A stretch of 64,000 bases of DNA, taken from an uncultured Campylobacter sp. GTDB taxonomy: Bacteria; Campylobacterota; Campylobacteria; Campylobacterales; Campylobacteraceae. This document shows, piece after piece, positions 1 through 64,000 of this stretch (within the stretch, counting starts at the first letter, position 1; every line of letters starts with the position of its first letter). The position numbers and the translations under genes were made by a program. Below the pieces are notes generated by a model that saw only the letters and a program-made list of their open reading frames with translations, searched no databases and was not told the origin of the DNA. The DNA lies in contig CAURKZ010000004.1 in the NCBI GenBank assembly GCA_963525605.1, forward strand, positions 95,379 through 159,378, written 5' to 3'.

Positions 1-3275
<3,275 letters not shown>

Positions 3276-3286
<11 letters not shown>

Positions 3287-3461
3287 GGAAAAAATGGAAA
3301 AAATTAGCGCGCTTTTAAAAAGCCTAAACGACAAGGATCTGAGCCTAGAGGAGAGCGTGAAGCTGTATAAACAGGGCGTCGCGCTGCTAAAGGAGGCGAA
3401 GGAAATTTTAGAAAACGCCAAACTCGAGGTCGCCGAAATAAACGCACCCGAGCAGGCTTAG
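3276..3461 (+). CDS. xseB: exodeoxyribonuclease VII small subunit
   Basis: 61-aa helical protein (FEEKMEKISALLKSLNDKDLSLEESVKLYKQG) matching the XseB family pattern. Start overlaps the metX 3' end. Confidence 0.8.
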
Positions 3462-3470
3462 GAGGCGGCG

Positions 3471-4646
3471 ATGATAAACGTATGCGTTTTACAGCTACCG
3501 ACGCTTTCGATGAGTGAAAATCGGATCGATTACTATATGAAGGTCGCCAAAGACAACGGCGCGCGGATCGTGCTACTGGGCGAATATGAGCTAAATTCCT
3601 TCTTTAGCGAGCTTAAAAAGATGCCCCGCTCCATCGCGTGCGAACAGAGCGAGCACAAGCAGGAGCTGATGGCGCGGCTGGCCGCCAAATACGACCTGCA
3701 TATCGTAGCGCCGATAATCAGAGCCGCAAGCGGCGCGATTTTGAGGCGGGCGGGCATTTTCGGCGGCGCGGCTCAAAAAAGCGCACGCGGCGGCGGCGAA
3801 AATTCCTTAAGCCTTAAAAGTGAGCCCGGTTGCAAGGGCGAGCTAAATTCCAAGAGCGATTTAAATTCCAACGGCGGCTTAAATTCCGAAGGCGCTTTAA
3901 ATTCCAAAAGCAAGCAGAGTTCCAAAGGCGGCTTAAGCTCCTGTGGCGCGCACGCTTTAAATTTCAAAGCCGCAAATTCCGCAGACGGTTTAAATTTAAG
4001 CGCTTCGATCCCGAGCAACTCGAACGCTTCAAATTTAAAAGCCGAAAGCCAAAAAGATGCGAGCGAAGAGGAGATCTTTTGCGCGAGCGAAAACGAGCCT
4101 ATCTGGGTGAAATCCTGCGCGAAATTTTCGCCCTCGGAGGTGAAATTTTACGATCAAAATATCCTGATGGATTATCCGCACTGGAACGAGGAGGGCTTTT
4201 TCGCCAACCGCAAAAGCCGCAAAATCGGTAAAATTTCGCCGATGATCTTTAGCGAAGGCGGCGTGAAATTCGGCGTCTGCTTCGGCTACGAGGCGCATTT
4301 TGACGTATTTTGGCACTATTTTATGCAGAAAAACGTCGGTTGCGTGCTCGTGCCGTGTGCCTCGACCTTCGAAAGCGGCGGGCGCTGGCGCGAACTTTTG
4401 AAGATGCGCGCGTTTACGAACTCGCTCTACGTCATCCGCGCCAACCGCATCGGTGAGGCGAAATTCGGCGAAAGCGAGTTTAAATTTTACGGCGAGAGCT
4501 TCGTCGCGACCCCCGGCGGCGAGATCGCAAACGAACTGAAAAACGAAGAGGGCGTGCTGATGTGCGAAGTGGACGCGGGCGAGATCGCTGCGGCGCGCGG
4601 GTTGTGGAAATTCCGAAAAAATCTAGTCGGCAGGGGGCTTTTATGA
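3471..4646 (+). CDS. carbon-nitrogen hydrolase (nitrilase superfamily) protein carrying a ~100-aa low-complexity insertion
   Basis: N-terminal RIVLLGEYEL (catalytic Glu region) and C-terminal FGVCFGYEAHF (catalytic Cys), VIRANRIG, GESFVATPGGE. The segment from about aa 100 to 205 is LNS/K-rich tandem-repeat sequence. Confidence 0.75.
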   Translation: MINVCVLQLPTLSMSENRIDYYMKVAKDNGARIVLLGEYELNSFFSELKKMPRSIACEQSEHKQELMARLAAKYDLHIVAPIIRAASGAILRRAGIFGGAAQKSARGGGENSLSLKSEPGCKGELNSKSDLNSNGGLNSEGALNSKSKQSSKGGLSSCGAHALNFKAANSADGLNLSASIPSNSNASNLKAESQKDASEEEIFCASENEPIWVKSCAKFSPSEVKFYDQNILMDYPHWNEEGFFANRKSRKIGKISPMIFSEGGVKFGVCFGYEAHFDVFWHYFMQKNVGCVLVPCASTFESGGRWRELLKMRAFTNSLYVIRANRIGEAKFGESEFKFYGESFVATPGGEIANELKNEEGVLMCEVDAGEIAAARGLWKFRKNLVGRGLL

Positions 4647-5308
4647 ACTACTTTCACAGACAGATCCAACTTTGGGGTGAGCAGACGCAGCGCGCGCTTG
4701 CGGATAAGCGCATCCTAATCATCGGCGCAGGTGGGCTTGGAAGCAGCCTTGCTTACGCTCTGGGCGCAAGCGGTATCGGGCGGATCAGCGTCGTGGATTT
4801 CGACACGGTGGCGATTCACAATATCCACAGGCAAATTTTATTCACGCTCGCAGACGAGGGCAAATTTAAAGCGGACGTTTTTAAAAGCCGCACGGAAAGC
4901 CGCTACGACGGCGTGAGCGTGGATGTGCATAAGAGCCGCGCGGAGGAATTTTTCGCTAGTGCTATAGACTCGGGCGAGAAATTTGATCTCATTTTGGATG
5001 CGACCGACAATCTCGCTACGCGCGCGCAGATCGATGCCTTTGCTAAGCAAATAGGCGTACCGTGGGTGTTTGCGTCGGTAGATAGCTGGCAGTGCCAAGT
5101 CTGCTTCGTGCAGGATGCGGATTTTAAATTTTTCCCTAGCCTAAACGCGACGCCTGCGGGCATAACGGCTGCGATCGTGATGTTTGCGGCAAGCTTTGAG
5201 GCAAACCTCGCTCTGCGCTACCTAGCGGGGCTTGATGTCGAAAAAGACCTGCTTTACTACGCGAACTTTTTTAGCGGCGAGCTGGAAGTTAGGAAGATAA
5301 AATTGTAG
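4643..5308 (+). CDS. ThiF/MoeB/HesA-family E1-like adenylyltransferase (short form)
   Basis: The ATG at 4643 overlaps the upstream stop (ATGA). RQIQLWGEQTQRAL, Rossmann ILIIGAGGLGSSLAYALGASGIG, VDFDTV..HNIHRQ. The longer ORF-track start at 4562 lies inside the previous gene. Confidence 0.8.
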   Translation: MNYFHRQIQLWGEQTQRALADKRILIIGAGGLGSSLAYALGASGIGRISVVDFDTVAIHNIHRQILFTLADEGKFKADVFKSRTESRYDGVSVDVHKSRAEEFFASAIDSGEKFDLILDATDNLATRAQIDAFAKQIGVPWVFASVDSWQCQVCFVQDADFKFFPSLNATPAGITAAIVMFAASFEANLALRYLAGLDVEKDLLYYANFFSGELEVRKIKL

Positions 5309-5317
5309 CTTGAAGGG

Positions 5318-5650
5318 TTAGTTTTCATAAGATTCTTTTCTTGCATTTTTTATCTCATCGGATGAGATCTCGTCTATATATTTATCTAGCTTTTTTAAAT
5401 TATCTTTATACGGCTGATCAAGCTTACGACCATTTTTATCTATAGTATACATATGGATGGATACCGCTTCCATTTCATTTAGCTCGCTTGCAAATTTCGT
5501 ATATTCATAAACATCTTTAAATGTAGAATTTCTATATTTGCGATATACCGTCGTTATAAGCGAAATTTCACTTTTAGATATATAATAGGTTGCATCGTAG
5601 TTTATTTCAGAATAGCTACATAAATTATATATAGCGTCTGTGGCAATCAT
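5318..5650 (-). CDS. hypothetical protein (110 aa) in AT-rich island
   Basis: Intact ORF in a visibly AT-rich segment. Overlaps the 3' end of the upstream ankyrin gene by 26 nt. No recognisable motif. Confidence 0.45.
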   Translation of the reverse strand: MIATDAIYNLCSYSEINYDATYYISKSEISLITTVYRKYRNSTFKDVYEYTKFASELNEMEAVSIHMYTIDKNGRKLDQPYKDNLKKLDKYIDEISSDEIKNARKESYEN

Positions 5651-6638
5651 CGTATTTTCGTTTTAGAAATTCCGGGCTCGGTTGTCCGCCTACGTTATAC
5701 TGCATAAGCAGCTTTAAAATCGGTTCGTAATTTGGAGTGCCCGGAAATGTATCATACAATGAAAAATCATATTCGGTAATATCAAATCCGTCCGTCGGTT
5801 CCGCTTTATCATTTAATATTCCCTCGGGCACGACCTTCTTGATATCGTTTCCGTACCTTAGACCCACCGTAGAGTTTTGAAATTTCCAAATATATGGCTT
5901 GTAGCCGCTTTCTAATGCCATCTTTGCTATCTCATACATATTCGTATTCGTAAGATATGAAAAGAAATAATTCGGCTCTCCTATACTAATCATAGGGCAG
6001 TTGGTATCATAAATCAACGTAAAATTTCCATCGTCACTTATTTGCAAAGATTTTATATGGTTATAATTCGGCGGAAGCAGTCTGTTTCTAACGACCTCCG
6101 CCTCTTCAAATTTAACGCCGTTGTCTAAAAGCAGTCTTACCGATTTAGTAGCATTATTTTCTATAGCATAAGCCATAGCGGATAGCTTGTATTCGTCTTT
6201 TTTATGTATATCCGCACCTAGCTTTATAAGCTCTTGGGTAGTATTTGTATCGTCCCAAAAGCTGGAATACATCACGGGCGTTACCCCTCCGTGCATAGTA
6301 TGATCGACGGTTAGATTGTTATCTTTCATAAATTTTAAAATTTCATCAGTTTGCTTGCTTTTTAAAAGCCTTTTTAGCTCTACGTCTATGGCGGGTTCTT
6401 TAAATACGTTTTTTGGATTTGAATTATAATCTATATCCCAATGTCTAAATGCAAAACTTTGCATCTCCGCTTCGCTTACATACTTGTCAAGCCCTGCTTC
6501 TTTAGTAGCATCAGAGCCTATCGTAATAGTGTAGTGAGATTGAGATTTATGAAGTCCTACTCTTCCGCTTATGAATAGATACAAAATAAGGCAAGCAAAA
6601 ACTGCGATAAATTGCAATATAGCTTTTAAATATTTCAA
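5625..6638 (-). CDS. signal-anchored ankyrin-repeat protein
   Basis: 337 aa. N-terminal hydrophobic helix (ILQFIAVFACLILYLFI). Ankyrin-like repeats (GVTPVMYSSFWDDTNTTQELIKLGADIHKKD; LSAMAYAIENNATKSVRLLLDNGVKFE). AT-rich codon usage unlike the flanks. Confidence 0.65.
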   Translation of the reverse strand: MKYLKAILQFIAVFACLILYLFISGRVGLHKSQSHYTITIGSDATKEAGLDKYVSEAEMQSFAFRHWDIDYNSNPKNVFKEPAIDVELKRLLKSKQTDEILKFMKDNNLTVDHTMHGGVTPVMYSSFWDDTNTTQELIKLGADIHKKDEYKLSAMAYAIENNATKSVRLLLDNGVKFEEAEVVRNRLLPPNYNHIKSLQISDDGNFTLIYDTNCPMISIGEPNYFFSYLTNTNMYEIAKMALESGYKPYIWKFQNSTVGLRYGNDIKKVVPEGILNDKAEPTDGFDITEYDFSLYDTFPGTPNYEPILKLLMQYNVGGQPSPEFLKRKYDDCHRRYI

Positions 6639-6794
6639 AATTTCCCCTTAGAATTAATTAGGAGGATTATATCTTAAATCAAATTAAATCGAAATTTTAC
6701 ATGGCGGGCGGGTAAAATTTATATAAATTTAGCCCGCAAGCCTTGAAATTTGAGCAAATTTAGAAGATAAATGCGTATTTAGAATTTTAAAGCT

Positions 6795-7205
6795 CTATCC
6801 CAAATCGCTCAAAAGATCCGCCAAGCTCACGCTTGATAGGGATTTTTTAAAATCATTCTGAATGCGAGCAAAGCGCGGCGCGAGTACCGCCTCGATCTTG
6901 CCGCCCACGGGGCAGGCGCTAGGCGAGCCTTTGTGTAGGCGAAACATCGCGTCCTCCTCGCTCACCGCTTCATAAATGTCTAAAAGCGTGATGAACCGCG
7001 CGTCGCGAGCCAGCGTGATGCCGCCCACACCCGCAGTCGTGAGCACCAAGGCTGCATTTCTTAGCTGCGAGATCAGCTTGCGCGCGATGGCGGGGTTTAT
7101 CCCCGAGCTTGCGGCGACGAAATCGCCCGTAACCTTCTCCTCGCGAAAATACGCGACGCAAAGCATGATGTGCACCGCGAGTGAAAATTTGATACCTACT
7201 TGCAT
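6795..7205 (-). CDS. Rrf2-family transcriptional regulator
   Basis: 136 aa. N-terminal winged-HTH typical of Rrf2 (FSLAVHIMLCVAY..., SSGINPAIARKLISQLRNAALV). Confidence 0.85.
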   Translation of the reverse strand: MQVGIKFSLAVHIMLCVAYFREEKVTGDFVAASSGINPAIARKLISQLRNAALVLTTAGVGGITLARDARFITLLDIYEAVSEEDAMFRLHKGSPSACPVGGKIEAVLAPRFARIQNDFKKSLSSVSLADLLSDLG

Positions 7206-7239
7206 TTCGCTCCTTGATTTGGATCTGAGTTTTAGAATT

Positions 7240-7470
7240 TAAGCGAAATTTTCCTTAAACTCGGCCGCTAAATTTCAGATCGCGCTAAAATTTAATCCAC
7301 CAAGCGATTTTCCTAAAATTCTGATCTTAAATTTAATCGTGTCTAAATTTTACCCGCTAAATGATTTCCTAATATTCGGATATTAAATTTAATCGTTACA
7401 AAATTCCATCCGCTAAGCGATCTTTTTAAAATTTAGATATTAATTTTAATCGCGCCTAAATTTCATCCGC
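7240..7470. repeat. tandem array of four ~56-60-bp degenerate units
   Basis: Units start near 7240, 7302, 7359 and 7415. By-eye consensus TAAGCGATTTTCCTAAAATTCnGATnTTAAATTTAATCGnGnCTAAATTTnAnCCGC. Confidence 0.75.
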
Positions 7471-7499
7471 GACATAGCGAGCCGCGCGCCGCCGATACC

Positions 7500-7935
7500 G
7501 ATAGTGCGACTATACCTGTCTCGTCACCGCAACTGTCACTATCGTCGCCACTACTACATTATCTTTGCCGACATTGTCGCCGTCGCTACTACCAATTCAT
7601 TATATTTGCAGCAGATCGCTATTGCCGCTTGCCGCTACGCTACCACCACTCATTATCTTTACGGCTATTGTTTGCAATCGCCGCGACGCCGTTCATTATA
7701 TTCTCGCTGCCGCCCGCTGTGATACGGCTAGCGCTAATACCGCCACTCGTGCCGCTGCCGCCTACCGTCGTTGCAGCCGCTACCGCTGCTCATTACCACT
7801 GCTGCCGTTGTCGCGAATACAATCGCCGCTATCGCCACCGCCGCTATTATTTGAATACAATCGCTACCGATGTTCTGCAACGCAATCACAGCCATCATTA
7901 ATAACCGTGCGTCTGTCGCCACCATCGCCATTAAA
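7500..7935. repeat. strand-asymmetric degenerate repeat block (units ~41-53 bp punctuated by CATTAT)
   Basis: CATTAT(C/A)TT motifs at about 7557, 7598, 7651, 7694 and 7791, with variants near 7845 and 7894. They are separated by GCC/GCT/ACC-rich stretches. All three + frames are stop-free over long stretches (overlapping ORFs 7504-7722, 7565-7948 and 7629-7901), with no protein-like translation. Confidence 0.6.
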
Positions 7936-8210
7936 TTTTAAATTTTAGCTTGAGTTCGGCTCCGCCGCTAAATTTAATTTCAAGCCGTAGCTAGCTCTAA
8001 ATTTTAATTCAAACATAGGCTCTGTCCTGGTGCTAAATTTTGATTTAAAGCCCGAGCTTGCTTTGCCGATAAATTTTAAATTTGCGTTCGAATTTTACCG
8101 CGCTAAACGATTTAAAATTTACGTTAGAATTTTGCTGTGCCGCGCGGTTTAAAATTTGTATCCACATTCACCGTACCCGTATAATTAAAATTTTCGTCCA
8201 CGTTTTGCCC

Positions 8211-8238
8211 GCCGCGCGGTTTAAAATTTACGCGCGGC
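8211..8238. repeat. REP-like hairpin (8-bp GC stem, AAAATTT-containing loop)
   Basis: GCCGCGCG-gtttaaaattta-CGCGCGGC, 10 nt downstream of the stop at 8248. A half-copy (gccgcgcggtttaaaattt) lies near 8140. Confidence 0.6.
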
Positions 8239-8247
8239 AACGCCGCA

Positions 8248-8872
8248 TTATTCGCCGACCGCCGTGAACGGCTTACCGATAAATTTTTGCGCCCCGATCT
8301 CATCTATTACGGCGAGCGCGAGGTCTGCGTAGCCGATGTAACTTTTGCCTTTGCCGTTTAGGATCAGCTCGTCGCCTCCGAGGACGTATGAGCCCGTGTG
8401 CGCGGCGTTTGCGTCGTATTCCGCGGCAGGGATCACGTAGGTCCAGATCAAATCTTTGCTCGCTTTTAGCACCTCGTAGCTCGCCGCAGTCGCCTCGGCT
8501 ACGCCCATATACTCAGCCGGAAAGCTTGGAGTATCCATCAGGCGCGTCTTGCGCGAAGCGTCTGTGTATAACACGCCCGCGCCGCCGATGACGAAAAGTC
8601 TCGTCTGCGTGCCGCTTAGCAGCTCCGCGATGTGCTGCGTCATTTTCGCGTGAAGCGGGAAGGTCTGCGGCGTCCATGCAGCGATCGCGCTGATGACGAC
8701 GTCAAAGCCCGCCAAATCGGCTTTGCTAAGCTCGAAAACGTCCTTGTGCACGAGCTTGATAGCGCCGTTTTTATATTCTTTGTTTCGCGCGAAGCCCGTT
8801 ACGTCGTAGCCCTGCTTTAGTGCCTCCGCAACTAGCGCGCTACCCGATTTCCAGGATTGCTACCTTTTTCAT
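8248..8872 (-). pseudogene. NAD(P)H-binding (NmrA/atypical SDR-like) oxidoreductase, frameshifted at the Rossmann motif
   Basis: An SD (AAGGA) plus ATG at 8872 gives MKKVAILEIG then a stop. A different frame continues KSGSALVAEALKQGYDVTGFARNKEYKNGAIKLVHKDVFEL into the 167-aa ORF 8248-8751. The expected G-x-x-G-x-x-G (ILGATGKSGS-like) is truncated, and the 625-nt span is not a multiple of 3. Confidence 0.6.
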
Positions 8873-9082
8873 TTTCTATCCTTCAAATTTAGATTTTTGT
8901 TTGCTCACACAGCCGCTTATCGCTACTGCAAGCCAATTCACTTCCGCCGCAGCTAATGTACTTATCATACGACCATCTATCGCCGCTGTCGCAGCAGATA
9001 CGCCCGCCACGTAGGGCGTCTGCCGCGCTTTGCAATTTAAAATTTACACCTGCGCTTTGCCGCGCGCTTATCTTGCGAAATT

Positions 9083-9457
9083 TTACAGCCAGCTTGGCTT
9101 TACATCGTCGTTTATCACGCCGTCGCCGTTAGTGTACTGCTCTAAGCTGCCGCGTTTAGTTTGGATACAGATAAACTTCATTCCTTGCGCGCCCGCCTTG
9201 AAGCATCTTTTACCCGCTGGATCGATGCGGATCGCGTCGCCCTCGCCCACCGCCTTCTCCTCGCCGTCGATAAAGAGCGTGCCGCCGCCTTTTAGCACCA
9301 AGTAAAGCTCCTCGTTTTGCTTGTGCGAATGCACGAAAGGCACGCTCACGTTTGCGGGAAGCTCGTTGATAGAAAGCTCACAGCCGCTTAAGCCTAGAGC
9401 TTCTTTTAGCTCGACTCTAGGTTCGCTTTTCGTTGAAACGATCTTGTAGTTTGACAT
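9083..9457 (-). CDS. cupin-domain protein
   Basis: 124 aa. Cupin motifs VPFVHSHKQNEELYLVLKGGG and GDAIRIDPAGKR. Confidence 0.8.
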   Translation of the reverse strand: MSNYKIVSTKSEPRVELKEALGLSGCELSINELPANVSVPFVHSHKQNEELYLVLKGGGTLFIDGEEKAVGEGDAIRIDPAGKRCFKAGAQGMKFICIQTKRGSLEQYTNGDGVINDDVKPSWL

Positions 9458-9481
9458 CTTTTTTCTCCTTGTAAATTTTTG

Positions 9482-9553
9482 TTGTAATGTTATAACTTAC
9501 AACTGATAAGCGAATTATAGTAAAATTTTGTTGTAATGTCAAGAGTTACAGCA
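9482..9553. promoter_or_regulatory. two operator-like inverted repeats upstream of the cupin gene
   Basis: GTTGTAA-N9-TTACAAC is perfect at 9482-9504. A related copy, GTTGTAATGTCAAGAGTTACAGC, lies at 9531-9553. Both are preceded by TTTT. They sit 25-96 nt upstream of the cupin start at 9457. Confidence 0.45.
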
Positions 9554-9811
9554 GAAATTCCGCAAAATTTGACGCGAATTTTAAAATCAGCTAAAATCCG
9601 CGCGATTTTAACCGAAGGATTTTTATGCAAAATAGCGCATTTAAGACCTTTGCGACAAGCCTTGGCGACGCGCCGAGGCTAGTGGAAGAGTTTAGCAAGT
9701 TAAAGACATCGGCAAGCGCGTAAACGTCGAGCCAGAAGGCGATATGGATAAAATTTAAGCGCTTTTTTGTGGTATAATGTACCTAAAATTTGCCGAAAAA
9801 CGAGGTTTAAA

Positions 9812-10768
9812 ATGCACGAAAATCACGCTCGTTGCGAGCATTCGCACGCGTCAAATAAAACCATTTTGAGAAATTCTTTCCTTATGATATCCGCTTTTAT
9901 GCTGGTCGAGGTCGCGGGCGGCTTTGCGACGAACTCGCTCGCCCTGCTCTCGGACGCCGGACACATGCTATCAGACGCCGCGGCGCTCGGGCTTTCGCTG
10001 TTTGCGTTTAAATTCGGCGAACGCAAAGGCAATCTGCAAAAGACCTTCGGCTACAGGCGGATTGAAATTTTAGCCGCGGCGATAAACGCCCTCGCCCTCG
10101 TCGCGATCGCCGTTTTGATCGTCATCGAGGCGGCGCGGCGATTCCAAAATCCGCCCGAAGTAGCTACCGCGGGGATGCTCGCCATCAGCACGCTGGGTCT
10201 TGCCGTAAACATCGTCGTGGCGCTTTACATGCTACGTGGCAGCGACGTGAGAGAAAACGTCAATATGCGCGGCGCCTATGCGCACGTACTCGGCGACGCC
10301 CTGGGCTCGGTGGGCGCGATTACGGCGGCACTGCTGATGATGTGTTTTGGCTGGGGCTGGGCGGACGCGGCAGCTAGCGTGCTCGTGGCCGCGCTCATCG
10401 TAAAAAGCGGCTGGGGCGTGCTAAAAGACAGCCTAAACATCCTGATGGAGGGCTCGCCAAAGGGCGTGTGCCTGGACGGGCTCGTCGCGCAGATCAGGGG
10501 CGTGGACGGCGTGCTTTCGGTGCACGACCTGCACGTCTGGAGTATCACGAGCGGCGCAAACGCGCTCACGGCTCACATCGTAGTTAGCGGCGAGCTGAGC
10601 GTGCGCGAAGCGGAGCGGATCTTGCGCGAAATATCGCACGAAATGGAGCATCTGGGCATCACGCATACGACCTTACAGCTTGAAAGCAGCGATAACGAAT
10701 GCGGCGGCGAGCTAATCTGCGAAGTAAGATCAAATGGCGCAGGTGGGCATTTGGGGCATAGTCATTAA
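9812..10768 (+). CDS. czcD: cation diffusion facilitator (CzcD/ZitB-type) metal efflux transporter
   Basis: ATG at 9812 after a GAGG SD. His-rich N- and C-termini (HENHARCEHSHAS; GGHLGHSH). TM2/TM5 metal-site motifs HMLSDAAAL and HVLGDALGS. C-terminal HDLHVWS. Confidence 0.9.
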   Translation: MHENHARCEHSHASNKTILRNSFLMISAFMLVEVAGGFATNSLALLSDAGHMLSDAAALGLSLFAFKFGERKGNLQKTFGYRRIEILAAAINALALVAIAVLIVIEAARRFQNPPEVATAGMLAISTLGLAVNIVVALYMLRGSDVRENVNMRGAYAHVLGDALGSVGAITAALLMMCFGWGWADAAASVLVAALIVKSGWGVLKDSLNILMEGSPKGVCLDGLVAQIRGVDGVLSVHDLHVWSITSGANALTAHIVVSGELSVREAERILREISHEMEHLGITHTTLQLESSDNECGGELICEVRSNGAGGHLGHSH

Positions 10769-11305
10769 ATTTTGGATTTGGAATTTCACTCAATTTAGAA
10801 TTTAGAATTCCGCTCAATTTGAAATTTAAAATTTGACTTGAGTTTGAAATTTTAAATTTGCCCGCGCCGCGAAATTTCGGAATTTTAGAATTTTGAGGTT
10901 TCAAATTTTAAAATTTTGCGCTCGTTATGAAATTTTAAATCCATACGCGTGGTGGAATTTTAAAATTTCGCCCCGCGGACGCCATTTCAAAATCAGGCGC
11001 CGCGCGCGCAAAATAGTAGAATTTTACGTAGCGGGTCGCCGCATCATTCAAAACGGCGCCTATACGCGTTTGTGGAATTTTAAATTTGACGTAAAAGGTA
11101 GGCTGGCAAATGCGACGAAATTTATCGAACACACGGAGTGGTTTTAAATTTAGCCAAACGCCTTCTATTTTAATAGCGTGGAAACGACACAACGCGCGCT
11201 ACATTTTTAAATTTAGCCAAGTGCATCGCGCCGCTAAAATTTAAAATTTCGCGCCGCGAATTGAGCTGTAAATAGAGCCGCAAATTTAAACTACGCATCA
11301 AAATT
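10769..11305. repeat. spacer filled with AAATTT/AAAATTT-core repeats
   Basis: Dozens of gaaatttnaaatttt / ggaattttaaaatttcgc-type motifs flanked by short GC-rich blocks. ORFs here translate to KF/NF/LN low-complexity strings. Confidence 0.7.
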
Positions 11306-11959
11306 TTGGCTAAATTTCACTCATCAAATTTTCCTGCCGATTTGAGCCTGTTAAAAGCAAATTTGCCGTATAATCTCGCGAAATTTCAGGGAGCCAAGGT
11401 GCGCAAAAACATAAAATACCTAATTTACAAGTTCTTTTTGGGCAACGTCTTTTTGGCGGTTTTTGTGATTTCATTTTACGTTGTTTCGTGGCATATTGAA
11501 AATATTTCAAATATCGATCTTATGAGCCTTTTGAAGGGATATTTTTTATTTCCGGGCGATATTCGCCTGCCTTTTACGACGGTAATTCTTGAGTTATTTT
11601 CCTTCTATATCAGTAGCAGTTTGAGCGATTTTTACGTCAAAGAGGTTGATCGCAAGCTAAATTTTATATTTTTCATCGCATTTGCGACGATAGGTATATT
11701 CATCGTAAACATACTATCTTTATTTATGATTTTCGGTACGATCGTATGGCAAAAGTCAAATGCGGCATTTTCAGCAATGTGTCTATTTTTAGGGATAATT
11801 TGGACAGCTTGGCTATTTAAGAACAGCGAATATGAGCTGGGGAAATTTTTGCAAAATTGCAGTAGCAAAAGACACTACAAAATTGACAAAGCACTATTGA
11901 TAGTACTGCTTATAATCGCGCTCTTAGTAATTATACCGATAATAGCAAAGAGTTTTTAG
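11306..11959 (+). CDS. hypothetical multi-pass membrane protein (start uncertain; GTG at 11398 also possible)
   Basis: AT-rich ORF with 4-5 hydrophobic helices (VFLAVFVISFYVV, FIFFIAFATIGIFIVNILSLFMIF, CLFLGIIWTAWLF, LLIVLLIIALLVIIPII). No family motif recognised. Confidence 0.5.
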   Translation: MAKFHSSNFPADLSLLKANLPYNLAKFQGAKVRKNIKYLIYKFFLGNVFLAVFVISFYVVSWHIENISNIDLMSLLKGYFLFPGDIRLPFTTVILELFSFYISSSLSDFYVKEVDRKLNFIFFIAFATIGIFIVNILSLFMIFGTIVWQKSNAAFSAMCLFLGIIWTAWLFKNSEYELGKFLQNCSSKRHYKIDKALLIVLLIIALLVIIPIIAKSF

Positions 11960-12044
11960 GTATTAAAGTCACTACTGCTTTTTACCAGGCAAACACAAGA
12001 TTTTGATTAAAATACTATTTCTGCAGCTACAGTACTATCTTGCT

Positions 12045-13202
12045 CTACTTTAAAATTTTAAACCAGCCGTAGAATTCGTTCTCTTCCAGGTGCGGATCGC
12101 CTGCGCTGGAGATGAAAAGCGGCTGTAGAGCGGCATTTGCTCTAAAATTTTCCGCGTCCCTCATCTGCGCGCTGTAAAAAATAAGCGCGTGGCTCGCAAA
12201 CTGCGCAAACTCGTCAAACGAACTCACCCCCGCCTCTATCATCGTGATTTTCGCGTCCGCGGGCAGCGACTGCGAGACCTCCACTTTGCGCCCTGCGACG
12301 CCGAAAAGCGGAATGCTGCCATCAAAATCCGAAAGTGCGCGGCGCGAGCGGATCCACACATTGGGCGCGCGCAGCTTTAGATTTTGCGGCGCAACGCGCG
12401 CATCTGGCGTCAACATATCAGCACTGCCCACCAAAGCGCTAATTTCATCAAATTTAGCCGCACGCACGTCCAGCGTCGGTCTGTCGGTGCGCACGGTCTG
12501 CCCGCCCACGCCTACGTAGTCGCACACGCCGCGCAGCTCGTGCACGAACGCGCGCTGCTTCTCGCTGCCGATCCGCCCATGCACCGCGCCGTTTAGCGTG
12601 GCGTTGATTTTGATGAAGCAAAAGCCGCCCTCGCGCGCCAAATAAAACGGCTCTGCAAGCTCCGCCGCCGCGGCATGGCAAACGTCAAATTTCACCTCTA
12701 TGCCCCCACGGCGTAAAATTTCCGCGCCGCCCGCAGCCTGCGCGTTCGTATCGCGCGCGCCGACTACCACGCGCGATAGCCCGAGCTCCGCCAAAAGCTC
12801 GGCACAAGACGGGGTCTTGCCGCGGTGCGCGCAGGGCTCGAGCGTGACGTAGGCGCAAGCGCCGCGCAAAAGCCCGCCGTGGCGGTTTAAGATAAAATCA
12901 TAAGTGAAGCTCGGCTGCAAAAGCGCGCTTTTTAGGGCTTCTATGTTTTGAAATTTAACGCCGAATTCGCGGGCGTATTCGCGAGCGAAATCCTGCACGA
13001 AATTTGCGTCCAGATCGCATAGCGCGGCGAAAACGGCGTTTGCCTCGGAGTGCAAAAAGCCCGCCTTTTTGTGTGCGCCTATGCCAAGAACCCTGCCGCT
13101 CTTATCCAGAAGCACGCAGCCCACGGCGGGGTTGGGTAGCGTCAGAGCTTGATAGCGCCACGCAGCCCGCAGCGCCAAATCCATGTAAAATTCGTCGTTC
13201 AT
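12045..13202 (-). CDS. ribD: bifunctional riboflavin biosynthesis deaminase/reductase
   Basis: 385 aa. CMP/dCMP-type deaminase zinc motifs HSEANA and PCAHRGKTPSC. C-terminal RibD reductase domain (INATLNG, GGQTVRTDRP). Confidence 0.88.
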   Translation of the reverse strand: MNDEFYMDLALRAAWRYQALTLPNPAVGCVLLDKSGRVLGIGAHKKAGFLHSEANAVFAALCDLDANFVQDFAREYAREFGVKFQNIEALKSALLQPSFTYDFILNRHGGLLRGACAYVTLEPCAHRGKTPSCAELLAELGLSRVVVGARDTNAQAAGGAEILRRGGIEVKFDVCHAAAAELAEPFYLAREGGFCFIKINATLNGAVHGRIGSEKQRAFVHELRGVCDYVGVGGQTVRTDRPTLDVRAAKFDEISALVGSADMLTPDARVAPQNLKLRAPNVWIRSRRALSDFDGSIPLFGVAGRKVEVSQSLPADAKITMIEAGVSSFDEFAQFASHALIFYSAQMRDAENFRANAALQPLFISSAGDPHLEENEFYGWFKILK

Positions 13203-14015
13203 ACAAAATCCAAAATTTAAATTGTCCCGCTCCGCCGCGATCGCTTAGCCGATTTTGCGATTAAACCGTGCTTGCAGATGTAATTCGTAATGTAGGCGCT
13301 GCAAAACTCGCAGAGGCAGTATTTGTCGCGAGCAGTAAAATCTAAATTTACGACAAAGCGTAAAATTTAAAATTCTGCTTTGCAGCAAAAGGTTTGAAAT
13401 TTTACCGCGTCAAAACAGCGCGTAAATTTTAAATTAGCCGCTTTCGGGCGCGACGTAAAATTCCAAAGCAACGCACAAATGACACGCAAAACTCACCATT
13501 GAGCAAAGTAATGCAAAATTCTAAAGTAACGCAATCGCCGCGAAGCTTGCTTTTTAGCGGTACGATCCGAAATTTTAAAGCGCCGCTCGGTGGCGTAAAA
13601 AAATTATCTTTTATCAGCGCGACGTAAATTTCAAAATAAACAAGCGGCACCGGAAATTTAAAATTTTGCGCCGAGCGCCGCAAGAGATCAAGAGCTACCG
13701 ACAGCGGCAAATTTTAAAAAATCCAAAATTTAACGTGCCGTGTGCCCATGCGACGCAACAAGGCGGTGCTGCGGGCACATCCGCGCGAAAGGCTAATATT
13801 TATCGAATTTTACTCTGCCCGTAGCCGCATATTCGTACCGATGCCGACAATCGCAAACCTAAGCCGCAAAAAGCTTAGCGAAATGGCGTTTCGCCGCAGT
13901 GCGCATGCGATCAATTGCAACGCGAAAATGCTTTCGTGCGATACGATCAAGCTCAACGCGAAAGACTTGCGCGCGGCATGTGTTTTTGAAAGCCGCACCG
14001 AATATAGCGCGCCAA

Positions 14016-14049
14016 ATTAAAAAGCGAGGCAAATCCAAATTAGCCTCGC
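14016..14049 (-). terminator. putative Rho-independent terminator of the infB-rbfA-rimP transcript
   Basis: The minus strand reads GCGAGGC-12 nt loop-GCCTCGC followed by TTTTTAATTT, about 85 nt downstream of the rimP stop. Confidence 0.5.
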
Positions 14050-14132
14050 CGCTTTAGCTTAAAAATTTAAGTTCGCGCTTCTTAGGCGCCGCACCCCAAA
14101 GCCCTGCGCGAAGAGCTTTAAAATCCGCGCCG

Positions 14133-14552
14133 CTACCACTGTACGTAGGTTCGCGCCTTTTTGATCTCGTCAAGTCGCACGCTTACCTCGCCGTCGTCCG
14201 TGCGTAGCCTAAGCACGCCGCCTTCGCAGCCGAGCACCTCTCCGCTTAGCTTCTGCCCGTCCGTGTAGCTTAGGCGCACCAGCTCGCCCACGGATTTTGC
14301 GAAATGCTGCGGCTTGCTTAGCTTGCGCTCAAGCCCTGGCGAGCCGACCTCTAGCGTCCACTCGCCCTCAAGCGGCGGCTCCACGTCGTAAATCGGCGAA
14401 AGCAGCCTCGAAAGCCGCTCGCAGTCGTCCAGCCCCACGCCGCCTGCTTTCGTGATACTGATGCGATAGATCGTTTTGCCGTTTTCGCTCACCGTCTCCA
14501 CGTCATAAAGCTGCACGTCGCACTCGCGCGCCAAAGCCTCTAAATCAACCAT
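14133..14552 (-). CDS. rimP: ribosome maturation factor RimP
   Basis: 139 aa. LEVGSPGLERKL motif. Overlaps the rbfA stop. Confidence 0.9.
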   Translation of the reverse strand: MVDLEALARECDVQLYDVETVSENGKTIYRISITKAGGVGLDDCERLSRLLSPIYDVEPPLEGEWTLEVGSPGLERKLSKPQHFAKSVGELVRLSYTDGQKLSGEVLGCEGGVLRLRTDDGEVSVRLDEIKKARTYVQW

Positions 14553-14910
14553 TTTTGCGCAGCTCCTCCTCTATTTTGTCAAAAAGATCGTCCATTTTGT
14601 TTTGATACTCCAAGCGGTCGTCGAATTTGAAGTGAAACGCAGGGCAGCGGTACCAGCCCTCCGCCTCGGCGCAGAAGTTTTGCAAATATCTCGCCACGCG
14701 GCCGAGCTTTTCGAGCACAAATTCCTGCTCGCGCTCGTCGAAGGCGTTTTTATCCAGATACACGAACGCGTCGTAGCGCCCGCGCTTGCACTCCACGTCG
14801 GTCACGCACAGCCCGCGCAAAAGCTCGTCCTCGAGGCTCGCGAGCGCTTCGGGTATGAGCTGCTTTAGCACGCTTTGCGTGCGAAGTCTTCTGAGTTCGG
14901 TCGGATTCAT
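14545..14910 (-). CDS. rbfA: ribosome-binding factor A
   Basis: 121 aa. RbfA-like N-terminus (RLRTQSVLKQLIPEALASL, VTDVECKRGRYDAFVYL). Position downstream of infB. Confidence 0.88.
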   Translation of the reverse strand: MNPTELRRLRTQSVLKQLIPEALASLEDELLRGLCVTDVECKRGRYDAFVYLDKNAFDEREQEFVLEKLGRVARYLQNFCAEAEGWYRCPAFHFKFDDRLEYQNKMDDLFDKIEEELRKNG

Positions 14911-16045
14911 CTTTACCTCGCTATCTTAAATCGCCGCAGATTGCGCGGCGATAGAATTTTATTGCTCCGCCGCGGAGCCTTATCTCGCATCCATCTCACG
15001 GCGGCACTGAATTTTATTTCGCGTCCACCTTACGGCGATGCGGAATTCTATTTCACTTCGGCGCGGCGGCAACGCAGAATTTTATCTCGCTTCGACATGA
15101 CGAAATATCCGCCCTGCGGCGACGCGGTCTGTTTAAATTTGACGCGGCTTGCGATGCGTCGGAACGTCTATTTAAATTCTAAGCGGTTTGCTGCGCGCCG
15201 GTATTGTAGACAGCGACTGCGCCTTTTAGAATTTCATCTTTAAATTTTAAAAAGTGCGAGCTCGGCTTTGAAATTTTACTTTTAAATTTAGCCCGGTGCT
15301 CCGCGCTTAAATTTTAAACGCAGATCACGCGAGAATTTCATGGCTCGCATACGAAAGCTCGTCGCATAATTGCGCCCTACCACAGAAATATTTTCGCGCC
15401 AAGACGCAGTGCTATTCTGCGCCGCGCTCTGCTCGCCACGGGCGCTATACCGCTGCCACGCTGCCCGTTCTTGGTGCCGCCACAGCGCGCGGCGGCTCCT
15501 CTTTGCGCTACGCTCGCTTACTGCGTCGCTATTTACGATATCCGCTGCTGTCTTTTGGCAGTGCCGCGATGACACCATGCGCCGTTGCGGTCTCATTTTG
15601 CGCCGCCTGCACCGCACTATTCTCCGCGCTGCTGTTTTTCCCACACTGTGCCGCTTCGAAATTTATCTTAAATTTAAAAGCGCTTCGATACCGCGCGAAA
15701 TCTAAATTTTGCCGCTTTAAAATTTCAACTTCGCGATTAAATTTAAAATTTAAGTCGCACGGAAAATCTGCAACCAGCAAACAGCGCAAAATAAAATTTG
15801 ATCGCAAAGCCATGCCGTAAGAAAAATCTAAACATTAAAATTTCAAAACTGGCGCTACGCGGCAGAGCCTCGCGCAGAAACCGACAAAATTTAAAGCTTT
15901 GCTCGCGCATTCCGCCGCTAAATTTAAAAGGCGAAATTTCACGCCCAAATTTTGCGAGCATAAAATTTCAAAGCGCGATCAAGGCTTAAAATTTAGCCGC
16001 AAGCCGTGCAAACGAAGCGAATGCCCGCGCGGAATTCAGCGAGCA
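14911..16045. repeat. 1.1-kb non-coding, repeat-filled spacer between infB and rbfA
   Basis: Degenerate units CGGCG...GAATT(T/C)TAT(T/C)TC(G/A)C begin near 14954, 15009, 15043 and 15077. From ~15240 onward there are AAATTTAAAATTT-core repeats. Only low-complexity ORFs in several frames. Confidence 0.7.
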
Positions 16046-18754
16046 TTAGTCGATCGTAGCCTGCTCCTCTTTTTGCTTGTAGCTTTCGATAAAATCGCCC
16101 ACGCGCATATCGTTGTAGCCCTCGATGCCTACGCCGCACTCGAAGCCCTTGGCGACTTCCTTGGCGTCGTCTTTGAAGCGCTTGAGCGAGCTGACGTTGC
16201 CCTCGAAAACGATGACGCCCTCTCTGATGACGCGGATCTTCGCGCCGCGAGCGATGAGCCCGTCGGTAACCATGCAGCCCGCGATCTGCCCGATCTTAGG
16301 CACGTTGATAACCTGGCGGATCTCGGCTTGGCCCAAGGCCTCCTCACTGATGATCGGGCTCATAAGGCCGCTCAAAAGCGCCTTGATATCGTCGATGAGA
16401 TTGTAGATGACGTTGTAGGTCTTAATCTGCGCGCCGCGCTCCTTGGCAAGCTCTTTGATTTCGCCCGTAGGACGGACGTTGAAGCCCAAGATCACGCAGT
16501 TTTCGCTAGCGCTTGCCAAGGCGATGTCGTTTTGCGTGATACCGCCGATGCCGCTGTGGATGATGTCGACCTTGACTTCGTCGTTGCGGAGCTTCTCAAG
16601 GCTTGCTTTGATAGCCTCCAGCGAGCCCGCGACATCGGCCTTGACAATTACCGGAAGGCTTTTTAGCGAGCCTTCGGCGATCTTGGCGCTTAGCTCGTCG
16701 ATGGTAACCTTGGTCGATTTAGAAAGCTCTTTTTGGCGCTGATGCTCGTAAATTTTACTCGCATACTCGCGCGCTTCCTTATCGCTTGAAACGCCGATCA
16801 GCGTCTCGCCCGCGCCCGGAACCTCGCTAAGGCCTATGATGACGCCGCATTCGCCCGGTAAAATTTGCTTTAGCGCCCTGCCCTTATCGTCGCTAAGCGC
16901 GCGCACCTTGCCATATGCGATACCCGCTACGACGGTGTCTCCGACGCGTAGGGTGCCGTTTTGCACGATGACGGTGGCAACGGCGCCGCGCCCCTTCTGC
17001 AGGGAGCTTTCGATGATGGTTGCCTTAGCCTGCTTGCTAGGATCTGCTTTGAGCTCCAAAAGATCGGCTTGCAAAAGCACGATCTCTAATAAATTTTCGA
17101 TTCCATCGCCCGTTTTTGCGGAGATCGGCACGAACTCGTAGCTGCCGCCCCACTCGGTAGGCATGATGTCAAGCTCTGCAAGCCCGGTTTTTACGAGATC
17201 GGGATTGGCATTAGGCTTGTCCATCTTATTTATCGCGATGATGATCGGAACATTTGCGGCCTTGGCATGCGCTATAGCCTCCTTAGTCTGAGGCTTGACG
17301 CCGTCGTCTGCCGCCACTACGATGATTACGATATCGGTAACCTCGGCTCCGCGCGCTCTCATCGAAGTAAAGGCCTCGTGACCAGGAGTGTCGATGAAGG
17401 TGATCTTCCTGCCGTTTTTTTCGACCATATACGCGCCTACGTGCTGCGTGATGCCGCCCGCTTCGCCGCTTGCGACGCGAGAGTTTCGGATGTAATCTAG
17501 CAGGCTCGTTTTACCGTGATCGACGTGCCCCATAATGGTAATGACAGGCGCTCTAGCGATTAAATTTTCTTCGCCTTCGCTGTCCTCGTAAGCCTTGATG
17601 TAGTCAAACTCCTGCGCCTCATCGACGATATTTACCTCGATACCGAACTCGCTTGCTAAAATTTCTATCGCGTCCTCGTCCAAAAAGTCGTTTTTCGTAG
17701 TCATCATCCCAAGCGCAAATAGCTTGCCGATGATCTCGCTAGGCTGCTTTTTGATCTTATCGGCGAACTCATAGACACGGATCTCTTTTGGGATATTTAC
17801 AGAGCTTACGATTTCGCTACCCTGCTCTCGAGGGGCTTTTTTATGCTTTTTGCGACCGCCGCGACTTATACCGCCCTCACTGCTGAAAATTTGATTCTGC
17901 GAGGCGCGATAAATATTAGGTTGGTTTTTACTTTTGGTGCGGTTTTCGGTTTGGATCGGTTTGACGGTGAAATCTGGCATTACCACGACGTCCTCGTCCT
18001 CAATGACGATATCGGCCATCTCATGATCGGGAATGATGTCAATTTTAAGGGCATCCTCTTTTTTTGCGGCGGGAGCTTTTTTCTTTTCGATCTTTTTCTT
18101 TTTCAAATTTAGTTCGGCATTTGAAAAGATCGCCTCCAAGCTCGCGCTCATCTTTTCGCGCCTAGGCTCGGTTCTATCTTGTGCCGCCGGAGCTTGAACT
18201 TCCTTCTTCTTTTTAACAATGACTAGGCCGCGGCGCTTTTGCAAGCTCTCGCTAGCTATACTATCGCCGCTGTTTATCTGCACCGGAGCAGGCTTTGAAG
18301 CGGCGTTTTGCTTCTTCTCTTTCTCCTGCGCGGCGGAGGAAATTTCTTCTTTTTGATTTTGAGATTTTTCGGTTTTCGCCTCGGGCTCTTGCGCCTGAGT
18401 TTTTTCATCGATAGGCTCTTTGGCGCTCTGTGCGGGCTCTTTGGATTCGGAAGCTTTTAAGCTTTCTGCCTTTTTAGGGCTCTCTTTTTTAGCGGTTTTT
18501 TTAGTATCGCTCTGTTTTTTAGCGGGCTTATTCTCGTCCTCTTGCGCTTTTTCGGAGCTTTTCTTTGCGGGCTTTGACTTTTTCCCCGGCAAAATTCCCG
18601 TCTGAATATAATCGTAAATAGCGGCAGCTTCTTCCTCGCTTACTTTATTCGACGCGGTTTTTACCTTTTTAAAGCCCATCTCCTGCGCTTTTTCGATTAT
18701 CTCTTTGCTTGCGTATCCAAGCTCATCCGCGATATCTTTAATCAGAACACCCAT
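16046..18754 (-). CDS. infB: translation initiation factor IF-2
   Basis: 902 aa. Lys/Glu/Ala-rich N-terminal region. GTPase motifs [24 protein letters not shown]. Confidence 0.97.
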
Positions 18755-18965
18755 TTAAAACCCTCTCCTTGATATGTCCCAAATCTGCACTAGACGCAAA
18801 TTTAGATAGATATTTTGAAATTTTCTCTTTTTGATTTATGCAACCGTCGCAAATATAAAATTGTCTGTTTGAGCTTATATTTTTAAAATTTTGCAAAAAA
18901 GCGTGGAGTTCGCGCTTGGCGAAGCGCCCCTTGCAAATAACGCACATCCTAATCGGTTCGCTCAT
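18738..18965 (-). CDS. YlxR/DUF448-family RNA-binding protein
   Basis: 75 aa. [18 protein letters not shown] matches the YlxR N-terminal motif. Overlaps the infB start, the classic nusA/infB-operon position. Confidence 0.75.
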
Positions 18966-18986
18966 GCGATTATATCTTTATTTTTC

Positions 18987-19868
18987 TTAGTCAATATTAA
19001 AGCCGCCGTTGTCGATATCTAAAATTTCGACGCGGAAGTTTTTAAAATTTTCGCTAAGGCAGGCTTTAAGCTTTGCAGCGTCGGATCTGTAAGCTAAATT
19101 TAAAAAGCTTGAGCCGCTTCCCGAGAGCGAGCTCATAAGCGCGCCGTTATCATAGGCGATCTCGCGCACCCCAAAAAGCTGCGGAAGCACGCCCATGCGC
19201 ATCTGCTCGTGCATCTTATCGATACAGGCGTAACGCAAGCTGTCGTAATCGCGCCGCATAAAGCAAGCGGTCAGAAACGCCGCGTGCGAGAGGTTGCTAA
19301 CGCAATCTTTGATCGAAAAGCTCTTAGGCAGCTTGCCGCGCGATTCGTTCGTAGGCATCGGCGTATCGGGGATGACGACCACCGCTTGCAGATCTTGCGA
19401 AATTTCGCATTTTTGCGTGCGAACCGTCTTGCCGTCCACGACGCTGCTGACAAAGCCGCCGAGCGTTGCTGGCGCGATATTATCCGGGTGGTTTTCGTAT
19501 TCCAGCGCCGTGTTTAAAATTTTAGCGCGATCGATCTCAAAACCGCAAATTTTATAAGCGCTTGCGATAGCGCCTACGATCACGGCTGAGCTACTGCCCA
19601 GCCCGCGCGAAAACGGGATGTTGTTGTGAAAAGCAAATTTAAAATTTATCTCTTGTCCGCCGCCTAGTTTTCTGTAAATTTCATTGAAAATGTTCAAAAA
19701 AGCGTTGCCCTTTTTTAGCCACGCTCTGTCGCTGCCCTCGCCGCTAAGCGATACGCAAAAAAACTTCTGCTCGGTAATCTCTACTTCGTTAAATAGCCCT
19801 AGGCTAAGGCCGAGCGCGTCGAAACCGGGGCCTAAATTTGCGCTCGTCGCAGGAATTCTTATAATCAA
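18987..19868 (-). CDS. thrB: homoserine kinase
   Basis: 293 aa. PATSANLGPGFD and GHMP-kinase motif PFSRGLGSSSA. Confidence 0.93.
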   Translation of the reverse strand: MIIRIPATSANLGPGFDALGLSLGLFNEVEITEQKFFCVSLSGEGSDRAWLKKGNAFLNIFNEIYRKLGGGQEINFKFAFHNNIPFSRGLGSSSAVIVGAIASAYKICGFEIDRAKILNTALEYENHPDNIAPATLGGFVSSVVDGKTVRTQKCEISQDLQAVVVIPDTPMPTNESRGKLPKSFSIKDCVSNLSHAAFLTACFMRRDYDSLRYACIDKMHEQMRMGVLPQLFGVREIAYDNGALMSSLSGSGSSFLNLAYRSDAAKLKACLSENFKNFRVEILDIDNGGFNID

Positions 19869-19876
19869 GCTCTCTC

Positions 19877-20275
19877 CTAAACCGCTTCTATAATGTAATT
19901 TGGAAGTATATCATCGTTTTTATTTAAAACCGATAAATCCTGCGGCAAAGATAGCGCGGCCGGGGCGCATTTTTTCATTTTGATTTCTCCGCGATCGTAA
20001 ACGTAGCTGAAGTTTTTATTCGCCCTGATCGGCCCAAAGCCGCTTAGCTCAAAGCCGCTGATGGCGTACAGTGGCACATCAAGAGCGATGCTAAGCGTGC
20101 GCAAGATCACGTAGCTTACCTTCATGCCCATGAAGCTACCGGGAGTATTTGCGTAGATGAACTCTTTGATTTTATAAATTTTTAAAATTTCGCTAAATTT
20201 AGCGATCAGGAAGTTATCGGCTTTTTCACCTTCAGCGCTCGTAAATTCAGCTATCTTGGCGCCGTTTTCATACAC
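19877..20275 (-). CDS. TsaB-like (glycoprotease-family, tRNA t6A) protein; true start probably upstream at a non-canonical codon
   Basis: IYANTPGSFMGMKVSYVILRTLSIALDVPLYAISGFE resembles the TsaB/YeaZ core. The ORF-track GTG start would remove the first beta-strand (see finding). Confidence 0.6.
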   Translation of the reverse strand: MYENGAKIAEFTSAEGEKADNFLIAKFSEILKIYKIKEFIYANTPGSFMGMKVSYVILRTLSIALDVPLYAISGFELSGFGPIRANKNFSYVYDRGEIKMKKCAPAALSLPQDLSVLNKNDDILPNYIIEAV

Positions 20276-20338
20276 ACCGAGCAGGCATGGAGCGCTAAGA
20301 GCAGCGATTAGAATTTCAACCTCTTTAATTTTGCAGCC

Positions 20339-21223
20339 TTAAGCAAAGACTTTTTGATACTCGCGCACAACCTCGGCGGTAAGATCTACTAGCTCGAAAT
20401 TTTTCGCATCGGCAAGGACTGCCAAAGTGAGTTTATGATTTAGATCGTGGCTTCCCGCAAACGCTGTATAATCGCCCAAAATCGGAGCGCCTACGAGCGC
20501 AAGATCGCCGATTGCGTCTAAAATTTTATGGCGAACAAACTCGTTTTCAAAGCGCAAACCCTCGGGATTTAAAATTTTATTCTCATCGATTACGACGGCG
20601 TTTTCTAAACTGCCACCTAGAGCTAGACCCATGGAACGTAGCGCTTGCACATCTTTCAAAAAACCAAAAGTTCTGGCGCGCGAAATTTCTTTAAGATAAG
20701 ATTTCTTGCTAAATTCAAAAACATAGTGCTGAGTGCCGATGAGCGGATGGCTAAATTTAATTGTATAATCAAATTTAGGGCTCTTGCTCGGGCTTAGCCG
20801 TACGAGCTTATCTCCCTCGCGAATCTCCACGGCACGCTTGATGATGAGAGCTTTTTTATTTGCGTCGAGCTCTCTTACGCCCGCTTCGTCCAAAAGCATA
20901 CAAAAGCTCGCCGAACTTCCGTCCATTACAGGAATTTCATTAGCATCGACGATGATACGGATATTATCGATACCATAGGCATTAATGGCGCTCATTAGAT
21001 GCTCTATTGTTGATATATAGCCCTTCTCATTTCCTACGACGGTCGCCATCTGCGTATTTATGACGTTTTTTGGCTCGGCTTTAAAACTAACGCCAAGATC
21101 ACTTCTATAAAATACGATTCCACTGCCCGCCTCTAAAGGCTCTAACGTAAGTCTGATAGGCTCACCTTTGTGCAGCCCGATGCCGACGTTATGGACCTTC
21201 TTAGCTATCGTTGTCTGTCTCAT
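20339..21223 (-). CDS. lpxC: UDP-3-O-acyl-N-acetylglucosamine deacetylase
   Basis: Start chosen at MRQTTIAKKV (GAGGA SD 5 nt upstream). GIGLHKGEPI, EHLMSA, ARTFGF, NEFVRHKILDAIGDL. Confidence 0.95.
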   Translation of the reverse strand: MRQTTIAKKVHNVGIGLHKGEPIRLTLEPLEAGSGIVFYRSDLGVSFKAEPKNVINTQMATVVGNEKGYISTIEHLMSAINAYGIDNIRIIVDANEIPVMDGSSASFCMLLDEAGVRELDANKKALIIKRAVEIREGDKLVRLSPSKSPKFDYTIKFSHPLIGTQHYVFEFSKKSYLKEISRARTFGFLKDVQALRSMGLALGGSLENAVVIDENKILNPEGLRFENEFVRHKILDAIGDLALVGAPILGDYTAFAGSHDLNHKLTLAVLADAKNFELVDLTAEVVREYQKVFA

Positions 21224-21273
21224 TTCTATCCTCGTTTTCATTAACCCGCGCATTATAGCGAAAATTTTAAAAT

Positions 21274-22653
21274 TTACTTACCTTTTTCTATTACTTTTTT
21301 GGACGATTCTAAGACATCGGTAATGTTATCTTTCATCCACTTAGGATCCATCCACTCCTCGGGTCTTACGTCCACGCCCTGAACTACGATACCAAAATGC
21401 AGATGATCTCCGAAAGCAAAGCCGCTTGAGCCCGTCTGTGCTAGAATGTCGCCCGGCTTTACGTCGCTGCCCACACTTAGCTGCGTCGCCGAGCAGTGTC
21501 CGTATATGCCGTATAATCCGAAGCCGTAGTAAATTCCTAAATTTAATCCGAAAATTCCATTTTCCTGCGCAAAAACTACCTTGCCATAGTTGCTCTCTTT
21601 GATATCGGCGTTTGCAACGCTTGCTAGATCGAGCCCCATATGCCATGACTCGCTTACTTGTTCGTCGTTCATAAAAAATATACGATGATCGGCAAAGCTT
21701 GCTACCGCTGCGCCTTTAGCAAGCGGATAAAAAGGCTTTAGCTCAAATCCATTTATTTTATCCTCGTGCACCGCGCTAGTGGCAGCGTGCAGGTCATCCC
21801 CGTTTTTCTTACGCAAAGTTTCATTTACGAATTTAAATTTTTCCAGATCACTCATCGAGTTAAAATTCTGCGCATATTGGCTAGCCAGATCACTTACCTT
21901 ACCGTTAATAAAACCCGAATTCAGCTTGATAGTAGAGACTTTATATTTTTTGTCCTGATAAAAATACTTGATCTGCGAAATGCTTTCGTTGCCTGCACGA
22001 TCAGTGGCGACCGCTTCTGCGCGAAATTCCTCCAAATTTGCAGGCCACGCTACGAGAGACGCATAATAGCCCTCTTTTACAAAAGGAATTGCTTTAAAAA
22101 TTTTGCCATAGTTGGTTTTGACATAGACTTCGTTTAGGCGCTCGTCTTTAGCTGAGAATACGACTACAGCGCTACCGCCTTTAGTGATTTTATAGGATTG
22201 ATTGATGATATTTATGAGGGGCTTTTTGTCATCTATTATTATATTTGCCGTTTTTACGCTCTTATTTCCTTGCGCAAAATTCCACGAGCTAATGTCGTTT
22301 GCAAAAACCTCGAGCTTGTAGTTTTTATCTTTATTAAGCATCAAATTTTTAGGAAATTGCACGGCAAGCTCTAGCGTCGTTTGCGGAACGTTAAGCTCCT
22401 CATTTAGTAGCGGTATCGTGCTAGCTCCGTCATTTAAGTTAACGCGAACGAGCTTAATGCCGGTATCGTCTGAAATTTTAATCTTTAAAGGCGAGGTTAA
22501 ATTCCAATAAATTTCATTTTCCAGCGCAATTTGCGGAGGATTTTTTTCAAATTTCGGCGAGGTAAAAATTCTAAAGATTCCATAAACCAAAGCGCATATT
22601 ATAATAAGAAATATTAAAATTTTAAGCTTCGTTCCATTGCCATTTCTACGCAT
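21274..22653 (-). CDS. M23/LytM-family metallopeptidase, membrane-anchored
   Basis: 459 aa. N-terminal TM helix. C-terminal LytM motifs HMGLDLAS and GDHLHFGIVVQG. Confidence 0.85.
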   Translation of the reverse strand: MRRNGNGTKLKILIFLIIICALVYGIFRIFTSPKFEKNPPQIALENEIYWNLTSPLKIKISDDTGIKLVRVNLNDGASTIPLLNEELNVPQTTLELAVQFPKNLMLNKDKNYKLEVFANDISSWNFAQGNKSVKTANIIIDDKKPLINIINQSYKITKGGSAVVVFSAKDERLNEVYVKTNYGKIFKAIPFVKEGYYASLVAWPANLEEFRAEAVATDRAGNESISQIKYFYQDKKYKVSTIKLNSGFINGKVSDLASQYAQNFNSMSDLEKFKFVNETLRKKNGDDLHAATSAVHEDKINGFELKPFYPLAKGAAVASFADHRIFFMNDEQVSESWHMGLDLASVANADIKESNYGKVVFAQENGIFGLNLGIYYGFGLYGIYGHCSATQLSVGSDVKPGDILAQTGSSGFAFGDHLHFGIVVQGVDVRPEEWMDPKWMKDNITDVLESSKKVIEKGK

Positions 22654-23159
22654 AAAAGAGCCTTTGATATGATTTTAGAGCGCGATTTTACAAGCTTAAC
22701 TTAAATTATCGGTAAAGCGAGGCAAAATTTAACGCAAATGTTTAGCGATTTACGAGGCGATTTAAAATTTTAAATTCTAGCGATTTTAGAATCTCAAAAT
22801 TTATGAGCTTTAAAATTCAGTGGCGCGCTAAATCCTATGCAGCGAAATTCCGTGCGCGACAAAGCGGCGTTTATCGTCTATATCGTAACCTTTAAAATTT
22901 CAATATAAAATTTCTTTAAATTATGCTAATGGCTTGTATTGATTTTTTAGAACTCTTATGCTTAAAATTTTACCATACGAATGGAATTTTAAACTATCTT
23001 GATAACTAAAACTTTAAAAAGTCCCAAGTAAGCTATGCGTTCAAATTTTATCCTAAGCCGAGCGGAATTCCAATTAAAATTTAGCTCAACCCGCTTACAA
23101 TAATTCGGCTGCAAATTAGCGCGACAAGAAAAGTCAAAATTGCAGCGTTACTAAATTTT

Positions 23160-23191
23160 AAGGCGTGCGGTGAAAATTCTACACACGCCTT
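23160..23191 (-). terminator. hairpin directly downstream of bamA (weak terminator candidate)
   Basis: AAGGCGTG-16 nt-CACGCCTT, 21 nt after the bamA stop. The trailing sequence on the minus strand is only moderately T-rich (TAAAATTTAG). Confidence 0.35.
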
Positions 23192-23211
23192 AATGTTCGC
23201 AATTGCCGCGT

Positions 23212-25467
23212 TTAATTAAATCTAGCGCCGATGCTAAATTCGAAGCTATTTGTATCGTCGTGCGGTTTTTTATTAAGCGGCTTGACGAAGTATAGCTGCA
23301 AAGGCCCCATCGGCGTCATCCACTCGATACCAGCACCCGTGCTGTAGCGCTCCTCCTCATTCCAGTCATGATCGCCGATCATTCCGTAGTCAAAAAACGT
23401 TACGAAGCGCATTTTAAGCCTATCAACTACCGGAAAGCTTAGCTCAAAGGAGTTATTGAAGCTCTGCATACCGCCCGTCTCGATATAGCGGCAATTATTT
23501 GAATTTAAACAGATCTCTTTTTTCGGGATACTGCGACCTTCGTAGCCTCTAATGCTTTTCATTCCGCCTAGGAATAGCTTTTCGTTGATCGGAATCTTTT
23601 TATTACCTTCCCACATATAGCCCGTTGCAGCTTTGTATCTAAAGATAATGTCGTGATCGATATAATCTCGCAAGCCAAAGTAGTAGTTAAATGATCCTCG
23701 CGCCTTGGTGTAGTCCATATCGCCGCCAAGACCCGCGTATTCTAAGCTAGCACTTGCGATCATACCGCTTCTTGGCAAGTAATAATCATCGGTGCTGTTG
23801 TATGTAATAGACGGGATGATCGAGCTTTTTAAATTCTTGCCATCCAGATAGCCCGCTTTGGCGTAATATTCATTTAAGCCCTTAATCTCGCTTTTTTCGA
23901 GATAATATGTAAGGCTTACATCGGTATTACGCCCGATCTTGCGACCGCCCGTGATTGAAAATCCGTAAGATTTCTCATCGTAATCGTCCCAGTCATAGTC
24001 GTTGGCAAAGATCGATCCGCCCAAGCTATACTCAGAATCAAACACTCTAGGATTGGTTAAGCTCAAGCGTCCGCTTAACTGATCGTCGCTCTTTTCGACC
24101 GAGAATGCGCCGTGAAGACCGGTGCCAAATACGTTACGATCGCTGATACCACCGCTAAGTAAAATTCCATCCTCACTGCCATATCCGATACCACCCGTGA
24201 TAGAGCCTGTAGGAGCTTCTTTGACTGCGACTTCAAGATCGATCTGATCGTTAGAAACGCGGTTTTCTTTAATCTCCACCTCATCGAAATACCCCGTGCG
24301 TTTTAAAGAATTTAACGAATCGTTGTAATCGGTTTTGCTATATAAATTTCCCTCGGTCAAATACATCTCGCGGCGGATGACCTTATCCTCGGTCTTATCG
24401 TTGCCCGAAATCGTTACGTTTCTAATATAGACTTTATCCTCAGGGATAACTTGATACGTGATAGCGACCGTGCGAGCTTCTTTGTCCTGCTTAGTCTTAG
24501 GCACGATGCGCACATAGGCGTATCCCTGATCCGCGACTAAAGTCTCTAGCGTATTCATATCGCGGCGCAAACGCTCGGAATTCATCGTATCGCCCTTTTG
24601 AAGCTTGAAATCGTCCAAAACCTTTTCTTTATCAAGCTTGATTATATCTGCAGGATACTCGATATCTACGGAGCTTACAGTGTATTGCTCGCCCTCTTTT
24701 ATATAATAAGTCAAATCAGCAGTGTAATTATCCATATCGGCATTAAGTAGCGGCGCCGAAACCTGCGCGTCTAAGTAGCCTTTTTTATAATATTCTTCTT
24801 GAATTCTATTTGCGTCGTTAGGAAGCTCGGCGGTTTTTACCTTGCCGTCGTTAAAGCCCCACATCCAGCCCAGCATCTCGCGTTCTTTATTGGCGACGGA
24901 TGGCTCTATATCGTCATAGTCGAGTTTGTCTGCGCCTACTAAATTTACCTTATCTATGATGATATTTTCGCCGCGATTTACCTCGATCGTTAGCAAGATG
25001 ACCGATTTATCGTCGTTTATCGGCTTTGGATAAAATTCCACCACGGTGTCGAAAAAGCCCTTGACTTCGTAGTATTGCTTGATACGGGTCTCTGCTTTTT
25101 TAGCAGCCACCTCGTCGTAAACCTGACCCGGACGCAAGCCGATGAGCTCATTGATCTTGTCGCGATCATTGGTAACTACGTTTTTGATCTCGACCTTGGC
25201 GATGGTCGGTTTTTCGGTTACGTTGATAGTGACCGCGCCGCCTTGTTCGCTGATATAAACGTCGCTGAAATAGCCCTGCTCAAATAGCTTTGAAATCGCA
25301 GCATTGGTGTTTTCGCCGTTAAGCTCATCGCCTACCTTAAGTCCTGAAATTTGCTGTGCGACCTGTGGAGAAAGATGCCTTAGCCCTTCAAATTTAATGG
25401 ATTTTATCTGCGCGGCGCATGCCACGGAAATCCCGCCTACTAAGAGTAAAAAAACGCTTTTTTTCAT
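23212..25467 (-). CDS. bamA: outer membrane protein assembly factor BamA (Omp85)
   Basis: 751 aa. Signal peptide, POTRA-type repeats, C-terminal beta-barrel with alternating aromatic pattern ending ...FEFSIGARFN. Confidence 0.93.
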   Translation of the reverse strand: MKKSVFLLLVGGISVACAAQIKSIKFEGLRHLSPQVAQQISGLKVGDELNGENTNAAISKLFEQGYFSDVYISEQGGAVTINVTEKPTIAKVEIKNVVTNDRDKINELIGLRPGQVYDEVAAKKAETRIKQYYEVKGFFDTVVEFYPKPINDDKSVILLTIEVNRGENIIIDKVNLVGADKLDYDDIEPSVANKEREMLGWMWGFNDGKVKTAELPNDANRIQEEYYKKGYLDAQVSAPLLNADMDNYTADLTYYIKEGEQYTVSSVDIEYPADIIKLDKEKVLDDFKLQKGDTMNSERLRRDMNTLETLVADQGYAYVRIVPKTKQDKEARTVAITYQVIPEDKVYIRNVTISGNDKTEDKVIRREMYLTEGNLYSKTDYNDSLNSLKRTGYFDEVEIKENRVSNDQIDLEVAVKEAPTGSITGGIGYGSEDGILLSGGISDRNVFGTGLHGAFSVEKSDDQLSGRLSLTNPRVFDSEYSLGGSIFANDYDWDDYDEKSYGFSITGGRKIGRNTDVSLTYYLEKSEIKGLNEYYAKAGYLDGKNLKSSIIPSITYNSTDDYYLPRSGMIASASLEYAGLGGDMDYTKARGSFNYYFGLRDYIDHDIIFRYKAATGYMWEGNKKIPINEKLFLGGMKSIRGYEGRSIPKKEICLNSNNCRYIETGGMQSFNNSFELSFPVVDRLKMRFVTFFDYGMIGDHDWNEEERYSTGAGIEWMTPMGPLQLYFVKPLNKKPHDDTNSFEFSIGARFN

Positions 25468-25548
25468 AAAATTTTACCTAAAAACGAAAATAATTTGCGT
25501 ATAATACCACATTAAAATTAAAACTTGCATATATCAAAAAGGAATTTT

Positions 25549-26379
25549 ATGAAGATAGGAATTATCGGCTTGGGTCTCATCGGCGGCTCTCTTGGGCTAT
25601 GTCTAAAAAGCACCAAAATAATTAGCGCCGTCTATGGCTGCGACATCAACCGCGAAAACGAAAAAGAAGCTCTGCGACTCGGGCTCGTGCATGAAATTTT
25701 AAGCCTAGAGCAGATGAAGCAAAGCTGCGACGCGATCTTTCTTGCAATCCCCGTGGAGGCAATTATTGAGACGTTGAAAAAACTAAGCGACTGCAGAAGT
25801 GAAACGACGATCATTGATCTGGGAAGCACGAAATTTAAAATTTTACAAAACTGCCCGCCGCAAATCAGACGAAATTTCATCGCAGCTCACCCGATGGCGG
25901 GAACCGAAGATTCCGGTCCGCAAGCGGCATTTAAAGAGCTTTTAAACGGCGCGGTAGTCGTCATCTGCGATGATCACGGCGCGGACGAAACGCATGTCAA
26001 GCGCGCGGTAGAAATTTTTTCGTTTGCGGGGATGAAGATCGTATTTATGGATGCAAAAAGCCACGATCACCACGTGGCGCTCATCTCGCACCTACCGCAT
26101 GCGATCAGCTACTCACTCGTAAACAGCGTGCTAAAAGAGGAAAATCGCCGCAATATCATAAATTTAGCCGGCGGCAGCTTCTCGGGCATGAGCCGTATCG
26201 CCAAGAGCTCGCCGCAGATGTGGGTCGATATTTTTAAGCAAAACCGCACAAACCTCCTAGGCGCGATCGATGCTTTTAAAAACGAACTGGATCTTTGCGT
26301 ACAGATGATTGAGGGCGAGCGCTGGGACGAGCTTGAGGCATGGATGTACGAAGCGCGCAAGCTAAGGGATATTATTTAA
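25549..26379 (+). CDS. tyrA: prephenate dehydrogenase
   Basis: ATG at 25549 after an AAAGGA SD. MKIGIIGLGLIGGSLG Rossmann motif. AAHPMAGTE and HDHHVALISHLPH motifs. Confidence 0.88.
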   Translation: MKIGIIGLGLIGGSLGLCLKSTKIISAVYGCDINRENEKEALRLGLVHEILSLEQMKQSCDAIFLAIPVEAIIETLKKLSDCRSETTIIDLGSTKFKILQNCPPQIRRNFIAAHPMAGTEDSGPQAAFKELLNGAVVVICDDHGADETHVKRAVEIFSFAGMKIVFMDAKSHDHHVALISHLPHAISYSLVNSVLKEENRRNIINLAGGSFSGMSRIAKSSPQMWVDIFKQNRTNLLGAIDAFKNELDLCVQMIEGERWDELEAWMYEARKLRDII

Positions 26380-26500
26380 AATTTCAGCACGACCTGACTG
26401 CGCGACGGACGCTGCAAGAACACGCCTTTAAATTCTAAAATTTCGCCTTCAAATAGCCTACGCAAATTTAAATTTTAATCCGCGCTATCCCGACACAAAC

Positions 26501-27232
26501 TCAAAAATCTATGCATTCCTGCGTGAAAATTCTCTTTGAGGGAAACTCCAGCGCGCAAAGCCTCGCCTTCTCGCCCCAGTGCTTTTTATAAACACAGCCC
26601 AGATCGATATTTGCGCTAAATTCCGTAATGACGGGCTTTTTTACCGGCGTGTGCCCGTAGACATTAAAAATTCCATCATTCGCGCTATCATCTCCGCGCC
26701 CGCTTAGCACATGAGCGGCGAAGCTTTTCGCACGCTCTGCATCGTGTCTAATCCCCCACGCGCGACCCACTGCGGAGTGCGATACGACGAGGGCGCGACC
26801 GCTTTCATCACGCAAATCATACTCCAGGTAAATCGGCAGCCGCGAGACAAACCGCAGATGCTCCTTGCATTGTTTCACGCCTCCGTGACGATAATACGAC
26901 GCTAGCGTCGCTTCACCGCCGTTATTAAACAGCCAGCTTTCGTCCAGGCTAAAAAATGCGTAGAGGTCATTTGAGCTCGTAAATTTGCCCGTCTTTGCGC
27001 ACCTTAGTGCAGTTTTTGCGTTGCTTACAAAGCGCTTTTCGTGATTGCCCATCACCGCGTCATATCCGCGAGTGCGCACTAGCTCCACCACATCCGAGCT
27101 CGCAGGGCCTCGGTCGATCAGATCGCCCACAAAGCAAATTTTGCTATCAAATTTATGCGGCAGCTGCTCTATTAACGCCAAAAGCGATCTGTAGCAGCCG
27201 TGCACGTCGCCGATGATGTGGATATTTTCCAT
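26501..27232 (-). CDS. metallophosphoesterase (PPP-family Ser/Thr phosphatase / ApaH-like)
   Basis: GDVHG, GDLIDRG, GNHE signature in the N-terminal 65 aa. Confidence 0.8.
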   Translation of the reverse strand: MENIHIIGDVHGCYRSLLALIEQLPHKFDSKICFVGDLIDRGPASSDVVELVRTRGYDAVMGNHEKRFVSNAKTALRCAKTGKFTSSNDLYAFFSLDESWLFNNGGEATLASYYRHGGVKQCKEHLRFVSRLPIYLEYDLRDESGRALVVSHSAVGRAWGIRHDAERAKSFAAHVLSGRGDDSANDGIFNVYGHTPVKKPVITEFSANIDLGCVYKKHWGEKARLCALEFPSKRIFTQECIDF

Positions 27233-27330
27233 AATTTCTCCTTAAATTTTAACGCCCTCGCCTTTTAACGCGCGAGCTGTGATATAAGCGGTAGATAAAA
27301 GCTCTGCACTAAATTTTAAAATTCCGCGCG

Positions 27331-27768
27331 CTAGGACTTGGACGGATAAATCTGCTTTAAGACCTCCTTTACGACGATCATAAAAAGAACGATAAATATT
27401 AATGCGCTAAGCAATGAGGAATAAAACCTGGCAAGATGCAAATCTGAAACAATCAGCGCCACAATCATCATCCCTAAAAATGGCGATAGCATCCAAACCG
27501 CTGCTGTAGGCAAAAATAAATTTACGAAAAAATCAGTGAGCTTACCAAAATCCTTTAACTTTGCGGCAAGTATCGCGCAAATCCCGCAGAAAAATATCCA
27601 CAAAAATAGGAAATATACGCACTTCTGCTGTAGCCATTCTAAGGGATCGTCAAACCGGACGCTAGATGTGTCAAAAATCTGCCCTATAAAAAAACCCATT
27701 AAACTTGAAATGCACATCAAGCAAAAACTCATCGAAAATGCGCAGGCTATAATTTTTAAAATAATCAT
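27331..27768 (-). CDS. hypothetical 4-TM membrane protein
   Basis: 145 aa, four hydrophobic helices, AT-rich. No motif recognised. Confidence 0.5.
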   Translation of the reverse strand: MIILKIIACAFSMSFCLMCISSLMGFFIGQIFDTSSVRFDDPLEWLQQKCVYFLFLWIFFCGICAILAAKLKDFGKLTDFFVNLFLPTAAVWMLSPFLGMMIVALIVSDLHLARFYSSLLSALIFIVLFMIVVKEVLKQIYPSKS

Positions 27769-27790
27769 CAGAGTTCCTAAAATTCTAAAT

Positions 27791-28717
27791 TTAGGCGAAA
27801 AATTCCTCGATTAGCCGCGCCATCTCGCTCTCAGCGGCGATGTGGTTGATCTGCTCGCGAAAGCTTGCAGCGTTTTCGCGCCCCTTAGAGTATTCGTGCA
27901 GATGCTTGCGAAATATCGCCACGCCGTGGCTGCCATAGTGGCTTAGCATTTGGGAGAAATGATAGAGCACGACCTCTCTTTTTAGCGCGTCGCTTGCCTG
28001 CTCGCCCGTTTTGATCTCGCGAAATATCCAGGGTCTGCCGACGACCGCGCGACCGATCATCAGCGCGTCCGCGCCGCTAAGGTCTCGCACTGCTAGCGCA
28101 TTGGCGGAGTTTATGTCGCCGTTTGCGATCACGGGGATTTGCAGCACGCGCTTAGCTCTTGCGATCGCGCCGTAATCCACCGCCGCGCTGTATCCGCCCA
28201 CTCTGGTGCGTCCGTGAATCGCAATGAAATCGGCCCCTGCGCCTTGTACGGCGCGCGCGATATTTTCGATATCCACGGCGCCAAAGCCCAGCCGCACCTT
28301 TGCGCTCGTAAATTTTTTGTTTGAATATTTTTTGATCGTATCGACTAGGCGCGATAGACGGGGCAGATCAAGTAGCAGCGCCGAGCCAGCGCCCTGCTTT
28401 ACGACTTTGGGGACGGGACAGCCGCAGTTTAGATCGATACCGTCGATGCCGTCAAATTTATTGATGAGCAGAACCGCCTTTTTGATGATCTCCGCATCGC
28501 TGCCCGCGATCTGCACGAAAAATGGGGTTTCGGCGGCGTTTTTTTCGAGCATCTTTAGCGTCTTTTCACCCTCGAAAACAAGGGCGTTTGCGCTTATCAT
28601 CTCGCTTACGGTCGCGTCGCAGCCGAATTTTTTCACTACGCCCCGCAGCGGCGGATCTGAAAAGCCCGCCAAAGGCGCCAAAAATAGAGGGTCCTTTTTA
28701 AAAAAATCTTCCGTCAT
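27791..28717 (-). CDS. dus: tRNA-dihydrouridine synthase
   Basis: 308 aa. LAPLAGFSDPPLR, VSEMISA, DLNCGCP catalytic-Cys motif, IHGRTR. Confidence 0.9.
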   Translation of the reverse strand: MTEDFFKKDPLFLAPLAGFSDPPLRGVVKKFGCDATVSEMISANALVFEGEKTLKMLEKNAAETPFFVQIAGSDAEIIKKAVLLINKFDGIDGIDLNCGCPVPKVVKQGAGSALLLDLPRLSRLVDTIKKYSNKKFTSAKVRLGFGAVDIENIARAVQGAGADFIAIHGRTRVGGYSAAVDYGAIARAKRVLQIPVIANGDINSANALAVRDLSGADALMIGRAVVGRPWIFREIKTGEQASDALKREVVLYHFSQMLSHYGSHGVAIFRKHLHEYSKGRENAASFREQINHIAAESEMARLIEEFFA

Positions 28718-29258
28718 TTTAAATTTCTCATTTTGATTTCGTTTGAATTTAAACCTTTAAATTTAATACCGCAGCGCTTGCAGCGGATTTTGCCACGAGC
28801 TTTAAAATTTTAAATTTCATAGGCTGCGGTATTCGCATTTAGGCGCAAATTTTATTTTTAAGCTTAGCTAATTTGCATGGCGGCAAAACGGCAGCAAGAA
28901 TGATCGCCACTAAATTTTATTTGCACGGCGAACCAAACAAGCAGCTTGCAAAACGCCGCATGAAATTTTAAAATTTCATTACTTTATTTGGCTAGCAAGT
29001 CTTGCGCTTTACGTTTAAATTTTAAATTTCATCGCGTAAATGCAAAATCCGTTTACGCGCGTACTACGCAAGCAAATCTTTTAAATTTTACCGCTTGCGC
29101 GCATTGATCTTTCGATAAATTTTGAAATTTAAAATTTGCGCGAGTTAGAATTTTATCCGCACTTTAAAATTTATCGCGCAGGCTGTGTTTGATAGCCGCA
29201 CAGATCGTAAAAAGCAGTCTCTCTTACCCGCATAAAACGAACTCATAAAATTACCGAG
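28718..29258. repeat. spacer filled with AAATTT/AAAATTT-core repeats
   Basis: Repeated ...aaattttaaatttcat..., ...gaaatttaaaatttgcgcg... motifs. No credible ORF. Confidence 0.65.
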
Positions 29259-30260
29259 CTAAAATAACAGCGACGCAGGGACGTTTTTACCGTTGTCGCG
29301 CAAAAATAGCAGAATTTTAAACTTCTCAAACTCGTCGCCGTCGGCGAGGCTTAGCTGCTCTCTAAACTCGTCGATCATGCCAAGCTCATATAGCGCGTAC
29401 AGATATGCCTCGGTCGCTTCTTGATTCTCGTTTTTGAGCCGCTCGAAAAAGGCTTTGTATTGCTCTGGAGCGAGATGATTTTTTAGCTTTTTAGCAAAGC
29501 CGATAAAATCCTGCTCGCTAAATTTTTCATTATTTACAAGATCAAAAAGTTCCTCGCTGCTGATCTCAAAGCTCGCGTCATTCACCGCGCGATCCACTAA
29601 AATATTTACCTCGGCTATATCTTGAGGAATTTTATAGGCCTTGATCTTGTCGTAGCTTCCTTTGGCAAGCGCTACGGCATAGGCTTTTTTAGTGATATTT
29701 TCGCTATAAACTCCCTTGGTTTTTAAAATTTCATACGCATACGCAGGCTCAGCGTCGAGGCGGTTGAGCTCGTTTTGCAAAAATAGTCCGTTATCTTTAG
29801 GAAGTTTATATTTTCGCAGATCCGCCACTTCGCCGTTTTTAACCTTCTCGATAACACCTATGACCTCTTTTAGATCCTCATTTTTGACATCTATGCCGGT
29901 GCTATCATACCACGGAGATAAAATTTTAGTAAGCTCACTCGGGTCTTTAAAATACTCGGTTTTAAAGTCTTTATTGGTATCAAGACCCAGCAAAACCTCT
30001 TTGCTCATCGCATCGTATGCACTTAGATCCTTTGCGATCGCCCTTTTTGTGCGGTAAAAAGCAAAGCTATGAAAAACGATATGAAAAATCGCTAAAATCA
30101 TATATAAAATTAACGGCAGCACGATCCACACTGCCACAGGAAGCGTAAGCGTAAAACCGAAAAGCCCCAGTGTATAGCTACTGCTTTGCTGCGTAAAAAC
30201 TAAAATCGCGACGATTGCGATATAGACGATCGAATATAAAAAGAATTGCTTGGTTTTCAT
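29259..30260 (-). CDS. conserved hypothetical membrane protein (2 N-terminal TM helices + helical cytoplasmic domain)
   Basis: 333 aa, located immediately downstream of the dksA-like gene (2-nt gap, co-directional). Family not recognised. Confidence 0.6.
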   Translation of the reverse strand: MKTKQFFLYSIVYIAIVAILVFTQQSSSYTLGLFGFTLTLPVAVWIVLPLILYMILAIFHIVFHSFAFYRTKRAIAKDLSAYDAMSKEVLLGLDTNKDFKTEYFKDPSELTKILSPWYDSTGIDVKNEDLKEVIGVIEKVKNGEVADLRKYKLPKDNGLFLQNELNRLDAEPAYAYEILKTKGVYSENITKKAYAVALAKGSYDKIKAYKIPQDIAEVNILVDRAVNDASFEISSEELFDLVNNEKFSEQDFIGFAKKLKNHLAPEQYKAFFERLKNENQEATEAYLYALYELGMIDEFREQLSLADGDEFEKFKILLFLRDNGKNVPASLLF

Positions 30261-30262
30261 AG

Positions 30263-30619
30263 CTAACTCCTATTTTGCTTTTCCGCCTGTTCCTTGCACG
30301 AAATGCACAATCTCGCCTCTGGATTTACCTTAAGGCGCTCTAAGCTTATCTGCTCGCCACAGCTCTCGCAAAGCCCATAGGTTCCATTTTCGATGCGCTT
30401 AAGCGCGCTTTCGATCTCTAAAAACGCCTTTTGTTGATTAACATTGAGCGAGTATTCGATGCTTAAATCCGTATTCATGCTCGCTACGTCAAAATCATCC
30501 GCAGCTTTATTTTCGCGCAATTCCGAAATTTCATTGACAGAGCTATTAATATTGGCGATGAGTTGCTCTCTTTTTTCTTCTAAAATTTTCTTGTAAAATT
30601 TCAACTCGTTTTTCTTCAT
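30263..30619 (-). CDS. DksA/TraR-family C4 zinc-finger protein
   Basis: 118 aa. Coiled-coil N-terminus and CESCGEQISLERLKVNPEARLCISC. Confidence 0.85.
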   Translation of the reverse strand: MKKNELKFYKKILEEKREQLIANINSSVNEISELRENKAADDFDVASMNTDLSIEYSLNVNQQKAFLEIESALKRIENGTYGLCESCGEQISLERLKVNPEARLCISCKEQAEKQNRS

Positions 30620-30628
30620 TACTTCCCT

Positions 30629-31081
30629 TTATTTGTGATATGGATGGTTTGCGTTAATGCACAATGCGCGAAAAATTTGCTCAAAGAGCAAAAGTTTAGC
30701 GATTTTATGCGCTAACGTAAGCCTGCTAAGACTGATTATTTTATCGGCTTTTGCCTTAAAATTTTCACTAAGCCCGTAAGCGCCACCGATGAAAAATGAC
30801 ACGCTACTTTTATCCTTTAGCATACTCGCAAATTCCATGCTATCTAGCTCCTGTCCGCGCTCATCCAAAGCTACGACGTATCCGCTAAGGCGCGGTAGAT
30901 AAATTTCATCGTACGCCATAAGTGCGAGCTCGCGAGACGCTGCTTGGGCGCGAGCGATATTAGCGTTAAAAAATATATCATCTCGCACCGTGGCAAATTT
31001 AGCCGCCATTTTTTTATAATCGCTTATTGCGCCTGCGAACTCGTCCGCGCCCTTTTGGATGGAATTTACCGTTATCTGCAC
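30629..31081 (-). CDS. rlmH: 23S rRNA (pseudouridine1915-N3)-methyltransferase
   Basis: 150 aa SPOUT-type. [37 protein letters not shown] terminus. Confidence 0.88.
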
Positions 31082-31980
31082 TACTCTTCGCTTCCCTCTT
31101 CGTGCAGCGATTTGTCACTCGTGTCGTCAATCTGCACAGCGTTTTTGCTCAGCACGTTGATTACATCGCTTAAATACTGCCTCATCTCAGCTCTAGGAAC
31201 GATCGCATCAATTAATCCGTGCTCGAGCAGAAATTCCGATCTTTGAAAGCCCTCCGGCAGATCAGCTCCGATGGTTTGCTTGATAACGCGCTGCCCGGCA
31301 AAGCCAATGAGAGCGCCGGGCTCTGCGATGATGATATCTCCCAGCCACGCAAAGGACGCGCTCACGCCGCCCATCGTAGGATCGGTAAGAACGGAGATGA
31401 AAGGAATCTTATGCTCGGATAAAATTTTAAGCGCGGCGGAGGTTTTGCTCATCTGCATTAGCGAAAAGGTGCTTTCTTGCATCCTAGCACCACCACTTGC
31501 GCTTACGATGATTAGCGGCTCGTTTTTATCAAGGCTGCGTTTTACTGCGCGCACGATCTTTTCGCCCTCTACAGAGCCCAGGCTTCCGCCCATGAAGTTA
31601 AAATCAAACACCACGAGCTGAATTTTTTGGCGACTTATAGCGCCCTCGCCTGCGATAACCGCGCTAAGCCTGCCCGTTTTTTCTTTGCTCTCGGCAATAC
31701 GCTTTTTGTAGGATTTTTTATCGACGAATTTTAGCGGATCGACGGGTTGTAAATTTTGATCGTACTCCACGAAAGATCCTTCATCGCAGATCAAATCGAT
31801 GCGAGCCTGCGCATCAAAACGAAGGTGATAGTTACACTTGGGGCAAACGCTATGATTTTGCTCGACCTCTTTGCTATACATCAGTGCGCCGCATCCCGGG
31901 CACTTTATCCAGTGCGTAGGAGCTTCACTCGGCGCAGGTTGCGTCCTACGTATTTTTGAAAATAGATCTCCAAAATTCAT
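31081..31980 (-). CDS. accD: acetyl-CoA carboxylase carboxyltransferase beta subunit
   Basis: Zinc ribbon [41 protein letters not shown] and SGGARMQE motifs. Confidence 0.95.
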
Positions 31981-32073
31981 ATGATTTCCTTTAAATTCTA
32001 TGAAATGAAACTTCTGATTATAACCTAAAATTCTTTATTTAAATTTATATGTGAATTTCGCTAAAATAGGAAA

Positions 32074-32688
32074 ATGCAAGGATTTATATTAAAAACGACC
32101 AAGGTTAGGGATGAGGACTGCATCGTAGACGTGCTAAGCGAAAGTGCGCTCGTACGTGCGTACCGCTTTTACGGCGCGCGCCATTCAAACATCATCCAGG
32201 GCTATAAAATCGACTTCGAGCTCTCGCAAAATCAAAGCTTCCTCCCTCGCCTTAGCGGCGTGATGCACCTAGGATACTCGTGGCTCGGAAACCGCGAGAA
32301 GCTTTTGTTTTGGCAGCAGTTTATGCGGCTTTTGCACGCGCATCTAAAAGACGCCGAGCATCTGGATAAATTCTATTACGAGCTGCTAAACCGAGCTGCT
32401 GCGCACTTCGGAAAACAAAATCCGCGCCGTATAATCGTAGAAAGCTACGCCGAAATTTTAAAATTTGAGGGGCGGTTGCACGACGAGCCATATTGTTTTT
32501 TATGTGATGAGGAAATTTTAGAAGATATCGCGCTATGCCGCGGCTTTTTGCCTGCGCACGAGCATTGCGCACAAAGAGCGGGCTTTACGCAGGATGAAAT
32601 TTTAGAATTTTTACGAAGCAAAAAGACGCTAAATTTAAACGACGAAACGGCAGAGAGGCTCTACGACATAACGCTTGAGGGGCTTTGA
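32074..32688 (+). CDS. recO: DNA repair protein RecO
   Basis: 204 aa. N-terminal OB-fold pattern (GFILKTTKVRDEDCIVDVLSE...RFYGARHS). C-terminal Cys/His cluster (CFLCDE...HEHC). Confidence 0.7.
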   Translation: MQGFILKTTKVRDEDCIVDVLSESALVRAYRFYGARHSNIIQGYKIDFELSQNQSFLPRLSGVMHLGYSWLGNREKLLFWQQFMRLLHAHLKDAEHLDKFYYELLNRAAAHFGKQNPRRIIVESYAEILKFEGRLHDEPYCFLCDEEILEDIALCRGFLPAHEHCAQRAGFTQDEILEFLRSKKTLNLNDETAERLYDITLEGL

Positions 32689-32859
32689 TCTGTAGCGCGT
32701 TTGATGTGGACGTAAAATTTCAAAGCTCAAGCGCTAAATTTAAAATTTCGTAGAATTTCAAAATTCATGAGCGGGCGGCTTTGCGCTTTATTTGTCTTCT
32801 ACTCGCGCCGAGCCGAATAATCCCGCATTGCGCGGGGTTTGCATTAAATTTTAACTGGA

Positions 32860-33426
32860 CTAGCTAAAAAGCTTTTTCATCGCCTTAAAAAACATTGCGG
32901 TGAGCGGATTTGATTTGCCTGAGACCTTTGCGATCCAGCTCTCATAGGTTTCGCCTTTGCTTTTTAAAAAGTCCACGAGCGCCTTTTGGCTAGCCTGCAT
33001 ACCGCCGTTTCTTTCAGCATCCAGCAACGCCCTGTAAATTGGCTCTATAGTTTCGATCGCGGATCTTGGCGGAGCCTTACGAAATGCCGTGTATTCGGTG
33101 ATCTGCCCTGTCACAGGATCTTTTTTAGAAGTAAATTCCGTAATGACCCAATAAAAGCGCCCGTCTTTGGCTAAATTTTTAACCACGGCGGTAAAATCCT
33201 TGCCTTGTTGTATCGTATCCCACATGAGCTTAAACGCTATGCGCGGCATGTCCGGATGTCGTATGATGTTATGCGGCTGCCCTAAAAGCTCAAGCTCACT
33301 ATAGCCGCAAATCATACAAAAATACGGATTTGCAAACGTGATAATGCCCTTCGGATCGGTTTTGGAAACGATATAGCGCTTCTCATCTAGTTTGATTTCC
33401 TGATTAATCGGAGTTGGTCTTTGCAT
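32860..33426 (-). CDS. stand-alone Aer/CetB-like PAS-domain energy-taxis sensor
   Basis: 188 aa. IVSKTDPKGIITFANPYFCMICGYSELELLGQPHNIIRHPDMP...KDGRFYWV is the Aer-type (FAD-binding) PAS pattern. No MCP signalling domain. Confidence 0.78.
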   Translation of the reverse strand: MQRPTPINQEIKLDEKRYIVSKTDPKGIITFANPYFCMICGYSELELLGQPHNIIRHPDMPRIAFKLMWDTIQQGKDFTAVVKNLAKDGRFYWVITEFTSKKDPVTGQITEYTAFRKAPPRSAIETIEPIYRALLDAERNGGMQASQKALVDFLKSKGETYESWIAKVSGKSNPLTAMFFKAMKKLFS

Positions 33427-33582
33427 TTTTAATCCTTTGCTTAAAAATTTATTGCAGAGTATATAAAATTTTTCTTTTCAGAAATATTAAATTTTCGTTA
33501 AATTTTTATAAATGTTAAATCTTTAAGTGAATTTTTAAAATTTAATGTATAATCTCAAATCAAAATTTCAAAAGGCAGTGCG

Positions 33583-34815
33583 TTGAAAAATCCCTTCCTA
33601 TCGCTTAAATACTCAAATTTTAGAATTTATTGGATCGGGATGAACCTCTCGCTGATCGGTTCTTGGATGCAAAGCGTCGCGCTACCGTGGCTAGTGCTAA
33701 GCATCACCGCAGACGCTTTTAAGGTCAGCCTCGTAGCTGCGGCGAGGTTCTTGCCCGCGCTACTTTTCACGCCGTTTTCCGGTGTACTGCTCGATAAGTT
33801 TAATCGCAAAAAGATCCTTTTGCTCGCTCAAATAGGCATGGCGGCGACCGCCTCAATTTTCGCGGTTATGAGCTTTTGCGAGCTATATTCTTTCGGCAAA
33901 ATTTTATTTTGCGCTTTTGCAAGCGGCATCTTTACCAGCATGGATGCCCCGAGCCGTCAGTCGATGGTAAAAGACCTCATCGACTCGCCCCGCGATCTAG
34001 CCAACGCCATAGCGTTAAATTCTATGTCCTTTAATGTCGCTCGTATCGCAGGACCCGCACTTGCGGGGATCGTGATGGCGCTGTGGGGCGTGGGCTTTTG
34101 CTTTTTATTCAATGCACTTAGCTTTTTAGGCATCATCGTTTCGCTGTTTTTCATAAAAATTCCGCCATCCGCTACTACGCTATCTAGCAGAAGCGGAGGC
34201 GTTTTTGCCTCGATCGGTGCTGGAATTTCGTATGTATCGCACAAAAAAATTCTAAGCGAGCTAATGATAATAGTGCTTATCGTAGCGACGCTGGTGCCAA
34301 ATTATAATGTAACAATCTCGGCGCTTGTTAAGCTTAGCCTGGGCGCGGATGAGCGAAGCTTCGGATATTTGATGTCGGCTCTAGGCGTGGGAGCCTTTTG
34401 CGGCGCGCTTTTCGTAGCAGTTTTTGATAAACTTGGCATCCGCAAAATCAGATCGTGCGCGATCGCTATGGGGGTGAGCTTAGCTCTTACTGGGGCTGCG
34501 AATTCCTTCACATGGGCTGCGGCAGGGCTTGCCGTAACTGGATTTCTTTTCGTAATCACAAACTCAAGCATCAACTCCACCGTGCAGATGCACGTAAGCA
34601 ACGAATTCCGCGGGCGCGTGCTTAGCTTATACGCGCTATTTTTAATAGGTAGTACGCCATTTGGAGCGCTCATATCGGGCTTTTTTACCGAGTTATTAGG
34701 CGCTCGCGTAGCCCTTGCGATCTGCGGCGCAATTAGCATTTTGCTACTGCTAGCGCTATTTTATGGCTTTAAAATACGGCGCAGGACGCATTTTATCTTT
34801 CGAGATAAAGTCTAA
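33583..34815 (+). CDS. MFS transporter
   Basis: 410 aa, TTG start, 12 predicted TM helices, GVLLDKFNRKKIL loop motif. Confidence 0.8.
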   Translation: MKNPFLSLKYSNFRIYWIGMNLSLIGSWMQSVALPWLVLSITADAFKVSLVAAARFLPALLFTPFSGVLLDKFNRKKILLLAQIGMAATASIFAVMSFCELYSFGKILFCAFASGIFTSMDAPSRQSMVKDLIDSPRDLANAIALNSMSFNVARIAGPALAGIVMALWGVGFCFLFNALSFLGIIVSLFFIKIPPSATTLSSRSGGVFASIGAGISYVSHKKILSELMIIVLIVATLVPNYNVTISALVKLSLGADERSFGYLMSALGVGAFCGALFVAVFDKLGIRKIRSCAIAMGVSLALTGAANSFTWAAAGLAVTGFLFVITNSSINSTVQMHVSNEFRGRVLSLYALFLIGSTPFGALISGFFTELLGARVALAICGAISILLLLALFYGFKIRRRTHFIFRDKV

Positions 34816-34900
34816 GCCAAAAGCTGCATTATCAAAATTAACCTTATTTTTACGATAAAGCCTTAGAATTCCTACCGAAATTTAAAGGTAAGGAGTTTTT

Positions 34901-37165
34901 ATGAATAGACGAAATTTCTTAAAAAGCAGCGCCGCAATCGGCACGCTAGCGACGCTAAATCTAAATTTAAACGCTAGCGCGGTCACCGGCGGGACGGAAA
35001 AGAAAGTCGCCAGCGTCTGCGAGATGTGCTCCTCGCGCTGTCCTATCGAAGTGACCGTCAAAGACGGCCGCGGCGCTTTCATCGAGGGCAACCACAGGTT
35101 TGCAAACAAAACCTCCGTCTGCGCTCGCGGCGGAGCGGGCATCAATCAGCTCTACGACGATCAAAGGCTCATTAAGCCGCTCATTCGCGTAGGCGAGCGC
35201 GGCGAGGGCAAATTTAAAGAAGCTAGCTGGGACGAGGCGCTTAAAATTTGCGCGCAGAGGCTGGGCGAGATTTCGCAAAAATACGGCCCGCAAAGCGTAG
35301 TTTTTACCTCCAAAACGGGCGAACACCACACTCAGATGATGAATTTCGCCTGTGCCTACGGCAGCCCGAACATCTACTCGCACTGGTCTTGCTGTCCGGT
35401 CACCTACAATATCGCCATACCGCACACCTTCGGCGCTAATATGCAAAGAGACTACGGCGACGCAAAATATATCGTAAATTTCGGCCACAATCTTTTTGAG
35501 GGCATCGACATCTCAAAAACCAAAAAGCTTGCAAAAGCCGCGAGCAGAGAGGACGTAAAGCTTTTGGTGCTCGATCCGCGCTTTAGCGTCGTAGCTTCCA
35601 AAGCTGACGAGTGGCTGCCGATAAAGCCGGGAACCGACGCAGCGTTTTTGATGGCGCTGATTCACGTCTGGCTGCGCGATAACAAATACGACAAAAAATT
35701 TATCGAACAATACGCCGTAGGGCTAGAGGAATTAAGGCAGTCTGTGAAGGATACGACGCCGCTTTGGCAGGAGGCCATCACGGGGATCAAAGCGGACAAG
35801 GTAGAGCGCATTGCAAATGAAATTTACGCTGCGGCTCCCGCAGTCGTAATCGACTGGAGTCATAAAACCACGACCGCCAAAGCCGAATACGTCCGCACGC
35901 GCGCCATCGCAATCGCAAACGCGCTGATGGGAAACGTCGAGAAAAAGGGCGGAATTTACTTCTCTAAAGACTCCAAAACCTTCAACGCGCTTTGCAAAGA
36001 GGATCTATTCCCTACCATCTCAAACCCGGATAAGGAGTTTAAAATTCCAAAGACCGCGCGCATCGACGGCTGCGGCGAAGAAGGTAGCGAAAATTTCTTC
36101 GTGCCGCGCAAACACGGCGTTTTGATGCAGATCGCGCCTACGATTTTAAGCGAAAAGCCTTACCCTGTAAAAGGCTGGGTCAGCACGCGCTTTAACCACC
36201 TCATCAACGTTGCGGGCGTGGATAAGAGCGTAGAAGCGATCAAAAAGCTGGACTTCGTGCTCGCAATCGACGTGTATATGAGCGACTTCGCGTGCCTAGC
36301 CGACGTGATCTTGCCCGAATCCACCTATTTGGAGCGCGACGAGTCGATTCAAAACAAAGGCGGCACCGCGCCGGGATTTGTGATGCGAAACAAAGCCGTC
36401 GAGCCGGTGGGCGATACGAAGTGCGGCTATGAAATTTTTAGAGAGCTTGCAAGGATGATGAAGATCGATAAGGACTACACTTGGAACAACATCGACGAAT
36501 ACCGTATGCAGCAAGCCAAAGGCAACGCCGAGCTAATCGCAAATTTAATCAAGAACGGCTACGTAAGCTACAAAGTGCCGAAGCTGTATTACCGAGAGCC
36601 GAAGCTCGTGGCTAAATTTATTGATAAATATCCTGCTGCGGCGGAGTTCGTGGACGAAAACGGCGAGATGAGCTCGCAGATGAAATTTAAAACCCCGAGC
36701 GGTAAGATCGAGCTTTTCGCGCCGAAAGTGGAGGAGCTTTTTGCGGGATACGGCTGCTTAAACACCGAGGGTATGGACGTGTTCGGCGGGCATAAATACT
36801 GCCTAATGACCGGCAAGACCGCGCTTCACACCAACGGCCACACTCAAAATGTCAAAATTTTAAACGATATGATGAGCGAATCGCCGGTTTGGATCAGCCT
36901 AGCTTCTGCAAAAGCGGAGGGGCTAAAGACGGGCGATATTGTAAAGCTCAAAAATAAATTCGGCGAGCAAAAGGCTAAAATTTTCGTCACGCAAGGCATC
37001 AGAGACGACTGCCTGTTTTTATACCACGGCTTTGGGCACGTAAGCCCGGGGCTAAAGCGCACGAACGGTGTAGGCACCAACCAAAGCGTCCTTCTCGATC
37101 CCGCTGCGGGTCCTGTGGTAAGCACGATGGTAACCAACGTCGGTGTCGATATAGTTAAAATTTAA
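34901..37165 (+). CDS. Tat-exported molybdopterin oxidoreductase catalytic subunit (PsrA/PhsA polysulfide/thiosulfate-reductase-like)
   Basis: AAGGAG SD. Twin-arginine signal MNRRNFLKSSAAIG. N-terminal FeS motif CEMCSSRCP...C. ~750-aa MopB architecture. Confidence 0.88.
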   Translation: MNRRNFLKSSAAIGTLATLNLNLNASAVTGGTEKKVASVCEMCSSRCPIEVTVKDGRGAFIEGNHRFANKTSVCARGGAGINQLYDDQRLIKPLIRVGERGEGKFKEASWDEALKICAQRLGEISQKYGPQSVVFTSKTGEHHTQMMNFACAYGSPNIYSHWSCCPVTYNIAIPHTFGANMQRDYGDAKYIVNFGHNLFEGIDISKTKKLAKAASREDVKLLVLDPRFSVVASKADEWLPIKPGTDAAFLMALIHVWLRDNKYDKKFIEQYAVGLEELRQSVKDTTPLWQEAITGIKADKVERIANEIYAAAPAVVIDWSHKTTTAKAEYVRTRAIAIANALMGNVEKKGGIYFSKDSKTFNALCKEDLFPTISNPDKEFKIPKTARIDGCGEEGSENFFVPRKHGVLMQIAPTILSEKPYPVKGWVSTRFNHLINVAGVDKSVEAIKKLDFVLAIDVYMSDFACLADVILPESTYLERDESIQNKGGTAPGFVMRNKAVEPVGDTKCGYEIFRELARMMKIDKDYTWNNIDEYRMQQAKGNAELIANLIKNGYVSYKVPKLYYREPKLVAKFIDKYPAAAEFVDENGEMSSQMKFKTPSGKIELFAPKVEELFAGYGCLNTEGMDVFGGHKYCLMTGKTALHTNGHTQNVKILNDMMSESPVWISLASAKAEGLKTGDIVKLKNKFGEQKAKIFVTQGIRDDCLFLYHGFGHVSPGLKRTNGVGTNQSVLLDPAAGPVVSTMVTNVGVDIVKI

Positions 37166-37175
37166 GGGAGCGGTT

Positions 37176-37742
37176 ATGAAAAAACTCATAATGATTCACG
37201 ACGAAAATTTATGTATAGGTTGCCAAGCCTGTTCGGTTGCGTGCAGGAACGAAAACGGCGTGCCTAGCGGCGTTTATAGGCTGCAAGTGCACGGCAAAAC
37301 AAGCGGCGTTTTTCCAAATTTAAAGCTCGATTATTCGCGCGCCAGCTGCGTTATGTGCGAGGATAGCCCCTGCGTGGACGTCTGCCCTACGGGAGCGAGC
37401 TTTAAAACCAAAGACGGCGTAACACTCATAGACGAGAGGCTTTGCGTCAGCTGCAAATACTGCATCCTGGCCTGTCCTTACGACGCTAGATTTGTCGATC
37501 CTATCACGCACGCTATCGGCAAATGTACCTTTTGCTACACGAACCGCACGAGCAAAGGCTTGCAGCCTGCCTGCGTAAGCGTGTGCCCAACAGATGCTTT
37601 AACTTTCGGCGACGTAAATGACGTAAATTCCGAGGTAAGCAAGCTGCTAGCCAAAACAAGCGTAGAATATCCAAAAGCATATCTAAACACCAAGCCGCGT
37701 CTAGCGAATATCAAAAACAAAAAAGGAGGACGCTATGAATAA
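37176..37742 (+). CDS. 4Fe-4S ferredoxin-type electron-transfer subunit (PsrB/PhsB/NrfC-like)
   Basis: 188 aa with CIGCQACSVAC, CVMCEDSPCVDVCP, CVSCKYCILACP, CTFC...CVSVCP clusters. Confidence 0.9.
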   Translation: MKKLIMIHDENLCIGCQACSVACRNENGVPSGVYRLQVHGKTSGVFPNLKLDYSRASCVMCEDSPCVDVCPTGASFKTKDGVTLIDERLCVSCKYCILACPYDARFVDPITHAIGKCTFCYTNRTSKGLQPACVSVCPTDALTFGDVNDVNSEVSKLLAKTSVEYPKAYLNTKPRLANIKNKKGGRYE

Positions 37743-38706
37743 TATGTGGGGCGATATGAGCCAATACTCTGAAATTTACTGGCCTTGGCCGATCGCAGTT
37801 TATCTATTTTTGGCAGGTCTTAGCGCGGGAGCGACGATGGTAGCGCTTTTAGTCAAATGGAACCGCCACGAAAGCGAGCAAAATTCTATCTGGGACGCGA
37901 TGATTAGAGCGGGCGCGATCACGGCGCCGATCACGATCTGCGCGGGGCTTTTGCTTTTGATCTTCGATCTGGGCAAGCCTCTTACCTTCTATCTTTTGCT
38001 GATCAAATTTAACTTCGGCTCTGTAATGAGTCTCGGCGTGGCGGCGCTTTTAATCTACGTGCCGCTTAGCTTTGTATTTGCGCTATGCGTCTTCGGCGAG
38101 GAAATTTGTAAATTTAAACTGCTCGCCTTTCTGCGACCTATCGTAAATTTACTAAGCTCGTTCGCCAAAGCTTCCAAGCTCTTCGAGCGGGTTTTGTTTA
38201 TCCTTGCTCTTTGCGTAGGTGCATACACGGGCTTTTTGCTAAGCGCGGTGATGAAAATTCCGCTTTGGAATACTCCGGTGCTGCCGATTTTATTTTTGCT
38301 ATCGGGCTTTTCCAGCGGCATCGCGGCAAGCATTTTAGTTGGACTTCTGTTTTTTAAAGGCTCGTTAAACAAAGATAGCATAAAATACCTTTTGGTGCTT
38401 GATTTGCGCGCGATACTCTTTGAGATTCCGCTTTTGTTCATTCTATTTGTCGGGATGTATTTCGAGGGCGGCACGAGCGCGCTTGCGGCACAGCAGGCTT
38501 TGACGCACGAGGTTTACGGTAAAATTTTCTGGATCGGCGTTTTAGGCACGGGGCTCATCGCTCCGATCATCATCGCCTTTACGGCGCTGAAAAACCACGC
38601 CTACAAGCCTGCGTTTATAGTTTTAAATTCTTTCGTCGTGCTTTGCGGCGTCATTCTGCTTCGCTACTACATCGTATATGCGGGGCAAATTTGCACGGGA
38701 GCGTAG
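37735..38706 (+). CDS. NrfD/PsrC-type quinol-interacting membrane anchor subunit
   Basis: 323 aa, about 8 TM helices. Start overlaps the previous stop. Third gene of the operon. Confidence 0.85.
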   Translation: MNNMWGDMSQYSEIYWPWPIAVYLFLAGLSAGATMVALLVKWNRHESEQNSIWDAMIRAGAITAPITICAGLLLLIFDLGKPLTFYLLLIKFNFGSVMSLGVAALLIYVPLSFVFALCVFGEEICKFKLLAFLRPIVNLLSSFAKASKLFERVLFILALCVGAYTGFLLSAVMKIPLWNTPVLPILFLLSGFSSGIAASILVGLLFFKGSLNKDSIKYLLVLDLRAILFEIPLLFILFVGMYFEGGTSALAAQQALTHEVYGKIFWIGVLGTGLIAPIIIAFTALKNHAYKPAFIVLNSFVVLCGVILLRYYIVYAGQICTGA

Positions 38707-38732
38707 TCTCGCTCCCAATTTAGGGAACGAGT

Positions 38733-39386
38733 TTGAAAATTTTACTTTTAGAAGACGATTTTGAATACAGAAGCAGCGTAAGCGAGTATCTGCAGGAGCT
38801 CGGCTACGAGGTGGACGAATGCGAAAGCGGCGACGCAGCCTGCGATAAGATCGCCGCGAATACCTACCACTTGCTGATTTTAGACATCAAAGTGCCGGAG
38901 GTTTCGGGCGAAGAGGTGCTGAGATACGCGCGAAACCTCGGTCTTAACACCCCCGTGATGATGATGACCTCGCTCGGCGACATCGACGATTTGAGCCAAT
39001 GCTACGAGCTAGGCTGTAACGAATATCTAAAAAAGCCATTCCACCTAGCCGAGCTTAAATTTAGAGTAAGCGAGCTGATGCGAAAGTATTTCGGCGACGA
39101 AAAAGGCGCCGTCAAGATCGCGGATAAATTTCACTACTTCGCAAATTTAAAAATTTTAAAACGCGCGGACGAAGAGATATCGCTAAGCGCCAAAGAGATC
39201 AAAATCATAGAATTTCTGCTCGCCAATATCAAAAGATTCGTTAGCGTAGATGAACTCATCGCCGACGTGTGGGACGGCGAAGCGGGCAGCGTCGATGTGC
39301 GCGTGCATATCAGCAACCTCCGCTCCAAAACGAGCAACGACTTCATCCTCTCCAGCCGCGGACTCGGATATAAGATCAATGCTTAA
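38733..39386 (+). CDS. OmpR-family response regulator
   Basis: TTG start. Receiver domain (KILLLEDD, LLILDIKVP, KKPF) plus winged-helix output (LSAKEIKIIEFL, RGLGYKI). Confidence 0.88.
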   Translation: MKILLLEDDFEYRSSVSEYLQELGYEVDECESGDAACDKIAANTYHLLILDIKVPEVSGEEVLRYARNLGLNTPVMMMTSLGDIDDLSQCYELGCNEYLKKPFHLAELKFRVSELMRKYFGDEKGAVKIADKFHYFANLKILKRADEEISLSAKEIKIIEFLLANIKRFVSVDELIADVWDGEAGSVDVRVHISNLRSKTSNDFILSSRGLGYKINA

Positions 39387-40497
39387 AGGGTTTAAATTTA
39401 CGCTTTTTAGCGCGATTTTCATCATCGGCGCTTTTATAAGCGAGAGTCTTTATATAATCTATTTAAATTCCAAAATCGAGGAGAGCGCCGACGTCGCCGA
39501 GCTGATACAAAAAAGCAGCGAAGCTCTAAGCGGAGCGTATCCCGATCTAAAAGACGAGCTAATTTACGACTACGCGATCCTAAACGCAAACGGCGAAATT
39601 TTAAGATCAAACCTAAGCGTCCAACCGCCGGATTTTGCATTTATCACGCTGAAATTTGGCGGACGGGTATTTTTTAAGCGCCACTTTCTGCATGAGGGCA
39701 AGCTGTATTTTTTCGTAATCTCAAAAAAGATAAGCTACGCCAAGATAGAATTTATCGCGATCTCTACGATCTTTATCACGATTTTCGTAGCGCTCATCAT
39801 CGCGCTGTTTAACTACAAAATCATAAAAAATTTCTACGCGCAGCAAAGCAACCTCATCAAGGCGTTTTTCAACGACGCGATGCACGAGCTAAAGACCCCT
39901 CTGGGCGTCGCGCTCATCAACACTGAGATGCTTGGGCTGCGCGACAAACACACTGCGCGTATCAAATCCGCACTCAAGCAGATGGTAATTACTTACGAGG
40001 ACGTGGAGTACTTCATCAAAAGCGGCAAGATGAGCTTCAAAAGCCGTCGCATCGATATGAGCGAGTTTTTGGGCGCTAGGATAAATTTCATCTATCTGGT
40101 CGCAAAAAGCAAAAACATAAGCCTACAATCGCGAATAGCGCCAGATGTGAGCGTTTTTATGGACGAGACCTCGCTTATGCGCCTCATCGATAACACCCTA
40201 AGCAACGCCATAAAATACTCGCGCCCCGGCGGCAAGATCATCATCGGGCTGGAAAAAGGGGTGAGCATAGCGGTCTTTAGCGTGCAGGACTTCGGCATCG
40301 GCATAAAGGATACGAGCGCGATCTGGGATAGATACTCGCGCGAAAACGCGGCTCTTGGCGGATTCGGCCTCGGGCTAAACATAATCGATAAAATTTGCAA
40401 GCGCTACGGAATCGCAAAAAGCGTCAGCTCGAAGCTCGGTGAGGGCAGCACCTTTTGCTACAAAATCCCGCTGTTTAAGCAGAAACTTTTGGACTAA
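39379..40497 (+). CDS. sensor histidine kinase
   Basis: ATG at 39379 overlaps the RR stop. Two TM helices flank a ~110-aa periplasmic segment. H-box FFNDAMHELKTPL, N-box LSNAIKYS, G-boxes DFGIGI / GFGLGLNI. Confidence 0.85.
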   Translation: MLKGFKFTLFSAIFIIGAFISESLYIIYLNSKIEESADVAELIQKSSEALSGAYPDLKDELIYDYAILNANGEILRSNLSVQPPDFAFITLKFGGRVFFKRHFLHEGKLYFFVISKKISYAKIEFIAISTIFITIFVALIIALFNYKIIKNFYAQQSNLIKAFFNDAMHELKTPLGVALINTEMLGLRDKHTARIKSALKQMVITYEDVEYFIKSGKMSFKSRRIDMSEFLGARINFIYLVAKSKNISLQSRIAPDVSVFMDETSLMRLIDNTLSNAIKYSRPGGKIIIGLEKGVSIAVFSVQDFGIGIKDTSAIWDRYSRENAALGGFGLGLNIIDKICKRYGIAKSVSSKLGEGSTFCYKIPLFKQKLLD

Positions 40498-40588
40498 AAC
40501 GGCACGTAAATTTAGGCGCAAATTTAAAATTTTAAAAGTAAAATTTACGCGGCTAGGGCTTTTTAAAATTTCGTTTTGAAGCGGCTTT

Positions 40589-41419
40589 TCAGCCACCCTT
40601 ACCTAAACTATTTGCTATATCTTCAGGATTATAACTTACATCATAATCCAAATTTCCGCAATTATCTATATCGCCTATATTTAATCTTGGATATGAATAT
40701 TTTGATTGTCTAATTTCCGAATTAAACATTTTTTTATCAAGTATCATATTTCTAGCGCTACTATCATAAAAATTGTAATGAAGTATAAAATTATATCCAT
40801 ACGCAATCTTTTTGTCTCTTAATATTATTGCATTATCTAATATAATGATACCGCTCCAACCGTTATTTGCTAAAAAGATAGGTTTGTCAAATCCAGCCAC
40901 CATTCTATTCAAATCAATTTTTAAATATTTTATCGGATTTGTTTTTTTGATTTTTAATTTATCAAATAATAATATATTTCTAGCTTTTTCATCCAAATCT
41001 GATTTATATTCATCATCTTTGATTAAGCTATATAAATCTTTATAGTAATTTATTGTCTTTTCTAGCCAATTATCTAAATTTATATCGTCAGCCAATTCGT
41101 AATATCCAATTTTAATCTTGCTTTTCATTGACGAACCATATGCATAAATTCTTGCTTTATCCATCTTTTGTTCATATATTAGTTTCTTATCTAAAAACTG
41201 AACTATAGCCCTTCTATAGAACTCCTCTTTATCTAAAATTCTATTCTCGGCTAAACAATAACCTTGTTTGTATTTGTTATAGCCAAAAACGGAAACGACG
41301 GCGAAGCCTCGTGAAGTGGAGTAATCAGGGATTGTTCGGATAAACGCGGCGCAGAGTATTATTATAAGAAGTAGCGCTCCAGCTAGCGCTTTAAATTTAA
41401 CGGATTTATAAAATTTCAT
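40589..41419 (-). CDS. signal-anchored hypothetical protein, tandem paralog 1
   Basis: 276 aa, AT-rich. The N-terminal 60 aa are nearly identical to the next gene (MKFYKS.KFKALAGALL...IPDYSTSRGFAVVS.FGYNKYKQGYCL). Ends ...KGG. Confidence 0.6.
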   Translation of the reverse strand: MKFYKSVKFKALAGALLLIIILCAAFIRTIPDYSTSRGFAVVSVFGYNKYKQGYCLAENRILDKEEFYRRAIVQFLDKKLIYEQKMDKARIYAYGSSMKSKIKIGYYELADDINLDNWLEKTINYYKDLYSLIKDDEYKSDLDEKARNILLFDKLKIKKTNPIKYLKIDLNRMVAGFDKPIFLANNGWSGIIILDNAIILRDKKIAYGYNFILHYNFYDSSARNMILDKKMFNSEIRQSKYSYPRLNIGDIDNCGNLDYDVSYNPEDIANSLGKGG

Positions 41420-41467
41420 ACCGACGCTCCTTTTAAAATTTAAAATTTCAGTTGTTTACTCGGCTTT

Positions 41468-42292
41468 TCAGCCGCCTTTAAACAAATCTTCTCTTACCAG
41501 GCGATCCGCTATTTCTTCGATATTGTTTTTATAAATTTTAAAATCGCTATTGCCGCATGTATCGATTTTTAAATAATAATTCTTTTCGCGCGATTCATTT
41601 TCTATGGTGTTATCATAATATTGTTTCCCTTCAGACAAATCTTTTATGGTATCTCCTTCGTATATCGTAATCGTGGCATATCTAAATTCAAAATTATCAT
41701 ACAATATAAAGCTTTTATCGAAATATAAAATATATTCGCGCAAACCGCCGTATTCTACTATAGGCTCTTCGAAGCCAGCCATTCTATTATTTAAATTTAT
41801 CTTTAGCTTCTCCGCGATATCTACGGGCTTTATTTGAAATTTCTCGACAAAGATATTTCTATATGGCCAAGCGGCTTGATTTTTACGTTTTTCTATATCG
41901 TATTCTTTGGATAGAACCTCCAGCCAATCATCGTTATTAAATTTATCCGTCTCATAAAAGCCTACCTTAACGGCAAATTCTCCATTGCCGTAGTTGCAAG
42001 TCTTGCTGCCGTATACATAGTAGCATTTGTCGGTAACGACGGCTTGAAACAGCATACGTCTATTTAAAAGATCTAAAATTCCGCGCTTAAATCGCTCCTC
42101 TTTGGGTAAAATTCTATCCTCTTTTAGGCAGTATCCTTGCTTATATTTGTTGTAGCCAAAGATAGAAACGACAGCGAAGCCTCGTGAGGTGGAGTAATCG
42201 GGGATGATGCGGATGAATGCGGCGCAGAGTATTGTTATAATAAGCAACGCCCCTGCCAGGGCCTTAAATTTAATAGACTTATAAAATTTCAT
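41468..42292 (-). CDS. signal-anchored hypothetical protein, tandem paralog 2
   Basis: Start placed at the MKFYKSIKF ATG (42292). The sequence upstream of it is identical to that upstream of paralog 1. 274 aa; ends ...FKGG. Confidence 0.6.
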   Translation of the reverse strand: MKFYKSIKFKALAGALLIITILCAAFIRIIPDYSTSRGFAVVSIFGYNKYKQGYCLKEDRILPKEERFKRGILDLLNRRMLFQAVVTDKCYYVYGSKTCNYGNGEFAVKVGFYETDKFNNDDWLEVLSKEYDIEKRKNQAAWPYRNIFVEKFQIKPVDIAEKLKINLNNRMAGFEEPIVEYGGLREYILYFDKSFILYDNFEFRYATITIYEGDTIKDLSEGKQYYDNTIENESREKNYYLKIDTCGNSDFKIYKNNIEEIADRLVREDLFKGG

Positions 42293-42430
42293 ACCGACGC
42301 TCCTTTTAAAATTTAAAATTCCAGCGTAAATTTCCGCGATCTTGCGATTAAATTTAAAACGCTCGCTCGCCGCGCTGCCGCCGCCGCGACGAAACAAACA
42401 AGCGATAGGCGCCTAAATTTAACCTCGCCG

Positions 42431-43249
42431 CTAGCCTTCGCGGTGCAGAATTATATAGCCCAGCTTCGTGCCGTTTTCGTCCGAAAATGCCCTAACGTAA
42501 AAATAATGCCCGTCCTTTTTGATAAAACTCTGCGCCCCAAAATCAAGCGTCGCCAAAATCGATAAAACGTCGTAATCCGGCGCGCTGTTTACGACGATAA
42601 AGTCCTTGATAACGCCTATTTTATCGTAGAAACAGTCGGTCTCAAACCTCTTATCTACGAGGATAAAAATATCGTTTCCCATGCGGTTGATCTGCGCGAT
42701 GACGTGTTCGAAATCGAGCATTATCTCGGTGCTTCCGATAAATTTACCGTCGCTAAAAACGGGCGAAATTCCGCGCATAAAAACCCCGCACCGTCCCATC
42801 TCGACGAGTGCTTTGGGAAGCAGACTATGGCGGATCTGCAAAAGCGAATGGCGAAAGGAGCTCAGATCATCGTTGTAAAATTCGTCGCTCCAGCTTCTGG
42901 CCAGGCTTCTGATGTTTTGCGTGTGAAAATGTATCTTAACGCCCGTGTAAAAGGGCACCGCGCTTAAAATGTCTTTGTATTTTTTCGTCACGTCCATGCA
43001 CTCGCCGTGTTTGCCGCTCTCAAAGCAGCGCACCACGTCGCTGTTCTGCGATAAAATCAGCGAGATCGCAAAGGCGTTTAGCTTCTCTTCGTCCACGATC
43101 TTTTCAAACAAACTCGCGCTGAAATCGAACTGCTGCTTGATTTTTATCTCATTTTCCTCGCTTTTAAAGCGCAGATAAAATGCAAAGGTGGCGCCGCAGC
43201 AAGCAAGTGCGAAAAGGCTTAGGTATTTTTTGGATCGCGCGCCTATCAT
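42431..43249 (-). CDS. membrane-anchored Cache-type periplasmic sensor domain protein without output domain
   Basis: 272 aa. N-terminal TM. GVKIHFHTQNIRSLARSWSDEFYNDDLSSFRHSL resembles the Cache-domain motif seen in Campylobacter chemoreceptor ligand-binding domains. No HAMP, MCP or kinase part. Confidence 0.5.
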   Translation of the reverse strand: MIGARSKKYLSLFALACCGATFAFYLRFKSEENEIKIKQQFDFSASLFEKIVDEEKLNAFAISLILSQNSDVVRCFESGKHGECMDVTKKYKDILSAVPFYTGVKIHFHTQNIRSLARSWSDEFYNDDLSSFRHSLLQIRHSLLPKALVEMGRCGVFMRGISPVFSDGKFIGSTEIMLDFEHVIAQINRMGNDIFILVDKRFETDCFYDKIGVIKDFIVVNSAPDYDVLSILATLDFGAQSFIKKDGHYFYVRAFSDENGTKLGYIILHREG

Positions 43250-43617
43250 CTGAATTCCATCTTTAAATTTGCCGCTAAAACCTCTGCGAATTCGCTAAAT
43301 TCCGGCAGATTTAGCTTGCCGTTTCGCATCTTTTTTCCCCAGACGGACTCTGGAAAAAAGCTGTCGTTTTTAAAGCGCGCTTGGACGTGAAAATGCACGC
43401 GCGGCACGTAGTTGGCAAAGCTTGCGATATTTATTTTATCGGGCGCGTAAAACTCCCGCAGGCTCTTTTCGCACTGAATCACGGCGCGCCACAGATGCGC
43501 CAGCGTCGCCTCGTCGCAGTCGCTAAGCTCTTTAAATTTGGCCTTCGTAAAGACCTTCACCCACGGCACTTCGTGCTCCTCGTGCTCCACGTAAATCATC
43601 TCATCTTCGTAAATCAT
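43246..43617 (-). CDS. HIT-family protein (H-x-H-x-Q variant)
   Basis: ATG at 43617 with an AAGGAG SD. PRVHFHVQARF histidine-triad-like motif. The stop overlaps the start of the Cache gene (ATGA). Confidence 0.7.
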   Translation of the reverse strand: MIYEDEMIYVEHEEHEVPWVKVFTKAKFKELSDCDEATLAHLWRAVIQCEKSLREFYAPDKINIASFANYVPRVHFHVQARFKNDSFFPESVWGKKMRNGKLNLPEFSEFAEVLAANLKMEFR

Positions 43618-43778
43618 CGCTTCTCCTTGAAAACGGAATTTTAATGCAAAGCCCATTAAAGCTCGGTAAATTCCTCTTACATAAATAATATACTAAAATA
43701 CATTAATTAAATATATCTATAAAATCTCGATATATTCGTAATTTTTATGCTATAATTCTATTTTTTAAAGGAATATAT

Positions 43779-44987
43779 ATGAAATCAGTTTGGATAATGA
43801 TCCTATGCGCCGCGGCAATTTTGATGATTACGATGGGCATTCGTATGTCATTAGGCCTTTTCGTGCAGCCCATAATGCAAGCAAAGTCCCTATCCATCGC
43901 ACAAGTAAGCTTTGCGATGGCAACTACGCAGCTGGTATGGGGCTTTTCGCAACCGCTTAGCGGGATACTTGCAGACAAGCTCGGTGCCTACGTCGTGCTG
44001 TTTTGGGGCAGCGTGCTTTTGGCGATTAGCTGCGCTATTGTGCCGTTATTTAGTAGTGAAAGCTCGCTTGTATTAACGATGGGTTTTGGGCTTGCGCTAG
44101 GGCTTGGCGCGGGTAGTTTTCCGATTCTAATGAGCCTAATGGCAAAGCGCCTGCCATTTTCTATCCGCTCGGTTGCCAGCGGAGTGCTAAATGCAGGCGG
44201 CTCATTCGGGCAGTTTTTATTTGCGCCTATGATTGGGTTTTGTATCGCAACGCCCGCTTTAGGATACGGCGGCGCATTTTTTACACTCGCAGGGCTTAGC
44301 TTGCTAATTCTGCCGCTTGCAAGACTTTTGGCAGGCAGTAAAATTCTATCTGGCGAACAAACCAGCCTGCATGAAGAAGATAAGCGCAGCTTAGGCGAAG
44401 TGCTGCGTTTAGCGCTGCGCGATAAAAGCTATATTTTGATAAATTTAAGCTTTGCTACGTGCGGTTTTCACGTAGCGTTTTTAGTGACACATCTGCCTAG
44501 CGAAGTAGCACTAAGCGGGCATGGCGCGCAGGTAGCGTCCTTTTCGCTCGCACTGATTGGCATCGCAAACATCGTAGGCAGCTTATTCGTAGGCTGGTGT
44601 GTTTCCAAAGTGCGCTGTAAAGTCATTTTATTTTGCATATATGCCCTGCGTATCGCTCTTATTGGTGCTTATGTGCTCTCGCCCAAAGATAGCCTTACGT
44701 TTTATATCTTCAGCGTGGGATTAGGATTTACCTGGCTAGCGACCGTACCGCCTACTGCGGCTGCCGTCGGTAAGCTATTAGGGACGCGATATTTGGCAAG
44801 CCTATTTGGATTTACGATGCTTTCGCATCAAATCGGCGGATTTTTTGGCGCATATATCGGAGGTCTTGCGGTGCGAGCATACGGCGCGTATGATTATATG
44901 TGGTATTTGGATATGACGCTAGCGGCTATTGCGGCTCTGCTAAGCCTGCCTGTGCGTGAAGCTAAGATGAAGCACGTGAAATTTTAA
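43779..44987 (+). CDS. MFS transporter
   Basis: 402 aa, 12 TM helices, GILADKLGAY loop motif. Confidence 0.82.
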   Translation: MKSVWIMILCAAAILMITMGIRMSLGLFVQPIMQAKSLSIAQVSFAMATTQLVWGFSQPLSGILADKLGAYVVLFWGSVLLAISCAIVPLFSSESSLVLTMGFGLALGLGAGSFPILMSLMAKRLPFSIRSVASGVLNAGGSFGQFLFAPMIGFCIATPALGYGGAFFTLAGLSLLILPLARLLAGSKILSGEQTSLHEEDKRSLGEVLRLALRDKSYILINLSFATCGFHVAFLVTHLPSEVALSGHGAQVASFSLALIGIANIVGSLFVGWCVSKVRCKVILFCIYALRIALIGAYVLSPKDSLTFYIFSVGLGFTWLATVPPTAAAVGKLLGTRYLASLFGFTMLSHQIGGFFGAYIGGLAVRAYGAYDYMWYLDMTLAAIAALLSLPVREAKMKHVKF

Positions 44988-45224
44988 AAATTTTATGGGA
45001 TTTTGAAATTTACGGACGGAATTTTCGCGAAATTTTGCAAGCTAAATTACGACGAAATTTTGAAATTCTTAAAATTTTAAAATTTATCGGATTTTATGTT
45101 TCGCACGATGAAATTTCACTTTAGCTTTAAAATTCCGTTGCGATAATGCGATAAAATGCAAAATCCGCTTATACTTTCAAATTTAGCCGGGGCGAGATTT
45201 TAAATTTTATAGAATTTTGAAATT

Positions 45225-45833
45225 TTAAAATTTCGGCTCGCGCAGCATTTTAAGGGCCGGCGCGAGAGCGTCTGCAAAGCCCATAAATTTTTCAAATTCC
45301 TCCGCGCTAAGCTCTGCGCTAAACTCCGCTCCTGCGGCACCGAAGCTTGCTTCATAAACAAAACCCGATTTTTTTAAAAAATGTTCAAATTTAGCCACCG
45401 CCGCAAACGGCACGAAAAATATGCACTTCCTACGCAGCACGAATTTCACTAGCTTTGCGGCGTCCGCAGCGGCGTCTATCGCGGCATTTACGCTACTAGC
45501 GTATGCCCGCACCAGCCCGCCGGTGCCTAGCTTGATACCGCCGAAGTAGCGCACCACAAGCACGGCGGTATTAATTAGCTCGGCGCCGCGAAGCGCGTTT
45601 AGGCACGGCGCGCCCGCAGTCGATTTGGGCTCACCGTCGTCGCTTGAGTTTTCTACGATCTGCCCGGGCTCACCCAGCGCGCGATACGCCCAGACAATAT
45701 GGCGCGCCTTGGGATGTTGCTGCCGCAGCCGCACACGCAGCGCCTCAAAGCTCGCTAGCGGCGCTAGATAGGCGATGAAGCTTGATTTTTTAATCTCCTG
45801 CGCGGCGCTGATCTCTTTTTCAATCGTTTTCAA
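45225..45833 (-). CDS. yigZ: YigZ/IMPACT-family (UPF0029) protein
   Basis: ARHIVWAYR, DDGEPKSTAGAPCL, VVRYFGGIKLGTGGLVRAY. Confidence 0.8.
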   Translation of the reverse strand: MKTIEKEISAAQEIKKSSFIAYLAPLASFEALRVRLRQQHPKARHIVWAYRALGEPGQIVENSSDDGEPKSTAGAPCLNALRGAELINTAVLVVRYFGGIKLGTGGLVRAYASSVNAAIDAAADAAKLVKFVLRRKCIFFVPFAAVAKFEHFLKKSGFVYEASFGAAGAEFSAELSAEEFEKFMGFADALAPALKMLREPKF

Positions 45834-45903
45834 GGCTTTCCTTTGCGGAATTTTATCTTTTTTGCATTATAATAAAAGTTCAAAAAAAGATCAAAGGAGC
45901 TTC

Positions 45904-46740
45904 ATGATCCAGACTTGTTTATTCCCCGCGGCGGGCTACGGCACGCGCTTTTTGCCCGCAACCAAATCGCTACCTAAAGAGATGCTTCCGATCCTTACCA
46001 AGCCGCTCATTCATTACGGCGTGGATGAGGCGCTGGAAGCGGGCATGGACAATATGGCGTTCGTCACGGGTCGCGGCAAACGCGCGCTGGAGGATTATTT
46101 CGACCGCAGCTACGAGCTGGAGGATCAAATTTCAGGCAGCAGCAAGGAGTATCTTCTCGATGAGATCAGAGCGCTTATGAAGCGCTGTACCTTCTCTTTT
46201 ACGCGCCAAGAGCAGATGAAGGGGCTCGGCAACGCGATTTATACGGGTAAAATTTTAATCCGCGACGAGCCTTTCGGCGTGGTGCTAGCAGATGATCTGT
46301 GCGTGAACGAAAACGGCGAGGGCGTGCTTGCGCAGATGGTTAAAATTTACGAAAAATACCGCTGCAGCGTCGTTGCGGTGATGGAAGTGCCGCCGCAGGA
46401 CGTAAACAAATACGGCATCATCGCAGGAAAGAGCATCAGCGACGATCTGATAATGGTCTCGGATATGATCGAAAAGCCCGAACCTAGCGAGGCTCCGTCG
46501 AGCTTAGCCATCATCGGGCGCTACATCCTAACGCCTAATATTTTCGATCTCATCGAGCAGACGGCACCCGGTAAAAACGGCGAGGTGCAGATCACCGACG
46601 CGCTTTTAAAGCAGGCTCAAAACGGCGTGGTGATCGCGTATAAATTTAAAGGCACTCGCTTCGACTGCGGCTCGGTAAAAGGCTACGTGGAGGCGATCAA
46701 ATATTTCTACGAGCGAGAATTTGGCGATGGTAAAAAATGA
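45904..46740 (+). CDS. galU: UTP-glucose-1-phosphate uridylyltransferase
   Basis: ATG at 45904 after an AAAGGAG SD. FPAAGYGTRFLPATKSLPKEMLP, VEKP-like IEKPEP, IIGRYILTP. Confidence 0.93.
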   Translation: MIQTCLFPAAGYGTRFLPATKSLPKEMLPILTKPLIHYGVDEALEAGMDNMAFVTGRGKRALEDYFDRSYELEDQISGSSKEYLLDEIRALMKRCTFSFTRQEQMKGLGNAIYTGKILIRDEPFGVVLADDLCVNENGEGVLAQMVKIYEKYRCSVVAVMEVPPQDVNKYGIIAGKSISDDLIMVSDMIEKPEPSEAPSSLAIIGRYILTPNIFDLIEQTAPGKNGEVQITDALLKQAQNGVVIAYKFKGTRFDCGSVKGYVEAIKYFYEREFGDGKK

Positions 46741-47989
46741 GCTGTTTTTCCCGCCGGCAAAAGAGGGCGCGCTAGAAGAGGTAGCGGCAAAGATCCGCGC
46801 CGAATACGAAAGCGGCGAGATAGGCTACTACCGCCTGCCGCAGCAAGGCGCGGACGTAATAGCGCAGGCGCAGGAATTTTTTAGCGCGCGAAGCTACGAC
46901 GGGGTCGTGCTTATAGGTATCGGGGGCTCCAGCGTAGGCGTGCGAGCGCTTTATGAGATGCTGCGTCCGCACGTAAGAAAGAATTTGCGCTTTGAAATTT
47001 TGGATAATCTCGACGGGCACAGCATAAACCGCGCGCTCGAAGGGTTAAATTTCGCTCGCACGATTTTCATAGTATCCTCTAAATCGGGCGGCACGATCGA
47101 GACGATCTCGCTTTTTAAGGTCGTTTTGCAGCGTTTTGGAATTTCAAATTTAAAAGCGCTAGCTAAAAATTTCATCTTTATCACCGATGCAGGCTCGCCG
47201 CTTGATATCTTCGCGCGTGAGCACGGCGCCTGCGTGATAAATATGCCCGCTAACGTAGGCGGCCGTTTTAGCGTGTTAAGTGCGGTAGGGCTAGTGCCCG
47301 CAATTGGGCTAGGCCTTGATGCAAGCGCGATGCTACGCGGAGCTGCCGCCGCAAAAGAGCGGTATCTGGATGAAATTTTAGCAGGCGATCCCGCTAAAAT
47401 CGCAGAGAATAAAATTCTACGAAAAGCCCATCACTACGCCACGCACAAAAGTGCGAAAATCAATGTCCTTTTTAGCTATGGCGACGCGCTGCGCGCATTG
47501 GGCGAGTGGTACGTGCAGCTCTGGGCGGAAAGCCTAGGTAAAAAGATCGGCTTTAGCCGCGAGGGACTTACTCCTGTTGGGCTTGTAGGCTCGCGCGATC
47601 AGCACAGCTTCCTTCAGCTCATAATGGACGGCGTAAAGGATAAGACCGTGACTTTCTTAAAGCTCACGGACAACGGCACTACGGACGCGGTGCCCGGTAT
47701 CAGTCTGCAAGGCCTTGAGGGCTGCGACTTTGTAAACGGCATGCGACTGGGCGAGGTGCTAAATCTTCAGTGCGATGCTACGCTGCAAGCCGTGCTAAAC
47801 GAGGGTATCAGCGTCGATCTTATCGAGGTTTCGCGGCTTTGTGAACAGAGCATGGGCGAGCTATTTTACTACTTCGAGCTGCTAACCAGCGCTACTGGAG
47901 CGATACTGGGCGTCAGCACTTACGATCAGCCGGGTGTCGAGGTAGGCAAGAGAATTTTAAAATCGCTAGTTTTAAAATCGCGAGATTAG
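46727..47989 (+). CDS. pgi: glucose-6-phosphate isomerase
   Basis: IGIGGSSVG, SKSGGTIET, GGRFSVLSAVGL, GSRDQHSFLQL motifs. Start ATG 46727 (TTG 46721 also in frame) overlaps the galU end. Confidence 0.9.
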   Translation: MVKNELFFPPAKEGALEEVAAKIRAEYESGEIGYYRLPQQGADVIAQAQEFFSARSYDGVVLIGIGGSSVGVRALYEMLRPHVRKNLRFEILDNLDGHSINRALEGLNFARTIFIVSSKSGGTIETISLFKVVLQRFGISNLKALAKNFIFITDAGSPLDIFAREHGACVINMPANVGGRFSVLSAVGLVPAIGLGLDASAMLRGAAAAKERYLDEILAGDPAKIAENKILRKAHHYATHKSAKINVLFSYGDALRALGEWYVQLWAESLGKKIGFSREGLTPVGLVGSRDQHSFLQLIMDGVKDKTVTFLKLTDNGTTDAVPGISLQGLEGCDFVNGMRLGEVLNLQCDATLQAVLNEGISVDLIEVSRLCEQSMGELFYYFELLTSATGAILGVSTYDQPGVEVGKRILKSLVLKSRD

Positions 47990-48222
47990 AATTTGCTGCG
48001 CTAGCTAGACGGAATTTCGTCGGTCTAAATTTTACTAAAGTCGGGTTTTGCTCGCGCCCCATTTTACTTAGGCTAAATTTTAGAATTTTAAAATTTACGT
48101 CGCGGAATTTTGATTTTTTGCTACGAGCATTTGAAATTTAGTTGCGAATTTCACAGCAGAATTCCAAGATTGCACCGCGAGGCGTAAAAATTTTGCGACT
48201 TGCAAGCGCACAGGGAGATGAA

Positions 48223-48615
48223 ATGAAAATCACAGAGATCGATCACTTCGTGCTAGTTACGGAGGATCTGCAAAAATGTGTGGAATTTTACGAAGGGATT
48301 TTGGGCTTAGAGCATGTTTGCGAGAGCGGCAAACACAGCCTGCGTTTCGGCTCTTCAAAGATCAATATCCACACCCGCGCGGGCGAGTTTGCGCCGTTTG
48401 CAGTGCGTCCTATCGCGGGCTCGGCGGATTTTTGCCTCATCTGCGAAGATCAAAGCGCACAGCAGCTCAAAACGGAGCTGGAAAGCAAAGGAGTGCAAAT
48501 AGAGCTTGGCGTCGTACCTCGCAACGGCGCACGCGGCGTTATGCAAAGCATCTATCTGCGCGATCCCGACGGCAATCTCGTAGAGCTCGGCGTATATGAA
48601 AGCGGCGATGATTAG
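48223..48615 (+). CDS. VOC-family (glyoxalase/bleomycin-resistance fold) protein
   Basis: ATG at 48223 after a GGGAG SD. IDHFVLVTEDLQKCVEFYEGILGL and RDPDGNLVEL. Confidence 0.8.
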   Translation: MKITEIDHFVLVTEDLQKCVEFYEGILGLEHVCESGKHSLRFGSSKINIHTRAGEFAPFAVRPIAGSADFCLICEDQSAQQLKTELESKGVQIELGVVPRNGARGVMQSIYLRDPDGNLVELGVYESGDD

Positions 48616-48778
48616 CGTGTAAATTTTAAAGACAAAATTTCAAGCAGAGCGTTAGAATTTAAAAATTTTTTAAATTCTATCTTTCATTAAAGATCAATAT
48701 TCTACGGATTAAATTATTTATCCCTCGACATGCCAATTATGTGCCGTTTATATATTTTTTAGACCTTATCTTTTGTTT

Positions 48779-49495
48779 TTAGAATTTCATAAATTTGTTC
48801 ATTTTATTCACTATTATTTTTGCGATATCATAAGGCGGTTTCCAAAATAAATATCCCTCTGTAATATCTATATTTAGCGTATCCAAGAAATATTTTTGCA
48901 GCTCATCAAACTCCTTTTTACTATTGATCGTAAATAGTTCGGAATCGGAGCCATTGCATATCAGTAATTTATCACAAAGCAAGAACCTAGCGGTTTTCTC
49001 AAACAGAATATAGTAGAGAAATTTAATAATAGGCATAAGCGACAAGCCCATAATTATAAAAATAAACATATAAAATTTAAAGTTGTATAATGCCACGACG
49101 ATCATTATAAATAAAACTAAAACAGAAAATTTAATTTTCACATCAAATGGCGCGAAATTGGGAATCATATAAGCATATCTGTAAACGGAGATATTTTTTA
49201 ACGCCATCTCTTTTTCGCATTTTGTTTTATTTTTAAATTCTATTTTGTCCTTCATAAAGGTTATCGTTTTTTTGCTATTTATAAAGCTCGCTGCGTATAT
49301 AAAGAAAAATGCGGTACCATAACTTAGTAATATTTTCATATAAAACCTAAATTTATACTCGCCGCCAAAATTCTGTATCAAAGAACAAATTAACAAAATT
49401 CCAAGAGCTATCAGCCAAAACAGATCGTCTAGCTTTTTTATAACTATCGGATCTTTGTCGTAATCTCTGGCTTTTTGTTTATTATAATTTTCCAT
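48779..49495 (-). CDS. polymorphic membrane-protein family, short member (starts at the conserved junction box)
   Basis: 238 aa, AT-rich, own SD (AGAGGGG). MENYNKQKARDYDKDPIVIKK then 4 TM helices. C-terminal KEFDELQKYFLD matches the tails of the two long paralogs. Confidence 0.55.
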   Translation of the reverse strand: MENYNKQKARDYDKDPIVIKKLDDLFWLIALGILLICSLIQNFGGEYKFRFYMKILLSYGTAFFFIYAASFINSKKTITFMKDKIEFKNKTKCEKEMALKNISVYRYAYMIPNFAPFDVKIKFSVLVLFIMIVVALYNFKFYMFIFIIMGLSLMPIIKFLYYILFEKTARFLLCDKLLICNGSDSELFTINSKKEFDELQKYFLDTLNIDITEGYLFWKPPYDIAKIIVNKMNKFMKF

Positions 49496-49617
49496 TATTT
49501 CAAGCCCCTCTTTAAAAATAGATATAAATTTGTAATAGCTTAATTGACAAAAGACTTTTATATACGTTGCCTGACTCTTTCTTCGCGACCTTTTCTCTTC
49601 TCATTTTATCCTTCTCG

Positions 49618-50706
49618 TTAGATAAACAAGTAATCTTTCTTAACGTTATTTATATTTACGCTTTTCCGTAAAAAATATTCTCTAATTTCATCATAAATTT
49701 TTTGATTATAGACGTAAACGAGATAATATCTTGGATAAACGGGTTTGTTCCTAAACCATCTGCCATACGAGGGGCGTGCGATCCTAATAAACGGCAGAGC
49801 CTTAAACCCTTTTAAATTCATATTTATAAACAGATAAAGTATAAAATTTAATAAAAACCCGAATAAATATGTAAAGAATATCGCTATAAAAAATATATTC
49901 CACCATGTTACGCACATAAAAATAGCGATAAAGTACAAAAATATCTTTTCAGATTTTCCTATCTCATATGAACTTGCCAAAATTCCGATAGAGAAATTTA
50001 AAGATAAAGCGTTTTCGTCAATTTCGCAGCGTTTTTCAACCAATCCGTCGCTAATGAATTCTATATAATTGTTTGCAAATTTTATCTCTTGTCTAGGGCG
50101 GATTATGGTAAATACGGATATTATAACCATAGATAGTAAAATAATAAATAAAATAGCAAAATACTGGACCATGTCAATATCTTCATGATTTATAAAATCT
50201 ATAATTAAAAATGCATGTAGCGTAGAAGTCGGCAATAATAGGACTAAAAACGAATATACAAAAAATTTTTCATAATTTTTGATTGCTATCGGATCTTTGT
50301 CATAATCTCTAGCCTTGGAATTTTGCTGCAAAGAGCCGCTGTCATTTGAGATAAAATTTTGCGGCTCCATGCTGTTTTTACAGGCAGAATTCTGATCCGC
50401 TTCGGTTTCTAATTCGGCTTTTAAATTTAAAGCGTCAAGATCGGAATTTATGGTTTCAGAATTTGAAGCTTCGAAATTTGAAAATTTATAATTCAAGAAT
50501 TTAGAATTTGAGACTTCGGAATTCGGGGATTCAAAATTCAGGAATTCAGAATTCGAAGCTTCAAAATTTGAGGCTTCGGAATTTATGGTTTCAGAATTCG
50601 GGGCTTTAAAATTTTCGCCGTTAGAATTTTGTTCCAAGCCCCGCTTCGGCTCTTGATGTCGCTTTTGTAGTGGCTTTTTTAATTCATCTAGCCTGCTTTG
50701 ATCCAT
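49618..50706 (-). CDS. polymorphic membrane-protein family, long member A
   Basis: 362 aa. Conserved N-terminus MDQSRLDELKKPLQKRHQEPKR, pentapeptide N-S/F-E/K repeats, junction QQNSKARDYDKDPIAIK, then 4 TM helices and tail IYDEIREYFLRK. Confidence 0.6.
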   Translation of the reverse strand: MDQSRLDELKKPLQKRHQEPKRGLEQNSNGENFKAPNSETINSEASNFEASNSEFLNFESPNSEVSNSKFLNYKFSNFEASNSETINSDLDALNLKAELETEADQNSACKNSMEPQNFISNDSGSLQQNSKARDYDKDPIAIKNYEKFFVYSFLVLLLPTSTLHAFLIIDFINHEDIDMVQYFAILFIILLSMVIISVFTIIRPRQEIKFANNYIEFISDGLVEKRCEIDENALSLNFSIGILASSYEIGKSEKIFLYFIAIFMCVTWWNIFFIAIFFTYLFGFLLNFILYLFINMNLKGFKALPFIRIARPSYGRWFRNKPVYPRYYLVYVYNQKIYDEIREYFLRKSVNINNVKKDYLFI

Positions 50707-50806
50707 TTGCCGCCTTTAAATTTGATGGATGCGCCATTTTATACCCCCACTACTTAAAGCTCAGTAAATTTTACCACTCGCCCGCTGCGCGCCGTTTGAT
50801 CAAAAT

Positions 50807-51832
50807 TTAGCTCTCATATCTTTGCAGCGATTTTTTATATGTTTTCGCCGCAGCGCAGCCCGTGCTCAGATATACCTCAAACTCCTCGCTAGTAAGCCTG
50901 CGCGGCTCATTCGCAAGCCTCGCCGCGCCCGCTGCACCGCTTGGCGTATTTGCGTCCAGATTCGCTTCATTTACGATCTCACCTCGTCGGATTCGGTTGC
51001 TAAAGCCCGCTGCACGCGCTATTTGCGGCGCACGCCGTAGCGAAAAATTTAAATTTCGCGTTTGCAGATTTAAAATTTTACCCATGCATTTGCGCGGACC
51101 CGCGATAAAATCGCCATTTTGTATAAGCGGGGCGGCGGAGCCGAGCAGGTCGCTCTCTGCCAAGCCGTGCAAGCCGCCTGCCGAGCTGGGTAAGCAGCCC
51201 GTCAAACCCGATAAACCGCCCGCCAAAAGTTCTGCGCCGCTTAGGATACGTAGGCTTCGCACCAAAATCCCGCCGCCGCTTTGAGGGACGCTGCGAAACG
51301 AAATGTCAAAGCCGAAATTGTGAAAAAATATCTCGCCCGCCCGCGACGTGCGCTTGTAGGTGTTGCGATCCGCGCCCGTGAAATACGCCTCGATCTCCGC
51401 GAAGGCGAATTCCGCGCCGCTTACGCAAAGCACATAGTTTTGCAGCAGATCGTGCATGAAATTTTGAATCTTTGCCTGCGCTCGTTCGGCATCAAACTGC
51501 GCCTGCGACGGATGGGCACTTAGCCCTGCCTGCGATGGACGGACGTTAAATTTTAAGTGTGCTTGTTCCGTATCAAGACGCACTTTCTCGGCATCAAACG
51601 GCAGCTCGGTATTAAATTTTAAAATTTCATCTTGCTGCGCGCCGCTAAAATATGGCTGTCCGTCGCAAAATTCCGCGCCACCTTGTGATTTTAAAGGCTT
51701 GTTGCCGCTCCCGTCTCTCGCGCTTCCTGCAAGTTTGGGATTTTTTGAAGCGAGCTTTGAGCCCGCCGAAATTCCAAACTCCGCCGCGTCGATTTTTGAG
51801 AAAAATTTTTCTAAATTTTCATCGCCCAGCAT
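50807..51832 (-). CDS. hypothetical protein with weak resemblance to 3-methyladenine DNA glycosylase (Mpg/AAG fold)
   Basis: 341 aa. The central AEIEAYFTGADRNTYKRTSRAGEIFFHNFGFDISF...GILVRSLRIL...IAGPRKCMGKILNL parallels Mpg blocks (ETEAY..., VLIRA, GPGKL..ALGI). Long N-terminal extension and low-complexity insert. The call is tentative. Confidence 0.4.
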   Translation of the reverse strand: MLGDENLEKFFSKIDAAEFGISAGSKLASKNPKLAGSARDGSGNKPLKSQGGAEFCDGQPYFSGAQQDEILKFNTELPFDAEKVRLDTEQAHLKFNVRPSQAGLSAHPSQAQFDAERAQAKIQNFMHDLLQNYVLCVSGAEFAFAEIEAYFTGADRNTYKRTSRAGEIFFHNFGFDISFRSVPQSGGGILVRSLRILSGAELLAGGLSGLTGCLPSSAGGLHGLAESDLLGSAAPLIQNGDFIAGPRKCMGKILNLQTRNLNFSLRRAPQIARAAGFSNRIRRGEIVNEANLDANTPSGAAGAARLANEPRRLTSEEFEVYLSTGCAAAKTYKKSLQRYES

Positions 51833-52334
51833 TTTGCTCTTCCGTAGAATTTCCTTCGCGCTTTATCGAGCTCGCCTTGTTGCCCATAGTGTCGGATTCG
51901 CCGTTGTTTGCCTCGGCGCGCGTTAAATTTCTCTCGCCGTCTGTTGCGTTCATATCACCTCGCACTAAATTACCGCCGCTACTTGTCGTATTTGTTTCGC
52001 CGCCTTTAAAATTTGGAGCTTCGCAGCGATCTACGCCTAAACGTTCAAAATAATATCTCTCTCGCTCACCTAAGTTTTCCACTCCCCTTTCGCATACACG
52101 CTTGATATACGCCTTGCTAGGGTATCTAAGCCGATTGAGCGCCAATTCACTACCCGCGTCTGCGCGCTTTATCAGCTTAGCGATGCAGGCATCATCCTCT
52201 TCACTATTTGCGATATAATCCCATACGCCACAGTATCTATCACCGCCCAGCGTCGTAATCAAAAAATAAGCCCAAAGCAGGATTATGGCAATCGATATGC
52301 TTCCTTTTATTTTTAAAGATCTCTTTTTTACCAT
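51819..52334 (-). CDS. signal-anchored Cys-motif protein with N-glycosylation-sequon-rich tail, tandem paralog 1
   Basis: 171 aa. TM helix, four conserved Cys, core DDACIAKLIKRADAGSELALNRLRYPSKAYIKRVCERGVENLGERERYYF. The tail holds ETNTT, DMNAT, ERNLT, EGNST. Confidence 0.6.
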   Translation of the reverse strand: MVKKRSLKIKGSISIAIILLWAYFLITTLGGDRYCGVWDYIANSEEDDACIAKLIKRADAGSELALNRLRYPSKAYIKRVCERGVENLGERERYYFERLGVDRCEAPNFKGGETNTTSSGGNLVRGDMNATDGERNLTRAEANNGESDTMGNKASSIKREGNSTEEQNAGR

Positions 52335-52422
52335 GTTTTTCCTTGAGTAATAAATTTTAACTCATTTTTTCACAAATTTGACCAACGACATAAAATTTAC
52401 GATATCGCCCTCAAAGCTAATC

Positions 52423-52962
52423 TTATCGCCCAGCATTTTGCTCTTCCGTAGAATTTCCTTTGCGCTTCGTTTTGTCCGCCTTGCTGCCCACAGTGTCGGA
52501 TTCACCGTTGTTTGCCTCGGCGCGCGTTAAATTTCCGCTATCCGTTGCGTTCGTATCGCCTTGCGCTAAATTACCGCCGCTACTTGTCGTATTTGCTTCG
52601 CCGCCCTTTGATTTGGGCGTTTTAAAGCCCCAAATCTCGCAGCGATCCCCGCTAAAGCCTTGGAAATAATATCTCTCACGCTCGCTCAAGTTTTCTACTC
52701 CCTTTTCGCATGTGCGCTTGATATATGCCTTGCTAGGGTATCTAAGTCGACTGAGCGCCAATTCACTACCCGCGTCTGCGCGTTTTATCAGCTTGGCTAC
52801 ACAGGCATCATCCTCTTCGCCCTTGTTGTTTAAAAAAGATTCCCAAATGTTGCAATACGCGCCACTGTTGTTTATATATAGGGTGCACAGAATAACAACC
52901 CCTACGATTAACAAAAAAATTTGACTTTTACTAGCTTTCAATTTCGCTTTATCGCCCGGCAT
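52423..52962 (-). CDS. signal-anchored Cys-motif protein, tandem paralog 2
   Basis: 179 aa. Same core as paralog 1 (DDACVAKLIKRADAGSELALSRLRYPSKAYIKRTCEKGVENL). The tail holds EANTT, DTNAT. Identical ...NSTEEQNAGR end. Confidence 0.6.
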   Translation of the reverse strand: MPGDKAKLKASKSQIFLLIVGVVILCTLYINNSGAYCNIWESFLNNKGEEDDACVAKLIKRADAGSELALSRLRYPSKAYIKRTCEKGVENLSERERYYFQGFSGDRCEIWGFKTPKSKGGEANTTSSGGNLAQGDTNATDSGNLTRAEANNGESDTVGSKADKTKRKGNSTEEQNAGR

Positions 52963-53455
52963 TTAATCCTCCCGTAGAATTTACATCGCGTTTGATCGCA
53001 CCTGTTTCATTGCGGACTGTATTCGCACCTTCGCGCGTTAAATTTGCTCTGCTATCCGTTGCGTCCGTATCGCCTTGCGCTAAATTACCGCCGCCACTCG
53101 TCGTATTTGCTTCGCCGCCCTTTGATTTGGGCGTTTTAAAGCTCCAAGCGCTACAACGATCTTTACTATAACGCTCGAAATAAAATCTTTCTCGCTCACC
53201 CAAGCTTTCCACTCCCTTTTCGCACACTCGCTTGATATATTCCATAGTTGGGTATCTAAGCCTACTTTCTGCAAAACTATTTCCGTCGTCCGCTCGCTTT
53301 ACCAGCTTGGCGATGCAGGCATCATCTTCCTCATCATGCCTGCCTGAAAAAAATTCTCTCGCGCTACAATACCCGCCGCTACCGCTTACAAACGCGGCAT
53401 AAATAATAATAAGCGCCAAAATTAGCACAAAAACATGACTTTTACCGATTTTCAA
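52949..53455 (-). CDS. signal-anchored Cys-motif protein, tandem paralog 3
   Basis: 168 aa. Core DDACIAKLVKRADDGNSFAESRLRYPTMEYIKRVCEKGVESL. The tail holds EANTT, DVNST. Its 3' end overlaps the paralog 2 start and its 5' end overlaps the SDR stop. Confidence 0.6.
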   Translation of the reverse strand: MKIGKSHVFVLILALIIIYAAFVSGSGGYCSAREFFSGRHDEEDDACIAKLVKRADDGNSFAESRLRYPTMEYIKRVCEKGVESLGERERFYFERYSKDRCSAWSFKTPKSKGGEANTTSGGGNLAQGDTDATDSRANLTREGANTVRNETGAIKRDVNSTGGLNAGR

Positions 53456-54110
53456 GCTCGCCTCCTTCGCGATTAAATTTTGATTTTTTCCGCAGGTTTA
53501 CGATCTGCGGGCGAATCGTAAACTCGCTTACATTGGACTTCGTGCGCAGAATTTGCAGCACAAAATTTGCGATCTCCTCCGCATCCACGAAACTAGCCTC
53601 ATCATCCGCGGGCTCGAAGCTCAAATCCTCGTAAAAGGGCGTTTTGGTGATACCCGGGTTGATGCAGCTTACTCTGATCTGCTTGCGCGCCTCCTCGAAA
53701 AGGCAGAGCAGAAACGCCCGCAGTCCCGCCTTGCTCGCGCTATAAACCGCGCTAAAGCGGCTCGCTCGCAGCGCCTCGATCGAGCTAATGCCGATGATAT
53801 GGGCGCGGTTGCGCTTTAAATTCGGCAAAAGCGCGCGCGCGATGATGATGTTTGCGGCAAGATTTACGTTTAAAATTTTTAAAATTTCGCTCTCGCTCAT
53901 CGCTTCAAGCGGCGCAAATTTCGTCGTACCCGCGCACAAAATCAGCGCGTCAATCTCACACGCCGCAGCCAGCGCGCGACACTCTTTTGCCAGCGCGTCC
54001 AGATCTTCGAAGCGCGAGGCTAGCGTTAAAATTTCATAGCCGTTTTGTCGCAAAAGCTCCGCAACCGCGCTGCCGATACCGCCGTTTGCGCCCGTGATCA
54101 ATGCTTTCAT
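53442..54110 (-). CDS. short-chain dehydrogenase/reductase
   Basis: 222 aa. TGANGGIG cofactor motif and YSASKAG (YxxxK) catalytic motif. Confidence 0.85.
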   Translation of the reverse strand: MKALITGANGGIGSAVAELLRQNGYEILTLASRFEDLDALAKECRALAAACEIDALILCAGTTKFAPLEAMSESEILKILNVNLAANIIIARALLPNLKRNRAHIIGISSIEALRASRFSAVYSASKAGLRAFLLCLFEEARKQIRVSCINPGITKTPFYEDLSFEPADDEASFVDAEEIANFVLQILRTKSNVSEFTIRPQIVNLRKKSKFNREGGELENR

Positions 54111-54474
54111 CTTTTCTCCTTTAAATTTTCATGCCGCTTCGGCGCGTTAAGCTTAGCGCGTCACGTAAATTTCGCTGCGCTAAATTTTCTTTGTTCATTG
54201 TGTCCGCCGCTAAATTTGCGCGGATTATTTAAACCGCGCCGCGACTTCGCCGGGTAAAATTTTAAATTTAGCCCGCGGACGTTTTGCTGCGCCGCCGCTT
54301 TGTAAAATTTCATCGCCGCTCGCCGTGCCCGCCCCGCACGATTTATAAAATTTAATTTTATAAAACTCGGCGCACCGCTAAATTTTAACCGCTCGCTCGC
54401 CGCAAATTTCGCGCCGTATTCTCGGCGCCGCATGCGAGCCGGTACAGGCCGCGACGTCTGCGGCAAACAGCGCC

Positions 54475-55749
54475 CTAACGCTGCCGTATCTTCGCGAAAT
54501 ACGCCGCCTTCATCGCTTCCTCAAATGCGTCGTTGCTTTCGTACTCGTGCCCCAAGACCTCGCGCCACAGGCTCGCATCCTCCATGCAGAGGTAGAAAAA
54601 CACCCACTCGCGCCACGGCGAAAGCGCGTCTGCGGCAAATTTGAAAAGCTCGCGCTTGATCTGCGGCGGGTAGGACAGCTTGCCGTTCGCGTCCGCAAGG
54701 GGCATCTGCAGAATTTTGCTCCGCAGCCCGCGCGAGCGCAGCTTCTTGACGACGGGCTTGATGAAAGTAAGCGTGCCGAGCGAGACCATCGCGACGCCGC
54801 TTGGATCGAAGCTGCGTAGCAGCCGCTCAAAAAGCGCGCCGTAATCGTTTTGCCACCCCTCGTACCAAACCATCGGGTGGAAGTGAAAGCCCACTAAAAT
54901 GCCGTGAGCCGCGAGCGCTTCTGCCGCCGCCAGCCGCGCATCCAAGCTCGCGCTTAGATGCTCCTCGTTCGCTATGATCGCGGGCGTATTTAGCGAAAAG
55001 GTGACGATGAGATTGCGCGGGATCTCGCGCTGCAGGAAAAACTTAATATTGTTCGACTTGCTTTTAAGCTCCAAAATCACGTTTTGATGCCGCGCCGCGA
55101 AGTCCGTTAGCGCGCTTAAAATGCCGAAGCGATCGCCCCACATGAGCGAGTCGGAGCTCTGCCCCGTGCCGATGTGATAGCTGCGCGCGGAATCGAGCCG
55201 CAGGCGCGCTAAATTTGCCGCAAAATTCTCGTCAAAGCCGATTTTCCCGTGCTTGTAAAAGGAGCCGATCGCGCAATAGGAGCAGTCAAAGCCGCACGAA
55301 TTAACGGCATCGAGCGTCAGCAGATTGCAGCAGCGCGTGTTTTCGCTCGCCACCGGACAGCGGCCTAAAGCGATGCGGTCCGCGCGAAAGGAGGAAATTT
55401 CAAATTTTTTTGGCGCGTAATCGCTTTTGAAGCCTGCGTACGAGTGCGGGCGCGACTTTAGCTCAAGCCAAGCCTCGCGCACGAAATTAAAAATTTTCTC
55501 GCCGCTTGGAACTTTCCCCGTTTTATTAAATTTGGCTTTATTAAAATTTAGCCCGCACTGCTCGCTTGCAAGCAGCTCATAAACGGGCGTCTCGTCCCAC
55601 GCCTCAAAATCGCTCGCAAACTCCGCTAGCTGCTTTCGTTGCTGAAATGAAAAGTGAAATTTCTCAAATAGCGCGTCCAAAAACGCGCTTGATCGCTCGC
55701 TCAGATTCACGCCAAACTGCGCGCCTAGCTCCTTTTTTGCCTCCGTCAT
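54475..55749 (-). CDS. radical SAM protein, spore-photoproduct-lyase (SPL)-like family
   Basis: 424 aa. CGFDCSYC (CxxxCxxC) cluster. HIGTGQSSDSL and FHFHPMV blocks resemble SPL-family proteins. ~130-aa N-terminal extension. Confidence 0.65.
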   Translation of the reverse strand: MTEAKKELGAQFGVNLSERSSAFLDALFEKFHFSFQQRKQLAEFASDFEAWDETPVYELLASEQCGLNFNKAKFNKTGKVPSGEKIFNFVREAWLELKSRPHSYAGFKSDYAPKKFEISSFRADRIALGRCPVASENTRCCNLLTLDAVNSCGFDCSYCAIGSFYKHGKIGFDENFAANLARLRLDSARSYHIGTGQSSDSLMWGDRFGILSALTDFAARHQNVILELKSKSNNIKFFLQREIPRNLIVTFSLNTPAIIANEEHLSASLDARLAAAEALAAHGILVGFHFHPMVWYEGWQNDYGALFERLLRSFDPSGVAMVSLGTLTFIKPVVKKLRSRGLRSKILQMPLADANGKLSYPPQIKRELFKFAADALSPWREWVFFYLCMEDASLWREVLGHEYESNDAFEEAMKAAYFAKIRQR

Positions 55750-55822
55750 CTTGCTCCGCTTCGTTTAAATTTTGCAAATTATACTTAAATTTCACGCGTC
55801 ATCACTGAAAATCGTTGAAATT

Positions 55823-56302
55823 TCAGATCGCATCATAGAATAGTCGCTCGAAATAGAAGGCGTAAGCTAGCGTGATAGCAACGTTTAGGATCAAAATTCC
55901 GCCGAGTATGAGCTTTTGCGGGATTTTTTTGACGCCCGTTCGGTAGTAATACGGCAGGGCGCAGAAAAACGCGGGCAGCACGAGCAGAACGATGCCTAGC
56001 GGCATGCCCGCACCGCCCACGCCTATCTCCGCACTGCGCACGAACTGCGACATGGCGGGGAATTTAAGGGCGGCGAAAATGGCCGCCGCAAAGAGTAGCT
56101 GCACGCAGAAGCAGTAAAATAGGTAGCGCGCGCCTATTAGAGCGTCTTTTAGCCATAGCCCGATACAGGCAAATGCGAGCAAAAGGGCTAAAAAGACTAG
56201 CGAGGACAGATCGGCAAACAGATCCGCCGCGGCATACGCGCAAGCTGCGATGCATGCGCACGCCAAGAGGGCAAAATACAGATAAGAGCCTTTTATTTTC
56301 AT
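55823..56302 (-). CDS. hypothetical 5-TM membrane protein
   Basis: 159 aa, strongly hydrophobic, Ala/Leu-rich. No motif recognised. Confidence 0.5.
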   Translation of the reverse strand: MKIKGSYLYFALLACACIAACAYAAADLFADLSSLVFLALLLAFACIGLWLKDALIGARYLFYCFCVQLLFAAAIFAALKFPAMSQFVRSAEIGVGGAGMPLGIVLLVLPAFFCALPYYYRTGVKKIPQKLILGGILILNVAITLAYAFYFERLFYDAI

Positions 56303-56405
56303 CGTTTCTCCTGCGCCCCCGCAATACCTTCAAATTCCGCGTCGTATTCGGCATATGAAGCTAAAATTTATCTCTCGGCTGGGTTTTTTGCGCACGCATC
56401 CATAG

Positions 56406-57566
56406 TTAAATTTTGCCTTTTATTGCGGCGCGGATTTGCGGCAGACGCGCCTTTATGAGCTCATAGACGAAGCGTTTGCAAAGCCGCTCGCCGCCCAAAT
56501 GATCGCTTGCGATCTTCATCATCGCCCACGGCACGCCCGCGCGCTCGCAAGCACTAACAAAAATCGCGCTCTCCATATCGTAAAGCCTGACGCCGCGATT
56601 TGTGCGCCCGCAGGTAGCGTCCTTTGCCGTGCACGGCGTATTTTGCGCTGCTCGTGCTGCGGTATTCGTCGCAGCGCTGCACTCACCTACCGCGATTTGT
56701 GAGGGTTTTGCGCTCGCTAAATTTTGCGCCGCGGCCTGCGTCGCGCTTTGTGTCGCAACCCGCGTCGCGCCTTGCGTGAAATTTTTTGTATCTGCCGCGC
56801 CGCTCATCCCTTGCGTTGTGGCTTGTGCGTTTATCTCGCCGCACGCCTCGATCGCTGCGATATTTGCTGCGCTCGCCTGCTCCGCTGCGTTTAAAATTTT
56901 AGGCTTGTTTACGCAGATCAAATTTGCCCGCAGCTTACCGTCCAAACTCGCGCCGCAAAATTCCCGCTCGCAAACGTTTTGAAATTTTAGAGCCTGCTCG
57001 CTGTGTTCCCCAACCTGCGAGCGATAAAATTTCGATCCGTCCTCGCCGCAAAATTCCTGCGCTGCCGTGCCGTCAAAGTAAAAGGCCTCGCCGATTTGCA
57101 CGCTTGTATCCTCACAGCCGCAGATGCCTATGTTTAGCGCAAAGTCCACGTGCCGCGAAAGTAAAATTTCACCAAAGCGCTCTGAATTCTGCGCGGAGTT
57201 AAAATTTAAAATTTCAAAATTTTCAGTCGCATTTAGCGCGAAGCCAGTTTCTACATCGCCGCCGCAGAGCGCGCCCGCGTCCGAAGAATGCTTAAATTTT
57301 GCGTCCGCGCCGCGTTGGTTCTCGCGAAGCTCGCGCCCGAATTCTACGTCTGTATCGGCACGGCGAATAAATTCCGCGCCGGATTCGCTCTTAAATTCTA
57401 TTTCTATGTCGCCTGCAGCACCCGTTTTAAATTTAGCCCCAAACCTCACGCCGCAGATGTATAGAAGCATCTGCTCGCCTGCGAACAGATCGCCGCTGCG
57501 AGTAAGTTTAAAACTCTCGATCATCGCTTGGGCTTCGCAGCGCAAAGCCGTGCAGATTAGTATCAT
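56406..57566 (-). CDS. PNP_UDP_1-type nucleosidase-like protein (MTAN/futalosine-hydrolase-like) split by large low-complexity insertions
   Basis: ATG at 57566 after a GAAGGGG SD. N-terminal MILICTALRCEAQAMIESF, internal LNIGICG, and C-terminal LYDMESAIFVSACERAGVPWAMMKIASDHLG match the family blocks. The rest is Ala/Gln/Thr- or KF/EF-rich filler. Confidence 0.55.
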   Translation of the reverse strand: MILICTALRCEAQAMIESFKLTRSGDLFAGEQMLLYICGVRFGAKFKTGAAGDIEIEFKSESGAEFIRRADTDVEFGRELRENQRGADAKFKHSSDAGALCGGDVETGFALNATENFEILNFNSAQNSERFGEILLSRHVDFALNIGICGCEDTSVQIGEAFYFDGTAAQEFCGEDGSKFYRSQVGEHSEQALKFQNVCEREFCGASLDGKLRANLICVNKPKILNAAEQASAANIAAIEACGEINAQATTQGMSGAADTKNFTQGATRVATQSATQAAAQNLASAKPSQIAVGECSAATNTAARAAQNTPCTAKDATCGRTNRGVRLYDMESAIFVSACERAGVPWAMMKIASDHLGGERLCKRFVYELIKARLPQIRAAIKGKI

Positions 57567-57640
57567 CGCCGCCCCTTCCAAAAGCGCAATTTTAACAATT
57601 TGAGCTATAATGTAAGATTAATTTGCACAAAAGGGCGAAA

Positions 57641-60487
57641 ATGAACGATCTCATCACCATCACTGGCGCGCGCGAACACAATCTGAAAAATATAAATTTG
57701 CAAATTCCGAAGGATAAACTCGTCGTTTTTACCGGTCTTAGCGGCAGCGGCAAGAGCACGTTGGCGTTTGATACGCTATATGCCGAGGGGCAGCGCAGAT
57801 ACGTCGAGAGCCTAAGCAGCTACGCGAGGCAATTTTTAGACCGCGTAGGCAAGCCCGACGTCGATAAGATCGACGGTCTGACGCCTGCGATCGCGATCGA
57901 TCAAAAAACGACGTCGAAAAACCCGCGCTCTACGGTGGGCACGATCACCGAAATTTATGACTATCTGCGCCTCTTATATGCGCGCGTAGGGGTGCAGCAC
58001 TGCCACAAATGCGGCAAGCCGATCTCAAAGATGAGCTCCAGCGACATCATCGCCGAGATTATGAAGCTGCCGAGTGGCGCGAAGGTGATTTTGGGCGCGC
58101 CCTTGGTGCGCGAGAAAAAGGGCAGCTTCGCCGATATGTTGCAAAGCTTGCGCGAGCAGGGCTACGTGCGCGCTCAGATCGACGGCGTGCTAGTGCGACT
58201 GGACGAGGAGATCGAGCTGAGCAAGACGAAAAAGCACTCGATCAAGGTCATCATCGACCGCACGATCATCGACGAGGAAAATTCCATCCGTATCGCAAGC
58301 GACGTTGAAAAGGCGCTCAAGCTCAGCTTCGGCGAGCTTGAGGTGGAGATCGCAAACGCCGCCGAGCTTGGGCTCGCGCAGAGCCTGATCCACTACAGCG
58401 AGCATATGGCGTGCTTTGATTGTAAAATTTCATTCAAGCCGCTCGAACCGCTCGCGTTTAGCTTCAACTCCCCAAAGGGCGCGTGCGAGAGCTGCGATGG
58501 GTTGGGGATAAAATTTAGCCTCGATCTGGGCAAGATCATTAACGAAAATGCCTCGATCGAGGGCGGCGCGATCAAGGTAATGTCGGGATTTAACAAGAGC
58601 TATTACTATAAATTTTTGCTCGGATTTTGCGAAGCAAACGGCATAAACGTCAAAATCCCGTATGCAAGCTTAAGCGAGGAGCAAAAAAAGCTGATCCTCT
58701 ACGGCAGCGTCAAAGAGATCGATTTTTACTGGAAAAAGCATAAGCTCGTGCGTAAATTTGAGGGCGCGATTAAATACGCCTACGATCTGCTCAAAAACGA
58801 AAGCGATCTGGACGATTATATGAGCGAAAAAATCTGCCCAGACTGCGGCGGACTGCGCCTGCGTCCCGAAAGCCTAGCCGTAAAGGTCGCGGGGAAAGGC
58901 ATCGGCGACGTGATAAATATGAGTATTGCAGACTGCGTGGAATTTTTCAGCGACGAGAAGCGGTTTTCAAATTTAAGCGAAAAGGACGCGCAGATTGCGG
59001 CGCCGATCCTAAAAGAGATCAACGAGAGGCTGTTTTTCTTAAAGGACGTTGGGCTTGGATACCTCACGCTTGGGCGCGATGCGCGCACCATCAGCGGCGG
59101 CGAGGCGCAGCGTATCCGTATCGCAAGCCAGATCGGCTCTGGTCTTAGCGGCGTGATGTACGTGCTCGACGAGCCTAGCATCGGGCTTCACGAGCGCGAT
59201 ACGCAAAAGCTCATCAAGACGCTACGAAATTTACAGGAAAAGGGAAATTCCGTAATCGTCGTCGAGCACGATAAAAAGACGATCGAGGCGGCAGACTTCG
59301 TCGTAGATATCGGCCCAGGAGCGGGCAATCTAGGCGGCGAGGTCGTATTCGCAGGAGACGTCGCGCATCTGCTTAAAAGCAATACGCAAACCGCGCTGTA
59401 TCTGAACAACCAAAAGGAGATAAACTACCAAAAGCACCGCAAGCAGGAGCTTTGGCTAAGCATCAAAAACGTAAATATCAATAATATCCACGGCCTTTGC
59501 GCAAAATTTCCGCTGCGAAATTTAGTCGGCATCACGGGCGTTAGCGGCAGCGGCAAGAGCTCCTTGGTGCTGCAAACCATCCTGCCCACCGCGCTTGAGG
59601 AGCTAAATCGCGCTAGAAAGGTGCACGCGGTAAAGGGCGCTAAAATTTCGGGGCTTGAGAGCCTGGATAAAGTAATCTATCTGGATCAAACCCCCATCGG
59701 ACGCACTCCGCGCAGCAATCCCGCGACCTACACGGGGGTGATGGACGAGATCCGCGCGCTTTTCGCCGCGACGAAGGAAGCGCAGCTACGCGGATACAAG
59801 ATCGGTCGCTTTAGCTTCAACGTCAAAGGCGGGCGCTGCGAAAAATGCGCGGGCGAGGGCGAGATCACGATCGAGATGCACTTCCTACCCGATATCAGCG
59901 TCGTCTGCGACGTCTGCCACGGCACGAGATACAACGCGCAGACGCTTGAAATTTTATACAAAAACAAAAGTATAGCCGACGTTTTGGCGATGAGTATCGA
60001 CGAGGCGCTCGAGTTTTTCAAAGCCGTGCCTAAAATTTATCAAAAGCTAAAGACGCTCGCGGACGTCGGGCTCGGCTACGTTTCGCTAGGCCAGCCCGCC
60101 ACGACGCTTAGCGGCGGCGAGGCACAGCGCGTCAAGCTCGCCAAGGAGCTAAGTCGCACCGACACGGGTAACACGCTATATATCCTGGACGAGCCCACGA
60201 CGGGGCTGCATTTTGCAGACGTAGATCGCCTGGTAGCGGTGTTGCATCATTTGGTCGATCTGGGAAATTCCGTCTTTGTGATCGAGCACAATCTGGACGT
60301 CATCAAAAACTGCGATTATATCATCGACATGGGGCCTGAAGGCGGCGAGGGCGGCGGACGGATCGTCGCTTGCGGCACCCCAGAAAAGCTAGCAAAAGAT
60401 TTTAAAAAGACCGGTAGCTACACGGGGGAATTTTTGGCACAGGAGCTAGCGGCGATGAAAAGCGCAAGCAAAAATAAGCGAGGTTAA
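57641..60487 (+). CDS. uvrA: excinuclease ABC subunit A
   Basis: Two ABC modules (Walker [10 protein letters not shown] and GVSGSGKSS; signatures LSGGEAQR x2). Zinc modules CHKCGKP..., [14 protein letters not shown]...CDVCHG. Confidence 0.97.
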
Positions 60488-60508
60488 AACGCCTTATCAG
60501 GGGTAAGA

Positions 60509-61600
60509 ATGGATCAAAACAGGCTTGAGGAATTAAAAAGGTTACTACAAAAGCGACATCAAGAGCCGAAGCGGAGCTTGGAGCAAAATTCTAACGGCGA
60601 AAATTCTAAAGCCCCAAATTCTGAAATCCAGAATTCTGAAGTCTCAAATTTTGAAGCTTCGAATTTTAAAGCTCAAAATTCCGAAATCTCAAATTCTAAA
60701 TTCTTGAATTATAAATCTTCAGATTCTGAAGTCTCAAATTCTGAATCCATGAATTCTAAAGCTCCTAATTTCGCTACCGACGCTTTAAATTTAGAAGCCG
60801 AAGCGGATAAGAATTCCGCCTATGAAAATAACGCAGAGCCGCAAAATTTTATCTCGGATGGTAGCGGCTCTTTGCAACAGAATTCCAAAGCCAGGGACTA
60901 CGACAAAGAGCCGATAGTAATAAAAGATCATACTTATTACGAATTTATGATTTATCAATTTCCGGCGCTACTGGTAGGTTTTATTATATTTTTGACTTTT
61001 GCTACCATAGTAAATCCCGTTAGTCTTAAGACTTTTCGAATGCTTCCGTCTATATTGGTTTCATTGTTGACCGTAATTAGGGACAAAGACGGCATGTATT
61101 TTGAGTTTAAAAACGATAAAATTCTGTATTATTACAAAAACAAGATCCGTAAAATTTTAGAATTAAATAGTATAGGTGCGATGATAATTAGCTTTGATTG
61201 CAGGCACAGTATGCGGCAAAGGATAAATTGGTTTATAAAAATAGCACTACTTCTTTGGATTTTATTAATTTTTGCCGCCGATGCATACGATATGACAATC
61301 GGCGAAAGCATAACTGATATATTGTGTATTTTTGTTTTAGCTGCATCAGGAATTTTCGGAGCAAAGGCTATTATGCATCTGCTTAACGGTAGCCTCGGCT
61401 TTTTCGGTCTTCACGATCAGCTCGTGCTTTATAAGGAAAACGCCGAGGTTGAGATACTAAATATTTTGATGGCGAATAAAGAGGAGTATCTGCAGCTGAG
61501 AGATTATTTTATGCAGACGATGCAAAAAGATATAAGCAACCTGCAACGCACGATGTCGATTTTTAATGAAAAGATAGAATTTAGAAAATTTAAATTTTAA
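60509..61600 (+). CDS. polymorphic membrane-protein family, long member B
   Basis: 363 aa, 21 nt downstream of uvrA. N-terminus MDQNRLEELKRLLQKRHQEPKR plus pentapeptide repeats plus junction QQNSKARDYDKEPIVIK, then a diverged 4-TM module and tail EEYLQLRDYFMQ. Confidence 0.6.
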   Translation: MDQNRLEELKRLLQKRHQEPKRSLEQNSNGENSKAPNSEIQNSEVSNFEASNFKAQNSEISNSKFLNYKSSDSEVSNSESMNSKAPNFATDALNLEAEADKNSAYENNAEPQNFISDGSGSLQQNSKARDYDKEPIVIKDHTYYEFMIYQFPALLVGFIIFLTFATIVNPVSLKTFRMLPSILVSLLTVIRDKDGMYFEFKNDKILYYYKNKIRKILELNSIGAMIISFDCRHSMRQRINWFIKIALLLWILLIFAADAYDMTIGESITDILCIFVLAASGIFGAKAIMHLLNGSLGFFGLHDQLVLYKENAEVEILNILMANKEEYLQLRDYFMQTMQKDISNLQRTMSIFNEKIEFRKFKF

Positions 61601-61678
61601 AGGCGTATGTTATGGAAGCAAATTGAGAAGGCAAGGAAATTTTAGCCATTGCGGCTAGATAATAAAATTTCGTGTATC

Positions 61679-61712
61679 AAATTCCATCCCGCGATATTGC
61701 GGAATGGAATTT
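61679..61712. terminator. bidirectional terminator-like hairpin between convergent genes
   Basis: AAATTCCATCCCGC-gatatt-GCGGAATGGAATTT (14-bp stem, one mismatch) between the stops at 61600 (+) and 61775 (-). Confidence 0.5.
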
Positions 61713-61774
61713 GAAAGCAGCTCATTCGTAGCGAGTAAATCTAAACAGAATTTTAAAATTTAAATACCAAAGCC

Positions 61775-62212
61775 TTAGCCGTTATATCCTAAGCGGCGCA
61801 TATTTGCGCACGCGTCCTTGTAGCCGTAATAGCACGAGATACGGTATAGATCAATAGCGTTGAATTTATTTTGCTCCACGCCCTCACCTTTTTCAAACAT
61901 CGCTGCGAGCTTCTGGCAAGCAGGGAAGTTTTGGGAGAGCGTGCACGCAGCGTTGTAGGCGTTGGCGGCGGAAGCATAGTCGCGCTTGGAATACATAGAA
62001 TCCGCAAAATTTAGACACATTGCGCCATTGCCGTTTTTGCACGCATCGCTTTGCACGACGCTGCCTTGTAGGTTCATCGCACGGATACCGTCTTGAACAT
62101 CGGCGAAGGAATATTTGCCGCTCTTTGGCGCATCGACTGCGCTCTTTGGCGCGTTGCTAACGCAGCCTGCTAAAAACACCCCGGCAGCGATCAAAGCTAG
62201 AATTTTTTTCAT
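61775..62212 (-). CDS. Sel1-like-repeat, Cys-rich lipoprotein (Hcp-like)
   Basis: Start at MKKILALIAAGVFLAGC (lipobox LAGC). Paired Cys flank SLR-type helices (ACQKLAAMFEKGEGVEQNKFNAIDLYRISCYYGYKDAC). The longer ORF-track N-terminus is repeat-derived. Confidence 0.7.
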   Translation of the reverse strand: MKKILALIAAGVFLAGCVSNAPKSAVDAPKSGKYSFADVQDGIRAMNLQGSVVQSDACKNGNGAMCLNFADSMYSKRDYASAANAYNAACTLSQNFPACQKLAAMFEKGEGVEQNKFNAIDLYRISCYYGYKDACANMRRLGYNG

Positions 62213-62222
62213 ATTTTGCTCC

Positions 62223-62564
62223 TTAATTTTTTGAAATTTGGCGACCCAAAACGTAATAGGTCTCTTTGCCCGCGACCTTTTGTAGCTTGAGCTTAAATTT
62301 TTCCGACCAAGCGCTGATGATATCCTCAACAGCGGTCTTGCGCTCCTCATTCGTAGTGTCGTTTTTAATCTTAAAATACGGATTTGAATTCGACATAGCC
62401 ACGTGCGCACCGTAAATTTTAAGCTTATCGTTCAGCCCCACGATGCGATCAAGCTCGTTATCCTCAAAATCACACTTCGATAAAATTCCTCGCAGCTGCG
62501 CGACCGTCGCGTCGTTTACGCTATATCCTAGCGCTAGCAAAATTCCATCTTCACTCATTCTCAT
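62223..62564 (-). CDS. hypothetical protein (113 aa)
   Basis: Intact ORF immediately downstream of prfB with normal composition. No motif recognised. Confidence 0.5.
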   Translation of the reverse strand: MRMSEDGILLALGYSVNDATVAQLRGILSKCDFEDNELDRIVGLNDKLKIYGAHVAMSNSNPYFKIKNDTTNEERKTAVEDIISAWSEKFKLKLQKVAGKETYYVLGRQISKN

Positions 62565-62578
62565 CCTTTCAAAAAAAT

Positions 62579-63676
62579 TTATCTGTTCGCTTGTGAAATC
62601 AAAACGCCTTCGATTATGCTTTTTATATCGCCGTCTAAAATCGCATCGGTTTGGCTATAAGCCTCGCCGCTGCGGTTGTCCTTAACCTGCTGATACGGGA
62701 AAAGCACGTAGGAGCGGATCTGATGCCCCCAGCCAATCTCGCTTTTGGGCGCGCTCTCATCCTTCTCGCGCTGCTTCATCAGCTCAAGCTCGTAAAGGCG
62801 CGACTTTAACACCTTCATCGCCGTTTCTTTGTTTTTGTGCTGGCTTCTGTCGTTTTGGCAGTTTACTACGATGCCCGTTGGGATATGCGTGATGCGCACG
62901 GCGCTTTCGGTTTTATTGATATGCTGTCCGCCTGCGCCGCTTGCGCGAAACACATCGACGCGAATATCCTTCTCTTCGATATTTATCTCGATATCATCAT
63001 TTAGCTCGGGGCTTACCATTACGCTTGAAAAACTCGTGTGTCTGCGCCCTGCACTATCGAACGGGCTAACGCGTACCAGGCGATGGATGCCGTTTTCGGC
63101 TTTCAGATATCCGTAGGCGTTCTCGCCGCGCACGATGAAGCTGACATCCTTAAGACCCGCTTCCTCGCCCTCTTGAAAGTCCAAAACCTCGATCTTAAAG
63201 CCCTCTCGCTCGCAAAAGCGCAGATACATGCGGTATAACATACTCGCCCAGTCGTTGCTCTCCGTACCGCCCGCGCCCGGATGAATGCTGACAATAGCGT
63301 TTTTATCGTCGTTTTCGCCGCTAAGCATCATAGAAATTTCTAAATTTATGATCTTGTCCTCTAGCTCGTCCGCCTCGGCAAAAAGCGAGTTTATCGTCTC
63401 TTCGTCGTTTTCCGAGTTTGCCAGCTCATATAGAGCTTTTGCGTCGTCTACGGCATTTTTAACGTTTAGAAATTTATTTAAGATATTTGAAATTTTAGTT
63501 TTTTCCTTGCCGATAGCGCCTGCTTTTGCGACGTCCTGCCAGAGATTTTGATCGTTTTCAAGCTCCTCGATCTCTTTTAGGCGCGCTTTAATGTTCTCCG
63601 GTTTTACGACGCCTGCAATATTTTCGACTTTAGTATTTAGGGTTTTTAAAAGTTCCGTGTATTCGTAATTATCCAA
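62579..63676 (-). CDS. prfB: peptide chain release factor 2 (single uninterrupted frame)
   Basis: 365 aa. SPF tripeptide (RVSPFDS) and [19 protein letters not shown] motif. TTG start. Confidence 0.93.
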
Positions 63677-63734
63677 AATTTAAGACCTTTTTATGCTTTT
63701 GGCGTGATTATAACATATTTTGGATTAAGGTTGT

Positions 63735-63971
63735 TTATAAAATTTTATTTAAGGCGGGCATTATTAAGCATTTATCTATTAGGGATATCAAAACCTGCTT
63801 GATATTGCCATGATTAATCAGTTTAAGCTCCGTCGAGAGATCGGGCAAGGGGTCGTTTAGTAGCAGTTTTAGCTTTGCTTCTTCTAGCTTCAACTTTTTG
63901 CAATCGGCTTTTTTGTCTTCAAGCATAGACACCACTAGTCTTAGCTTTTCTTTTGTCATTTCGCTTTGCAC
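63735..63971 (-). CDS. hypothetical small helical protein
   Basis: 78-aa ORF, Lys/Leu-rich, near the window edge. No motif. Confidence 0.3.
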   Translation of the reverse strand: MQSEMTKEKLRLVVSMLEDKKADCKKLKLEEAKLKLLLNDPLPDLSTELKLINHGNIKQVLISLIDKCLIMPALNKIL

Positions 63972-64000
63972 GAAAGCACCTTATACATGATAATAGAGCA

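Follow-up and report, generated by a model that had tools for sequence, protein, structure and literature searches.

Tandem paralogues of a Campylobacter membrane-protein family that probably recombine at a conserved structural motif

A 64,000-nucleotide stretch of DNA from an uncultured Campylobacter (the window), whose genome is Campylobacter gracilis-like, contains three genes, A, B and C, that have in common a box of about 40 nt encoding KARDYDK(D/E)PI. A sequence-only reading of the window had noticed that A and B resemble each other 5′ of the box and diverge strongly 3′ of it, and that C starts at the box directly downstream of A; it likened the arrangement to cassette-switching loci, to the orphan modules of CdiA and Rhs and to variable surface or immunity families. 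This raises the question of whether the box is a junction at which variable cassettes are exchanged, or part of a domain shared by a family of ordinary genes. We conclude that A, B and C are probably tandem paralogues of a new Campylobacter membrane-protein family, recombining at a conserved structural motif.

Genes A, B and C and the box they share

Gene A (49618..50706, minus strand; 362 aa) consists of an N-terminal module (N-module), the box and a type-A module with four transmembrane (TM) helices; gene B (60509..61600, plus strand; 363 aa) is composed of an N-module, the box and a type-B module; gene C (48779..49495, minus strand; 238 aa) is a short paralogue that starts at the box and carries a type-C module. 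All three are open reading frames with the positions and strands that the sequence-only reading gave them. A profile of the family matched them at E values of 1e-37 to 1e-49 (3e-49 for A and 6e-49 for B) and nothing else within the window. Gene B starts 21 nt past the uvrA stop codon, its ATG being preceded by the Shine–Dalgarno sequence (SD) AGGGG. Gene C, which had been credited with its own SD and a box-first start, does have an ATG preceded by the SD AAAGAGGGG. This SD and the start codon context lie in the intergenic "e" leader between A and C (49496..49617, minus strand), which is kept in 24 loci (median 90%) and on whose minus strand no terminator-like site was found.

The N-module of A (50317..50706, minus strand), a low-complexity and predicted cytoplasmic N-terminal extension of about 130 aa, is 79% identical in nucleotide sequence to the 5′ end of B. 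The N-S/F-E/K pentapeptide repeats described earlier within it correspond to an in-frame 15-nt tandem repeat detected by TRF, at 50444..50614 in A (minus strand; periods 15/30/45) and at 60586..60770 in B (plus strand). The boxes themselves, at 50276..50316 in A (minus strand; KARDYDKDPIAIK), 60887..60925 in B (plus strand; KARDYDKEPIVIK) and 49434..49474 in C (minus strand), are conserved at the DNA level, as had been claimed: blastn within the window aligned the box of C with those of A and B over 39–41 nt at 85–90% identity (E 5e-9 to 2e-7; 89.7% over 39 nt for B). The remainder of A (49618..50275, minus strand) forms the type-A body, in which alignments and an element order taken from the model of C (see below) place a TM hairpin, four strands, a second TM hairpin, two strands and a C-terminal helix.

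Comparison of A with B reveals a mosaic. Their first 435/423 nt align at 78.8% identity (blastn, E 1e-106), with about 90% over the first 120 nt (27, 27, 28 and 27 identical positions of 30 per block), less in the repeat region and 80–83% over the 90 nt preceding the box. Because identity falls across the repeat region, the match of nine in ten nucleotides ascribed to the whole N-module holds at its 5′ end only. Directly past alignment column ~435, identity drops to 5–17 of 30 per block, which agrees with the collapse of similarity reported after the box. Beyond this point the three proteins are 21–29% identical, and pairwise blastp between module types gives marginal E values of 0.02–0.09. 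The modules have a GC content of 29–35% versus ~45–53% for the surrounding genome.

The shared 5′ modules of A and B lie in inverted orientation ~9.8 kb apart, forming an inverted ~430-bp repeat by blastn. The segment of ~10.6 kb between the inverted N-modules and boxes (50276..60925) contains p341 (for which no sequence relative was found in the PDB), three small paralogues, SDR, an SPL-like radical-SAM gene, a PNP-like gene and uvrA; the genes neighbouring the loci are PGI, glyoxalase, p341, SDR, SPL and uvrA. On the other side, 85 nt downstream of the C stop codon, lies what is left of a G/B-type gene, a relic of its final ~45 nt (48652..48695, minus strand; blastn to nt 1050–1092 of B, 87%), which escaped the sequence-only reading. 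In a related locus (L036) the G module aligns to it with its 3′ end, and the relic is the shared right flank of a terminal cassette slot.

A predicted fold that begins at the box

A profile search assigned 151 clusters (50% identity) to the family; the ten that were looked up came from Campylobacter or metagenome sources, and every given name was "hypothetical protein". We scanned A, B and C, together with the genes around them and distant family members, against Pfam, NCBIfam, PADLOC and PHROGs and obtained nothing above noise; a sequence-profile search of the PDB returned 0 matches at E ≤ 10, and the family was not described in the literature that we searched. The domain scans thus bear out the earlier impressions that the family is undescribed and that no toxin, secretion or recombinase gene lies nearby. 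So far, we have found these proteins, which we take to be of the inner membrane, in Campylobacter only.

We modelled C with AF2 using an alignment of 111 family members, having discarded a run with a 10-sequence alignment (pLDDT 49.5). The model (pLDDT 81.8, pTM 0.76) has seven strands and a C-terminal helix, with a beta-sandwich that is interrupted by two TM hairpins in the order strand 1, TM1–TM2, strands 2–5, TM3–TM4, strands 6–7 and a C-terminal helix bearing a Y-F motif. Together with conserved alignment columns, it supports the four TM helices and the C-terminal tail that had been read from the sequence. Almost all top Foldseek matches belong to the PH superfold (PH, PTB and double-PH domains); since the best E value, 0.2, is not significant, the PH-like assignment rests on the strand order and on the consistency of these weak matches. 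A Foldseek search against viral structures returned nothing.

Counting K and R on the segments of the model gave 6, 10 and 11 on those of the beta-domain and 0 and 0 on the two remaining loops, which are 6 residues and 1 residue long. By the positive-inside rule the beta-domain is predicted to face the cytoplasm. We found no surface exposure beyond the 6 and 1 residues that this topology places outside the cytoplasm; with nearly all non-membrane residues predicted to be cytoplasmic, the earlier analogy with variable surface proteins is not supported.

The box occupies the best-predicted part of the model (pLDDT 97). Among the 111 family members, R10, Y12, D13, P16 and Y202 are nearly invariant. 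The residues of the box are invariant and its codons vary synonymously, and the motif is kept in distant members, which rules out conservation by DNA homogenisation alone. The box is thus primarily a motif conserved for structural reasons, the predicted first beta-strand of the domain.

Rearrangements and selection across related loci

We compared the window with 80 related loci, all of them on metagenome-assembled contigs of C. gracilis-like genomes. At least eight module types occur 3′ of the box, some behind box variants such as ARDYDNEPI and AKDYDKEPI. Locus 1, that of A and C, is represented by all the deletion derivatives of A-D-(C|G), and locus 2, that of B, holds B, B2, E or F. Three upstream contexts occur in free combination with the C, D and G modules, nucleotide alignments putting the switch point exactly at the box; the e leader likewise stands before C, D or G modules, depending on the genome. 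The clearest case is a syntenic locus (L001) that equals the window minus the interval from the A box, its left breakpoint, to the C box, its right breakpoint, the overlap being the 41-nt box. It is the A/C fusion that the sequence-only reading had predicted. Elsewhere the type-C module is found both as a 239-aa short form and fused to an N-module, and a type-B2 short gene follows a "d" leader (P0227). Divergence along the genes is therefore not uniform but breaks at the box, and 3′ modules, instead of being fixed at each locus, are reassorted between strains and loci, as had been anticipated.

Exchange between the two loci is seen in flank-swapped contigs. In L033 (uvrA-N-box-C-Glyox), the locus-2 N-module is joined to a C module, with the junction at the boxes of B and C, and L047 reads p341-N-box-B; these two MAG contigs, like L008, L029 and L039, may be strain mixtures or misjoins, L029 and L033 coming from one MAG and both having Glyox. 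In 24 loci the type-A orthologues share ~94% identity; flanking genes are 93–96% and same-type modules ~94% identical, and the rearrangements are therefore recent. Deletions and replacements were observed between strains, in comparative data.

The explanation that we favour starts from the predicted fold. The family core would begin at the box, RDYDKxP[IL]xIK supplying the cap and first strand of a cytoplasmic PH-like beta-sandwich. The C. gracilis complex keeps its paralogues in two inverted loci around a ~10-kb block with uvrA, the first gene of each locus bearing a low-complexity N-terminal extension of 100–147 aa with an in-frame 15-nt VNTR. Selection on the peptide would hold the box near-identical over ~40 nt among paralogues that are otherwise 20–30% identical; because of this preservation, the box would be the sole usable homology between paralogues, hence the crossover point. 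Box-to-box recombination would then remove intervening genes in direct arrays (A-D-C/G giving A-C, A-G, D-C, N+C and N+G), substitute C for G or the reverse as the terminal cassette bounded by the box and the shared 3′ relic, and trade modules between the inverted loci. Strains would therefore come to differ in their set of paralogues and in which paralogue has the N-extension. We consider the gene architecture and the role of the box to be established by these data; the pathway, we infer, is RecA-dependent, slippage or transformation-mediated.

Programmed cassette switching of the kind known from pilE/pilS or the C. fetus sap locus, in which each locus would express a single gene, fed by silent downstream cassettes or by inversion of the uvrA block, could also leave a conserved 5′ module, a sharp junction and box-first copies downstream. 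The inverted loci with ~430 bp at 79% identity would suit it, as would L033 and L047, which resemble inversion products, and the homogenisation of N-modules across the two loci. However, each short gene has its own ATG and SD, both conserved, and the dN/dS of 0.20–0.22 in short genes, with 0.21 for the type-C short forms, is the same as that of fused copies (0.12–0.24 over all modules, with short and fused forms alike). Moreover, box-first short proteins are the normal form among distant family members. Judged by their sequences, the short copies are real genes, neither silent cassettes nor fragments; the analogy with silent or orphan cassettes is not supported here, and purifying selection likewise speaks against a truncated pseudogene. 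Switching by direct-repeat deletion would in addition be irreversible because the donor is destroyed, no recombinase is encoded nearby, each locus keeps its own upstream region instead of sharing one movable promoter, and the predicted topology leaves little variation to display externally. We therefore regard antigenic or phase variation by this route as quite unlikely.

The N-module, too, appears to be translated. Across loci it is 100–147 aa long and of low complexity, changing length in 5-aa steps, and its 15-nt VNTR is always in frame. Its dN/dS of 0.29–0.39, a frame 0 that is open where the other two frames have 6.7 and 12.5 stops per module, and the conserved SD and ATG rule out an untranslated open frame running through repeat DNA. 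Pfam, NCBIfam and PADLOC scans of the N-module gave no match. Locus-specific clades are absent among N-modules, whose identities are 0.92/0.86 within locus 1, 0.90/0.83 between loci and 0.90/0.82 within one genome.

Many alleles, particularly at locus 2, are inactivated by assorted mutations: indels of +2 and −1, lengthening of T6 to T7, expansion of (AT)n, a change of TAC to TAG and, in 16 contigs, a D/C hybrid that is out of frame. Simple-repeat phase variation through one hypermutable tract is ruled out, as the lesions differ in kind and site and only two (T6/T7 and (AT)n) fall at short repeats. Such heterogeneous lesions are also compatible with a dispensable family drifting neutrally, its tandem paralogues deleted or inactivated at random, its box junctions incidental and its variation of no adaptive value. 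The deletions, one-way unless genes are transferred, fit this possibility, as does the lack of a conserved partner gene: none was found in distant species, where family members are solitary. By contrast, purifying selection acts on the intact copies of all types (the dN/dS of 0.12–0.24 given above), each type stays ~94% identical throughout the species complex yet differs from the others by 70–80%, and the family persists as 151 Campylobacter clusters. Neutral turnover is thus a possibility that we take seriously without favouring it. It invokes the same genetic mechanism as recombination among functional paralogues; the two differ solely on whether the variation matters.

Possible function and comparison with known systems

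What the proteins do can be approached by analogy. YdbS/YdbT-type PHb2/bPH membrane proteins, among them DdE/DdF of the enterocin DD14 locus, have been tied to bacteriocin export or resistance (PMC8657885). They are small membrane proteins of bacteria in which TM hairpins go together with a PH-like domain in the cytoplasm, an arrangement that is also predicted, on weaker grounds for the PH-like fold, for the A/B/C family; in YdbT the hairpin-plus-PH unit is repeated. The PH domain of YdbS/YdbT is intact and comes after the hairpin, whereas our model has a single sandwich in three pieces, split by two hairpins. The bPH Pfam models matched 0 of 111 family members at E ≤ 1, and a domain scan of A, B and C gave no bPH match either. 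From this loose parallel with bacteriocin export and self-protection proteins, and from the diversity and turnover of the paralogues, we tentatively suggest that the family may provide protection or immunity at the membrane, with type-specific partners. An array of immunity-like membrane proteins that has no toxin linked to it, which amounts to the same suggestion, is accordingly possible in the same tentative sense. No bacteriocin genes were found near the loci.

A more far-reaching version would make the two inverted loci a recombination-driven contingency system, in which deletion, cassette replacement and inversion of the uvrA block re-deal the split-PH specificity types and the carrier of the N-extension, altering how well the cell withstands type-specific agents that act on membranes, such as bacteriocins, contact-dependent effectors or phage. 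We find this doubtful; if true, a structural motif would double as a recombination signal and make a dedicated recombinase unnecessary.

Whatever their function, these genes define a new family, unannotated in Pfam, NCBIfam, PADLOC and PHROGs, whose predicted PH-like sandwich, threaded twice through the membrane, is unusual. They also offer a natural example of a structurally constrained peptide motif as the only recombination substrate among diverged paralogues, with strain-level gene fusions, deletions and locus-to-locus swaps as the outcome in the absence of a recombinase. If the module types are specificity determinants, the loci would provide a simple model for reshuffled immunity-like repertoires in Campylobacter of the mouth and gut; otherwise, the loci remain a useful marker for strain typing and a warning to annotators that the short genes are real and not fragments.

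In organisation, the loci resemble CdiA-CT/CdiI and Rhs orphan-module arrays: a conserved 5′ part and a short junction peptide motif precede highly diverse 3′ parts, and recombination at the motif can join junction-first copies downstream to the gene that precedes them. This match and the low GC content of the modules would favour a polymorphic toxin/immunity locus, in which the modules act as toxins or as immunity proteins and the copies downstream are orphans. We nevertheless consider such a locus very improbable. CdiA and Rhs proteins have a large delivery region (filamentous haemagglutinin repeats or an Rhs/YD core) and a secretion partner, whereas here the 5′ part is a short, disordered and optional extension, and toxin, Rhs, filamentous haemagglutinin and secretion domains were absent from the members and neighbours scanned. 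Those systems join unrelated toxin folds, each with its immunity gene; here the 4-TM modules are homologous, of one predicted fold, and unpaired, with gaps of 11–122 nt (11 nt from the D stop to the next gene start) and no small partner gene. Finally, CdiA and Rhs orphans have no translation initiation of their own and need fusion to be expressed, in contrast to the short genes with their own start signals. In gene-conversion variation of the pilE/pilS type, the variable part is surface-exposed, whereas K+R counts predict that it faces the cytoplasm here.

A parallel within the genus is the sap locus of C. fetus, where sapA homologues with conserved 5′ regions are rearranged by DNA inversion; they encode secreted S-layer proteins, and a single promoter on the invertible element allows one homologue to be expressed. 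In both cases, opposed paralogues with a conserved 5′ region and a divergent remainder flank a segment (A on the minus and B on the plus strand), and recombination in the 5′ region re-pairs upstream sequence with gene bodies, which the MAG contig L033 fits. The differences are that the A/B/C family consists of small 4-TM membrane proteins predicted to face the cytoplasm, that A and B each retain a separate upstream region and SD, that the intervening segment is housekeeping DNA including uvrA, and that variation arises mostly by direct-repeat deletion and not by inversion.

Three paralogous genes and what they share

Gene A (49618-50706, minus strand, 362 aa), gene B (60509-61600, plus strand, 363 aa) and gene C (48779-49495, minus strand, 238 aa) were present at exactly the coordinates and on the strands given in the sequence-only reading, and ORF checks and alignments confirmed its account of a shared 5′ module, a box and a collapse of similarity after the box. 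The first ~435 nt of A and B aligned at the nucleotide level with 78.8% identity (E 1e-106). Per 30-nt block, 27-28 positions were identical over the first 120 nt, fewer within a region of 15-nt, in-frame tandem repeats, 24-25 just before the box and 5-17 directly 3′ of it. The box, which encodes KARDYDK(D/E)PI, was the sole further DNA-level match of A, B and C (39-41 nt, 85-90%, E 5e-9 to 2e-7), and past it the proteins are 21-29% identical. They are still true homologues, as a family profile matched A, B and C with E-values of 1e-37 to 1e-49; it matched no other ORF of the window. The earlier reading had overlooked a relic that is matched by the last ~45 nt of B and lies 85 nt downstream of the C stop (48652-48695).

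Gene B starts only 21 nt past the uvrA stop, with an AGGGG SD in this gap (60487-60509), and may therefore be co-transcribed with uvrA. Genes of DNA-repair type, namely uvrA and a spore-photoproduct-lyase-like radical-SAM gene, are well represented in the stretch that separates the two inverted family genes. Gene A begins 100 nt after p341 (50807-51832, minus strand, 341 aa), which is conserved upstream of this locus in all related genomes and had no match in Pfam, NCBIfam, PADLOC or PHROGs and no sequence relative in the PDB. The same four collections gave no match for three tandem paralogous small proteins (51819-53455, minus strand; 171, 179 and 168 aa) that each combine a hydrophobic segment at the N-terminus with a conserved 'CIAKLIKRADAGSELALNRLRYPSKAYIKRVCEKGVENL' core and a tail of low complexity rich in G, N and T; related genomes carry between 1 and 4 copies of them. 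Further low-GC stretches lie at 40001-42000 and 22001-24000 (GC 0.36 and 0.39, against ~0.45-0.53 elsewhere).

Short copy C might have been a truncated pseudogene or a silent cassette. However, every short copy has a conserved ATG and SD, and dN/dS, 0.12-0.24 within module types, was 0.20-0.22 for the short forms (C 0.21, D 0.20, G 0.22), equal to the fused forms. These signatures indicate that the short copies are genes; box-first short forms are also common in distant family members. The N-module, the 5′ extension common to A and B, likewise reads as translated sequence, being free of stops in frame 0 (the other two frames have 6.7 and 12.5) and showing a dN/dS of 0.29-0.39 along with conservation of its SD and ATG. 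Its lengths differ by multiples of 5 aa, one repeat unit. AT-rich 'AAATTYYRAA'-type repeats are dispersed in the window outside convincing ORFs (3959; 10780-10960; 22760-22820; 29117; 45213; 48076; 57202); the degenerate pattern had 28 matches against 0.15 expected, ~10 of them outside the two N-modules. As the 15-nt coding repeat resembles it, the low-complexity N-extension may have been built from this dispersed repeat.

Conservation and predicted fold of the family

No model in Pfam, NCBIfam, PADLOC or PHROGs matches the family. An exhaustive profile search gave 151 representative clusters (E <= 1e-3), most spanning the whole module; in the 10 looked up, every name given was 'hypothetical protein' and the organism, wherever given, was Campylobacter. 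Two distant members checked in their genomes were solitary, with unrelated neighbours. Four box residues (R, Y, D and P) and the Tyr of a C-terminal Y-F motif are near-invariant among 111 members. The box residues are fixed while their codons vary synonymously, so that the box is conserved as a peptide.

An AlphaFold model from the 111-sequence alignment (pLDDT 81.8, pTM 0.76; box region 97) has the order strand 1 (the box), TM1, TM2, strands 2-5, TM3, TM4, strands 6-7 and a C-terminal helix; the seven strands and helix follow the PH-superfold pattern. Foldseek found no significant match in the PDB (best E 0.2), and its non-significant top matches were almost all PH, PTB or double-PH domains, such as the ARAP3 PH domain (TMt 0.58, rmsd 2.6). 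The modelled fold is probably PH-like. The predicted topology places the beta-domain and the N-module in the cytoplasm, because the beta-domain segments carry 6, 10 and 11 K+R residues, whereas the two short loops have none.

The box as a junction of rearrangements between strains

All comparison sequences were metagenome assemblies. A search with C showed that its module occurs either as a ~239-aa short protein or fused in frame to an N-module at the box (P0002, P0004, P0005 and P0013). The P0004 contig and the window are syntenic (uvrA ... p341, family gene, glyoxalase, PGI), but the contig carries a single N+C gene. At the nucleotide level it is the window minus the stretch between the boxes of A and C, with the 41-nt box as the overlap of the two alignment blocks. 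Thus, the proposed fusion of the A N-module to the C body exists, joined at the box.

A one-genome-per-species scan yielded 80 loci, every one of them in an assembly labelled C. gracilis or 'uncultured Campylobacter sp.'. In these loci we located every box, extracted neighbouring ORFs and typed modules and flanking genes. At least eight module types (A, B, B2, C, D, E, F, G) follow the box. Most types are 20-30% identical to one another or have no detectable identity; B, B2 and G are a closer trio, separated only above a 60% identity threshold, and same-type modules exceed 85%. Three upstream contexts precede modules: the N-module 3′ end, an 'e' leader after A, and a 'd' leader from 11 nt past the D stop. 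Locus 1 (p341 ... glyoxalase/PGI) was found as N+A e:D d:G, N+A e:D d:C, N+A e:C (as in the window), N+A e:G, N+A alone, N+D d:C, N+D d:G, N+D e:G, N+C and N+G. Nearly all are box-to-box deletion derivatives of A-D-(C or G), the exception being N+D e:G, unexplained by deletion alone. Modules C, D and G each occur behind all three contexts, with the switch point always inside the box, and in the terminal slot C and G are alternative cassettes bounded on both sides by common sequence, the box at the left and the 45-nt relic at the right.

Locus 2 (uvrA ... Sel1/PrfB) holds N+B, N+B2, N+E or N+F. Modules also appear to move between the loci, given uvrA and a locus-2 N-module joined at the box to a C module and glyoxalase (L033), the arrangement p341-N-B (L047) and a short gene of 'd' leader plus B2 (P0227). 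N-modules formed no locus-specific clades, pointing to their homogenisation or shuffling between the two inverted loci. Identities of 93-96% in the flanking housekeeping genes and ~94% within module types show that the genomes form one species complex and that the rearrangements are recent. The mosaic reading was therefore supported, 3′ modules being reassorted between strains and loci. L029 and L033, contigs of one MAG (CALHIK), both have the glyoxalase flank but differ in how the family genes are arranged, which points to a strain mixture in that bin and calls for caution over MAG-derived rearrangements. In L039 (7250-9256), L008, L043 and L064, a 668-aa outer-membrane beta-barrel gene, absent from the window, occupies the ~2.5 kb that separate an additional N+B or N+B2 gene from the N-tagged family gene that comes next; it looks like a candidate TonB-dependent receptor.

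The box is shown to be a structural motif and, between strains, also the point at which deletions, cassette replacements and exchanges between the loci are joined. Peptide-level constraint would hold ~40 nt near-identical in paralogues otherwise too diverged to recombine, so that rearrangements would resolve there, whether by homologous recombination or by slippage of direct repeats that lie ~0.76-0.84 kb from one another. Gene transfer would be needed to regain a lost module.

Inactivated alleles, function and known systems

Inactivated alleles are numerous, above all at locus 2. Their lesions (+2 and -1 indels, T6 to T7, (AT)n expansion, TAC to TAG and an out-of-frame D/C hybrid) are so assorted that they argue against a single phase-variable tract; they would fit a family that is dispensable or of use under certain conditions. 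The D/C hybrid (L021 ~6379-6700; P0032 and many 208-aa proteins) is widespread, on 16 contigs, and is joined within the second TM helix, not at the box, truncating the product to 208 aa. Type-specific membrane-level protection is our best guess at a function, though with odds well below even; it is drawn from paralogue diversity and a loose parallel with proteins that combine TM hairpins with a PH domain and are tied to bacteriocin export or resistance (PMC8657885).

At the protein level, bPH membrane proteins are closest, but bPH models match 0/111 members, and the predicted domain is split by the hairpins, whereas in bPH proteins it follows them. The gene organisation resembles CdiA/Rhs orphan arrays, yet the family lacks a delivery region, toxin/immunity pairs and start-less orphans, and the earlier polymorphic-toxin framing, like that of silent cassettes, is not sustained. 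C. fetus sap consists of inverted homologues with conserved 5′ regions, a single promoter and a secreted product. The A/B/C loci share with it the inverted homologues, the conserved 5′ regions and apparent inversion products, but not the single promoter or the secreted product. What the loci show is junction-motif recombination in a polymorphic gene array, in a protein family that had not been described and whose predicted architecture is unusual.

Follow-up and report, generated by a model that had tools for sequence, protein, structure and literature searches.

Tandem putative exported proteins of the Campylobacter gracilis lineage carry candidate PglB acceptor sites in disordered C-terminal tails

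A 64,000-nucleotide stretch of DNA from a Campylobacter gracilis-like bacterium, referred to here as the window, contains three tandem minus-strand genes whose products join an N-terminal hydrophobic segment to a conserved four-cysteine core and a disordered tail bearing sequons of the D/E-X-N-X-S/T type. On the evidence laid out below, we think that these proteins probably represent a family of exported, multi-site PglB substrates of the C. gracilis clade, with glycan-decorated tails behind a conserved core. It is plausible that this is a new, unnamed, lineage-restricted family of candidate PglB substrates. A first-pass annotation had described three tandem paralogs of 168–179 aa, and all three reading frames are present on the minus strand. 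The genes, their parts and their immediate neighbors are as follows.

53442–54110, minus strand: upstream short-chain dehydrogenase (SDR) gene, 93–97% identical across 60 loci
52949–53455, minus strand: paralog 3, 168 aa, TTG start, Shine-Dalgarno AGGAGG at 53461–53466
53378–53434, minus strand: hydrophobic segment of paralog 3, residues 8–26, mean Kyte-Doolittle value 2.62, n-region MKIGKSH
52952–53152, minus strand: tail of paralog 3, residues 102–168, with EANTT, DVNST and plain NLT and NET
52423–52962, minus strand: paralog 2, 179 aa, ATG within the LNAGR-stop codons of paralog 3 (14-nt overlap), GGAGGA 4 nt upstream
52870–52926, minus strand: hydrophobic segment of paralog 2, residues 13–31, Kyte-Doolittle value 2.15, four K/R before the segment, AF2 helix 12–32
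52426–52638, minus strand: tail of paralog 2, residues 109–179, with EANTT, DTNAT and plain NLT and NST, predicted disordered
52362–52436, minus strand: 24-codon remnant ORF (MLGDKISFEGDIVNFMSLVKFVKK, then stop) in the spacer between paralogs 2 and 1, beginning at the conserved overlapping ATG
51819–52334, minus strand: paralog 1, 171 aa, with its own Shine-Dalgarno AAGGA
52242–52298, minus strand: hydrophobic segment of paralog 1, residues 13–31, Kyte-Doolittle value 2.05, five K/R and no D/E before the segment
51822–52022, minus strand: tail of paralog 1, residues 105–171, with ETNTT, DMNAT, ERNLT and EGNST
50807–51832, minus strand: downstream 341-aa hypothetical gene, overlapping the stop of paralog 1, clade-restricted

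The TTG start of paralog 3 is the one used in the gene call of C. gracilis CP085963.1, and a 14-nt overlap joins it to the stop of the SDR gene. A promoter and terminator scan, otherwise uninformative, saw no terminator-like site between the SDR gene and the paralogs, and these genes probably share one transcript. The 14-nt stop/start overlaps within the array are real, with the codons of a terminal NAGR and its stop lying over ATG-CCG/CTG-GGC-GAT, and the QNAGR end of paralog 1 overlaps the ATG of the downstream 341-aa gene by the same length. The proposal that the duplication unit includes this overlap holds in part: past paralog 2, the overlapping MLGD start opens only the 24-codon remnant, and paralog 1 begins from its own Shine-Dalgarno and an ATG 88 nt downstream. 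The remnant resembles a leftover of the duplication junction, and the 62-nt stop-to-ORF gap of this spacer recurs in most related loci.

The three proteins are 57–67% identical in pairwise comparisons and share one layout: a hydrophobic anchor or signal opens the chain, a four-Cys helical core comes next, and a disordered tail closes it. The motifs EEDDAC, RLRYP, YIKR.C and DRC are invariant among them, as are the four Cys, which are spaced at 17, 31 and 23 and are invariant or 99% conserved among 137 family members; such Cys would suit an oxidising compartment. As the first-pass annotation had it, every paralog carries an N-terminal membrane or signal segment: hydropathy finds one hydrophobic segment per protein, after a K/R-rich n-region, and none later. 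In paralog 3 this segment, judged from its hydropathy and charge, would be a signal peptide or signal anchor, and a small-residue stretch, SGSGG, directly follows it. Because the single segment is preceded by a K/R-rich stretch, and residues after it are acidic, hydropathy and the positive-inside rule predict that the N-terminus is in and the C-terminus out. A lipoprotein was considered and rejected: the lipobox [LVI][ASTVI][GAS]C is not matched around the first Cys of the three paralogs (SGAYC, GGYC and DRYC), and Tyr precedes this Cys in 88% of members.

AF2 models place a transmembrane helix at residues 12–32 and give a pLDDT of about 80–87 for the helical core and about 30 for the tail (59 for the full protein, 74 for the core modeled alone). 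The core has a dN/dS of 0.06–0.12, compared with 0.12–0.15 for flanking housekeeping genes and 0.5–0.63 for the tail; it is under strong purifying selection, and most of its positions are invariant across the family. This near-invariance indicates that the core has a function of its own, and the earlier description of these proteins as dedicated glycan carriers therefore overreaches.

All eight extended sequons in the three proteins, four in paralog 1 and two in each of the others, were found exactly as the first-pass annotation named them, and all eight lie in the tails, with none in the membrane segment or core. Composition-preserving shuffles of the tails yield an expected 0.70 sequons, and 0 of 50,000 shuffles reach eight; the tail of paralog 1 alone has four, compared with 0.30 by shuffling (P=1e-4). 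The rest of the window holds eight sequons in 16,786 aa, so that density in the tails is 82-fold higher. Because the paralogs share ancestry, the independent sites number about four ancestral ones rather than eight. These four sites are unlike each other in sequence and spacing, and Tandem Repeats Finder (TRF) detected no short-period tandem repeat in 51819–53455. Residues 120–179 of paralog 2 are modeled without secondary structure (pLDDT 27–34), and the sequons are thus predicted to sit in a flexible, accessible region.

Conservation was measured over the 122 distinct tails that 60 related loci supply. Sequon-defining columns have a class entropy of 0.31, versus 0.93 in the remaining columns of the tail (P=4e-5); within the sequon, the −1 position is the freest (1.29), whereas −2, 0 and +2 are conserved. 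Three or four complete extended sequons are retained by 101 of 126 full-length members (80%) even though indels fall between them, and the membrane segment and core contain none in any of the 126. The +1 positions of the sequons are also conserved, as are NL in GGNLAR, N43, T49 and K58 (tail alignment numbering), so the sequons explain only part of the constraint on the tail. Because all members are fairly close relatives, this conservation is partly a matter of shared ancestry and gene conversion.

These last points bear on a competing explanation, that the proteins are exported Cys-rich helical proteins with a low-complexity linker for a tail, in which sequons persist by ancestry and gene conversion and are glycosylated marginally or not at all. 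The tail is indeed biased in composition (N, G, T, S, E) and fast-evolving, the tails of the paralogs are homogenised in mosaic blocks of 85–88% nucleotide identity, conserved residues occur outside the sequons, and paralogs 2 and 3, which keep two full extended sequons each, have each lost two acidic −2 residues or an Asn. However, a linker of this kind accounts poorly for the excess of sequons over shuffled tails, for the conservation of −2, 0 and +2 around a free −1, and for the retention of three or four complete sites across intervening indels, and we consider this explanation unlikely.

The D/E-X-N-X-S/T rule and the chemistry of PglB are textbook knowledge for Campylobacter. A six-frame search of this 64-kb window for pglB found no WWD[YWF]G motif; a pgl locus is present in all Campylobacter genomes (PMC6025236). 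C. gracilis has two PglB homologues, of which PglB1 ranks with the most active toward DQNAT, with its acidic −2 residue, and falls outside the five enzymes that take AQNAT (PMC4894442), an acceptor profile that argues against the linker explanation. C. gracilis PglB is also active in a cell-free assay (PMC11164674). No C. gracilis glycoproteome turned up in the literature searched. None of the in-silico checks (predicted topology, predicted disorder, sequon conservation, enzyme described from the lineage) refuted the glycoprotein reading, which appears partly supported.

If the glycoprotein reading is correct, the Sec pathway would insert or export each protein by means of its N-terminal signal peptide or signal anchor, placing in the periplasm an all-helical core of roughly 75 residues that is probably braced by two disulfides between the four invariant Cys. 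Behind the core would trail about 65 disordered residues rich in Gly, Asn, Thr, Ser and Glu, bearing four ancestral sites for glycan attachment, E-x-N-T-T, D-x-N-A-T, E-x-N-L-T and E/D-x-N-S-T. Because these four match the D/E-X-N-X-S/T rule, PglB would be expected to load each with the N-glycan of the species. The product would be a small folded domain followed by a glycan-decorated tail, in which the core, most likely a binding module, performs a conserved function and the glycans may shield the exposed tail and keep it hydrated. The genes themselves are arranged like an operon, stops overlapping starts, and the paralogs swap segments and vary from one to four copies between genomes.

The family is limited to C. 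gracilis and close uncultured relatives, where it occupies a single syntenic locus with one to four mosaic copies per genome; the complete C. gracilis genome CP085963.1 has two copies, with four and three sequons. The triplication, first read as amplification by tandem duplication, is not recent: about four old paralog types recur in fixed order across loci, and members are mosaics of alternative cassettes, for example AGSELALNRLRYPSKAY versus AGDDHAVNRLMYPSQAY. Core dS is 0.5–0.9, far above the value of about 0.2 in flanking genes, which suggests old alleles or recombination. Both downstream genes are unusually variable across loci (77–89% identity for the 341-aa gene and 27–87% for a 362-aa gene, against 93–97% for the flanks), and the 341-aa protein has no match in Pfam, NCBIfam or the PDB, its homologues being clade-restricted hypotheticals only.

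Copy-number variation, mosaic structure, elevated core dS and variable neighbors could together describe an envelope cassette maintained for diversity, such as periplasmic immunity-type proteins directed against a toxin, or decoys or targets for phage or for host factors, with glycosylation incidental or secondary. We find this account rather improbable. Searches around the array turned up no toxin, secretion-system, defence or phage family; the neighborhood is of a housekeeping character (UvrA, RF2, PGI, nucleotidyl transferase), and the core, mostly invariant and under purifying selection, is unlike typical diversifying immunity proteins.

A bolder version of the glycoprotein reading, which we hold to be doubtful, makes the locus a lineage-specific, mucin-like module with which oral Campylobacter displays glycans: a conserved, disulfide-bonded binding domain would hold a tail bearing several N-glycans in the envelope, and the glycan array would be the primary selected trait. 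Were this true, recombination of cassettes among one to four paralogs would tune the amount and variant of glycan presented and shape how the envelope meets phages, proteases, and the lectins or antibodies of the host.

Homology searches returned little beyond the family itself. Pfam, NCBIfam, PADLOC and PHROGs gave no match to the three proteins, a profile run against 1.84 billion cluster representatives recovered only nine clusters, all of the same family or fragments of it, and Foldseek searches of the PDB with the full and core AF2 models found nothing below E=1 and hence no structural neighbor, in keeping with the first-pass view that no family with this layout is known to have been described. 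An exact-sequence search with paralog 1 retrieved no record. The first-pass label of a Sel1-like helix pair is backed by no HMM or fold search: Pfam gave no Sel1 or TPR match, whether for the three paralogs (E<=1) or for 35 members (E<=10), and SLR and TPR proteins are missing from the Foldseek PDB matches of both models. A search of PDB sequences with the family profile gave one match, ECF sigma factor region 2 (9isn_F, E=0.1), which we rejected as a chance helical-hairpin resemblance; Pfam gave no sigma70_r2 match. It is very improbable that these are membrane-tethered regulators facing the cytoplasm, with a sigma-factor-like helical motif and an unmodified cytoplasmic tail: 9isn_F is also a top Foldseek match and shares the pattern A..G(D/S)..A...L.Y.P..I, and two members weakly touch Pfam HTH_16, but none of these matches is significant (Foldseek E=2.6–6.6, TM about 0.13–0.23), there is no DNA-binding region, the positive n-region and acidic residues after the membrane segment favor an outside C-terminus, and the four invariant Cys and sequon-rich tail fit the periplasm.

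Returning to the glycoprotein reading, if the candidate sites are used, few natural bacterial polypeptides would be as densely N-glycosylated as these tails, which would hold three to four glycans in about 65 residues; their source is an under-studied Campylobacter, oral and opportunistic. The tails would also provide a marker substrate for studying how active both C. gracilis PglB enzymes are in vivo, and a natural compact glycan carrier comparable to the Cj1433c GlycoTag, which is used in glycoconjugate vaccine work. For the evolution of glycosylation sites, the family offers sequons apparently held by selection within an otherwise fast-evolving disordered tail. It reveals no new mechanism; the sequon rule and chemistry are known.

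Known Campylobacter PglB substrates include CmeA/AcrA, PEB3 and more than 100 mapped C. jejuni N-glycoproteins. The present proteins resemble them in predicted Sec export and in carrying D/E-X-N-X-S/T in segments predicted to be flexible and exposed, but we found no relationship to described substrates in sequence or fold, and three to four candidate sites here share one disordered C-terminal tail of ~65 residues. The GlycoTag of C. jejuni Cj1433c is likewise a natural Campylobacter segment dense in PglB sequons, with nine perfect KIDLNNT repeats that accept up to nine glycans when the tag is exported in pgl-carrying E. coli (PMC4879521). Whereas the GlycoTag repeats one short unit perfectly, in tandem, N-terminally in an unrelated protein, the tails described here are non-repetitive, C-terminal to a conserved folded core, and bear four distinct sites at conserved positions. 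The Helicobacter cysteine-rich proteins (Hcp) of the Sel1 type are small secreted helical disulfide proteins of Epsilonproteobacteria, as these are predicted to be, with a loose resemblance in A..G...A...L..Y; unlike them, the present family lacks a Sel1/TPR match in the members searched, and its Cys spacing is not a repeated unit. Finally, the periplasmic immunity arrays of polymorphic toxin and type VI secretion systems (T6SS) share tandem paralogs, signal sequences (predicted here), copy-number variation and inter-copy recombination with this locus, but the array described here has no cognate toxin or secretion genes in its neighborhood and keeps a highly conserved rather than diversifying core.

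Three consecutive ORFs on the minus strand of 51819-53455, termed paralogs 1 to 3 (p1-p3), encode proteins with 57-67% pairwise identity:

51819-52334, minus strand: p1, 171 aa, with its own AAGGA and ATG
52423-52962, minus strand: p2, 179 aa, with an ATG within the final p3 codons (...LNAGR*), 4 nt after GGAGGA
52949-53455, minus strand: p3, 168 aa, with a TTG start 5 nt after AGGAGG

Alignment of the three reveals four invariant Cys and the invariant motifs EEDDAC, A.KL.KRAD.G, RLRYP, YIKR.C, ERER.YF and DRC. The first-pass annotation proposed a duplication unit that includes the stop/start overlap. The same 14-nt overlap does occur from the upstream short-chain dehydrogenase (SDR) gene to p3, from p3 to p2, and from p1 to the downstream 341-aa hypothetical gene; after p2, however, the overlapping ATG (MLGD...) opens merely a 24-codon remnant (52362-52436). 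At the DNA level, the SDR 3' end (53442-53480, minus strand; ...NREGGELENR*) resembles the paralog tail end (51819-51860, minus strand; ...KREGNSTEEQNAGR*). Judged by eye, they have cgcgaagga...aaaat...gg..taa and the same overlap in common, which suggests a leftmost duplication junction within the 3' end of the SDR gene; this resemblance is absent from the repeat search output.

Each protein contains one strongly hydrophobic 19-residue window near its N-terminus (mean Kyte-Doolittle 2.05-2.62), and a Kyte-Doolittle scan found no further hydrophobic segment in p1, p2 or p3. Because the n-region ahead of this segment is K/R-rich (five K/R and no D/E in p1) and the sequence C-terminal to it is acidic, the positive-inside rule predicts a cytoplasmic N-terminus with the remainder outside. 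With a small-residue stretch (SGSGG, NNSGA or LGG) following the segment, a Sec signal peptide that is cleaved and an anchor that is not are equally likely. A lipoprotein was rejected: there is no lipobox, 88% of members having Tyr just ahead of the first Cys. An AlphaFold2 model built with a 35-sequence alignment comprises a TM helix (residues 12-32), a helical core (residues 39-111, pLDDT about 80-87) and a C-terminal tail without secondary structure (residues 120-179, pLDDT 27-34); the four-Cys core modeled alone has six short helices (pLDDT 74). A previously suggested Sel1-like helix pair was not borne out: no Sel1/TPR match turned up for the three paralogs at E<=1 or for 35 members at E<=10, and no SLR or TPR appears among Foldseek matches of the structure models. 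The sole recurring weak match, ECF sigma factor region 2 (9isn_F; HMM E=0.1, Foldseek E=2.6-6.6), was rejected and is regarded as a chance resemblance of helical hairpins.

All eight extended sequons (D/E-X-N-X-S/T, the acceptor rule of Campylobacter PglB) listed in the first-pass annotation are present, every one in the tails. Shuffling the tails with composition kept predicts 0.16-0.30 sequons per tail (0.70 overall); in 50,000 shuffles a total of 8 was never reached, and p1 by itself gives P=1e-4. The density comparison proposed at that stage, run against the window's 57 other non-overlapping ORFs (8 sequons in 16,786 aa), places the tails 82-fold higher. Because the paralogs are related, the honest count is about four ancestral sites, not eight independent ones. 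Just one further ORF of the window is rich in sequons; it encodes a 279-aa ankyrin-repeat protein (5625-6464, minus strand; Pfam Ank_2, E=1.9e-7) with four extended sequons (DNNLT, DTNTT, ENNAT, DGNFT) and, in translation from its ATG, no obvious signal peptide.

Among 5.8 billion proteins, a word-indexed search returned 922 relatives, the best 120 of which are unnamed or labeled 'hypothetical protein, uncultured Campylobacter sp.'; an IMG label of 'dihydropteroate synthetase' on one relative is evidently spurious. Run against 1.84 billion cluster representatives, a profile search matched no more than 9 clusters, each made up of this family or fragments of it, so the family is an orphan. Distribution and copy-number variation, also raised earlier, could be followed across 60 loci in species-representative genomes, all uncultured Campylobacter MAGs plus one C. 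gracilis MAG; the complete C. gracilis genome CP085963.1 carries two copies, one with 4 sequons and the other with 3. All loci occupy one syntenic site (UvrA, PNP-like gene, 159-aa gene, SPL-like radical-SAM gene, SDR gene, the paralog array, 341-aa gene, 362-aa gene) and hold 1-4 copies, drawn from about four member types in fixed order, the window's arrangement being commonest (15 loci). Identity across loci is 92-97% for the SDR and radical-SAM proteins but lies anywhere between 45 and 97% for family members.

Several neighbors vary as well. The 362-aa multi-TM hypothetical protein (49618-50706, minus strand) has a tandem repeat at 50444-50614 (15-nt or 45-nt unit) encoding an N-terminal pentapeptide run (SNFEA/SNSEF/LNFES...); its gene is the locus's most variable (27-87% identity between genomes, with flanking genes at about 95%) and is duplicated or replaced at some loci. 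The 341-aa gene (50807-51832, minus strand), translationally overlapping p1, is a clade-restricted orphan whose product is low-complexity in its N-terminal third and has no match in Pfam, NCBIfam or PDB; a faint likeness to 3-methyladenine DNA glycosylase motifs in its C-terminal half (AEIEAYF..., GGILVRSL) was seen by eye only, with no search support. On the upstream side of the SDR gene, 54475-55749 and 56406-57566 (both minus strand) encode a spore-photoproduct-lyase-family radical-SAM protein (PF20903, E=2.6e-11) and a noticeably variable PNP_UDP_1-like protein (71-85% between genomes); these genes adjoin uvrA on the opposite strand. No defense, phage, toxin or secretion family was found nearby.

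Of the 126 members whose tails are complete (122 distinct tails), 3 carry one sequon, 22 carry two, 47 carry three and 54 carry four; no member has a sequon in the TM segment or core. The re-aligned tail consensus, ...KSKGG-[E-A-N-T-T]-SGGGNLARG-[D-T-N-A-T]-DG-[E-G-N-L-T]-RAEANNGESDT....IKR-[E-G-N-S-T]-EEQNAGR, has four bracketed sites, complete at sites 1-4 in 105, 93, 87 and 103 of 122 tails. When D is pooled with E and S with T, the twelve columns that define the sequons (-2, 0 and +2 from Asn) have a mean entropy of 0.31 versus 0.93 for other tail columns, although the +1 columns and a few further tail residues are conserved too and the terminal QNAGR is also constrained by the next gene's overlapping start; just a 4e-5 fraction of random 12-column draws reach that conservation. 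Variability peaks in the -1 columns (entropy 1.29), a position PglB does not read. Constraint at -2, 0 and +2 with freedom at -1 is the pattern one would expect of sites in use. One of the two main rival readings, that the tail is an unglycosylated low-complexity linker, seems unlikely.

The paralogs are mosaics: the p2 proximal tail is 88% nucleotide-identical to p3 and its distal tail 87% identical to p1, and recombination joins differing flanks to alternative cassettes (AGSELALNRLRYPSKAY and AGDDHAVNRLMYPSQAY, for example). Within types, dN/dS is 0.06-0.12 for the core and 0.5-0.63 for the tail; flanking genes give 0.12-0.15. The genes are real, and their core has a conserved function. Core dS within paralog types (0.5-0.9 over the 60 loci) lies several-fold above flanking housekeeping genes (about 0.2) and also above the tails (0.2-0.36), which suggests that recombination has shuffled old allelic cassettes and that gene conversion homogenizes the tails. 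The other main rival reading, an envelope cassette driven by diversity, with glycosylation secondary, is considered rather improbable.

No PglB is encoded in the window (WWD[YWF]G motif, six frames, 64 kb). A pgl locus occurs in every Campylobacter genome (PMC6025236). Of the two PglB homologues in C. gracilis, PglB1 ranks with the most active of 15 enzymes on DQNAT and does not belong to the five that accept AQNAT (PMC4894442); the acidic residue conserved at -2 thus fits the substrate demonstrated for the lineage's enzyme. In a cell-free assay, C. gracilis PglB transferred glycans including the C. jejuni heptasaccharide (PMC11164674).

We therefore favor, with some reserve, a family of small, helical, disulfide-containing proteins that is confined to this clade, is exported by Sec and has disordered C-terminal tails that are multi-site PglB substrates; the core may have a binding role, and glycans would protect and hydrate the tail. 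No short tandem repeat was found in the p1-p3 tails, which thus differ from the short tandem repeat of the Cj1433c GlycoTag (PMC4879521), and a GlycoTag-type repeat was rejected. On this reading the family is a new, unannotated addition to a well-known class, the Campylobacter N-glycoproteins, with no new mechanism; what is noteworthy is the density of sites and the clean evolutionary signature of the sequon.
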